A stretch of DNA of 64,000 bases, taken from the NCBI GenBank assembly GCA_016748015.1, contig JAAOMT010000034.1, forward strand, positions 558,001 to 622,000. The letters run 5' to 3'. The DNA is from Geosiphon pyriformis uo1. Its lineage: Eukaryota > Fungi > Glomeromycota. Both the position numbers and the translations under genes were made by a program. The notes under the pieces are model-generated. The model was not told the DNA's origin. It ran no database searches and saw nothing but the letters and a program-made list of their open reading frames with translations. Shown piece by piece: positions 1-64,000 of the stretch (position 1 is its first letter; each line of letters starts with the position of its first letter).

Positions 1-2199
1 CTTGACTTCACACAAAAACAAATCATAGAAAATGTACCAAAAAAAAGGTGAGAAAACTTCTCCTTGGTCCAATCTATTATGAACATAATACCCATTAGTC
101 AAGCCGAAATCTGTCATCACCCTATTGATGTGCTTATTGTGAATACTACCAAAAAACCTTATAAACTTGTTACACATTTTAATTCTGACCAAACTCCTCC
201 TGAGATGTTCCCAACCAACCAAGTCATAAGCTTTGTGCATGTCCTGCAAAACCAACCAGAGTTTCCAGTTTTTCTCTAAGGCATCTTTAATAACAGAACC
301 AATGGCAAAAATGGGGGACTGTGTTGTCATATCTTTTAAAACAGAAAAATTGTCCCCACAAAGAACATCAAACGTACTGCAAGCTGAGGAAATTTTATCC
401 AAAAAGATCTTGAAAAAAATCTTGTGAGCTGTTTCGATCAAAGCAATAGAATGGGTGTTCATAAGAACTTCCTCCCATTTATAAGGTTTTGGGATCATCA
501 AGACCCAAGCTTCCCTCCAAGGTTCAGGAACCAATTCACCAACCAAGCAAAAGTTTAAAAGCACCAAAAGCATATCTAAAACTGACTTGTCACATCATTT
601 CCACAATTCATTAGAGATACCAGAAAGTCCAGCAGCTTTCCCATTAGGAAGCTCTTTGACAATGGCAGACATCTCATCAAAACCAATAGGACACATAACC
701 CCAGAAAAAGCACTATCAAACACATAATCCAGAGACTGATATTGGCAGACCCAATTGTTGGAAACGTCAGACACCATTCTGCATTTCTTGGTCTACCCTT
801 CCATGATCTCATCCACTTTAGGCTTGACCAAATTAGGTTCCAAAATCAACTCATTTCCTACAACAAGATGATCTAAGACCACTTTGCAGAAAGAATGCTC
901 CAACACACTCTTGATGGTGTGGCCTTTGTCCAGCTCAAAACTCTTTATTCTTTTATTAATGGCTTGCTTGATAGATGATTCCTCAGTGCATTTGGATTCC
1001 AACAACTTAGAAAAGTGATACAACTTTCTTGCTTTGGTTAGTATAGAGCAAATAACATCAAAATTAGAACCTAAAAGTAAAAGGGACTTTACTGCCAATG
1101 CACCAGTGAAATCGAGTCTGTCCCACACCTCAAGCAAAGAAACAAAATCATTACTAGAAACTGAACATGAGGCTTTGACCAATTTAGATACCAGCAATTC
1201 CAGCTTATGAAACCTGGAAGATATCTTGGTAAAAACACCATTAAAACTCTTAAACCACTTTTTCTTGAACATTTCATCTGCTAAAAGAACCATAATCTTG
1301 CAAATAATGTCTCACATGGCATCCAAATCCAAAAATCCACTGGCCAAAAAGAACTCATTTGAAAACATCGCAGCATTGGCCACTGTAGACACTCAAAACT
1401 CACACTATTTAGTACTATCTGCATTTTTGACATCAAATTTCCAATGATCCTTATTTGCTTGTTTGCGCAATGAAATCAGACAAACATCAAGCAAGCCACC
1501 CAAATCTACAGAGACAGAAACAGCCTTGTGGTCAGTATCAAAATGGTCTACAACATCAGCCACACCATGATCCACAATTGCATTAACCAGATTTGAAGAG
1601 ACAAATAAATAATCAATTGTTTTTAATACACCATAAGAATTACTCCAAGTAGATGCCTTCACAACAAAACTCCCATTTAGAGAATTCACCAAACTTAAAT
1701 CAAAGCATTTTTTATAATTAGCACACCTACAAGACCCATTCTCATTAAAATCACCACCAAGAATAATGAAAGATGAATCATTCACAGCCTTGGCAATTAG
1801 AAAGTTGACGTTACCAGCTTGAGAAAATCTGACTGCTGAAGAGGCACCAGTATAAAGCCCCAAAATTGAAACTGAAAGCTTGTTTCTGAAAAGCAGCCTG
1901 ATAGAGATAAGCCAGCCAGGCACCTCAGAAACCTTGCAAACATGTTTTGTCAAAGAATTGTTTATGACAACAGCCACACCAGCACTCAAATAATCAGAAT
2001 TCAGACCAGAAATAAACACTCGCACACCATCAAATCTATTGGCAATCCAGGGGTGAACTTTCCCTTTTAATTTTAATTCAGTAAAAATAAAAATCAAATT
2101 GTCCATGTCTTTGTGCCAATGAATAACATCATCCTGCTTGGTAAGATTGTTTATCTTGTGAACATTACACGTGGCAATCTTCCAAACAAAATTTGTCAT
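1..2199 (-). pseudogene. LINE ORF2 (AP endonuclease + start of reverse transcriptase), interrupted by stops
   Basis: ORF 1405-2199 has EEP/APE motifs; 793-1293 and 595-777 continue into linker and RT. In-frame TAG/TGA codons fall at Trp/Gln/Arg positions. Confidence 0.9.
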
Positions 2200-3994
2200 T
2201 GAGAAAGAGGTTTGAAAAGCGCACCACTAGCCAAAATCGAACCATCAAACCTTGCTGTTAGACTTAGAACTAAAGCAGAAAGTTCTTCCAACATATTTTC
2301 CAATCTTTTTACCTTAAGAGAGGCAGAAGAAACCGAAATTGCAGCAGTATTATCACTAGTGGCCCCACCTAAGCCCTCTCCCATCACTATATTATCCACT
2401 TGATCCTGTGATGGGGGGGGTCACTGACAGCTGACATCCAGGGCTAGGCTGGGAAACTGCCAGCATGAATAAGTCTAACTTCTTAGTCAACTTACCAATT
2501 TGCTCCACGAGGCTAGCAATACTGCTTTCTAGAACTGCAAATCTTATTTCCAAATCACTCATAATAGAAAGGGTAGGCTTCATCTCCAAAGAGGAGCCAG
2601 CATTCACCAAAACATTACAAACAGAGGGAGGAGAGAAAGAAGACCCACCAACAATCTTGGCCCATAAAACTCCACCAAAGGAGACAGAATGAGCAACAGG
2701 TGCTGAACACTTGGCGTAAATGGCCACCAATCTGCCTTTATCTGCATCTGACAAAACTTGATGTGGCAAGCCACTAGAGGAAAATTTCTCACCTGAAACA
2801 CAGTTCAGAGATGTATAACCCAGTTTCTTATACTTTGTACACATAGCAAAGCCAAGATAGAACCAACAAAGATGAGCACCTTTTAACACAGATATAATTT
2901 CCATGATGGCATCCAATGATTCAGCTGACTCGAAACAAACAATGGCACATCTGGCCTGGGCATATGTAACCGGATGGTAATCAATCACACAAGTTTTTCC
3001 ACCCACAGAACCAATGAAGTCTCAGACGTCATGAGTATTTGTTTCCACTAGAAGAGTATAGAGCAGTGTCCTATAATGATCTCTCATATCCCATGTCAAT
3101 TTGTCTAAATCTGATCTGGCAACATACACCACATTTTTCCCAATTAGGATGGACCACCTAGCCGCCAAAAAATCTGCTTGATTCTACTCTTCAAATTCCA
3201 CAATCACTTTCTGCCACAGCTCTACCAACTGCATCTTGATCGACTTAATCATGCCAAATTCAGATAGCACAGTGCGCACAGCCTCAGCTGATGTTTCCAC
3301 TGGAATTTTCTTTAGCACCACAGCCCAATTTAAGCAACCAGTCAATTTTTTGAGATCAGTGTTCACCAAAATTTTCACATTAGCAGCCAATTTAGTAGCT
3401 TTCATTAAACTAGATTCAGAAGTAAACATCACCCAAATAATCCCAGAAAATTTTGAGGGAGTAAAGGCCCTCCCAAAACTATTGATTTTTGAAAATAATT
3501 TCCTGACCACAGCCAGTTTGTCCTGAGCAGATTTTTCAGAAATATTGATCAGATTAATATCCAAAGTGAAAGACTTCCTAGCAGACACATTGACTAATTT
3601 TTTGAGAGGGGGGGAAAGCACCACAGGTTCATCCAGGAGAATGTCATTATCATCATTGTTGCCCAAAAAGTTGATTTTGCCCAAAGACTTGCCCAAAGCC
3701 TGCTTGGTAATCAATCTCGGACTTTTCGGCATTTGGTTACTGTCCATTCTTACAAGAACATCTCTCTCTCCATAATTCACACTAGTTTCCTCAATCAAAA
3801 ACTCTTCTTCCATATCTACACTGTCCGATTTGGTGGTATTACCAGCTTCAGACCCTCAAGAATCACCAACTGGTTGATCAAGTAAAACCATTCCATGAAC
3901 AACACTGTCTTTTAGAACACCCTCTTTTTTTTTTTCTAGAGACAACATCTTTGCTAATAGTATCTTTACTAAAGCCTTTAACAGACTTCTTCAT
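2196..3994 (-). pseudogene. LINE ORF1 (nucleic-acid binding; RRM-like region, degenerate CCHC knuckle, C-terminal coiled coil)
   Basis: VVLKKIPV..AVRTVLSEFGMIKSIK RRM-like segment; CTKYKKLGYTSLNC reads as an eroded Cx2Cx4Hx4C. Homologous to 45931-47832. Start ATG uncertain. Confidence 0.75.
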
Positions 3995-4950
3995 CGCAGC
4001 CACACTAAAACTAACAACAGTTTTATAGTCGAGCAGAAATGGTTTTGATTTATCATACTGAATTGTAAAAACTTCTTTCAAAAAACTTTTGACTCTTTTT
4101 TAGGAATTTGGGATAAAGGAGAGAAAGAAGTTTTTTTTTAAAAATATGTTTTTATATACTTAATAAATATAAATATTAATAAAAAAATTTTGTTAAAATA
4201 CATAAATTATTAAAAAGTTTTAATTAGTATTTATATTTTGTTTTTAACAATTTTACAGATATTGTTATCTAATATATTTAATGTTAATTTGTATATTATT
4301 TTTTGCAAATATATGATTTTAAAGAATTAAAATAATAAAACTGTTTTGGTTTTTGAAAATATAAAAAGTATAATTAATTAGTTAATAGCTTTTATATTTT
4401 AATTAATTATATATTACAAAAATAAAATTTAATAATAAAAAAGAATAAATTAATAATATTGTATTATTTTTATATAATAATTTATTAATTAAATTAAAAA
4501 ATATGATTTATATTTTTAAAATTATTAAAATTTTTGTAATTGATTTTGATATATATAAGTTTTTTTTTTAAGTTTAAATAAAAATATAATAGTTTATATA
4601 ATTATATAATATTGTTTTAATTGGTTTGAATAACTAGTTATATATAGAAAATATGTGAGTTATATTTAGTTATAAATACTTAATTTGTTTATATATACTA
4701 AATAGCAATTGAGCTTTACTTATTAAATAAATAAATAAAAATATCAAAAATATAATAAGTATTTTTGGTAAATTTTTAATAATAAATTAAAATTTATTAA
4801 TTAATAATAATATAATATTATGTATTTTAAGTTATATGTATTTTTTTTTATTAAAAGTTTTATAAATACAGCTTAACTATTACCTAAAATTATATAATTA
4901 TACAAGATTCTATATTAAATATGGTTTATGTTTTTTCTATATATAACTAT

Positions 4951-6483
4951 TATTACTTATAAAAATTAAGAATTATAATAATAGATAAAATAGTCAATCA
5001 AAAATAAGCATAATAAAAGAAAAAATTCCAGAATTTTTCTTAAAAAATTGCAAAATTTTAAGAAATCTTATATAATACAAATTTTATATATAGAAAAAGT
5101 ATTAAAACATAAAAGTAGAAATTTGACTTAGATAAAATAGTAGTTAGCAATAACTACTTACCTTATTTCTTCTTTTAAAAAATAATTTTTTATAACTTAA
5201 AATAGAATTACATTAATATTAATAAAATATTTAATTATTATTAAACTTATGCTATTATTACAGATTAAAGTAACAAGCTAACAGATAGCAAAAGAAAACA
5301 GAATTGTAAGATGATAAAAAAAATCAAAGAGAGTTCAATTTCAAAGAATGAATTGAATAAGTATGGATTTAATGTGTGAAATCAGTTTTATAAAATATCT
5401 CAGTTGCTATACTTTTCAAGGATAACCAGAGAATCTGAAGGTAGAGAAATAATTTATACTGTCAATAAATGATCATGTCTAATATAATTCTATGTATTAT
5501 ATTGGCACTCTTAGAATTCAATATCAGGTATCAGATGTGCTCTTCAGTCATGTTTTATTTAATAATCTTCAAATACTACAATTACACATTTTAGGAAAAA
5601 GGTAAAAAATAACCAACAAGTAGTTTTTTATTCTAAGATGTTCAGATACTTAAAAATAGAGAAAGAGAATTTAGCAATAAAAAAATGATTAAGATGAAAG
5701 TTGTTATTTTATTTTTATTTTATTTTTGATTCTTACATGTTTTTCTACAGTTAAGAGATTTATTGCTTATATAGCTATCAAAAGTAGTTAATGATTAGAT
5801 TAATAACTAAGTCAATAATCAAGTCAATAATCAGGTCAATGATCAAGTCATTGATTAGGTCAATAATTAAGTTAATGATCAAGTTAATGGTCAGATTATT
5901 GATCAGGTTAATAATTATTTTCTAAAAATAGAATGGCTAATTTATATGACATCAATGGCTAATATATGTGATAATTAATAAGAAGTATAAGTTTCAACCA
6001 TAACACTATCATTGCTTAATTAAGATTATTAATTACTGTTATTACTATTAATATTCCATGTTAATAAAATTCAATACTTAATTACACTAAACCAATAGCT
6101 TTTAATTATAACTATTAACAAGATACTAATTTCTTATTTTCTTTTATTTTCTTTTGTTTCATTTTTTTGTTGTTTACTAATTAATTAAAGAGATTAAGTA
6201 CTAAATAATTGATGTCAAAAATAGCCTAATAAAAAACCCAAAAATAAAAATAAAAATTTAAAGATAGTTTACCAGAAAAACATGACTGCCAGAATAAACT
6301 GGTCATTATGTTAAAAAAAATTCACAAAAGAAACTATTAATTAAATTTCTATTTATTATATAAAAGACTTAACCAAAATCTTTAGACTTTAAAATCTTTA
6401 AAAATTATCAATATTACCAGTTATTGAGTACCAAGTTATGGGTTTGTTATTTGTTTTAACACTTCAAATAATCACTTGTAAAA
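4951..6483 (+). repeat. 5' LTR of family C, interrupted by a family-B solo LTR at 5256-6005
   Basis: Begins tattac (TGTTAC eroded) and ends tgtaaaa (TGTAACA-like). Aligns with 21938-22777 once the insert and one CTAT copy are removed. Confidence 0.85.
5256..6005 (-). mobile_element. Solo LTR, family B-related, inverted, with 4-bp TSD CTAT
   Basis: Reverse complement of the LTR type at 22954, 36903 and 43885. CTAT at 5252-5255 and 6006-6009. The empty site is visible at ~22290 in the other family-C LTR. Confidence 0.92.
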
Positions 6484-6485
6484 TT

Positions 6486-6503
6486 TGGTACTTTCTGTAA
6501 GAT
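6486..6503 (+). promoter_or_regulatory. Primer-binding site of family C element
   Basis: TGGTACTTTCTGTAAGAT lies 2 nt after the LTR end and matches the family-B PBS at 37573 apart from transitions. Confidence 0.75.
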
Positions 6504-9500
6504 ATAATTTAACAGAAAACCAACTAATATCAACTATCTAAAAAAGTAGCAAACCAAAAAATCATAGAAAAAAATCATTTAGAATTCACAAAATTCTTAT
6601 TTTAACATTACCAAACTTATCTTAAACTAATAAGTAATTATTAATTAGCAGAATTAGTTTTCAACTTCTATGTTAACAAAAAAATTAAATCCTATTTGGA
6701 AAACCAAAAAGATCTAAAAGTTACTCTTCAAAATTTCTACAATAAATTATTATAAAGCACTATCTTTTTATTAAACTATCTGTTTACATTACTAATTACA
6801 AAAATAAACAGAGAAATTAAAAAGTACACCCAACAAAAATTTTTTATTACTTTTGCAGATAAAAAAAAATTACAAACTCTAGCAGAAACATTAAGAAAAA
6901 TACAACTGTCTACTTGGAAAAAACCAAGAGTTAATTTACTTATTATATTATTATATATCAGGAAGTACTATACACATATCATCCAGATTCACATTAATAT
7001 CAATAGTAAAAACACTATTAGTCTAAGTATTATTCCAAAATAATCAAGAAAAAACCAAATTATTAGAAACTTATAACAATTCTTTAAAGGATTTAAATCA
7101 TAACCAACAACACTATCAAAATTTCAATTACTGCCACCTCAACCAAATTTTGGATCTACTAGTTATTGAAAAGACACTGATTCAGAAAAAAGAAAGATAA
7201 CAATCAAAAAAATAAAAACTTCAATTGTTTAAATTTTATAAAACTTAAACAATTCAAATCCTATTTCTATTTTTTAACAAAACTTATCTCCAGTTATTGT
7301 AATCAATCTACTAGTTGCATTAATTGCCATACAACAACAACAATCTTAAAAACAACTTGTATCAATGGCATATGTATTTATTATTAAACTTGAAAAATTT
7401 ACTGGTAAAAAAGGCAATGCTCAAACATGATTAAACAATATGAAAAAAGCCATTACAGTCAATAGATAAGATAATATTAGAGCATTTCAAGTTATTTTAT
7501 ACTTTTTTCAAGACACAACTAATTTATAGTATCAGAATCTTGTAAACAAACCTCAAAATTTTAACTGTATTTCTACAGTATTTTAGTAATAATAACAGTA
7601 TTAATTATCTGTTAACTAGCTTTACTACTATTAAACAAGGCAATACTAAAGCAGTCACTATTTATTTGGGATGCTTTTACAGAAATTTGTACCAAATCTA
7701 GGCAATTCAAGCTGACTACTTTATAATAGCACAGATTTTGAACCAGTTTATTTGCAGATTATATAGCAGCTTGTTACAATAAGTATGTTTAATGTACTTA
7801 AATACTCTTTAGAATACAATTACTTATCCAGAAATTTTGAATTAGCTAAACTTAAAACCAATTACATCCAAGCCATAAATTTAGTAATGAACAAATTATC
7901 TGGATTAGATTCTAAGCTAAAATAATTTAGTGACTCTATTAACCAGAAAATTAAAAGATACTTAACTAATAATCAAGCTATTTATCAGCCTCCACAATGT
8001 TATAACAATTCAAGAAACTCCAATCACTTCCAAAATTATTTATGTTCAATACTATTGTTATTATCAGATTAATTGTGCCAACAAAAAATATGTAATTGTT
8101 ATTATTATGGTAAACAAAGTCATTTAAAAACAGATTACCACTTCAAATTTAATAACCAATAATCGAGAAATCAATATCAAAAGTCTGATTACAGGTTTTA
8201 AACCCAGAATTATGTCAAAAATTTGTTATTAAAATTATATTTATATTAGACATATTATTTCTAAATGATCTAACAACTTATATATATATTTCCAGTTTAT
8301 TAAACTCCAGAATTGGTAATTTATTAACCACAATCACAAGTAATTTATTAATCCCAACTCATTCAAACGCTGCCACAAAATTTAACTCAAATGTCAACTG
8401 GAAACCAAAAGCCAAAAATCACACACAACAAAACTGGAGATTAACAATAGTTATATACCAACTGATTTTCAATTTTTTAAACCAGCTATTAGAATCATGC
8501 CAATGAAGTTTGAGAAGTGGGTACACTCAAAACCTAAATTCTCAGAACTATTTAAGCTTCTTAGTTATTCCAAAAAACAACTTATTCAACAACTTAGAGA
8601 TCAATTTAATATTACTTACCAATAATATTCTATTAGCAATAGTTACTGAAAACAAGTTACTTGTAATCATTTTTTCTTTCAAATTAAAAGAATTAACAAT
8701 AACACTTTTATTTAGTAGAGCTGTTCTTAATACCAAACTAATTATTGTTATGTATACTAATATTAAAATTAATGATTAATCTATTAAGCTAATTCTTAAT
8801 AGTGGATTAGCAAGTAATATTATCATATTACAACTCATGAACCAATTAAGTTGTCAAGTTAATTATATTGTTAGTGCCAAAATTATTATAATCAATAGAA
8901 TAACCAAGATTTTTATTAGTAAAATTAACAACTTTTCATTCAAAGTCAACAGTATTATAGCATTAATCAAAGTTTTAATCATAAAAACCACACAATACCA
9001 AGCTTTTATTGGTAACAACTAACTATTTAAAACCAATACTGTATTCAACTAAAACACCCAGAAGCTACAGCTCAGTCAAAACAATCAGCAAATTTGAGTA
9101 CCAATTATCTACAACCACTTTAAAACAAATACTACCACCCAATTACCACTAATTAAGTTTAAAAAAAAAAAAACTTACCTGAAAAGCTTATTAAGTCTTA
9201 TAAGCTAATAATAACTACAATAAACTATCACCAATATTCTTTTAAAATAACAAAAAAAAAAAGAAAAAAACAAACCTTAAATTACTACTTCTATAAAAAA
9301 AACCAATAATATTTGGTATGTTCTATATTTAATAAAATTAAGAAAGAAGCCATCTTATATTTCTTTCAAATACATTAATTGTAAAAAAAAGCTTTTTTCT
9401 ATAAAAGCTTAAGTATTATTCAAAGAAAACTATTGAATACATACTTACTACTATTGTAAACTGTATTATAAAGAATATTTTAAGTATCTAAAATGACAAA

Positions 9501-9999
9501 AAAAGTAAAACAATAAACTATGTCTTATTTGTAAAAAAATTTTACTTAATGAAAGAATATAGAATGACATTTCTGAACAAAAAAGAATATATAACATATT
9601 ATGCCAATACATAATCCTTATAAGCAACTAAATGAGCTAAAAAATGTCTTTTAATACCATATAGAACAGAGTTTTCTTGTATTTAGACAGTTATTTACAC
9701 AATAAAAACAAAATTTGATGAATAACAAATGCCAAAGTCAAAGACACTTTACTCAATAAAATACTTAGCATTAAAACAACCCACCAAAATCTGTTAAAAC
9801 TGTTCTCATTTTTAATCCAGATATATTTATTAAAATTCTAAATAATTCAAAACAATTTCACAAACACTATCAAAATTTAGCACTTACTAGAAAAAAGCAA
9901 GAGCAGTATTTGAAACAATTAAATACTAGACTTTGTAAATATTGTCTAATTTTTAATAACTTCAAATATTGTGATAATTATAACTGTATTTACAATTCA

Positions 10000-10940
10000 T
10001 AATTAATTTGGAAAGATCTATTGAGATTTTTTGACAATTATTTTCCAATTTATACAACTGTTTGTTTTCTTTATATTATTATTCATCATAATTTTTTCAC
10101 AAATTGCCAATTTTTTTGTTTTATTCAAATTTAATTCTAACATAAAAGATGATTTGATAATTCCTGGAAATTTTGAAAAAATAAACACTTTTTCAAAACC
10201 ATCAACATAATAAAAAATTTTTTTTACTGCAATTAATTTATTATTATTAGTTTTGCCAAATATAGTAGACAACTTAATATTCAATACAAATAACTTTGTT
10301 AAATTAAAACTTTGTTTTTTTAAAACATGTAATCTGATCAATAGGAGTTGTTTGGAGCTATTAAACTTAAGTAACAGAATCATTAAGATATTTTTGTCAT
10401 TATTTAAATCCATAAATAAAAGAGTTTTTGGTAGTTGACTTAACATATATGTTTAAGTACAAGTTTTCTATAGTGTAATATTATTTATATTATTATTGAC
10501 CACTAAAGTATCTAAATCTACATAGCTAATTTTTTTGGTAATTATGTTTTTCATATTTTTTATGTCTAATAGATTGCTGATACTACTGGCTTTACTACCA
10601 ACTTTGTTTTCTCAGAACACCACAGATTTGTTACCAAAAACACCAATATCTTCAAAACTTAAAAAGCCAGTAAACAAATTAATTACATCAATATCTATAT
10701 CAAACTTTTTATAAAATATTCTGTAAAAATATACACTCTTTACATGCTTTTTTTTGGTGTTTAAGCAGGTTTTTAAACCAGCCAAATTTAAATTAAAACC
10801 ACCAACAGAAGAGCTTATTAGTTCTATTACAACAAAAAAAAATAAGTTGGAAGAAATAACTAAAGAGATACAAAAAAAAACAAATTAATTTTTTGATAAA
10901 TTTTTACTTTTGTTATAATCAAGAAATAGACAAGAGAAAA
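10000..10940 (-). mobile_element. LINE 5' fragment (5' UTR + N-terminal ORF1), 3'-truncated
   Basis: ORF 10018-10446 (KLIAVKKIFYYVDGF..SKFPGIIKSSF) and the upstream sequence align with 45806-46770 and with ORF1 at 3184-3813. Confidence 0.85.
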
Positions 10941-11409
10941 ATTAATTTTATTATATTATTTTGGTAAATAAGCTCTTTTAATATTAAAAATAATGTAAAT
11001 AAAATTAGATTTTTTTAAATTGGTTTATTTTTGATAGTTATTATTTAAATATGTTTATTAATAAAATTTGTAGGTTGAATTTTTTTTAGCTTAAAAGTAT
11101 TTTAATATAAATTCAATAATTAATCATATAAAAAATACAAAATTTATGTTTATTATAATGTTTTTGTGTTTTATATTATAGGTTATAAAAAAATTATACT
11201 TAAAATAGTCTATACTAAAATAATATTTGTTGTATATTTTTTATATTGTTATAAAAAATATATTGTAAATTGTTTTTATTAAATAAAATGAATATATAAT
11301 CATATATTTATTAATTAATTTTAATTTTAAGTTATTATTATTAAATTGTTAAATTTTAACAATTATTTTTTAATTTAATTTATTAATTTTAATAGTTTAA
11401 AAGTTTTAA

Positions 11410-11800
11410 CAGATTTAAAAAACTCAAATACAAGTTTTTTACAAATATTTTAATATTATAAAATATTATTATGTATTTTAATTTTATTTTATTTTATTAA
11501 TAACTTCTTTTTTATATTATGTTTATTATGTTTTTTTCTATTTAATATATTTTTTAATAGTTAGTTATTATAGTCTTAAATTCATATTTTATGTAAAATT
11601 GTTGTTTTATTGTCCATATAAATTCAATAATTTAACTTTTTAGATATATACTTTAATGCCAATTTTATTGCTTTTAATTTAATTAATATTGAAGACATTA
11701 TATAATATACTTTGGAAAATTTATGTTAAAAAACCATGTTATAATACTTTTGAATATATTGTTATTTTTTAAATTTTTTACTAAGCTATTTATGTAAATT
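11410..11800 (-). pseudogene. Extremely eroded RNase H domain of an older LINE-like element
   Basis: The minus strand reads IYINSL (IYTDGSL, 11782-11799), SSILIKLKAIKLAL (SSTxAELxAIxLAL), IYMDNKTTI (IYTDSxAAI) and IKIKIH (xKVKAH) in the correct order and spacing. Confidence 0.6.
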
Positions 11801-12605
11801 AATATTATTATTAACTTTAATTAATTAATGCTTTTTTGGCTTTTTTAAAGATTCACTTTTTTTTATTTTTTGTAGATTTTAGTTTTTAATTATCGTGTTT
11901 ATTTAAAATTAATTTTTATACATTTTTTTGTATTTTTATCAATTTAAAACAACATTTTTAAGATTTATTTTCTTATAACTTTTAATATTGCTTTATTTTA
12001 TTAGTCTGCTCTTTTTGTTTATAAATTGGTTAATAAATATAAATTTTAACTTTTTAAATACTTAAAGTTTTTTTGTATGCCTTTATTTTAATTGTATTAT
12101 ATATTATTTACTCATTTACAAAACCGTTTATAGGATTTATATTAAGCATATAATATTGCTTTAAAGAGTTTAATTACTTAAATTTATATTAAAATTAAAG
12201 ATGTGTAAAAAACATGAGTGTTAATAGTAACTGCTAAGAATTAAATAAAGTGAAGAAAAATTGAGAAAATGAAAGTGTTATTAACGGTTTTTTAAAACTT
12301 TTTCACAACACAAGAAAACAAAAAAATAGATATTTTTTTCTTCATGTGATATAAACATTACAAGATTATATCTGAAATTAATATCAAATATTAACTATTT
12401 AATATAATACAAAAATCAATAATATAAAGTATGGAATATAAATTTTTTTTGTTTAAATTTGTAATATTTTATTTACTGTCAAAAAATTTCAACTTTTTCA
12501 ACCTTAAAATACTGTTTTATATAGGTATAAGTATTTTGTTTTACTAATCAAAAAAGATTTGTTCTCGTAAAACAAATAGAATTTCATGAGATAATAGCGA
12601 AAATA

Positions 12606-12640
12606 ACAACAACAACAACAACAACAATAACAATAACAAC
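12606..12640. repeat. Imperfect (AAC)n microsatellite
   Basis: aacaacaacaacacaacaacaataacaataacaac. Confidence 0.9.
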
Positions 12641-12810
12641 TTTTATCATCTGGATGTTAATTATTATTTCTTTGAGGATAAACTTTTTAAATTGTTTCAA
12701 GATCCTTTCGAAGCTGAATGAAAAAAATGTATAAAAATAAAAGTTTTTGAATTATCAAACTCACAATCCCCACTTTTATTATTAAAATAAATTAATTCTT
12801 AAAAGCTGAT

Positions 12811-14190
12811 ATGGAAGTCTTCTCTCACGCTATCTGCCCAATTCTTTCATGCTTAATCTTTTTTATTCTAAATTTTGGGTGGAATCAGAATTCAAATAGT
12901 TTAAACAGGAAATCATATCTTACAAACCATTTAAATATTTCAGATCAAATAAAATATTCGACCTTACTCAAAAAATAAGCCGAAAATACATGCGCAGAGA
13001 ATTTCTTTCCTTTATGTTTAAGAAAATTCCCATAGAATCATTAACATTTTATTTATTGGTGACAAAATATGCCCAACAAGTTCATTGTATAAAAAACCAA
13101 CCAATTATTCTTGCACCAGGAATTTATGGTAACCGATTTCATGAAAATCACATATTTTTTATCGGAAAAAAATGATTTAATTAATATTTAAAAAATAGCT
13201 TTGATAAATAGTATCACCGAAAAAGATTATTTACCATTGGGCCCTAAAGAAAGTTCGGGCAAAGCAGTAATTGCAAGATTTGGAACGCCAGAGTTAACAT
13301 ATGATGAACTTGTTAGAATGGGTCCAGAACCAAAGCTGAGACAATTTTCTTATGTCAACAAGAATACTTATATATTGGAATTTAGCGTCTAAAGAGATTT
13401 ATAACCGATTGAAGCAGTTCGTAGATAATATTTTATACGACCATCATGCTTTTATTTTTACTGGACATGGCGGGGGTGCAGGTAAGAGAACCAATAAAAA
13501 AGCCACATTTTCTATGAAATTTATTTAATTTATTTATTCATTCATTCATTCATTCATTCATTCATTCATTCTCTTACATTCTCTTACATTCTCTTACATT
13601 CACTCACAGTATTAGCGACTTTGGTGGCAATTGTTTTTAAACGTCGTTGGCCCAAGCGAGAAATGTTCTTGGTTACATACTGGATCCCCACGCATAGGAA
13701 CTAGTTACTTCAATAGCTGGATTTTATCAACAGTTGAATGTGTTCGCATAACAATTGGCAACGACCATGTTCCTCTGTTCTTTGGACCTAAATATTTGAA
13801 ACATTTTCAATTAGAAATATGGATTCTTAGCAATAACGGTTGTGACTGCTTTGATCCTGAGGGCAAAGAAATACCAGATATTTATATTTGTTCAGATTTT
13901 TTAAATCTTTATGAAAATAAGGTTTTATAGAATTTTAGGTTAATTTCACCTTCTTAACTGACTTTATTCTTTTATATGTTTCTAGGAATGTAATCTACAG
14001 TTCGAGAAACCAAAAGGCGAATTTCCAGAAAATGGGATGGATGTGCACTTGGGACCATATTTTGGTTATTTAATATCTCCTAAAAGGATGCAGGAATTAA
14101 AATTGAAAATTAAAGGAAAATTTATGTTTCTTTTGATACATAATTCTTATTCAAATGATTTTATATTTCTATTTGATTGTTTTTTTTAAA
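12811..14190 (+). pseudogene. Class-3 (fungal triacylglycerol) lipase-like gene, frameshifted, nucleophile Ser replaced by Gly
   Basis: Hydrophobic N-terminus; FTGHGGGA (GHSLGG position); VTY/GSPRIG; RITIGNDHVP; HLGPYFG. Introns at ~13483-13609 and 13922-13985. Frame breaks near 12976, 13170, 13370 and 13681. Confidence 0.75.
13536..13601. repeat. Intronic (ATTC)n followed by (TCTTACATTC)3 tandem repeats
   Basis: Directly visible inside the lipase intron. Confidence 0.9.
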
Positions 14191-15304
14191 AAATAAATTT
14201 CTTTATTTTATTCATTAATCATTTAAATATCAATTATATATATATTTGTTTTCGTATCCTTTTTATCCACACCTTGTTGTTGCTCGTGTAAATATGTTTT
14301 AACTACGTATAATATCATTTGAATTAATTGACCTTTATTATTAAATATTCAACTATTAATTATTTAATTTATATATATTATTTTTTTATTTAATTAGTAT
14401 AATTTACAAATGTAACTAAATATAATAATTAAATTATACATTATTTTAAATTGTATAATAATTAAAAAGTTATCAATATTTGAATAATTTAACTATTTAT
14501 TAAAATATTAAAAATTTGTTAATCAATTTTTTACTTTTTAACTTTTTTTTTTATAGCATTAATAATTGAAATAACTTAAGTTTATATAAAATTTCATCCG
14601 AAATTATTAAAGCAACAGAGTTACCGGCAAAAAATTAACCTCATTGTGTCATTAGGTGATGTACTAATAAAAATTTAAAAGGAAGACTGAAAGAACTTTC
14701 TTTGAGCGAAACCTAGATTTTCATATTCAACCATATTTAAACCAATCTTTAGGCAGCAAAATAGCAAAGGAAAAAGAAGAGAGAAAAATAGTTGGTTAGT
14801 GTTCAATTACTTTCTCAAATAATAATGCGTAAACAAGCTTATCTAGTTAAATAAATTATGGAGCAACTCTTTTCCCAACTTAGCTCTCGACGAGGGTAAT
14901 ATCGCTCTTCTCAAAACATATGTAAGCTTTTGGGTTACTTCCAATAGTTACGCTTACTTAACTCTCTGAGAAATCTTTGTTCCTATTTTTATTTAAAGGA
15001 ATTATTATAAACTATATAGTATAATTAAAAATATGTTTTATTCGAAAAAAAGTATTTAATTTATCAACAATAATTTTATATTAATTGCAATTAATAATAT
15101 CGAAGATTTTTACTTTTAATTATAAGTATTAAAAAGTATCATAATAAGGTAGTTTCTTAAAGTCAAGAATCACCATTATAAATAAAATTCTCTGGAATTT
15201 TATTTTAGTTTAACATTTGTTTCCTTCAAATTATATTATTTGAGCTTACATACGCATTTTATGCTGCAGATATTGATTATAATTCAACTTTAACAAAGTA
15301 TTCT

Positions 15305-18300
15305 TCAACCCCGGAAGAGATACATCAAATCATGAAGACCAAGACGACCAAGAGGTGCAGTACCTCCTTCTCCCAACACATTTGATGCTAATTGTTGCTT
15401 TTTTTCTTGGAGATCGAGAATTCTTTTCTCAATAGTGTCAGGAATAATTACTCGATGTACCTCCACAGGCTTATCTTGACCAATACGATGGACTCTATCG
15501 ATAGCTTGATTTTCTGTGAAAGTTGAATATATTTTCATTCATCAACGTGATAGCAACGCATGAGGATTACCAATATTGCAAATTTGTATTCACTTACCCA
15601 TCGCAGGGTTCCACCAAGGATCCAATATGATAACTCTAAAAAAAGATATACTTATAAAATTTTCAAATTTCCAATAAATTAAATTCTTGCTTGCCTGTTT
15701 GCAGTCGTCAAATTCAATCCTACTCCTCCGCATTTCAGACTGACAAGCATGACGTTTAAATCTGGCTGCTCCTCAAAATCAATAACAGACTCGCTTCGTT
15801 TTTGGGGCTTGATTCGTCCATCATACTATAACAAATATCAATTAAAAACAAGATTGGTGTATTAAAATTTTATACCCAAATTCATATCATATTTTTCAAA
15901 CTCACGTGTACATATTTAAACCCGTTCTGTTGCAATGGCTGCTCCAGCAAATCCAACTACCAGAAAAATTTTTAATTAATAAAATTTTTAATGGTAGTAA
16001 ATGGAGTGAATAAAGAAGCGGCTTACCAATGAAGTGAACTGCAGAATAAAGGGATGAAAAAAAATAACGTCAAGAATGATGAATAAAAACACATTTTTAG
16101 AAAGTTTTAACTTACTTGACTAAATATAATCGTTTTATCCCTTGGAGCCTTACTTCTGAATTCCAGAAGAAGGCTGATAGTTCGATCAATTTTAGAACTT
16201 GTCACCCAAACGTCTTCTTTTTGTGTTGTATTAGGAGTAATTTCATCAGAATTCACACGATCCTCAGCCTTTGTTTTTCCCTTTTCCCCCGTCTCCGATG
16301 ATTCAGGAAGAATCCATCTCTTTTTAAATAATTCGTAAGGGACAATTTCTTTCATATCAAATCTACCACTGGATCATTAATCAAAAATTTAATCAAAGTT
16401 TGGTTAAACTTAAGAATATATGAAAGAAAAGGTAACCTACCGACATCCAGGACATGATTTTATCTCCAGAGCTTTGAAAAGAAAAAATTTATTAGAGATT
16501 TTCTTCATAAATTAATAAACTAAGGATTGTCACTTACCCTCCAGACATTCACGGCAATATGAGTGGCCGCACTGCATAAGTATAGAAAGGTCAGAAGCCA
16601 TATCAAAACAAAGATCACACTCCTTATGTTCAAGGTCTTGTTCTTTCAAGCTGTTTATAATATCTTCAGGGATTTTTTCTAGAAATATTGCAATATCTTC
16701 CTGGGATCCGGGGCTTTTTTGTGAGCTAGATTTTCCCTCAATGACATCCATGTTTCGATTAGTAGTAAGATAGGGATGACAACAGGCTTGTCGGAGTCTT
16801 AATAAAAGTAGAAGGATCTGTTGATAAAATTAAGTATAAAAACATTCAACTTCTCAGCAAAAATTTCGTTATATCGATAGAGATCTAAGATAAATGGGAA
16901 ATTACTGACATTGGAGTAATTCTTCATGACAGATCCTTCGCACATATATCGGTTAAATGCCAGCCTACTTCTGTTCTCTAGAGAAGTGTAAAATTCTCGC
17001 TCTTCCTCTGAAAATTCAGTATTGGCAATGTTCACTTCACGAGTTGGAAGGTCAATGATTGGCTTGCCACTTATAGTCGCTGTTTTGGTACGCCTTAAAA
17101 GGATTGCTAAAAATCAAGCCGGTTAGCCTTCACTTATAATTTAACGATTAAGCAAATTAAATATATGGTACAAGGAATGAAATAGAATTTCCTACATTTT
17201 AAGACCACCTGCAAGCGCTTCATTACCATCTCAGTTCCAAAATGCCCTCTTGACAATGGCTTGACAAAGCTCATTTTAAATTCAGTCCAGTCGCAGTAAG
17301 GCTATTGAAACAAATAAGATTCAATTTGTTAACCTGTAGCAAGGAAAGTTCAAAGTTAACTGAGGATATCAAGTCTCGAGTTACTTGCCTCAATGCGTAG
17401 AAACTTGATTAGCGAATACAATTCCTCAATACTATTTTGGATAGGTGTACTGGAATCAAAGTTTATTCTTTAAATTCTTTGAGATTAGAATCAATCTAGC
17501 CAGAAGTGCTTGTTTCTTACCCCGTCAAGCACCATCTATATATGGTGTCAAGATCACAACAACCCTTCGCTGCCTTAGTTCGTTGATTTTTAATTGTTTG
17601 AGCCTCGTCAAGAATAACCCTAATCATCAGAAAAAATGAGAATTAAAAAAAAATAATGCGTAAATATGACACAGAGCAATATACCTATGCCATAAAGCCT
17701 TTGAAACTGGCTTTTTCGTTAAATCATATTCAGCTGCGATAATTGTGTAGCTGGTAATTACCACTAAGATTAACGTGGAAATTTTTAGATCTATGGTAGC
17801 AGGATTTTTATTTTGAAAAAGTCAAGTTTGACAATACCGTCATATTTCTGGAACTGACGGGAAGTCTTAATTTTATTTTTTCCATGATGTACGAATATAC
17901 TCAAGCCCTCAGTTTTATTCTCAAATTCATCTGACCATTGACTGAGGAGGGAAACAGGGGCCACAACCAGTGTTGGGCGTCGTTCTGTGTTTGTAGAAGG
18001 TCGAGCCAAAATCAAAGCAATAGATTGAACAGTTTTTCCCAATCCCTAATTATCATAATAATGTTAAAAATATAGGAAACCACATATTGTAATCTGAATT
18101 CACTTTGGATCTGCTGCATGATACTAACCATATCGTCAGCTAATATTCCTCCGTGATTGAAGCTTTCTTCCTTTTTCTTTAACCAAGAAAGGCCTTTGAT
18201 AAAATTTAAAATATTAGATATTTCAAAAAGGTGAAATGAAGAGCATGCCTTGTAAGTAGGGGAAGAATAATAAAGAGGCTCACCAATCACTTGATGCTCC

Positions 18301-18446
18301 ATTAAAGTAGGAATAAGGTTTTCAGGAGTACCAATGCAATCTTGAGGCTCAATTATTTCCTCTGTATTGAGTTCTTTTAACAGGGCGCGTAACCGCTCTT
18401 CTTGAGATTTTTTGTTCATTGATGACATTGTTGATGATGAATACAT
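15305..18446 (-). CDS. SNF2-family ATPase, RAD5/RAD16-like (Uls1/Ris1, Rrp1/Rrp2-type) with inserted RING finger; multi-exon
   Basis: Spliced motifs [101 protein letters not shown]. Stop at 15305. Start ATG uncertain. Confidence 0.93.
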
Positions 18447-18779
18447 GTTTACAGTATGAATACTGGAGAACCTTTTTTGTACGGAAATACCGCTACCGAA
18501 ACCACTATATTTACATTCAAATTCACATTAGAATTTTCGTGTAGCAATGCTACTTTCAACACTATTGTTAACAATTGAGTTATTAACGCAGAATAGCCAG
18601 GTTTGAGTGTTGGAATTCGATAGTTTAGTTAATAATTCGAGGTTTGAAAATGGGTGAATTTGTCAAGAACGTTGAGTCTGGACAACTTGCAGAGAGTTTT
18701 GTCAAAAGAAATTTACCGTCCAATGTAAACAAAACAGTTGGTGAAAATTTACCTTTAAATATGTAAAATGGTAGCACAA

Positions 18780-19006
18780 TCGCGAGTGACACGAAAAAAA
18801 GTTAGACGCGTAATAATTATCAATCATCTTGATTTTATTATGTAGCCTGATGGAAGTGACGTCAATTAAATTTTTAAAAATTATAATTCTAACAATTTTT
18901 CGTTTCTTAATTGTTTATTATTAATTAATTATTGTATAAATTATATAAAAACATTTGTTCAAAAAAAATTAAATGCAGTCTTGACAGGTCCGGGTGACAA
19001 CACGTG
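18780..19006 (-). promoter_or_regulatory. Putative promoter of the SNF2 gene with clustered CG-containing motifs (SCB, MCB, CRE, E-box)
   Basis: TCGCGA at 18780, CACGAAA 18790-18796, ACGCGT 18806-18811, TGACGTCA 18857-18864 and CACGTG 19001-19006, bordering CpG-free TE DNA. Confidence 0.45.
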
Positions 19007-19564
19007 AGTTATAGAAATAACTAAATTCTTTATTTAAATTAAACAATAAAAAATTAATAAGATGTCTCATAATAGACACAGCTTATGGTTTATCTGCACA
19101 TAACCAACTACCCAAAATCTTTAACTTATTAAATTTTAATATATATTTTTTTTTAAAAAACTTTTTTCTTATAAAAAGAAAACAACTTTTATTTTCTAAT
19201 AGTAATAATATTCAAAAAGTTTTTTCAATTATAGAAACAACCAAAAAATATTTGTAAAATGCTTTTATTAAGTAATAAAAAAACAAAATTATAAGTTTTT
19301 TCTTTTTTAAAGTTATTTCAAAACAGTTTAATAAAAATAAAAGCTTAAAAGCTTTTAACCAAAATAATAAAAACTGTTTTTTTTCTTAAAAATATTAAAA
19401 TCAACTCTTTAAAATACCAAAAAAATGAGTATTTTTTGGATTACTATTATTATTTTGAAGTCTGTTTTTTTTGGAAAATAAATATTAGTTTTTTTGTTTT
19501 TTAATATTTTTACCAATTTTGTATTGTTAATATTAATTATATTACCCAATTTTATTTTAAGAAT

Positions 19565-22500
19565 ATTTAATAGCATATGCCAGCAGAAGTTTAAGTTCAG
19601 CTGAAAAAAACTATGGAATGTTAGCATTGAAATACTTAGTTATCTATTGGGCTGTTATTAAATAAAAGGAATACTTGAATCAAAAGTTTGATGTATACAT
19701 TAATTATAAAAAATTAACATCAATTCAAAAACAAAAATTTGGAAACAATTATCATACAAAATAGAAAATAAAACTATTACCATTTAATTATATAGTATAT
19801 TATAAAAAGAGAAAAAAAAACAGAAATGTCAACAGTTTGTCATAAATAAAACAAATTTAAAAACATTTTAACCCAAAAATATAACAAAAGATAAACACAC
19901 AAAAATATTAACAACTTCAACATTTTATTAATACTCAACAGTTTAAAAAAAAATTATCTCAAAAGAAACAAAACAACATAAAACAACAAGCAAAATATTT
20001 TATTACTTACCAAAATATATTATATTAAAAAAACAGAAAGTATTTAGATCAGCCATTTAGAATAATTATGAAAACAGAAAAAAAAACAATACTGTTTAAC
20101 ATATATTTAAATCTAACAGCAGAATATTTTCATAAAAAACAACCATGAAAAAAACCAGAAAAAAATACTATTGGTTATTTATGTATTCAAACATTATTCA
20201 ATATATTCAAAATTGTAATGCTTATTAAAGAAAAGAAGAAACAAGACCCAATAAATCATTAAAACCAATTAAAGTGGGATAACTATTTGATCAAATTAGA
20301 ATTAACTTAATTAAATTATTAACAATAATTAGCAGAAGCAATCATTATATAGCAGTAACTATGAACTATTTTACAAAATAGCCAAAAGCAAAAGCAATCC
20401 AAAGAGCAAATGTAAAATTCATAGCTGAATTTATTTACCAAGATTTGATTTGTTAACATAGATGTTCAAAAAAATTATTATCAAATCAAAAAACTCACTT
20501 TGTGAACAGAATATTAACAGAATTAAGTCAAAGATTTGGAATCAAAAGACCATTATTATTATCATATCATTAACAAACAAATGGCTTAGTTAAAAAGTTC
20601 AACAAAATATTGTATAAAACAATAGCCAAGATTAGTAAAGAAAACAAGAACAAATGGAATTTGTTTATATTATTAGTATTATTTGCTTATCAGACAATAA
20701 AGCAAGATATTATACAAACAACATTATTTGAACTTGTTTATAATAGAACAACAACACTATCAGTTGAGATAGATATTTACATATATTTAACAAAACCAAT
20801 AACAAAAGCTAATTTTTAAAGAATACTGTTAAAAAAAACATATGAATTAATAAAAACTTTAAAAAACAAAAAGAGAACAATAGCTAATAACATACAAAAA
20901 TTACAAAAAGAATGACATAATAACCAATTATCAGATAAACCAGTTAAATTCAGGATTGAAAACAAAGTACTCTTATATTATATCAAAATAAAAAAACAAT
21001 GGAATAAAAAATTTGACCCCAAATTGAACAAACTATTTCAAATTGAAACAACAAAATCTTAGCTAAAGCAGCACATAAAGATCAACTGAAATTATATTAC
21101 AATATAGCATTATTATCTATTAGTAATATTTCACAACTGGAAGTACAATGAATACTAATCCAACCAGATGAGATTCTACAAGATTTAGAACCAATCATAA
21201 TTATTAACACAAACATGTTAAATTGATATAGCAAAAAATATATAAAGAACCAATATACATAATAAAAATAAAAACAGAAAATTGAAATTACCAACAATAT
21301 TCACTTACTTATACAACAACTGTTTCAATTAATCTAAAACCAACAACAGAACATGGAAATTACAATCAATTGACAAACCATTCAGTACAAAGATAGAGAA
21401 AAGAAGCCAAAACACCAACATAAAGTATACTAAAAATTGAAAAACATAATAGATAATATACTAATAAAAGTAAGATTATCAGTAAAAACACCAAGAACAA
21501 TAACACCATATAAAAAATTAACAAAAAATAACTAGAAAAAATAGACACAATGATTTCCAAGAAACTTTTGCTATTATTATTTGGAACAAAATTTTAATAT
21601 TCAGAATTTGTATAAAAATAAAACAAAATAATTGTTTAATATAACAATATTATATTAATTCGAATAATTTGTAAGAAAAAACAACTTATTTACATAAACA
21701 TGAATCATATACTGATTACAAACAAAATTTCAAGACCAACCAAAAATACTTCTGCATTTAATAATAGATACAATAACCATTAATCAATTGGAAAAGATTA
21801 CCAATGCCTAATTTAAAGAATTACAAATCAAAATTTCTCAAGTAATTTTCAAAAAAAAGTTAAAGAGTTAATCCAAGAAAAAGAGTTAAAAAATTTAAGA
21901 GATTTTAACAGAGCTCAATATTAAAAAGAGAGAATAATATTATTTATAGAAATTTAGAAATTTTTAATAAGAAGATTAAGTAGCCAATTAAAACTAGACA
22001 TATTAAAAGAAAAATTTCAAAATTTCTCTTAAGAAATTACAAGATTTTTTTCAAAAAATTACAAGATTCCAAAAATTTCAGAATTTCTGATTAAAAAAAT
22101 TAAAGAAATTTATGGAATCTTATATAATAATAATTATATATATATAGTAAGAATGTTAAAAGCAGAAAAAAGAGAATCCAGTTTAAAATCAATTAATTAT
22201 TCAATATTTTTTCCTTCAAAAAATAGTTTTTTATAACTTGAAGTGAAATTATATTACATATTAATAAAATATCAATTATTATCTGAATTCATATTATTGT
22301 TGTTTAATTAAAAAATACTAATTGCCTTATACTATTAATATAGAGTATTGATAGAATTCAATATTTAACTATACTAAACCAATAGTTCTTGATTACAGCT
22401 ATTAAAAAGATACTAATTTTTTTTTAATTTTGTTTGTTATTTTTACAAACAAATTAAAAAAATTAAGTGCTAAGTATTTTGATGTCAAAAATAGTTTGGT

Positions 22501-22777
22501 AAAAGACTTAGAAATAAGAGTAAAAATTTAAAGATAGCTTACCAGAAAGGCATAACTATCAAAATAAACTGACTATTATGCTAAAAATAGAAATTCATAG
22601 AATAAACTTTTAAGAAAGTACTAAAACAACCATTAAATTTTTGTCTATTATACAAAGGGTTCAACCAAAATCTTTAAATTATGAAAATCTTCAGATATTA
22701 TCAATCTAATTAAGCTATTGAGCACCAAATTACAGGTTTGTTATTTGTACCAATACCCTAAATAATTACCTGTAACA
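19565..22777 (+). mobile_element. Ty3/Gypsy family C-related, 3' half (RNase H end, integrase, accessory ORF, PPT, 3' LTR), heavily mutated
   Basis: IAYASRSLSSAEKNY at ~19570. Integrase core: FDQIRINLI (FDRIGID), YH*QTNGLVKKFN, LFAYQT. PPT aaaaagagagaa at ~21923; LTR ends TGTAACA at 22777. Confidence 0.88.
21938..22777 (+). repeat. 3' LTR, family C
   Basis: tatta...tgtaaca termini; homologous to 4951-6483. Confidence 0.85.
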
Positions 22778-22953
22778 GTATATTCAAGAAGTTCAAAATG
22801 TTAAAACAAGGTACAAATTACAGAGTTAAGTTTCCTAATTTTTAATTTATACAAAGTTTATAATAAGAAAATTTCAAATAAATATATTCGGTTTAAGTTT
22901 TTAACAAATATTTTGGAAATATTATTCTTTATTTTATCTAAGATTGTCTGTAC

Positions 22954-23648
22954 TGTTATGGTTGAAACCCATACTTTTTATTAATTATCACATATATTAG
23001 TTACTGATATCACATAATTAGCCACCTTATTTTTAGATAGTGATTATTGATCTGATCAATAACCTGACTATTGATCTAATTATTAACCTGATTATTGACC
23101 TAATTAATAATCTGATTGTTGATCTAGTTATTGATTTAATCATTGACCACTTTTGATAGCTATATAAGTAATGACTCTCTTAACTGTAGAAATACATATC
23201 AAAAATCAAAAAAATAAAATAACAACTTTTATCTCAATTTTTTTTTATTGCTAATTTTTCTTTTCTTACTTTCAAGTATCTAAACATTTTGGAATCCTAT
23301 CTTTTTTCTGAAATGTATAATTGTAGCATTTAAAGATTATTAAATAAAATATGACTGAAGAGTATATTTGATATTTGATATTGAATTCTAAAAGCACCAA
23401 TATAAGGCATAGAATTATATTAATGTGTGATTATTTGTTAACAATATGGACTATCTTTTTACCTTCAGATTCTCTAGTTATTTTTTGAAAAGTATACTAA
23501 CTAAAATATTTTATAAGACTGATTTTGTACTTTGAATTTATACTTATTTAATTTGCTTTTTAAAGTTGAATTTCTTTTGATTCCTTTCATTACCCTATAA
23601 TCCTGTTTTCTTTTGCTATTCATTAACTTGTTATTCTAATTCATAACA
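22954..23648 (+). mobile_element. Solo LTR, family B-related, TSD GTAC/ATAC, inserted in a hAT transposase exon
   Basis: TGTTATGG...CATAACA termini; 4-bp flanks differ by one G>A; homologous to 5256-6005 and 36903-37566. Confidence 0.9.
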
Positions 23649-23899
23649 ATACTATTAAGTTTAAAATATAATCAAAGCATTAAAATTGAAGATCTTTCAA
23701 GTTTCATTGAATTTTTTCTTTTCTAATTTTTTTACCAATTCTTTTATAAAAATATTATTATTTGTAATATTATTAAGAATAATAACAAAAAGTTGTTAAA
23801 AAAAATTAGGTTATAACTAATAAAATTAATAATAAACTTGTATAAAAAAAAAATAAATGTAATTTTTTCTTAAACTTTTTTCTTAATCTTTTTGACTAA

Positions 23900-24235
23900 A
23901 AATTTGGTTCAAGGCAATAATAAAAACTACTTAAATTAACATTAAAAAAATGTGGTTTTTAATAATATAAGCACTATAGTAACTCTGAGTTTTAGACAAT
24001 ATTAATGCTGAAAATTCAGCTTTAAGATAATAATAAAAACTAACTTAAGCCAATATTGAGAAAATGTAATTTTCAATAATATAGATATTGTGATAATTTT
24101 AAGTCTTAAATAATACTAATGCTAAAAATTCAGCTTTGAAACAATAATAAAAACCAACTTAAGCCAATATTAAAAAAATGTGATTTTTGATGATATAAAT
24201 ACTGTGGTAATTTTGAGTTTTAAATAATACTAATA
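23900..24235. repeat. ~3 copies of a 114-bp tandem repeat (apparently within a hAT intron)
   Basis: aaaatgt anchors at ~23947, 24061 and 24175; the copies differ mostly by transitions. Confidence 0.85.
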
Positions 24236-25199
24236 TGCTGTATAATATACTAATCTTATTATTGGTTATTAATTAATCCAAAGTTATATAAGAATATATG
24301 TATGTACCTTTAATATAATTTTATAATCTTTTAATACTTTAAAAAATTCATTTGGAATATTTATTCTATTATGTTGTCTACTTATTAATCCAAAATTAAT
24401 TATTGTTTATTGAAAATTCCAATTGTCATTGATATAATAAACAATAATAAAGACAAAAACTTTAATATTGAAAAATGTTCAAAAATTTGATGTAAAAGAA
24501 ACTTTAGACTTAATAGTACTTAAGTATATTTATTATGTTATAAATATAAAAAAAAAAAAAGATATTTCATAATAAAAGTAGTGCTTGCTCTTAATTTTTG
24601 TTTACCCAAAACATAAAGTTCTATAACTTTTTTTTTAATTGTATTAACACAAACAGATTGAAAAGTAGAATTTAAATATTAGAATATTTTAATTAATTCA
24701 AAGTCTTTTACTATAAAAAGTAGTTATTGGCAATTGATAAGCCAAATAGTAATTATGTCACAAAGTTTTTTATTATCAATATCAATAGCAGTTACTACAA
24801 AAGACTAAAGCAGTTTTCTAGTTAAATTGGCCAAAAATCATAAAAAAAATAACAATCTTACTTATTAAAACATTTTTTTAGTTAATTCACAATTTTTCTG
24901 AATATTTTGTCTTTTTTTATAATATTTTTCTATTGTAATATATATTGTTTAGTAGAAAGTTTCTAAATAACACTATAAAAATTTGGTAGTATTTATAGTT
25001 TCACAAAAAAATAGTTTATGTACATATTTTGAGACCATATATTTAGTTAATTCTTTTTTTTTATTTACTCAAACTTATTAAAATAGTTTTATACTTTACT
25101 CTAAAAACTATGTTTGCCAAATATATTAATATTTAAACTATTTGAGTTATGAAATTTTATTATTTCAGATTTTGAATCTTCAGTAATATTAAATAATGT

Positions 25200-26183
25200 T
25201 GTTACCAGACAAAATTAAAGATATTGTTTAACATGAAATTACTCTTATAAATCATATTATTAATTAGCATATATTATCGTTTCAAATTATCACTTATTAC
25301 ATTAGCAAAATGTCCGAAATTATCATTTAATTAATAACCCAATTTGTACATAACACAAATGTAACCTAAGTGCAATGATCAATCATGCAATATCCCGAAA
25401 TATATAACATTCAAAAGTTCGCTGAAATTTGTAGAAATTTGCCAAAATAATTGATAGTTCACCAAAATATCTAATAGTTCGCAGAAATAACTTGTAATTC
25501 ACCAAAATGTATCTTTAGTTCAGTGAAATTGTAGAAAAGAGCAAAGTTCAAGTTCATAGAATAGTGTTATGACAAGTTGTATAAAAAAAAAGCTTCTCTC
25601 TTCGAGAAAATGTATCTTACTTTAGATTTATCACTTAGAACCATTCCTACATACACAAAAAGAAAAAAATACCAAATAAATTTGGAAAAAACCAAATTCT
25701 TTAATTATTGCACTTGGAAAATCCCCAAAACCCAACTAACGTTTTGAAATTGATTAGCTACCAATTTCAGTAAACTGTTAGTGACTCCAGGCCTGGATAA
25801 AAAACATTTCTCTTGACAGAATTCTATTTTTTTTACATTTTTTTTATTTTCTTTCTTTTATTTTCTTATTATAATCATTAGAGTAGCCTACAGACAAGGT
25901 TCCTGTAGAAGAGTTGACTTTTACAGCAAAGTAACTACACATCTTAGTGAGCTTCCAGATGAGCAATTCTTGGAAAAGAGTTGACATTTACTACAATGTA
26001 ACTACACAAAGCAACTGGTATGGAGTTGGCCATTCTACTTATAAGCCCAGCAGTTTAAATTATAGGAGATAATTTGAAGATAAATTCAGTTATCAGAGGT
26101 TCAAACACTTCTCATAGTTGTGAATTAACAGCATTACAATAAACATACAAGAGCTAAGAAGAGACCAAAAACCTCCAGTAACA
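25200..26183 (+). repeat. 5' LTR of element A
   Basis: Direct repeat of 35074-36058; TATA-like gtataaaa at ~25579. Confidence 0.97.
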
Positions 26184-29100
26184 TTTGGTGCTCTTCTATG
26201 GAAATAACACAGCAACAACAACTTCAAAAGTGGCGACTCAAACAGATTCAAGAACTCTAGAGTATTATCAGTCAATCTACACCCACTGCAAGCAAAGATT
26301 TAACATTCCAGACAGAATTGAAACATTCAAGAAAACACTTTACCAGTACATTGAAAATTGCATCAACAATTATCTTTTTGGAGACTACAACATTTCAAAA
26401 GTTAGACACAACTTATATGAAAGCTTAGTATATTACTCTCGTCTAAACATTCAGGATTTTAACAGTCAAACACTTGAAACATATTTCTAAGAACTCAATT
26501 TCAATATCATTCAGTATTGTGAAGAGAATTATCCAATAGAACAGAAATTTTCTCTTGGTTTTGAATCGGAAACAGAAGAAGAAAAAAGAAAAAGGAAACA
26601 AAAACTCAGAACTACTCCCAATACACCTAAAAACACTGCCAAACATTTACAAACTCCAGAACAAGGAACCAGCTTTAAATTACTACTTTCAATCACACCA
26701 TTTCCAGCTTCACTTGTTCAACCGCAAACACCAAGCTCACCACTTATTTGGTTTTCAAGAATAGAAGATTTTCAGTCACCCAAAAGCCCTATTCAACAAC
26801 AGGAACCAATATTAACCAGCACAAACTTTATTGACTACTTAGCAGAAAATCAAAGTGAAAAGACTGAATCAGAACAAAAAATAGAAAACTCAGAAAACAA
26901 AGAAGAAATGGTCTTCACATATATCGCAAAAATCCCTGAGTTTACAGAAGAAGACAGCAAAACCAGTCTTCAAGAATGGCTTGACAAAGTCTTAAAAGCA
27001 AGAGATACAAATGGTTGAAACGCTGCCAGAATATTAAAAGCAATTCTATACTTCTTACAAAGAATGGCCGGTGAATGGTTTGAAAACTTGGAAGCCCCAT
27101 CAGAACACTGAAAAGCATTCAAAACTGCTTTTCTAGAACAGTTCACTGACAATAACACTTCCATCACTCTTCGAATTCGGTTTCGAAATATCAAACAAGA
27201 ACCAAGTGAATCAGTTATGACCTATCTTGGGAAATTCAACAAACTGCTTAGAAGGATTCGGCAATTGGAAACCAATGAATACTACTCCAATGCACAAATC
27301 TTGGATCAATTCATTGCTGGACTAAAAGACAAACTTATTAAGAAAGTTTGCCCACATGCATCAGAAGATTTAGCCACTGCTATTCAACAGGCAAAAAACT
27401 ATGAAATAGCCATGGAAAAAACCAACCATACCAAACTTGTTAATCTGGCTATTGGAGAAACCAGCTCAGCAGCTGAAAAAAAAATTGACCAATTAACCAA
27501 GAAAGTTGAAAACTACTTTACCAACCAACAACAACAACAACAACCCCAAAGATATCAACCACCCCAAAGACAAAATCAAAATAACTTCACACCACTTTCT
27601 AATAACCAGTCTCAGAATTGCTATTACTGTGGAATCCCTGGCCACTAGAAAAGAGATTGCAGAAAGCTACAACAAGACCAACAAAATAAGAGTAATCAAT
27701 GTTACCCTCCACCACAGCAATCTTATTATCAACCACTACCACCAGCTTACTATCCACCAAGATCCCAATACCAAAGTAACTATTATCAGTCCACCCCACA
27801 GCCAATCCAACAGCAATACCAACAACCACCCACACAATATTATCAAGTGTCTGCTCAAAGATTGATTCCACAAAATCAGTTCACACCACAAAACCAATAC
27901 CAAGTAAATAACAATAGAATCAATTCAAACAACCAATTGGTTTTCTGAAATTCAGCTCAACCAAGACCCAACCACTATTATACTCAACCTAGTTATTTTA
28001 CGATGCCAGAAGAACAGGGTTTTTACCATACTGCACTCTCAGAAGGTAGAGCTGCAGCATAACAACAAAACTCTTCCTATACTCTTACCACAATCCCATC
28101 AGCCAGAATTGCTAAAAATGCCAATCTTTCAGATATATTCCCTTTTGAATTTAAAGCAAATGAATTACCATTCTTGCTTAGGAATGCAGCAGCTAACAAG
28201 CAAAAAGCCATCACTGCAATGTACACAGAAGCTAAAGCAGAAGAAAAGCCAATTTGCTTGATTCTAGACAGTGGATCTACTGGAAACATTATTACATATC
28301 AATTAATGCAGCAGCTAAAAAGGAATGTTGACCAACCAGCTCAGACAATCATTGTCACTGCTGATGGTATGAAAAAGACTCCAGTAAGAGAAATTGATAA
28401 CTTCCCATTCACAATTGACAGAATCACTATTCTAGTCAAAGTTCTGGTCATGGATGCTCCCCAATACCAAGCTCTCATTGGAAACAATTGGCTCCAAAAA
28501 GCCAATGCTAATCTGAATTGGGGAACATAAGAGTTAACAATCTCCTACCAAAAACAACATGTCCGGGTACCTGCCACTTGTGGTACATTCTACAAACACT
28601 CCAAAAAAGCCCCGGCTTTTGAATTCGAACTGGAAAAAGAAAAACCCATCATTGAAACATTTATGGCACTTGGATCAACCTCCAATTGGGCTGATGAAAC
28701 TGAACAACAGTATTTTTCAACAAATAATTCTCTTAAAACAAAAGAACCAGTGACATCCAGATGGAATGTCCCCTATTCAAAACCAGAATCATGAAAACAA
28801 TGCCCTTACATTCTACTCAAATGCAAAAATTGCCACAAAAAACTCTCATCAATGGGAGCTTGTATTTCACCCAAGGAAGAATACAGAAATCATACCTGTT
28901 ACTATTGCAAATTCTGTCACCGAGAACGATGGGAACACCTAGTCAAAAGAAGTGGAAAATGGGACAGAATGCCCTGTTTGACTTGTGGAGAATGATTACC
29001 TGATGAATGCAACTGGATTGATGTTGCATTTAGAGAAGGAGTCTGCAATCAAACATGCCAATATGTTTTTTTAATCTCAGAAAAAGTAACAAGAGGAACT

Positions 29101-29579
29101 CCTTTTGATGCTGTTTACAATAGCACCCTCAACAAACTGTATCATTACTTTTATGATGCTGAAATGATTTTCAATCTAGCAATGGCTTTAATCAATGGAG
29201 CCACTCAAAAAAATGTTCGTCAAATAAAGAAATCAGAATACATTGCATACACCTTTGAAATCACTGGATACAACTATGAAAATGAAGTAGAAGTATATCA
29301 CCAAATTGCCAATCACACTTACCTAACCAAAGAAGCTTAAGCCCAACAGTTAGAGTAAATGAACATTAAATTGTGTGAAGAATGCATAATGCCTTGCGAT
29401 AAGCAATGGTGCCCTGAATGCTATGCTCTTAGCATTCCTTTGCCCAGTGAAAACAATGAAAACAAAATTGAATTTGGAGAACCTGAAGCAACAGAAGAAA
29501 TTAAAGCAACACCCATCTATTTTATTGAAAATCAGTCTGCCTTATAACTCAAATACTTCAACAACAATGGACAAGGAAT

Positions 29580-29975
29580 AAAACCCAAAAAAGCACATGA
29601 AATTAATACTGGATATGACCTAAGATATCCAGACAAGGATACTCTTGTCCTCAAATCCAAATCTTTCACAAAAATCAACCTCAAAATTGTCTTCGAAATC
29701 CCACTAGGAGCAATGGTTCAAATTGCCTCCTGGTCCTCTCTGGCAAGCAAAAAAATCAATGTCAGAGAAGGAATAATCAATGCTGGATATACTGGTGACA
29801 TAACAGTAATACTTCAAAATGAAACCAATAAATCTTTCAAAATTGAACATGTTGAAAAAATTGCTCAAGCTATCTATTTACTCTTAATCAACATTTTAGG
29901 TTTACAGTTAGTCAATCAAAGAGAACAATTGGGAAAAAGCAAAAAAGAAACACAAGGTTTTGGTTCAACTAGACA
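29580..29975 (+). pseudogene. dUTPase domain within element A pol
   Basis: All five trimeric dUTPase motifs in order, with transition damage: (A)GYDL, (R)SSLA, GII(D)AGYTG, EKIAQ, (RG)TQGFGST. Confidence 0.92.
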
Positions 29976-32729
29976 ATTTATAGTTTCAGTAAACATAGCT
30001 TTTAATGAACAGAATAAGTCTTACCAGATTTTATGCCTTCTTCAACCAATCACTATTTCACCTTTTAGAGAACACCCTGAAATCTATATCTGCCCAAAGC
30101 CAACAACCACCCAACAAATTTTTGAGTCCAATGAACAAATCTGCTTGAAACATAATATCTCAATTCCAAATATTTACATCCCAGAAGGAACAAAGAAAGT
30201 CCGAGTTACTTTTTACAACCCCAATAATTATCCCATAGTTTTATTAAATAACTTAAAAATTAGAGTTATTCACAGTAATATCTTTCAACAAGAATTACTC
30301 CAAACAGTCCCTGATTTCTCTGAAATTATTGGACATTCACTACCAAAAATCAACCCAAACCCCAGCTCCGAAAACTACTATGTTGTCATGGAAAAACTAT
30401 CTTGAATTAACATGGGACAACTTGAACCACAACAACAAAACCAGCTCAAAGAGCTAATTGCAGAATTTGCCGATATCTTTGCCAAAAACAACAATGACTT
30501 AGAAAAAACCAATTTGGTTCAACACTAAATCTATACAAAAGATGCCAAACCAAGGTGACAGCAAGCCTACTGAGTTGCTCCAGAAAGTTACCAATTTATC
30601 CACAAAGAAGTACAATGGATGCTCAACAATAGGCTTATTCAACCATCAATGAGTCCATGGGCTTCACCTGTGGTCTTAGTTAAAAAAAAAATAGAAAGAT
30701 ATGATTTTGTGTTGATTATTAACAACTCAATAGTGTTACCATTGAAAATGTCTACCCTTTTCTCCGAATTGATGACATGCTAGATGCTCTTGGGAAGTCC
30801 AAATACTTTTTGACATTAGATTTAAAGAGTAAATACTGGCAAGTTGCCATGGATCCCAAAGATTGCCTCAAAACAGCATTTACCACTCAAGGAGGAAATT
30901 ACGAGTTCAATGTAATGCCTTTTGGATTATGCAATGCACTAGCAACATTCCAAAGACTCATGGACATTGTTTACAAAGGCCTTCTTTGGAAGTCAGTAGT
31001 TGTTTATATTAATAATACTGATGTTTATTCTCCATCATTTGAATTACTTAAAACACCTATGAGAAGTTTTTCAATGATTACAAAAAGCAGGACTGAAACT
31101 CAACATTGAAAAATGCTACTTTGGAAAAACAAGCTTGGTTTTTTTTGGTTATATCATTAGTAAAGATGGAATCAAACCAGACTCTAGAAAAATCAGCACT
31201 GTCAAAAACTTCAAAACTCCTCAAAACACTACAGAACTAAGAGGATTCATAGGGTTAGTCTTCTACTATCGGAAGTTTATCAAAGGATTCTCAGAAATCA
31301 CAAAATCTCTCAATCAGCTTACCACCAAAAACATCGAATACAAATGGACTGCTGAACATTGAAACCAGCCGAAAAGAACTATCCTGCAACAGAATTAGAA
31401 ACTACAGCAGTAATCTGGGCCCTACATCACTTCAACCTTTACCTCAGACCCAAAGAATTCGATATTATTACTGATAATATTGGACTTAAATGGCTTCAGA
31501 ACAAAAACACTCAGCTAAATGCAAAACAAACCTGATGGACAGGATTTTTAGCCAACTACCAATACATTGTACACCACAAACCAGGAAAACTCCACACCAA
31601 TGTTGATTGTCTTTCAAGAATGAGGCAAGATTAGAATACAAAACCAACACCCATTTGAATTAACAACAAAAAAACAAACAATGAACCCCAAAAACTACAA
31701 CAATCTTAAACAATATTTGGAGACATTAACAATCCCAACAGATTGGTCCTCAGATAAAAAACATCGGTTACAACAACAAGCCAAACAATACTTCTTACAC
31801 AACAACATAATTTATTATCGAAACTTCAGAAACCCAAACAATCTACTCAGATTAATACAAGAACATAAAAAAAAACCATTTTATATAACATACACTCAGA
31901 CCTTTTATCAACACACCTAGGAAAAGACAGCACCACCCAGAGAACACTAGAATATTATTTTTGGCCTTAAATAAGAAAAGACATTCATGAATATGTTAAG
32001 TCTTGTGATAGTTGTTAAAGAAGAGGAGGAACTCGCCTTACAGAATCTTTAAACCCAATCAAAGTTGGACAGCCTTTTGACTGAGTTGGTATCGATTTAG
32101 TCAGACCACATTCTATCACAAACTAAGAAAACCATTATATTGCAGTAGCTGTAGATTATCTTACCAAATGGTCTGAAGCCAGAGCCATTCAACAAACAGA
32201 TGTGAAATCAGTAGCAAACTTCATCTACAAAGACATTATTTGTAGACATAGATGCCCAATAGAACTTTTATCTGATCAAGGAACACATTTTGTAAACAAT
32301 TTAATCCAGGAAATTTGTGGACAATGTTACAGATAAACTTGGTAGGTATAAAAAATAGTAACATTTGGTATTCTTAATTATTGATGATATGTCTTTCACG
32401 TAATTCTGTTGGCTTAGTCTTGATTATCAGTCTCTGAAGGTCTATTCCTGAATGTGAATTTTACCCGTTGAGTTCTTTGGTTATAAGACACAGAGTTTGT
32501 CTTTTGTCAATTGCAACATTTTTCGTAAATATAAGCTTTCTTTTCCAAGCTAACGAGTGCAGTCATTAGGGTCTGGCATTGTCTTTTCATCCTTCTGATA
32601 AGCTAACAAGATAATGTTAATATCCAAAACTTAGGAAGAGCTTTCTTTTTTTACCAGACTATCACAAAGTCTATTCTCAGACAGTCGATTTTACTATGTT
32701 GCCACTCCACAAAAATAAGACAGAAAAAG

Positions 32730-32865
<136 letters not shown>

Positions 32866-33270
32866 AAAGAGAGAAAAGATAAATTAGTATCATCAATCGC
32901 CGTGATCAAGAGCAATTGGTTCAAATCATTAATAGGTTCGAAGTGGTTATGCTAAGAGCATCTGTTTTAGAACAGAGATATGAGACAAAAGTTAATTCAT
33001 GTAAATTTCACAAAGTTCGAGAACATGAATTCATGATTCTAATTTCTTTAATAATTGGTTTATTTTAGGAGATAAAATAGGGAAGATAATAAAGGATAAA
33101 GGGGTATGGATATTTTAATTCTGGTCTAGAGGTTCGTATCTATCTGTCTGTCTTTTCTCACTTCTACAACTACTTGCTTTTATACATTCTTTTGGTTTTA
33201 CAGGATTGCTTTCAATTGTCTTGCTATCACTAGCTATTGCTTTGTTGTTTCTGTTATTGCTTCATTTTTC

Positions 33271-33460
33271 TACATTATTGCTAGTTATTCTATATTATAA
33301 CATGTTATCTAACATTATTACATGTTATTCTGTGTTATCCTGCATTATAACACGTTATCCTACATTATTGTGCACTATTCTGTGTTATCCTGCATTATAA
33401 CACATTATCCTACATTATAATATGTTATCCAACATTATTGCGCATTATTCTGTGTTATGT
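33271..33460. repeat. 10-bp-period minisatellite (YRYRTTATNN) in U3 of LTR D
   Basis: ~19 consecutive 10-mers such as tacattattg, cacgttatcc, tgtgttatcc. Confidence 0.85.
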
Positions 33461-34426
33461 CACGTTTTGGTCATGTTTCTTCATAACTTTAGATCAGTTT
33501 TTCTACTCGGGTAACAACAATTTAATGTCAAAAAACCATTATTTTCACCCTACTATCCACAAACAAATGGACTTGTAGAACATTTCAACAGAATATTGTG
33601 TAAATTATTAACCAAAGTCTCAACTGATTTTGAGCAAGAATAGGATCTCTTTATTCCATCAGTGTTACTAGCATATAGAACACTAAAACAAGATACCACA
33701 AAACACACACTATTTGATTTAACCTACAGAAGAACAGCAATGTTACCAATTAGTTTTACAATAGAAACATATCTAGTACAACCAATTAATAAAGACAACT
33801 TTCAGGAAACACTACAACAAAGAGCCTACACTCTGCTTAACATGTTGGAAGGAAAATGACGAATAGCAGCCACCCATATTAAACACTCCCAAGCTCAATA
33901 AAAAGAATGGCATGATGACAAATTGCCTTTATTTACCAATAGATTTAAAATCCAAAACAAAGTTCTCTTATACAGAACTAAAGCTGAAAAACAATAGAGT
34001 GGAAAATTTGAAAATAAATGAGATAGACCATTCTTTATCCATGAAGTCCTAGGCAACAGATCATACAAGCTAAGACTTGATGACAAAATCCTAGCAAAAG
34101 TTGCACATGGAGATCATTTGAAACACTCTAATTCCAGACACAATCCTGAATCATTAATTCCACAAATTGGTATACATTCCCCTTTAATCAATTCTGAAGA
34201 TATTCTCTGAAATTTAGAACCAATAGTTGTCATTGAACAACCTCCCAACTTGAACACTTAACTTAAATTTATTATTATAGTTATCTTCTTATAATTTAGA
34301 AACAATCTCACAAAAACAAAGCAAAAATAACATAAAAACCCATACACCAAAAAATAATTTTCTTTTATTTTCAAATCTCTTATAATAACTATTCCTCAAA
34401 ACATTTAACAATTATCCCAAAAACTA

Positions 34427-35105
34427 ATGTTAGCTTTAAAAACAATACCCGAATTATTTATTACTGTTACTGGAAACCACATTAATTATACCCAAACAGA
34501 AGTAGTTACAAATTTAGCCCAAAAATTCATGAAAATATCACCCATATAAAAAGAACACAAGAAGTTATTCTGGAATTCATTTGCCAGAACTTTTAAAGCT
34601 TGCTTTAAAAGAAAACTTAATGCTCACTCCAATTAGTATTCCACCAAATGCTACAATTCAACAAAAACTTCAACTGTGTCTTAATAAGGAAAGCATTGAA
34701 TACCTTCCAATCTATAAATATTTCTACATTGGAAAAACACTCTACAAACAAAAACTGGAACTTACAACAGCAAACCTCATAAAAAAAGCTATTCAGAAAC
34801 AATTCCACAACGAATTCAAGACAACAGCTGGACCAACAAACAGTCACTACAAGCTCAGAGCTGCTTTTAGACTTTATGGCCTATTTCACACCTGTGAAAA
34901 CGTTCTACAAAACCCAATTTTACAGCCTTTGAAGATTCAATATATTGGAAAGCTTACAGAACTGAAATTTCAACAATTTTCAGACCAAATTTCTTCAATA
35001 ATTTTGGATTATTATCTGGAAATTACAGACAGTACTTGGACTTCAACAGAGCTCAGTTTTGAAGAGAAGGTTATGTTACCAGACGAAATTAGAGATATTG
35101 TTTAG
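34427..35105 (+). CDS. Accessory ORF3 of element A, between integrase and the 3' LTR (unknown function; 5' part disrupted)
   Basis: A 174-aa open frame (34581-35105) runs through the PPT into the LTR, with a probable upstream ATG at 34427. Homologous sequence sits at the same position in family C (21570-21860). Confidence 0.65.
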
Positions 35106-36058
35106 CATAAAATTACCCTTATAAATCTTATCATTAATTAGCATATATTATCATTTCAAATTATGACTTATTACATTAGCAAAATGTCTGAAATTATCAT
35201 TTAATTAATAACCCAATTTGTACATAACACAAATATAACCTAAGTGCAATAATCAATCATGCAATACCCCGAAATATGTAACATTCAAAAGTTCGCCAAA
35301 ATTTGTAGAAATTTGCCGAAATAATTGATAGTTTACCAAAATATCTAATAGTTTGCAGAAATAACTTGTAATTTGCCAAAATGTATCTTTAGTTCAGCGA
35401 AATTGTAGAAAAAAGCAAAGTTCAAGTTCATAGAATAGTGTTACAACAAGTTGTATAAAAGAAGAGCTTTTCTTTTCGAGAAAATGTATCTTACTTTAGA
35501 TTTATCACTTAAAACTATTCCTACATACACAAAAAGAAAAAAATACCAAATAAATTTGGAAAAAACCAAATTCTTTAATTATTGCACTTGAAAAAATTTC
35601 CAAAACCCAACTAACGTTTTGAAATTGATTAGCTACCAATTTCAGTAAACTGTTAGTGACTTCAGGTCTGGATAGAAAACATTTCCCTTGACAGAATTCT
35701 ATTTTTTTTACATTTTTTTTATTTTTTATTTTTTATTTTCTTATTATAATCATTAGGGTAGCCTACAGACAAGGTTCCTGTAAAAGAGTTGACTTTTACA
35801 GCAAAGTAACTACACATCTTAGTGAGCTTTCAGATGAGCAATTCTTTGGAAAAAGTTGACGTTTACTACAACATAACTACACAAAACAACTGGCATGGAG
35901 TTGGCCATTCTACTTATAAGCCCAACAGTTTAAATTATAGGAGATAATTTGAAGATAAATTCAGTTATCAGAGGTTCAAACACTTCCCATAGTTGTGAAT
36001 TAACAGCATTACAATAAACATACAAGAGCTAAAAAGAGACCAAAAACCTCCAGTAACA
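35074..36058 (+). repeat. 3' LTR of element A
   Basis: Direct repeat of 25200-26183. Confidence 0.97.
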
Positions 36059-36902
36059 ATGTTAACAATAAATTTATTTTGATAAGTTGAAAAGTAAAGT
36101 TAGTTTTATATACCTTTTTAACTAATTATAGTAATTAAACAAAGTAATAATTAATGAAAAAATAGTACAAATTATATATATTTTTAATTTTATCAAATTT
36201 AAACAAGTTTATAAACTTTGAATTAGACTTAAACTGAATTTAGACTTGTCAAAAAAGTTTAATATTAAACTTAAACTAAACCTACTTTGAAATTTTAATT
36301 TGGTTTAAGTTTGGTTTAGTTTGTTTTAATTAAAACCCTAAAAAAAAGTTATTATTTTTATTTATAATAGTAAAATTAATTAAATTATAATAATTTTTGG
36401 CTTAATTATTAATTATATAATTTATAATAAGTTAAATTAAATATTAAGTTTATAAATAAAACATAAATATATATAAAGTTTTTATTAATAATATTATTTA
36501 AATTAATAGTAATTATATAATTATATAATTTATTTTTGGATATTATCAATAAATTTTTTATTTTAAATAATATTTTTATTAATTAAAAATACTAAATAGT
36601 TAATTTATATAACCAGTTTATTAATATAATTATGTTTAATAAATTATATTATTATTTAATTATGTTAAACTTAAAAATAATAATTTTAATTTTAAGTTAT
36701 TTAACAATATAATTTTTAAAAACAGTATTAAATAAACAATTTATAAAGTCTAAAAAATAGATTAAATATTTAAATAATTTAAGTAATAATATTATATTTT
36801 TAATTTTGGTTTTTTTATTTAAATTTTGGTTTTTTTTTTAATAAAAATTGTTAAAATTAATACTTATTTGTTTTTTTTGTAAAGTAATCAAATTTAATAT
36901 AT

Positions 36903-37566
36903 TGTTATGATTAAAACTCATATTTTTATTAGTTATTATAGGTATTAGCCATTAATGTCATATAATTAGTTACCCTATTTTTAGATAGTAATTATTAATC
37001 TAATTATTAATCTGGTTATTAACTACTTTCAATAGCTATATAAGTAATAAGTTTCTTAGCTGTAGAAAGATATGATCAAAGTAATAAAATAAAAACCATT
37101 ATTAATTACTTTTTCTTATATTACTTATTCTTTTTTTTCTATTTTCAAGTATTTAAATATCTTGGAATAAAAAATTACTTGTTGGTATTTACATATTTTA
37201 TCTTTTTCTCTTCTTGATTTGTATTGTTAAAATTAGCCTAAGAAGCAATTGCTTGCTCTTGTAATTTATTGAATAAAAAAACAATTGAAAAACACAATAA
37301 TACCTGTTATTGATTCTAAAAATTGCCAAGTTGAGGCATAAAATAATAGCAGCAATATTATTTTGTTAACAATCATGGACTATTTCTCTATCTTTAGATT
37401 TCCAGAAAAGATTTACAAATGTGATTTTTATGAGACTAATCATGTATATTGAATTTTTACTTATTTAATTTATCTCTTTATTGTAATTTTCTCTTTAATT
37501 ATTTTTATTATTCTATAATTCTGTTCTCTCTTGTTATCTATTAGCTTATTACTCCAACTTGTAACA
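36903..37566 (+). repeat. 5' LTR of element B (664 bp)
   Basis: TGTTATG...TGTAACA; direct repeat of 43885-44572. Confidence 0.95.
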
Positions 37567-38717
37567 TAAAAGTAATGCTCCCTGTAAGATTGTCAAAATC
37601 CACTTTGTTTCTTATTGTATGAGTGATTATTTATATTTGCCATAACAATTAGAAGAACACTTTAAAGCACATAACAAAAACAATTTAGACTTTATCAAAC
37701 TTAATTCTTTATCCTTCTGCTTAATTTGCTTTCTCATTAAAAAACAATCCAGTAGACAATTCCAAGATTTTTAGAACTGGTTTTTGAACAAGCATTTAGC
37801 TAAAACCTATATAGTCTATACAATCTATTACTTTGACCAAGCTTATCTTAAAGACAACTTTAAAGAAAGAAACAACAGCATCAATCAGCTTTTATATTCC
37901 ACAATCTTTGAACAACAGCCTTCTGATTTCAAATATCTGAATCACCAAATTCAGGATTGCTGCCTATTAGTTAATTAAAATCCTTTTGAAACAAAAAAAA
38001 AAGTTATCAAACTGTTTCTGTTTTTAATTTTATCTCAAACAAATCAGAACATTCTACACAAATAGTTACTTCTGAACCAATGGCTAATAACTCTATACAA
38101 ACAAACATTCTGGCTGTCTTTTAGAATATACAAACTATTTTAAAGTAAAGAAATAACACCTCATTACTATTATTCAGAGGTGATATACAAGATCCAATTG
38201 AATGGTTAAATAACTTTGAAAGAGCTGCCATAACCAACCAATATAATAATAAATACAAGTTCCAAATCATTGGTAACTATTTTCAAGGTTCTTCTGCTAT
38301 TTGGTTCTCACAAAAAACCAATGCCAATACTCAACAAAAAATTATTAGATAAACACCAGCAAATGCTGGAAAAAACAATATTTCTTTTACTACTTAGTTT
38401 GAAAACAAATTCAGAACTCTTATTTTAATCTCAAAATGGCATATAAAATTAGAAAAAAAAAACCAAAGTCTTGGTAAAGTTGTAACTGAGTATGTCAAAC
38501 AATCAGAAAGCTAATCAAGCAAGTAAACTTTAGAAAAAACTAGACAGAAGAGCAAAAGATTTATTCTTTTACAAAAAAATTGAGAACTAATTTTTCATAT
38601 GTTTTTTGGTCTTTTTTGGCTTTAAAAAATAATTCAACAATAGATATGACTATTGAACTTGCCCAATAAATTAAAAACAAACAAAAGATGCACTTGAAAT
38701 TCACATTTTCAGTTTTT

Positions 38718-38762
38718 GCTCCTGTTTCTGTTATGGCTCCTGTTTCTGTTATGGCTCCTGTT
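38718..38762. repeat. Perfect 18-bp tandem duplication in element B gag
   Basis: (gctcctgtttctgttatg)x2.5. Confidence 0.85.
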
Positions 38763-41700
38763 CCTTAAATGGCTGTCACTTTTTTTACTGCTCAGACTTC
38801 AGATTCCAATAAACAATTAATAGATAGACTTACAGCCAATTTTGTCTGGTTATTAGAGTCTTTAGTCCAAGCAGTCAAAAAGAATTAACAATTCTAAAGA
38901 TCCAGATTTAAACTTTGTTTTAATTAGTCCCAGCAATCACTATATCAAAGACAACAAAATGGTTTATTTGTATGCTACCACTATAAATTAACTAGACATT
39001 TCTCAAGAAATTGTAACAATTCTCTCTTATTCTTTCCAGTCTTTAGAAACAATGACAATTAAAACAACAGAATCATTAACAACAATGTCCTCAATTAAAA
39101 ATCCAATCAAGCCAACATTAATTTCTTTGGAGAAGATCCCCTAGTTAAAATTATTGTTTATCAGCCTTTAAACTAGTAGGTGCACTTTTAAAGAATAAAA
39201 GTGCAAGCTAACTAGAAAAAAACCTCTTTTACACTTTTAATTTAACTAATAATGACCATAACATAGATAAATTGGCAATCAACACTTTTGATTTAACAAA
39301 AAAGAAAAAAAAAGCCAAAGTTAATTTTGCCTTGAACTTCAATAAAGCTTTTTCATTAACTGTTGATAACAATAAGCCACCAAAGATTAAAGTTTTTAAG
39401 AATTCTCCAAAGTTAGAACTCCCAAAAATAGTACAAAAATCTAATATCTATTCTATTGTTAAAGATTTCATGAAAATCCCAGTGCATATAACTTTTGGCC
39501 AATTAATAACCCATCCACAATTCAGAAAAAACCTTTACAAATCTCTGATTTCAAAGAAAAAAACACTAAAAGCCAACAAGTGCTTTCATTAAACTGGACT
39601 TGTTGACAACAGCAATGTTACTTCTCTTATTTGCAAAGTCCAAGTGGCTGATTACTTTATTGACTTAATCCTAAACAATATATTATCTGTAAATATTATT
39701 GCCAAACACTTCCTGGAAGTTATTAGTAGAAAGATTAATGAATTTTTAACTAGACCAATAATTAATATACACAGTAACAAAAAGAAAGAGCTTGGCATAG
39801 CCAAAACGGTTTCTGTTTGCATTAATGACATTAGCATTGAAACTAACATAGAAATATCTAAAGCAAAAAAGTATATTATAATTGTAAACAATGAGTGGTT
39901 TGTCAAAGCACTATTTGACTATAAACTTTGTAAACTAACTATCAGATGTGATAAAAAACCCATTATGATTAAGTACTATTATTGGACAACTCCTTTAGTA
40001 CTTAAGCAAAGTCAAGAAAATAAACAATCAGATAAATCAGATAATGAAAAGAGCAATGAAAAAAAAAATCAAAAAAAACAAAAAAAACCTGCTAAATTCA
40101 TTTATACTATCTTTACTAGCAATAACAAGCTACTAGACAATATTAAAACTAACAAAGAAAGAATTATTGTAAATAGCAAGCTAATTTGCTGGTTTTACTA
40201 TAATATCCTTAGAAGAATTTTTAATAGAAAACCAGACAAGAAAGCAAAATACAGTTATTAGTGACATAACCCTTATGTTTAGTGCTAGTGTAATAAACTT
40301 TTGTATTTTCCTAATAATGAATGCAAATTCTGTCTAATCTACTACAAAGATTGGAAACTTATTAGTCTAATACTAAGAAGAGAAATAAAAGAAGTACAAA
40401 AGTCCTTTAAGAATAAACCACCTAAAATCTAATTACTTGTAATAAAACAAAGAAAACTTTTCTTAAAAGAAAAAAAATAGACATTGAAAATCTGTTGGCT
40501 AGAAATAGCTTAGTTATCTCAAAAAAAAGTGATATCTTTAGATGAATTTATATAATACAACACACTATTATTACCAGAAAAACTTGTCCTATCTATTTAA
40601 AGTTTTATCAATTCAATCAACACAATAATAAGTTCATCAAGAAAGAGATAAACCAAATAAAAAATCTTGAATTCATACAAAAAATCAAGAATAAATAGGC
40701 TTTTTTAGTTGTAGTGATATTCAAAAAAGATAGAACCTTATGTTTTTGTGTTAATTATCACTAATTAAATGTTATTACTATAAGAAACATATACCTACTT
40801 CTTAAAATTGATACAATACTAGACAAATTTAATGGTACTGCTTTCTTTTTAACCATTGATTTAACTGCTAAATTCTAATAAGTAGAAATAAATTCAGAAA
40901 GCAGAAAAAAAACTGTCTTTATTACCAAATATGGCATCTATGAATTCACAGTTATGTCTTTTGGTCTTATTAATGCTCTTTTTATCTTTTAATGCCTAAT
41001 AAACAAAGTGTTTGAATCAATAAAAAAAAACTTTGTTTTGGTCTATTTGGATAATATAATAGTATACTTAAAAACTTGGGATAAATACTTAGAACATTTA
41101 CAAAAAGTTTTTAATCTTCTTAGAAATGCTGGTCTTAAGATCAATCCAATCAAATTTTTTTTTGGATGTCAATTTATCCAGTTTTTTGGTTATTTTATTA
41201 TAAAAAATAAAATCTTTTCTGACTCAGCTAAAGTTAAAAAAGTTCAGAACATTAAACAACCAATGAATATTCCTGAATTATGCTTTTTTCTTGGTTTGGC
41301 TTCTTACTACCACAAATTTATCAAGAATTTTTCTAAAATCACCTTTCTTTTTAATCAGCTACTCAGAAAAAATGTTAATTATCATCATTAACAAAAAGCT
41401 TTTAAAACTCTGAAGAAAAAACTTATTACTGAACCAATCTTTAAACAACCTAATTTGGACCAATCTTTTATTCTGCACACTGATGCATTTGGCTATGAAC
41501 TTAATACTGTTTTTTCACAAAAAGATGAAGATGGCAAAAAACATGTTATAACATATGTCAATAAAACTTTCACGTCAGCAGAACAGAACTATTTAGTTAC
41601 TAAACAAGAATGCTTAGTAGTAGTTTAGACTACTAGCTACTGAGACCAATATTTTTTTGGTGTGAAATTTTTAGTAATAACAGATTATCAAGTCTTGGTT

Positions 41701-43258
41701 TGGCTGCACAATAAGAAAAAACTGGAACACAAATAAATAATTCACTGAATATTCCACTTAAATGAATTTGATTATGACATTTAATATCACAAAGAAGCAA
41801 ATTATCAAAATGCTGATGCTTTTTCCAGACTTACTATTCAGTAATAGTACAACTTTTTAACCAAACTAACTTAATTATTAGTATTTTTTTCTTTGACAAA
41901 CATGATAATAAACTTAAATTACTATTTTGTCTTAATAAAATTTTTGAGTTAAGGACAATACTCACCAGAATATACTTAATAGCAAAAAGAACATTTATAC
42001 AAACAATCAAATTTTTATTTGATTTACCAGAACCAACTATATAAAAAAAATAGAAAAATTTCTGACCATTCTTAAAAAGTTATAAAATTTAAAGAAAGAG
42101 AAATTGTGATCTATAACATGCATACTGATTTATTAGCTGAACACTTTGAAAAAACAAAAACAATTCAGAAAATCTTAGCTTGCTATTATTAGTATATCTT
42201 AGGAAAAAACATTGCTGAATACATTAAAATCTGTAACATCTGCCAAAAAAAAAGAAAATCTAGTCATAAAAAAAATATTCATCCAATTTTTGTTGGTTAA
42301 CTATTTAACAGAATTGATATAGATGTTATTAAACCTCTAACAATAACTACTAATAGCAATAAATATATTATTACAGCTACTAATTATCTTATAAAGTGGA
42401 TAGAAACAAGAGCCACTCCAGACCAAACAGTAGTCTCAATAGCCAATTTTATTTATAAAAATATTATTTGTTACCATAACTGTTTCAAAGAATTTTTATT
42501 TGATAAAAAAAAAGCTTTTTTTAGTACACTGGTTAAAAAACTTTGTAGAAAAATGGGAATATGTCATAAACTTTCCTCTTCTTAATACTCTTAGACAAAT
42601 GACCTAATAGAATGTTTTAATAGAATATTATGTAAAATTTTAGCCAAAACCAGTAAAAAAACAAACTTATAAGACAAAGTACTGCCTTCAACTTTGTTTG
42701 CTTATAGAATTGTAAATTATAACATAATAAATTATAAATTTTTTTATTTGCTCTATGGACACATAACAACACTACTAATAGAAACTAATATTAAAATAAT
42801 ATTCTTTAAAGAAATTACAATAGGGAATTATAAAGACATTTTGCAAAAAAAACTTGGTACTATTCTTGACTCATTGGTAGAAACACAAATAATTGCCTTT
42901 GAAAAGATAAACCAATTTCAAAAAAAGCTTAAAAAAAAACTTATAAAACACTTTTTTTAAGTATTAGTAATTTAGTTTTGGAATACTATTCAGACAGAGA
43001 CAATGTCTATAGTAATAAATTTTCTAGCCAATAGAAAAAACTCTTTTTAGTCAACAAAGTTTTGAACAATGGTTCTTATATTCTACAAAATCAATATAAA
43101 ACAATCTTCAATAATTGTCCTATTTATGATATATAATTTAAAAAATATTACAAATAATCTGATTGGTTGCTTGTTGTGATAATATTAATTCAAATAATTA
43201 GCAAAAATTAGGTATAAATAAATGCACTATTTCTAAAACAGAGATATCTTCAATCAAT

Positions 43259-43884
43259 ATGAATAATTATTTTTTGGATCAAAACATTCAAAACATTTTC
43301 TATATTCTTTATAAGTATTGAATCAAAAACTATTCAAATACTACTCTAACTATTGAAAAACAGATCACTATAATTGATAATAATGGAACATATACTGTTA
43401 TTAAACCCAAGAAAACAACTACCAGAAGAGAAAAAATATGTAACAAAATGGATAAATATCTGCTAAAAAGTATAACAACAGCAATACTTTTATCTTTCAG
43501 TACAATTAAAAAAACAATCCAAGAAATCTTACTTATAGACAAAAACTTATTATATAAAAGACAATTAAAATTCTATGGTCACTTTTATAAAACCATAAAA
43601 GATATGAAACTCATAAAAAAAACAATTTCAGAAATCCAGATAGAAATTTTGGATATTATATGATTAGATATTTCAAGAGTTTTAACTATTACTAAAAGAA
43701 CCAAAACTCTTATATAAAGATTTGGTTTCTTAAATACAAAACTCATTTTGTTTCAGATATTATATATCTTATCTACAAAAGACTTCAATAAACTAGTTAG
43801 TTTTAAGCTAAATAAAACTTTTCAAATAGATTATCTTATGAATAACTTGATTTTGCCTAAGTTTAATCTCTTTGGAAAGGATAA
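43259..43884 (+). pseudogene. Accessory ORF3 of element B (decayed)
   Basis: ATG at 43259 is in frame with ORF 43448-43663. It lies between the integrase end and the PPT, with TATAAATA at 43213-43220 upstream. Confidence 0.5.
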
Positions 43885-44572
43885 TATTATGGTTAAAACT
43901 CATATTTTTATTAATTATCACATATATTAGCCACTAATATCATATAATTAGCCATTCTATTTTTAGATAGTGATTATTAATCTGATTATTGACCTAGTTG
44001 TTGATCTAGTCATTAACTTAGTTGTTGACCATTTTTAATAGTTATATAAGCAATAAGTCTCTTAGTTGTAAAAAAATATGATTAAAATAATAAAATAAAA
44101 TTCACTATCAATTACTTCTTCTTATGTTACTTATTTTTTTTTCCCTATTTTTAAGTATCTGAATATCTTGGAATAAAAAATTACTTGTTGGTATTCACAT
44201 ATTTTATTTTTTTTTTTTCTTAATTTGTATTATTAGAATTAGTCTAAGAAGCAATTGCTTGCTTTTGTGATTTATTAAATAAAAAAACAATTAAAAAGCA
44301 CAATAATATCTGTTATTGATTCTAAAAATTACCAAGTTAAAACATAGAATAATAGTAGTGGTGTTATCTTGTTAACAATTATGGACTATTTCTTTACCTT
44401 TAAATTTTCAAAAAAGATTTGTGACTGTAATTTTTATGAGACTAATTACACATATTGAATTCTTACTTATTTAATTTACTTTTTTATTGTAATTCTCTCT
44501 TTGATTATTTTCATTATTCTACAATTCTGTTTTTTCTTGCTATCCATTAGTTTGTTACTCTAATCTGTAATA
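43885..44572 (+). repeat. 3' LTR of element B (688 bp)
   Basis: Direct repeat of 36903-37566 with two extra 12-bp units. Confidence 0.95.
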
Positions 44573-45805
44573 ATATTTATTATAAATTTATAATAAATTT
44601 TGGTTTATTTTTTATAACAAATAATAATATTGTTTTTAAAAATATTAATTATAATATAAATATAAAAATTTATAAAACTTTATTGTTAATATTAGTTAAA
44701 TTTTAATTATTATTAATATTAAAATGTGTTTTTAAAAATAGTTTTTACATAATTAACATAAATTAAAACCAAATTAATGTTTAAATATTTTAATTTTAGA
44801 AACAAATATTGATTAAAACATTAATATATTATTAATTTTATTTGTAATAAAAGATTAATAATTAATCAAATTAAACTTAAAAACTATTTTAAAATTTTTA
44901 ATAATAAATTAGCTAATTATATAATAATACAAATTAATTTTTTTGGTTATATACTTTAACATAATATTTAAATAATGTAAATATTTTTAATTTGGCTAAT
45001 TAAATAAAAATAAAAATTTATATATAAGTATTTAAATATAATTTTATTAAAAAACATTAATTAAAACAAATTTATATTGGTTTAATATTTAGATTTATAT
45101 TTTAAAACTGGTTTTATTAGTTTTAAAACTATTGAATTTAGAATATATATTATAAAAACATTATATAATAAAAAATTATACAAATATTTAATTTAAAATT
45201 ATATAAAATCTTAATATTTTATTGTTTTTAAGTATTTATAATAATAAGTTTTAGTTTTTGCTTTATATAAAACATTAGTTAAAAATTTTGTGTTTAAAAA
45301 TAATTTAATAATACTTTTAAAATTTTTGAATTTGTTAAATTAATTATATTAAAAATTATAACCAAAATTTAATTATTTAAAACAATATTTTATAATAATT
45401 ATAAAAAAAATAAAATGCTTTTTAAAATTTTTATTAATAATAATAATTTATATATAATAAAGTTATATATTGTTTTGATTTATTTACAATTAAGTTTTTT
45501 GAATTAAAATAATTAATGTTTATTAATATGTATAATAATTTGAAATTTTTTTAAAATACATAATTTTGTAAATTAATTTATAAAAAACAGTAAATTTAAG
45601 ATTAATGTTTATACAAGTTAATATTATTTCAATTAGTTTAAATGGCTAATTATATATAAAAAATATATAAATATAATTATTATAAAATATTTTAATTTTG
45701 TATTATAGTAAAAAATTGGGTTATATTTTATTACAACAAAAAATTACTTAATTTTAGTTTATAAATTTATTTATTTTGATTTTTTTAAATTACTAAAAAA
45801 ATAAA

Positions 45806-48800
45806 ACTCTTTCTTTTATTGATTTTCTGGTCATAATAAGAACATAAAATTGCCAAAAAAATAACTTTTCTTATTTTTTTTTTCTTTTTCACTTTTAGTT
45901 ATTTTTTTTAATATACTTATTTTTGTTGCTATAAAACTAGTAGGCTTTTCTGTTGGTGGCTCTGGTTCTGGTTTAGCTAAATTGAAGACCCAGTCTAACA
46001 CTAAAAAAAAGTGCATATTAAGAGTATCTATTTTTATGGTTTTTTATATAAAAAGCCAAAAAAACTTAATGTTTTTGGTAACATAATAGAATTATTAATT
46101 GGCTCTTTATCTGTTAACATGTTGCAAGCTAATAAGAATAAATACAAAAAATCTTAAAATAGTAAGATAAATAGTAAAAAAAACAGTGTTAATAAAATGT
46201 CAAATATTAAAAACATAAAAAACACAATTGCAAAAGAAATGAGTTACATAGATTCTAATGCTTTTAAAACAAATAACATAATAAATGACATGACATGACT
46301 CTAAAAAACACAAATAAGGACATATGTTTTAAGACAGCTGTTAAGTATGTCTTTTTTTAAAGTTTTAAGTAATAATAATAATCCAAATTGGTGCTTTTGG
46401 TATTTAAATTTGTTGGTTCCAAAAAATTGTCATTAGCCAAGTTATAAAATAAAAAAATTAGAAATTTTGGTTCAATAAAGTTTTTTGCACTGGATGTTAA
46501 ACTTTTTGCAATGTTTGATAAAACATTTAGAGATAATTTTTTGTTTATTAAAAAAATTTTATCATATTAACAGTTTTGAAAAAGCATCAACTCTCCCAAA
46601 ATTTTTAGGCATTATTAGATTAATCTTTATTTCTTAACTAAGCTTAAACAAAGCTAAGAAATTGATTATTAGTAAAAAATTTTTAGCAAATAATAATGTT
46701 AGAAAAACAAACAATTGTACAGATTGGAAAGTGATTATTAAAAAAATCTCAGTAAATTTTCTTAAATTGACAGTAGAATTAGTCTTTTCTAAATTTAGTA
46801 AGATAGTTTTAATTAAAATACAGCTGATTGGTCTTTGGCAAAAGACTTTAGTAGAGTTTGAATTATCAGATATTGCTGGTTTGATTGCTTCTAAATGATC
46901 AGTTTTTATGGAAAAAAATTCTGTGTGTGTGACATTAACTGTTAATAAAAAATAATTATGAATATCTAGAGATTTTTATCAGACTTTATTATATACTTTG
47001 TCTGTTAGCATTACTGCTTATGATTTTTTTGATTTGTTGAAATCATATAGTAAGAAAACTTGTTTTATTGGTCATAATTTAAGTTTATATATGCATAACA
47101 GATGTGCTATAATTTTTTTTGTTAATAAAACATCCAAGAAGACTGCTATTGATTTTATTCCAGTTTTTAAAGGTGTACATTTGTGCTGAACTGGTTTTTT
47201 TTTGGCTTATTGTGTTTAATATGAGCAATTTGGTCATGTATCTAATATGTGTTTAATAAATAAAAATCTGAATGGTCACAATAAATAAGTGGTTAATTTT
47301 TAGAACCAAATTTGTTTAATAAATATATATTTAAAAAACAAATACCAATTGTTTATTTGGTTTTATTTGGTGAAAAAACTTGGGCTTAAATTGTTGGTAA
47401 TTTTATTTTTTATATAATGCCTTTGGTTTTTTCTGGTGCTGGTTTATCTTTGAATATTAAATTTTTTTTACTAATGTCTTTGAACTTGAATATAGGTTTG
47501 CTGCTCTTGAATACAGTTTTACCAGTCTTGTAAAGCAAATTAACAAACTGGTTAAGAAGTTGAATACACTTGGACTAATAGTTTCTCAGCTTAACTTTGA
47601 ATGTTAGTTGTTAGTAACTTTTTTATCATAGAATCAAGAAGTGAATATAGTGTTGAATGAGAGTTTAGATACAGTTACTAGTAATAAGACTGTTGTAAAA
47701 ATAGTATTTTTAGATTAATCAGTAGTTTTTAGATTAGAAAACAGTTTGATAAGTTTCTTAGATATGGTTATAGACTTTTTGGCCAAGATAAATAATATTG
47801 TTTTGGATTCAGATTTTTTTTTATCTCAATAAACAGTCTTGTTTGAAAGTTTGCTACATATAATATTTGGAGTATTAATATTCTTGCTAAGCAAAAGGAT
47901 GTTGTTTATTAATATACAAATTTGAGTAATATGGTTTTTTTATTATGAAGATAAAGTTAAAGGCTAATATTAAATCTTAAATTGCAAATAAGTTTAATAA
48001 AATACAAATATTCATGTCTGAATTGGATAAAAGTTTTTTCAGTGCTGAAATAGTTATTGTTATAAGCAATTCTTGGTTTAATATGTTTTTAAGATTAAAA
48101 AGATTCTTGGTCATGTTATTTTGATATAGCTTTTTTTTAAAAGCAAGCTTTTAGTTATGGTTCTGAGTTTGTATACTAGTGCTTCTACTGATACTAGATT
48201 TGGTCAAGCTTTAGATGTTAATTCTCTTATTGCTAAGACTATTAACTCCAGTACTTTTGTGGTCTTGTGTGAAAATTTTAATGAAAATAAGTCTAAAAAG
48301 AGTGTGAGTTTCAAGTTTTGTTTGGATTTAGGTTTGGTTAACTTATTTGGTGAACACCCATTGGTTAAAACCTCTACTTAGAACAACTTAAAAGGTATTA
48401 AAAAGGTTTTGGATTACATTTTTATAAGTAAAAATTTATTGTTAACAGTTGTTGATTATGAAGTCAACTTTATGTTCACATTTTTTAACACTGATTATAA
48501 GACTGTTTTAATGTTGATTGGTTTAAGTAGTCTCTTAAATATTTATTTAAATAGCATACACAAACAAGCTAATAAAGATTGTTAAAAGTTCAAAATCAAG
48601 AATATATATAGTGCCAAATAGACACAATTTAAGAAATATTCTTTTGTCAAGCTTTTAGTAATAAAAAATATGTTTTTAAAAGCAAAAGCTCATGGTAATT
48701 TAAATATTATGTAGAATTTGCTAAAGAGAGTATTGGTGAAGTCAGTTGATAAAACATTCTCTAAATATTGGTTCAGTAAGTTTTAATATTTACAAAACTG

Positions 48801-51800
48801 GCAGTTTTCTAAGTTTTTTAGATTAGAATTGTTAATTGCTAAGATTATTAAAAAGTTAAGCTTAAGTAACATGCTTGAATTTAATTATTTTGCTAAAAAA
48901 TGGTCAACTTTAAATGATGGCAAGACTTTTAAAATCATAAATATGGTTTAAAACAATAAAAAGTTAATGAATATTTTCAAACAGTTGTTAATGATTTGAA
49001 AAAAGTACAAAAAGTTCAAGCTTTATAAATCAAAATTAGCTGAAAAAGCATATATCAAGAAGGTAATTGAAAAGCACATAAAAAGTTTTTGTTCTAATAA
49101 AAGAGATATAATAAAGAGTATTTTGGATCAGCTTTTTTACAAGATGATTTTAAATCACTTGGTAGTAGAAAGAAAGTTGATTTTGGAGCCAGAAAAAATA
49201 AAACTTAGTATTAATAAGATTATAAAAGGTTAAACAAAAAAATAGGCTGTGTTTTAGGTAATGTTTGATCTATAAACTTGCCAATATACACTATTAAATT
49301 ATGTAAATAATAATGTTTTTTCTGGCATATTAAAAATAAGCAGTATAAAAAAATTGCTCTTGGTGATTAATAGTTTGCTTGATAACAAAGCTGCTGATTT
49401 GTTTGGCATTCTTAATAAACTTTAAAAACATAGTAGTAATAATGTGATAAGATGTCTTTTAGAATTATTAAATACATGTTTGTTCTTTAATAGTGTTTCA
49501 GTTGTATAGAAAAGAGCCTAAGTTTCAATGATCCTTAAATCTTATGACTGAAATAGAGTTTTGATAAACATTTGATTTATTGTTTTAATTGAAACAGCCA
49601 GAAAAATTCTCTTTAAAGTTTTATCCAATTGGATTTTATCTGCATATTACAAGTTTGGTGTTCTCTGTAGTAATAATTTTTTTGTTCTAAAGAACACATT
49701 TACTCAATTTTTTGTATTTGTAATTGGTTCAGTAGTTAAAAATACTTTAGAAAAGAATAGAAAACTTTGGTTGGTCTTGTAAAATATGCACAAAGCATAT
49801 AACTTGGTTGGTTGGTACTACTTAAAAGCTAGCTTGCAATAAATTAAAATATGCAACAAGTTTATAAAATTTTTTGGCAGCATACATGAAGATAAAGTCA
49901 ATAAAGTAATAACTAATTTTGATTTCTTAAGTAAATATAGAGTATATGATAAATTGAATTAGAGTAAAATCTTCTTATTTTTTCTTTGAAGAATTTTTTA
50001 TAATCTACTTTTGTGTAAGATTAAAAGACATAAACATTTGTACAGATACCAGATTAATACCAAGTTTGTGGTTAAAATAAGCAAAATAAAAAATAATGAT
50101 AGAATGTCTTCTTTTTTTGCTGTTAGTATATTTGTGAATGATATAATTTGGATCAGAAATTGTCAAGCTTTTATGTAGTATGCTGTGGATATTGTTAGTA
50201 AATTTTTTTTGATTAATAATATTTTTGTTAATAATAAAAAGACTATGGCTATTTTTATTAATTAGAGTATTAAAGTTGTCTTTTTAAAAATTAATAGCCT
50301 ACCAATTTTAATAGTCAAGAAAAATAAGACTTACAGATATCTAAGAATTTTTTTGTTAACTAAAGAGTTATTCAAGTCAAGTCTGTCCAAGATTTATTTT
50401 AATGTTTAATTTTTTGTTAATGTGGTTTTTAGGAAAGCCATTACAGATAAGCAGTTTTTATATTTAATATTGGCTATTTTGTAACTTATAGTTAATTATA
50501 AGACTCAGTTTAGTTTTGTCTTGTTAAGTATATATTGCAAATAGGATGTTATAATTAGGAAGAATTTCAAGTCTAAAGCTTATTTGTTATGTAATTTTTC
50601 TAATAAAACTTTGTATCATTCTTTCCTATATGATTTAAAATCATTTAAACAAATGCAGTTTGAAGAAAAATTAGTTGTGTTAATTATTTTTTTTAATACT
50701 TTGGACATTATTAAATGCTTGTTTAATTACAAATTCTTAGATTTATAGATTTTAAGATGAGCTCTTTTGAATTTTTTGCAGTTTTTTATTAAGTTATATA
50801 TTAGTCCAGTAAACAATTTTTTGGTTAAGGTGATAAAAATTTTTTTGGACTTTAAATTATAATTTGTCCAATGTATTTTATAGTCCTAATAAGTTTCTAA
50901 TATTAGTTGTTTTGAGGCAATTCTTGTACTTTAGTTTGGTTTATTTTTTAAAGTGATTTGGAATTGTATTTGGTAATAGGCTTTTAGATAAAAAGTTCAA
51001 TATAATAGATTAAAAAACTTTTTGTTATTAGAAAAAGTTAAATTCTAAAGACTCTGTACCTTATTTATTTAAGATTATATTAAAATTTTTACATGATAAA
51101 AGGTTTTTATTGATTGATTTAGCTGAGACAAATCTGTTATTTGGCTTGAATATTTTGAATTCTAAAAATTTTTTTAATGTATAAAGTTGTTTATATAAAA
51201 TTTGGTTTGGCTCTATATAAATATATATAGATAGATTTTTGAAAAATGCTGGTTTTGCTGATGTTGTTAATAAAACTGCTACTTATTTCCTGACTGTAGA
51301 CATGAGTATTAGTATAAAAATACATAGACTTCTGTTTTTTATTATGGCTAAATTGCAGACTGTTGCTTTGTTTTTGAAGTGTGTTCTATTTTTCTGTACA
51401 GTAATTTTGTATTTAGACAACTAAGCCATTATTAATACATATGTATCTAAATTAATGTTAATTATATTTGACTTTTATAATTAATACTGAATAGAAAAAA
51501 GACATATTGTTAATTTAATTAAAGATAAATATCTTATTGTAAATTAAATAAAAATTAAAAGTTATTTGGAAATTTCTGGCAATAAAAAAGCTAATATAAT
51601 TATAGACAAGACTACTTATTCTCTTTTTTTTTTGTTAAAAGAGGTGTAAGAATATTTTTTAATAGTTAAAAGCACAGCTGTATTTAACAATACTCATTAT
51701 TTTGTTTGAGATTTATTTAAGTTTATTAGTTATGTTTGATGAAAAGCTAGTTTTGGTCATAATATTATTTTAAATACATTAATTAAAAAAGTAAATTGAG

Positions 51801-52630
51801 TGACTATAGCTAAAATTTGGCATCTTAATTTGCATATGCTTTCTGAATTTACTAATAAAAAGTCTGTTAATCTGTACATGTACTTGATAAAAACTGTATA
51901 TAGATAACTATTGGTGGTAGTTAAGAAGAGATTATATAATAAAAGATATCTTAAAATACTGTGTTTATTGTATAATAAAGTAAAATTATTTGATTATATT
52001 TTTACTTATGTTTAAGATATTGGTATTTATAAAGAAATTTTGGTTGAAGTTTTTGCATAATAAGCCACATTAGTAGATGCTTGTAATTAAGTTTTTTTTA
52101 TTGTTTTGTAAATACTCTCTAAATATTCTTTAAATATGAATCTGTATACAGTAGTTTGTAAGAGTTTTGTATTAAAAAATTGGTGCATAAAAACTGTTGG
52201 AGTTTTTGATAGAAGAAAGGAAACTATCTTTGCTGTTATTGAATATGTGAAACATTTGGTAAAATTGCATTATATTAAGACATAATTGGTAAGATTTAAA
52301 CATAAGATGAATATAGAAAAAGCTAAATTGGTTGAAAATAGTGGTTTAATATCTGAATTGTCTTGTAGTGTAGTGTTTATGCTGTCAAATGGAGTGGTTA
52401 AGTTGCTTGGTATTATTGAGTCTTTTGCTGTTAGTTTTGGTAGGTTCTTTTTTTTTTGGTTTGGGTAGTAATATACATGTTTGTATAGGTGTATAGTGTT
52501 GTCTTGTCTGGCTTGAGTGGCTAGTCATATGTAGTATGAGCATGAGTCGCATTTAGTTTGAGCCACTTAGTTTGGTTCTATGTAATAGATAGCAGTTGGG
52601 CTTCACTCAATAAATTGTTATTAAAAAAAA
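45806..52630 (+). mobile_element. Full-length LINE (ORF1; ORF2 = APE-RT-RNase H-CCHC), heavily mutated, with polyA signal and tail
   Basis: ORF1 ~45931-47832, ORF2 from 47829. APE (ENFNE, LDYIF); RT (IVLIETARK, LWLVL..MHKAY, IFVNDIIW = FVDD at ~50130); RNase H (IYIDRFLK = YTDGSLK at ~51220, MAKLQTV, LYLDN*); CCHC-like at ~51960. AATAAA at 52609-52614 and A8 at 52623-52630. Confidence 0.93.
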
Positions 52631-52808
52631 TTGTTTAATTTGCTGTGTTTTTACTAATTATTGTTTTAAAATTTAATAAAAAAACAAAAAAACTTGTTTT
52701 TTTAAAAGGTTTGTAAAAATTCAGTTAATAATTTGATTGTTAATTATATTAAGTTGTATAACAAGAATTTGATTTCTTTTCCCCAGTTTAATCGTAATTG
52801 TTCTTATC

Positions 52809-55800
52809 ATGTCTTCAGCTCGCGACCAACTTTTGCTGGCCCTTGCTCAAGCTACATCACAAGAAGCAGCACAAATAAAAGCGGCTGAAACCATGCTCAA
52901 GCAGTGGGAGACTGTTCCTGATTTCTATATAACCCTACTCGTGAGATTAGCTTGTCAACTACCTTTTACTTCATTTATCCTTCAGTTTTTAATGCTTAGA
53001 AAATAAAACCTAGGACATAGTGTACGATAAGACGGTTGTGCAAAATGTTCGCTTTATGGGTATCATTTATTTTAAAAATGGTCTTGATCGTTATTGGCGG
53101 AAAACAGCCAAAAAGTATGTGGGTTTGAGTGAAGGCTGGTTCATTGTTTGAATAATTTTTTTACCTGTTGAGTTTGATTAAGTTTATTTTATAAATGGGG
53201 TTTGCTTTATATATTTTATGATAATTTGAAAATTTTGGTACTGGTCAATAAAATCAATGCTTCCTTCCCTCTGTCTTGTAGTGCTATAAGATCAGAGGAG
53301 AAGATGCAAATAAAGAGTCGACTTCTCTCTTTTATGGATGAGGAAATTAATCAGGTCCGCGTCCAAAAACCATTATTATAGCAAGTATGGGAGATTGTTA
53401 TATTGAGGTTCGATCAATAGTCTTTATAAACGACAGGTGTGAACAGACTCGGTCCATATAATGGAATCAGAGCAAATTCAACTCGAAAACCTTAACTAAA
53501 ATGCTTGATAATTCTTTTTGGTGGTCTTCTCACCGAAGAATATTCAACTTAATCAATATGGTCGTTTTACAAGAAAAACCAGAATCCTCATATTTTATAT
53601 CTATATTTCAATTGGTATAGCTGGCAGCACAAAATGCATTGCTTGTTTCTAAGATCGCACGATCCGATTACCCGAATGAATGGTGTGTCTCAATTTAGTT
53701 ACCTATTTTTGCTCTTTAATTGCTTGACATTCTCCTTTTGATTCATTTTCCTTCATTATTTCTCTTCGTTTCCCCAAACTTAATTTTACAATTAAGGCCT
53801 GATCTTTTACAAAATCTATTGAGTATAATACATTCAACCTTGGGTTCACAACTGGATGCCCATTCTGCATTAATTCAAAAACGATCATTACTGACATTGC
53901 ACTTGGTCGTGAAAGCTCTTTGCTCTCGAACCTTTGGTCCGGATCGTAGAATGTTAGAGCAGGTACCTATCTTTTCATTAGATTTGGCAAATTGCAAAAA
54001 TTTTCAAAAAACCTTTCATCTTAAATTTTGATAATACAGTTTTATATTTTAAAAGATTGCACCAGAGTTACTTCATAACGTTGGGATTATATATGTGGAG
54101 CATGTCAATCAACTTTTGGGCTTAATCTCTTCAGGCCTTGATAACTTAAAAATGATCAATGAGCTCGAAACATCTTTATTAGCTTTGAAGTGTATAAGAC
54201 GATTAATTGTCCACGGATTTCAGGATATTAGTGAGGCTCATCAAGCAAAGGTAAAATTCATACCCACAGTTTGCTTAAGATCTTGATAATTTTGTGCGAT
54301 TACACAATATCAAATGGTTTAGTCATTTCAATGCTAAAACTTTATCTCATTAAACTATTTTAGATTTTATTTGAGCTCGTATTTGATCATTTACAACAAT
54401 TTTACAATTGGCGTAAGTCACATTTCAGCTTTTGATTTGAATTGAAGTAGTTTTTTATCGAGAAATCTTAATTTCTCTTGAGCTCATCTTGTTTTCATAT
54501 TTACTCTAGGTAAATCAATGGAAGACGGATCATCACCAATAATTTCCTTGATTGAGGCTCACATTTCCCTTATCGGCAAACTCTATATTGATCTGCAAAA
54601 AACTCATCCAATTCCCTTCGTCCTTGTACCGAGATCAATGGACCTTTTAAAGTATTTTTGGCAGATTTTGATTAATGACGGTTCCTCATACGAAGCAGGT
54701 CAGCCATGATATTGCAAGGTTTAATTTCTATTTGATTGGCAATTATACTCAAAGAATCAATTAAATGAAAGATGTTCTCGATCAATCATTATTGTCTGTT
54801 CAGATTTATCAACCAAATCACCTACTTTTGAAAAAATTCTCGTTCAAGGTCTTCTGCTTTTAAAAGGAATAATCAAAAAGTCCGCCTATAATCAGAATCC
54901 ACGGGGTAAGATCAATGCCAACAGAATTTCACGAATTAATTATAATAATTATATCAAATAACAGGACTTGATAAGTCAAAAGTGACTGATGCATATTCAC
55001 GAGTGGACACCGAGTTTCTCACCCCCGATTTTGTGAAGATTTGTGCAGAGACTTTAATATCACGATTTCTAGTCCTAATGAAATCTGATTTAAAAATGTG
55101 GGAAGAGGATCCTGAAGGATGGGTAAATCACTTAGAAGACGATCACTGGGAATATCAGATACGCGTAAGTGGCTTAGACTTAAAATATTTTTGTTTGGAA
55201 TTGTAAAATAATAGTATTTTCTGATTTTTTTTGAAAATCATAGCCTTGCTCAGAAAAATTATTCATGGATCTTTTATCACAATATCGTCAAATTCTATCA
55301 CCCTTATTAATCCAAATGCTTCGGAGTGTTTCATGTAAGTTAATAAAGACTGAATTCAATTTTTTCTTGTTTCTACTTCTCTAATAATTTCGTTGCTTTT
55401 AATTATCCATTTATAGCTATCACTGAAGGAAAAGACTTGCTTCTTAAGGACGCAGTTTACTCCGCGGTTGGATTAGGGGCCCACGCATTATATGATGAAT
55501 TTGAATTCGATGATTTTTTGATACATCACTTGATCATGGAAGCTGGCAACCGTAATCTAAGGTATGCCTCAATTTTAAATTGTAACTTGTATGGTTTAAA
55601 GTAAATAAATGAGGCAATTTAATTTATTCTACTAGCTTCAAGATCATTCGTCGTCGTATCGGCTGGTTAATTGGACAATGGATCAGCGTGAAAATTTCAA
55701 AAGGTGTTCGATCAAAAGTTTATGAAGTCATGTTACATCTGATGGATCCATCTGAAGACTTGGTAGTCAGAATGACGGCTGTTATTAATCTTGGGAATTA

Positions 55801-57847
55801 TATCCTTTATTAGTCGGCGATCATCGGTTTTATATTTCGGAAAAAAGCTCTATGATGATATTAAAGTGCATATTCTATCTTAACTTAATTCATCAAACGT
55901 ATAGACGAATGGGACTTCGAGGCAATTTCATTTGCTCCATACCTTGAAAGTTCAATTACAATATTAACTCGCATGGTAGGGGAAGTTGAACAATTCGATA
56001 GTCGAACCAAGATTTTAAATTGTTTATCCCTTATAGTAGAACGAATGAAAGATCAGGTAATCAATCAAATTAAATTGTCACCATTTATGTACTCATATAC
56101 TTACACAAGGTATATCCTTTTCAACTTTTTTAAGATTGCTCCTTTCGCCCAGCAGATTACAACCTTATTACCTCCCTTATGGCAAGCTTCCCAGGGAGAA
56201 CATTGGTTCAAGCCATCCATCTTGGTGATTTTGACCAAACTAGTTACTGTATGTAAAAATAAAATTTATACTAAAAAATTTTATTGATTAATAATATTAA
56301 CCATTTCTCTTTGTTTTTTCATTGATTTAATTATAGGCATTAAAAGAGCAATCAAGTAATCTCCAAGAATTTATAATACCACTCCTACAGTTCAACCTTA
56401 ACCCCAACACAGTACGTAGAATTTGTTCATTTTGGAGATGCCTTGCCAATATAGATAATATTCATATAAGTTGTGTGTTGTTCAGGAAGAACACGTTTAC
56501 CTTTCGGATGACGCATTAGATTTATGGCAAGCAATACTGCAGAACACTGTAGAATGTACACCTCTTTTGTTCAGCCTTGTTCCCACTGCCATTTCATTAT
56601 TGGAATTTGGTTCAGAGCTGCTTAAGAAGGTTCTTCAAGTCTTGGAAAGTTATATAATACTGGTGCCTGAAATGCTTATGCAGGTATTTCCACGAAAAGG
56701 AGTTGATTTATTGAATTCTAAGACACTGGCTCGTCAAATTTATATGGAAAAACTAAGAAGTTGATTATTCACAAATCTATGTAGGCATACGCCCATTCAA
56801 TATTAGATGTTTTCACGCGTCTTTTGGGTGATTTGAAAGTCGAAGCTTGCACTGCTATAGTTCACGTTATTGACATTATATTGCAAGCATGTTCAATACA
56901 ATTTATAGGGGACTTTTTGATTACGACGGGTCTTTTATGGAAGTTGCTAAATATTTTATTTGAAGCTGAGGTAAATATTATCCAGGATCTTTATTAGTTG
57001 CTGATAAAGAAACTTATTAAATTTTACATCTGGGGAATCTTCAATTACAGAAACACCCTTTTAACATCGTCAGTTATATATCAGTGTTTGCCAGAATTGT
57101 TGTTATTGATCCAACTTACTTTCTGCGGTTTATTGACGTTGCCGTACAAAAATTCAACCTACCTTCTTTGCTTGAGAAAGTTTTAGATATATGGCTAGAA
57201 AGAGTAAGAATTAAGAAAATTAAAATTTTGCCTACATGTTGATAATTTGGTAATAACCTTTTTAACTTTTATAGTTTGATAATATAGGACATCCAAAACA
57301 AAGGAAATTGAATGCGATGGCATTCACTACGCTTATCTCCACTAATAATCCTGTAATCCTCGTTCGCCTACCCCAATTTATTAATATTTTGTGTGATGTG
57401 TTGAGCGAGATCAAGGAGATCGGAGGTGGCGAGTAAGCAGCTATATTATATGCTTTAGTTTCTATTAATTTTCTTCAAAGTTAAGTTAAAATTTGGCGTA
57501 TTTTATTAATATTTCAAAATTAGTGCGTTAGTATATTGGCAAGAAGATCCAAGGGATAATACAGAGTTTGAGAATGACGAGGAAACGGCAGAAACGAAGC
57601 GACGACGATTGGTACCATTCCTTTTTTACTTGAATATTCCATGATATTGCAATACACTGCTGATAAACAAATATATTCATAGTTATTACAACGTGACCCT
57701 GTCCACAATACCAATATGATTCAATATATCCGACAAAAGTTGGCTGAATGTGAATCACTAAATGGTGGTCCAGACGTGTTTAGACAACTATACATTAATG
57801 GAATTGATCCTTCTCTATTGGATCAACTTTACGGATTCCTATCCTAA
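52809..57847 (+). CDS. IPO11: Importin-11 / Kap120-like karyopherin-beta, multi-exon
   Basis: IBN_N start (IKAAETMLKQWE, IYFKNGLDRYWRK), KIARSDYPNEWPDL, DLKMWEEDPEGW, LLKDAVYSAVG, IIRRRIGWLIGQW, WLERFDNIGHPKQRKL, DPVH near the C-terminus. Splice sites checked join in frame. Stop TAA at 57845-57847. Confidence 0.92.
55800..55898 (+). other. U12-type (minor spliceosome) AT-AC intron in IPO11
   Basis: 5' ATATCCTT, branch point TCTTAAC at ~55878-55884, 3' AC. Removal gives in-frame ..NLGN-C-IDEWDF.. joining ORF 55973. Confidence 0.92.
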
Positions 57848-58331
57848 TTATTGGTTTATTCGCATGCCAATAAACTAGAATTCAGATTGATAATCTCAAG
57901 TTATCGGGGATAAGCAATAGAATTGATTTTCCACCTTGGCCGTGAATTAAAGAAAATCTGATACAAAGATGTAAATCACGTGAAATTCATAATCTAGACA
58001 AATTGGTTTCTTAATAAAAAATTGGAAGATTGCATAAATTATATAATTTGAAATTGTAATTATGCATTATATGATTTGCAATTTACTCAAGTTATTTTTT
58101 TTAATTATTAAAAATATTTATGTTTTACATAGCTTTCAATAATCTTATTTATAATAATGAAAATTTTAATTATTTTTATAAAAATCGACTTTTTAAAGAT
58201 TTAATAACATACTTTTATTAAAAAATATTTTATAAATATGAAAATCTAAGGTTTTAGGCTTTTTGGCTAATGATTGCGACATCAAACTTATCGAATTTTT
58301 TCTAGAGCCAAAAATGGAAGAGGGACCTAAT

Positions 58332-61300
58332 TCATCCTAGTTTTCTTTGTTTTTTTCGAGGTTCTCGCAAACTATTTTCACCACCTTGTGATTCCTGAAA
58401 ATGCAAAAAAAATTCTAGTATGCTCGCAAGAACTTCTATGGTAACAGGTTAATAAAAAAAGGGTTTTCACACTATGGCATTTTGTGATTCAAGTCGGGAT
58501 CTGCCAAACGAGCGGAATTTTAGGAAGAAAATTAATAGATTATGAGATATATTACCTTATTATTGTCGTCTTCCATATGCTCCTCTTGATTCGATTGTGA
58601 ATCACCATTGCTTTTAGTTTTTTTTTGATTCTGTCGTGAATTCTAGATCCAAAAAAATTCGAAAACATCAATTTTTATTTTTCTTTCAAAATAAAATTCT
58701 ATTTCAAAAAATACCTTTTTCGAATGTTTTTTTGATTGATCTTTTTCTTCATCATTGAGTTGGATTCTGAAATCACGTGCAGTTGAGCGCTTCACATATT
58801 GCATAAGGTCGGTCTGATTCAAGAAATAAAAAAAGGAATTGAACAACTTTAAATCAAATTTCCACTCGGAGACTAACACTTAAGAAAAATTCACCTTAGA
58901 TCTTTTGGCTAATAACAGCAAATATCGCTCAAATTGTTCCAGCATAAAAATTAACGCTGGAATCATTTTGGATTCCCGTGCAATTCTTGCCTAGGTACGT
59001 GTGGCGAATCAATGTTAGTAAATCCTGTTTATCAGAAGAATTGAGGGCTCATAACAACTCACTAAATTTGTTTTATTTTTTCCTTTTTTGCCAAGGTGTC
59101 TAGTAGCGTCGGTTTGAAGCCCAAAGGACGTGAGAAACTTGTAAAGATTCTCTGAAAGATGTTTCCCAGCTAGCTCGATCACATTAATGAAGCAATCGGT
59201 AATATTCCCTTCCGATAATTTCTAAAAAAATTCAGCCAGATGAGCCAAATAAGCATTAAAAGAAAGAAAAATAAATTTCATACATATTTAGTAAGCGCTT
59301 GAAGAACTTTATATGTTCTTTTCAAACTTTTGATCATGTGTTCAGCGCAGACATCTGATAAAGAGGTTCGCTCGAGATATATCGTTGCGTTTATCATTTT
59401 AATGAGAATATCGGAAATTGCAATTTCCATTTGTGTTCTTTCTGGCACATTTTTGTCCGACCCTTCTTCCACTAGAGATTTTTATGTTTTAAAAGTGAAA
59501 AAAATCAACTCAAATCTCAATAGACACCTACTTGCTGAACTCAAAGAAATTTTCATTCTCTCTATGCACCACTCTAAGTCTTGATATATTTGTTCCAAGA
59601 AACCAATTAGGATATCACAAATGGTTCCCGTGTTTCGAGAATTGACAATCTGAAATTTTGTCGTCTCTTTCTCTGCCTCACTTGGCCTGCGGGATGTCCC
59701 ATTTGCCTCGTCCTCAATACCGCCCATGACGAATAAAAGATCGCAAGCAATCTCTGAGGGTTTATTGAATTTTGCCATGTCCTTTTCGAAATTTAGCAAC
59801 ATGCTTATAATTATTTTTGTAAATCCGTTATCTTCAATACTTTTTTCAAGGCAAACTGTTTGAAGCCACGAAATCAACTGGTCCAACTCAACTTGCGTTG
59901 CCGGCGGATCATTTCGATTGGTGAAATGTTTTGACAAAGATGATATTGTCTGACATAATCCAGTAGCCTCTGGAATTAATGTTGTAGGTTGCTCCAGTAA
60001 TGTCGTTATGAGGCGCTATTTTAAAAACCGATGTCTCAGTGTCTCAGCCATATCAGAACAAATTCAATATAATTACGGAAACTCTGTAATTTACCTCAAA
60101 TTCTCGAATGTATAACCCCAGCCAACCATTAAGATGATCAGGAATGTTCTCAGAGACAAGCTTATCAGAGGGGTACGCCATGGCCAAAAAATTAGTCAGT
60201 TTTTCAGGCCAACAAACGGAGACAACTTCCGTTAATATTTGAAAGCATTCTATTGCAATAGCAAGAATGGATTTTTTCTGTAGGATAACAATTCCATGAG
60301 ATTTTCAGAATTATAATTTCTTTGGATAGATTTTTATCATTCAAAAATTACCTTTTTTTTTTCCACAACGCTAGTCGATTGGTTACGGGTAGCTTCATCA
60401 TTACTGTTAATAAATTCACTCATAAACACTTGCCCTAAGGAGGTACAGGATGAAAATGTAGAGTCGTCTTCGGAATTATAATTTGGCAATATCTTTAATT
60501 TAGAAATACGTTATTGTCAATTAATGATAGAAGCACTTAATAGAACTGGTAGAAATACCTGCGCAATTTTATTATAGGCTGCTGAAGTGATATATTTGAC
60601 GAAATCCGCATCGTTTCTCAAGATCATCTTAGATTCCATAATATCCAAATCTTCACCATTACGGAAAGTAAATTGACATATTTCGGAGATACATCTAAAG
60701 CTTAGAATAGACTTTCCATATGAGCTCGACACATTCTTGCGGGCTAAATAGAATATATCATGAAATTAATGATACTTCTATATTTTAATTGTCTCAGTTA
60801 TTTTCAAGGTTCGAGATTTTAAAACTTTCTAGCATACCTTTGGGGTTATTTGTGAGAAGAGATTGTAGTTGCATGTAGCTTTTGAATAGTTTCAATATCA
60901 TTTTACAGACATTAGAAGAATGTTCCTCGGAAAAGAAAACATGTTCAATCAGGGCCTATCAGTTTAATAGATTTCAAAACAAATTAATTTATTTAGATAA
61001 TAAAAACTCGGCTGTTGCATTTTACCTCATAACATTCCATCAGCAGACTTCCAGTTATATTATTTCGTGTGCCTTCAATAGAATTCGTTTTGAATTCAGC
61101 AGAGGAATCTATCCCAAAATCGGTTATATCCCCTGTGCAAACACGTTCGATGAGCGCAGCCAATTGTTTTTTGAATGAATCAACGTTATTTAATTTCACT
61201 TCATCTAAAAATTTCCATGAATTAATAGAATATAAAAATATATCAAGTCTCTTCAGATTTCAGACAAACCTTCTTCATTGTGCTGCGATATCCTTGTGAC

Positions 61301-64000
61301 TGATTTGCTTATACATTGAATTAGGTGGGCCATTGGTTCAGCTCCAAAGGGTTCACCACCCACATTTTCAATGCATAAATCAAGACGAAGTGTAGCATGA
61401 ACGCTAGTTTCCATTTCAAAGTATTTTAAGAACTAAAAGTAGTTGCGATTCTCTTATTAAAGCTCTGACAGGAAATAACGATTGATGGAGATCAGAAAAC
61501 ATAACCAACCTGAGGATACAACATTTCGAAAACGTCTTGAATAAAATCTTGTCGGATATAAAGGAGATCCATCAATTCCATTAAACCCTGGTAAAGGGCT
61601 TTGCGAATTTCAGCTTGTTGACTAAAAAATCTTCGAAGCATCCCTATAACCCGAAAATATGGCTATTGCTGAATTTGAGATGTATCAAACGTAAAAACTT
61701 GAATTTAAAGAGACCTACCCAAGATTTCAAGAGATAGGGCTCTCGGGTTTTGCTTTATTACGGATTGCGACCCTGAGACTAATGAAGATTGTGCGAAAAT
61801 CGAACTAGAAGTTGGTTCAGAAATTGACAGCCTCAACAACCTTAAAAACCCTTTCAAAGCGATCTGACGGCCATCCAAATCCCTTGAAAATTTTCAATAT
61901 AATTATTAGATCGTGCTAGGGTCGGAAATGCAATTCATAAGTTCAACGAGTGACATACTTTGCAAACATGCTTTTGCGCAAGACTAACATCAAACCATCA
62001 CGGAAATTTTGATTAGAGTAAATAATCGGCTCCACGGCGTTCAATAATCGGTCGGCAGTACCGACCGAGAGATATGACAAATAATCAAGGGTTTCCTTGA
62101 TCTAAGTAAATGACTAATTTTTAAATATAATGATTACTGTCAATATAAGATATTAGAAGCATACCTTCGACAAATAAGGAACTAATGTTTGCGGGGATTC
62201 TTTGACAATAAGATCCAATAAATTTAGGGAACTAATGACACTCCCCGACTTTCCTATTACTCTTGACAATATTTGATCCAGAATTTCGCAACGAACCATA
62301 TCATGGACCTAAGAATACCGAAAAAATAACTATGTAGTTAATTGGCTGATTGCTTCTATTAAAAGAAGTTTATAAATAAAAATAACCTTGAACATCTCCA
62401 ATAAAACGTGAGTTGATAATTCACTGGCCATTTCATGAGGATTCATCCTATACCCTTTTCTAACTTTACTAGTATCTGATAGAATGGGTAAATGTAATGA
62501 TATAATTAATTAAATTTTTTTAATAGGATTCGACAGATTGAGTCGTATTTAGCCACCTGGCACTTTTACAATCGACAATGTGGTTGCGGCATGATCCATT
62601 GTAATTAATGCGAGTTGCACCAAACTTTGCGTTGCTTGATCCCAACCGAAAGATGTCTTTTTAATTAATCGAAGGAAAATCTCTCTTATAGGTATTAAAT
62701 CGATAATAGGGGATATTTCTATAATCAAAATCGGGAAGTTTATTGATAATGAATTAAAATTTCAAGAACTGAAAGCAGTTTGTAACACACGGGATATCCA
62801 GGGAGATTTTTCGAGTTTTTCGGTGTCTCGAAAAACGGCTATTATTGAATTTTTCATAAATTCCAAAGCCTATGAAAAAGAAAACTTTAGTTGTCATTTC
62901 TCAAATCCGATATTTTCTAAATAGATTATTTTGAGATGCCTGATCCTCGAAACGGTGTATTCTTGCAAGGGATAATACGCAGGCGATATTGAAAGGAGTC
63001 AATAGTGCTGTTTTGCCTAATTTCATATATTTTAAAAACTCGCTTCCTAATTCCTATTTAAGGTAAAGTAAAATTTTGAGCGAGAAAAATATTGAAAAGA
63101 TGTATTTTTGTTTCATTTAATCACCTGATCTTGCTTTACGGCAAAACATAAGTGAATAATCACAGTTCCCTCCATGAGAGCAAGTTGAGAAAAAGAAATC
63201 GAAGATTTACATTCTTCAGATTGCTTTTCACTAAGAAATAAGTGAATAGAAAATTTTATTCATGGATAACTAAAGAATACGAAGCATAAAAAGTTTACTC
63301 TGAATGTAATACTTTGCCGCGATTTGATCTTCGAAAATCTCCTCATCCAATTTATTGAAATATTCAGCAATGCCACGGAGAATTAATCGTTTATGACCCT
63401 GAAAGATTGACCTCTGATTAACTATATAAATTTTGAAATCACATAATTATCAAGAATCACCGACCTTGCGTGATAACAAAAGAAGTTGATATATTATAGG
63501 TGGTACTTCATTTATATCCATTGTTTCAACAAGCCTGAAAAGATTTTAACTTCAACTTTCGTCTTAATGAAAGATTTGTTCTGATGGGTTTATTTCATGA
63601 ATTGTTACCTTAAGATTTTATCCACTACAATTGATACCTAAAAGTGTCCAATATTAAGGTAGAGAAAAGAAATTAATAATCCAAAACCTGGCCAAATATT
63701 AGAACAAATTAAAGATAGCATCGAGAGTTTTTACTTGATCATCTGTCATTGGAATATCCTGAAACACGTTAGCGAGACTTAGAACGTTTGAGTTATCCCA
63801 TTTTGAATTGCACAATCGATTCAACAGAAAATCTTTATATTCTGGACCACCAAAGACTTGTGATGATGTTTGATCTCGAATAGTAATGGAATCCGCAGAT
63901 GCGAATATCGACAGCAAGGCCGGAAGAAAGGCGAACAATTTCCCATGTGTGGGTTTTCCTCGACGCAAGGCATCAATGATATAAGTGGTAACTTCGAGAA
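58332..64000 (-). CDS. FANCI: Fanconi anemia group I protein homolog, 5' end outside the window, multi-exon
   Basis: EVPPIIYQLLLLS, EGTVIIHLCFAVKQDQELGSEF, FNIACVLSLARIHRFEDQ, LMLVLRKSMF (ubiquitin-acceptor motif), RESKMIPALIFMLEQFE, LMQYVKRSTARDFRI, and a basic C-terminus PRKKQRKLG*. Last exon junctions uncertain. Confidence 0.92.

Follow-up and report, generated by a model that had tools for sequence, protein, structure and literature searches.

One-way C-to-T erosion of repeats in Geosiphon pyriformis, with a sequence preference that differs from classical RIP

Introduction

Do the dead transposable elements (TEs) of Geosiphon pyriformis bear the marks of RIP, or those of some other process that erodes repeats? 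Geosiphon is an early-diverging fungus, kin of the arbuscular mycorrhizal fungi (AMF), and the hallmark of RIP is that each pass leaves many, strand-coordinated mutations. The question is raised by one retrotransposon, here called element A, in a stretch of 64,000 nucleotides (the window) of contig JAAOMT010000034.1, for which RIP-like, repeat-restricted hypermutation in a host outside the Dikarya had been proposed. The placement of the host is borne out by a quick FANCI tree, in which it groups with Ambispora (Glomeromycotina). A kingdom-wide survey limits RIP-like signatures to ascomycetes (PMC12543289; Geosiphon is absent from the 12 of its 19 supplements that were searched), and another study, citing Venice 2020, states that no RIP signatures had been found in Gigaspora or Mucoromycotina (PMC8647823). 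Our literature search found no published report of a C>T repeat load in Geosiphon or AMF; an earlier mention is possible.

Results

Element A (25200..36058, forward strand) is a dead Ty3/Gypsy LTR retrotransposon with a dUTPase. It has TG...CA LTRs, a 4-bp target duplication (ATGT) and the gag-PR-RT-RH-IN order; gag, PR (aspartyl protease), dUTPase and RT were identified via Pfam, RNase H and integrase via motifs. Its gag-protease-dUTPase-RT(N) frame (26185..30690, forward) spans 1502 codons, carries 16 in-frame stops and is otherwise intact to about 30690. Nine of these stops are covered by family proteins: eight align to Gln or Arg and one is ambiguous, in agreement with the proposed origin of TE stops from CAA, CAG, CGA and TGG. 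The proposed replacement of catalytic Asp by Asn is equally evident, both in the RT motif YINN (31005..31016, forward), where both Asp codons are now Asn, and in an FVND motif at 50131. The integrase is split by a nested 1192-bp insert (32325..33516; TGTTAC...GTAACA, duplication ACAA), likely a solo LTR from a different family, whose CpG observed/expected ratio (o/e) is 0.58 versus 0.17 in the surrounding element A.

The 5' LTR (25200..26183, forward) and the 3' LTR (35074..36058, forward) differ by 51 transitions (Ts), 4 transversions (Tv) and 1 gap over 985 columns (Ts/Tv 12.75). A count made earlier by hand, about 29 differences in the first 410 bp or so, all but 2 of them transitions and about 12 at CpG, was reproduced exactly (27 Ts plus 2 Tv, 12 at CpG). 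Both strands are mutated, as had been noted: the T/A allele is in the 5' LTR at 22 of the 51 transition sites (10 C>T, 12 G>A) and in the 3' LTR at 29 (14 and 15, respectively), and four CpGs were mutated on one strand in the 5' LTR and on the other in the 3' LTR. By context, there are 15 transitions at CpG, 16 at CpT, 11 at CpC, 8 at CpA and 1 without an assigned context. The original prediction put the non-CpG remainder at CpA, CpT and CpC; all three contexts are indeed affected, with the refinements that CpA is the least mutated per site (CpG 15/30, CpC 11/51, CpT 16/110, CpA 8/112) and that the non-CpG rate is set by the 5' base (see below). The 36 non-CpG transitions, set against 4 transversions, exceed what a Ts/Tv of 2 (p=6e-4) or 3 (p=0.016) would give, but not a Ts/Tv of 4 (p=0.076). 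RIP indices based on CpA score element A as untouched (product 0.59-0.90, substrate 1.23-1.77). LTR dating is distorted, as had been anticipated: the K2P distance is 0.059 versus 0.004 from transversions alone, an age inflated about fivefold if the neutral Ts/Tv is 2.

The C>T erosion affects both LTR and LINE elements. An older Gypsy element, element B (36905..44569, forward; GC 24%, CpG o/e 0.02), has a pair of repeats, 36905-37563 and 43887-44569, which differ by 93 Ts and 3 Tv over 657 columns (Ts/Tv 31). Of these transitions, 87 lie away from any inferable CpG, as do 36 of the 51 in element A, so that passive mCpG decay alone is insufficient, as already suspected. A LINE copy at 10..3603 (reverse strand) has 39% GC and a CpG o/e of 0.16, and a related one at 46452..50016 (forward) has 24% GC and no CpG; relative to the former, the latter shows 373 C/G>T/A changes versus 129 in reverse. 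Amid the repeats, an AT-rich tract at 44740..45930 has 9.7% GC and a TpC o/e of 0.46, and tracts of similar composition lie at 4001-5000, 11000-12200 and 36060-36760; in the most AT-rich of the tracts TpC o/e is 0.38-0.69, versus 1.23 in introns. The repeats form a graded GC series (39% > 24% > 10%), with the most decayed repeat-region DNA at 10-12%, and we infer that the AT-rich tracts are the end state of repeat decay.

The mutational spectrum of element A's family was taken from 68 copies of an 855-bp coding stretch containing the dUTPase; in element A itself this open stretch lies at 29548..30405 (forward), with 36 of 205 visible C/G sites changed. All of the 120 family matches listed are named Geosiphon pyriformis, 117 of 120 clusters are single-member and the best full-length identity among those matches is 84%, near-identical copies being absent. 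C:G>T:A changes occupy 1071 of 11135 opportunities (9.6%), against 83 of 16642 (0.5%) for T:A>C:G and 94 of 67940 (0.14%) per transversion type. The resulting C>T to T>C ratio of 19 implies an equilibrium GC of about 6%. Invariance is the rule in protein columns whose residues have A/T-rich codons (K, N, I, F, Y; 66 of 90) and the exception in G/A/P/E/D/S columns (2 of 95); in a second subfamily (n=37) the figures are 71/89 and 3/90. CpG is the hottest context, and the non-CpG rate follows the 5' base (TCH 0.131, CCH 0.102, GCH 0.056, ACH 0.054; Kruskal-Wallis p=3e-9), a preference of about 2.4-fold in which ACH and GCH still mutate at some 40 times the rate of a transversion type. The repeat-pair DNA behaves likewise (TCH 65/156 vs RCH 40/222, p=7e-7), and the second subfamily shows the preference less strongly (p=0.051, in a codon-blind test). 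Rates are flat across A, C or T at the 3' position in the family (p=0.52). The load is one-way, falls on both strands and is present in every dinucleotide context, with a 5' preference of T>C>A,G, in which T or C roughly doubles the rate seen with A or G. By a common pairwise metric, Ts/Tv is 8.5 in the family and 1.67 in a group of 36 retroelement proteins. The 5 named members of this group are from Asteraceae, plants that methylate their TEs in every context; as a control the group is not like for like. An RT search matched mostly animal and plant elements, with no AMF-named protein among the 29 representatives looked up, 10 of which were nameless.

Strand coordination within a copy, which the original prediction had linked to a RIP or deaminase burst, was found neither in the 984-bp LTRs nor in the 855-bp stretch of the family copies. 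Strand runs are lacking in both LTRs of element A (p 0.27, 0.23); among the family copies, strand heterogeneity gave a chi2 of 43 on 58 df, the same-strand neighbour fraction was 0.535 versus a null of 0.539, and plus and minus strands were mutated at 8.4% and 10.8%. The load per copy is close to Poisson (chi2 p=0.076). The sample consists of stop-free, annotated stretches ranked by similarity, a choice that conceals extreme copies and tilts this test towards Poisson; by permutation the load is slightly overdispersed (p=0.012), and mutated sites lie slightly closer together than in the null (0.569 vs 0.544, p=0.011). Tandem CC>TT changes show no excess in the family (Gly>Lys 27 vs 21.7 expected, Pro>Phe 6 vs 7.1). 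Because strand coordination is absent and the load is near-Poisson, gradual accumulation fits better than RIP bursts. What survives of the proposed RIP-like hypermutation is a strong, one-way load of broad context; a resemblance to the canonical mechanism is unsupported, there being no CpA preference, no coordination and a near-Poisson load.

The single-copy host genes (52800..64000, CpG o/e 0.92) serve as a control. They include a spliced gene (52800-57850, forward) and FANCI (from 58335 onward, reverse), and their exons are CpG-rich, as had been pointed out for cgtcgtcgtatcggc at 55649. The 33 host introns have a GC of 0.26 and a CpG o/e of 0.88. Fourfold sites of FANCI have a GC of 0.38, versus the equilibrium of about 6% from TE rates, and the changes on its lineage (7 of C>T type, 8 the other way) are without directional bias. 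As far as composition can show, the erosion is confined to repeats, as had been claimed. Sequencing run X1, possibly the source of the DNA itself and hence not independent of the window sequence, spans the host stretch with a single contig that has zero differences. Its contigs on 7.5 kb of element A display 1348 transition and 190 transversion places; 815 of the former are C>T or G>A, though this stretch has only 44 CpG. An assembly artefact is ruled out by the undiffering host contig together with the transition excess within X1's own contigs. None of the runs listed as containing this DNA is on record as RNA, but GT..AG joints show that runs X2 and X3 derive from spliced RNA; X3, which represents another sample, has one difference from the host stretch (A>C), too few for a mutation spectrum. 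X2 has 16 contigs on element A and X3 has 7; contig counts cannot demonstrate silence.

Discussion

On balance, we think it probable that the host places methyl marks on cytosines all along its repeats and that the marked bases gradually become T, in a DIM-2-like manner. Silent chromatin would form over inserted copies, which would be methylated by a DNMT1/DNMT5 type of enzyme at CG and by a DIM-2 type at non-CG. Site by site during vegetative nuclear divisions, 5mC would then turn into T, either because hydrolytic deamination leaves T:G pairs that are poorly repaired or through the methyltransferase itself; Gln, Arg and Trp codons would become stops and catalytic Asp would become Asn, the copy would die and its decay would proceed towards about 10% GC. 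Rhizophagus TEs carry CG methylation, and 13.8% of cytosines in that fungus lie in CG sites (PMC8647823); the methylated share of cytosines as measured by LC-MS is 32.5-49.5% (PMC8298701). By our own arithmetic a share of this size calls for much non-CG 5mC, the two numbers coming from different isolates and different methods. AMF are said to possess DNMT1, DNMT5, DIM-2 and RID (PMC8298701), Phycomyces TEs have CG and CHH 5mC (PMC11258239) and mitotic C>T changes in Zymoseptoria repeats are driven by Dim2 (PMC8016269). Several points count against this reading: the transition excess (8.5 against the 1.67 of that imperfect comparison group) is large for passive decay, Zymoseptoria Dim2 has the opposite preference, mutating CA and sparing CG, the load is slightly overdispersed with mutated sites slightly clustered, and the 5' preference weakens in the second subfamily. 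The erosion is likely a slow mutational scar of repeat methylation, an outcome of genome defence.

Homology-sensing RIP proper, with a RID/Masc1-type enzyme acting in many weak rounds on a lineage-specific YpC/CpG target, each round coupled to a cryptic sexual or parasexual event, seems to us unlikely. It would accommodate the very high Ts/Tv (12.75 and 31), the lack of near-identical copies among the 120 matches listed, the weak clustering and the overdispersed load. RID is said to be encoded by AMF (PMC8298701), and RIP-like targets differ by lineage, for example TpCpG in Pucciniomycotina in the available portion of PMC3318451. Against this, CpA preference and strand coordination are absent, a review from 2026 assigns RID to Ascomycota alone (PMC13297926) and the kingdom-wide screen finds RIP-like signatures in ascomycetes only (PMC12543289); the strand result is not decisive, because many weak rounds would wipe out strand signals. 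More doubtful still is a TpC-preferring cytosine deaminase (AID/APOBEC-like), or unremoved uracil in silent chromatin, in addition to mCpG decay. The 5' T preference of both family and DNA pairs and the low TpC o/e of the most AT-rich tracts point in this direction, but the preference is modest, ACH and GCH remain far above transversions and same-strand clusters are absent. Editing of cDNA would be strand-polar, whereas both strands are mutated and the LTRs diverged after insertion; with neither one-strand polarity nor same-strand clustering, APOBEC-type cDNA editing was rejected as the main cause.

We give little credence to neutral AT-biased mutation across the whole genome combined with mCpG decay, by which GC-rich TE genes, freed from selection, would drift to a low-GC equilibrium. 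Old TEs (20-24% GC) do come near intron GC (26%), and some selection acts on fourfold sites and on short introns. Nevertheless, an equilibrium at 26% GC implies a C>T/T>C ratio of about 3 and not the observed 19, repeat-region tracts drop to 10-12% GC, the intron TpC o/e is unlike that of the AT-rich tracts and FANCI shows no directional bias. Geosiphon lives at the soil surface, and sunlight might produce UV dimers at TC/CC that deaminate in poorly repaired methylated repeats; this would suit the 5'-pyrimidine preference, but tandem CC>TT is not in excess and the non-dipyrimidine contexts ACA (0.042) and GCA (0.068) mutate like ACC (0.061) and ACT (0.060). UV is thus rejected as the main cause, being a modifier at most, and we find it scarcely credible.

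In the Dim2 system of Zymoseptoria tritici (PMC8016269), C>T is confined to methylated TEs, makes up >95% of changes and accumulates without a sexual cycle, a picture close to the one proposed for Geosiphon; the gradual, independent C>T of such a mitotic mutator is seen in the near-Poisson, uncoordinated and graded decay of the Geosiphon TEs. However, in Zymoseptoria >98% of these changes fall at CA and CG is spared, whereas in Geosiphon CG is hottest, CA is not preferred and the 5' base matters. RIP in Neurospora crassa and other Pezizomycotina (PMC12543289) similarly yields both-strand C:G>T:A in repeats, stops and AT-rich relics, and it spares genes, as composition suggests for Geosiphon. 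The Geosiphon changes too are almost only C:G>T:A, but without a CpA/TpG preference (the CpA indices are negative for element A) or strand-coordinated, many-mutation passes in the LTRs, the coding stretch and the ORF-biased sample. The sequence preference of Geosiphon repeat erosion differs from classical RIP. In the hypermutation of Pucciniomycotina, likewise of unproven mechanism, 5' T and 3' G each raise the rate, but the target is strictly TpCpG in the available portion of PMC3318451; in the Geosiphon LTRs ACG (5/9) equals TCG (6/13) and 36/51 transitions are non-CpG. Passive 5mCpG deamination (Agaricomycotina, in that same portion of PMC3318451; AMF mCG, PMC8647823) shares the hottest context and its near loss from old copies, but the Geosiphon excess is not limited to CpG. 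RIP-like mutation has been claimed outside the Dikarya for Zoophthora radicans (Entomophthorales), in the accessible text on the strength of dinucleotide indices and with the authors' own caveats (PMC11105155); the same indices are negative for element A.

A repeat-directed mutator of the Glomeromycotina's own, an enzyme-driven counterpart of RIP whose 5'-pyrimidine-C target would be invisible to CpA-based screens, is an idea that we advance only tentatively. If it were RID-linked and premeiotic, the repeats would also preserve a trace of cryptic sex in the genome of fungi that have long passed for asexual. This Glomeromycotina genome has a C>T load of RIP strength that CpA indices miss, its context gives a testable prediction for methylome and enzyme, and the erosion is a possible cause of AT-rich repeat deserts in such genomes. 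LTR and Kimura ages are inflated by the load, and many annotated 'hypothetical proteins' of element A's family are dead, mutated TE fragments.

Mutations in the Gypsy element and its family

Element A (25200-36058) is a dead retrotransposon whose LTRs occupy 25200-26183 and 35074-36058, flanked by a 4-bp target duplication (ATGT). It is assigned to Ty3/Gypsy on its gag, aspartyl protease, dUTPase and RT domains, all recognised by Pfam, and on RNase H and integrase motifs further downstream. The original prediction had counted about 29 differences in the first ~410 bp of its LTRs, and this holds: 27 are transitions and 2 transversions, with 12 at CpG. The whole LTR pair has 51 transitions, 4 transversions and 1 gap; if the ancestral base is assumed to be C or G, the per-site rates are 15/30 at CpG, 11/51 at CpC, 16/110 at CpT and 8/112 at CpA. 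The gag-to-RT frame (1502 codons) contains 16 stops and no frameshift. As also predicted, the stops point to mutated Gln- or Arg-type codons, since 8 of the 9 covered by the family (Geosiphon proteins matching the dUTPase-containing stretch, 29548-30405) align to Gln or Arg, and the catalytic Asp-to-Asn motifs YINN and FVND are both in the window. The dUTPase stretch of this copy has 36 of its 205 C/G sites altered; at 17.6% this is double both the load per LTR copy (8.3%; p=4e-4) and the mean of the family (9.6%), while CAA>TAA stops occur at about 7-8%. One possibility is that a parent copy passed on changes in a gene that it could do without.

Of the 120 listed matches, 68 resemble the query and 37 form a subfamily of their own; the other 15 are divergent and were excluded. 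Codons were taken from the window and changes counted per copy, so that inherited changes enter more than once. Among the 68 copies, 1071 of 11135 possible C:G>T:A changes have occurred (9.6%), vs 83/16642 (0.5%) for T:A>C:G and 94/67940 (0.14%) for transversions; another 40 changes take two C>T steps, and for 44 there is no explanation. Invariant columns number 66 of 90 where the residue is K, N, I, F or Y and 2 of 95 where it is G, A, P, E, D or S (subfamily of 37: 71/89 vs 3/90), and conserved dUTPase positions are mutated at the same level as others. C>T or G>A explains 35 of the 41 differences between the window copy and the family majority, so the polarity chosen for the LTRs gains support. 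At the DNA level, run X1, a sequencing run that is possibly the source of the window DNA and hence not independent, has 1348 transition and 190 transversion places over 25200-32680. The 657 aligned columns of the repeat pair in the older Gypsy element B (36905-44569) contain 93 transitions and 3 transversions, and a CpG can be inferred at only 6 sites; two older LINE copies, whose counts include lineage divergence, give 373 C/G>T/A, 129 reverse changes and 235 transversions. By a pairwise amino-acid metric, Ts/Tv is 8.5 in the family vs 0.75-1.75 in six retroelement protein groups from other genomes (named members in four: pseudoscorpion, Asteraceae, Chara, frogs), a loose control because these groups include divergence under selection.

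Sequence context and probable restriction to repeats

CpG is mutated at 2 to 4 times the rate of other sites. At non-CpG sites of the family the 3' base has no effect (p=0.52), and the rate follows the 5' base (T 0.131, C 0.102, G 0.056, A 0.054; p=3e-9). The two repeat pairs compared as DNA (elements A and B) agree (TCH 65/156 vs RCH 40/222, p=7e-7), as do older repeat pairs and the scarcity of TpC in the tracts richest in AT; in the subfamily of 37 a codon-blind test gives the trend only at p=0.051. This spectrum differs from both the CpA target of Neurospora RIP and the strict TpCpG target of Pucciniomycotina.

Confinement of the load to repeats, another earlier claim, is well supported by composition, not by rates. 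CpG o/e is 0.0-0.2 in transposon bodies vs 0.8-0.9 in host genes; 33 introns have a GC content of 0.26 and a CpG o/e of 0.88, and fourfold sites of the single-copy host gene FANCI (minus strand, 58335 onward) a GC of 0.38, against an equilibrium GC of about 6% expected from the transposon rates. A second sample's run consists of spliced RNA with one difference, and hence yields no rate spectrum for single-copy DNA.

The host had been placed outside Dikarya, and we agree, because FANCI, with Ambispora as the nearest relative of its protein, groups with two Ambispora sequences (SH-aLRT 100) within Glomeromycotina in an 18-sequence quick tree, and all 120 listed of the 279 dUTPase-stretch matches are named Geosiphon pyriformis. 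The host is very probably Geosiphon.

Origin of the mutations

The prediction of RIP-like hypermutation stands in part: the load is real and strong and behaves like repeat-directed C>T mutagenesis, yet it shows neither the CpA preference nor the strand coordination of canonical RIP. In the 59 of 68 copies that offer 120 or more opportunities, a sample excluding heavily stopped copies, strand balance is homogeneous (chi2 43, 58 df), neighbouring mutations fall on one strand about as often as chance predicts (0.535 vs 0.539) and per-copy load is near Poisson (p=0.076); pointing the other way, permutation finds load slightly overdispersed (p=0.012) and mutations slightly close together (p=0.011). 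Strand runs are absent from both LTRs of element A. These data favour many independent mutation events. Many weak rounds of RID-type RIP would resemble such a pattern, and we hold repeated RIP of this kind to be unlikely; a deaminase or a failure of uracil repair seems to us a more doubtful source still. Tandem CC>TT shows no excess in the family copies, and UV is the least credible cause. Neutral drift towards AT is very improbable: tracts among the repeats go down to 10-12% GC, and the lineage changes of FANCI, a gene under selection, show no bias, with 7 of C>T type against 8 reverse (and 25 transversion-type and 7 other) in 366 columns.

We lean towards a gradual, methylation-linked mutation of repeats, in which these would carry 5mC in all contexts and 5mC would convert to T, passively or with enzymatic assistance. 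The non-CpG C>T rate is about 65 times that of one transversion type, close to the ratio for fully methylated human CpG; passive decay would therefore require non-CG methylation to be very dense or T:G repair to be weak. Data from relatives make methylation-linked mutation plausible. In the accessible parts of the sources, Rhizophagus transposons are CG-methylated, CG sites being 13.8% of cytosines (PMC8647823); LC-MS finds 32.5-49.5% of cytosines methylated, and DNMT1, DNMT5, DIM-2 and RID are said to be present in arbuscular mycorrhizal fungi (PMC8298701), unlike a review giving RID for Ascomycota only (PMC13297926); Phycomyces transposons carry CG and CHH marks (PMC11258239), and the mitotic C>T changes of Zymoseptoria depend on Dim2 (PMC8016269).

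On RIP itself, the available portions of the literature report no signatures detected in Gigaspora and Mucoromycotina (PMC8647823), RIP-like signatures in ascomycetes only (PMC12543289; no match to Geosiphon in 12 of its 19 supplements), index-based RIP in Zoophthora (PMC11105155) and TpCpG hypermutation (PMC3318451); those of PMC13443276 and PMC7862722 add nothing on mutation. LTR expansions in Geosiphonaceae were described from Kimura landscapes, the term 'RIP' being absent from the accessible text (PMC11952901). The literature searched, a scope outside which the Geosiphon genome paper lies, contains no report of a C>T transposon load in Geosiphon. Element A scores negative by the standard CpA indices, which would account for any miss.

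Other features of the window

In this large Gypsy family (279 matches) the dUTPase gene (29548-30000) lies after the protease and before RT. At 26036 and 26056 (within 26021-26056) both LTRs have T, whereas most family depth has C (64% and 94%), which suggests that already-mutated copies still transposed. At 31629-31700 a stop closes the RNase H frame and a new Met-initiated frame starts ahead of the integrase region; an open frame of ~180 codons directly before the 3' LTR (34533-35073) has no Pfam match. The nested insert at 32325-33516 contains a 10-bp tandem array (33265-33458) and a ~140-nt poly-A run, whose length may be an assembly artefact. The target duplications ATGT (25196-25199/36059-36062) and ACAA (32321-32324/33517-33520), two cases only, both fit N-CG-N with a single C>T or G>A change. 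Among the host genes, 12300-18900 (minus) presumably encodes a SNF2/RAD5-type helicase with a RING finger and 52800-57850 (plus) what we take, likewise from motifs, to be an importin-11-like protein, Pfam giving no confirmation on the fragments tested; one FANCI intron (62870-62939, minus) has a GC-AG boundary.
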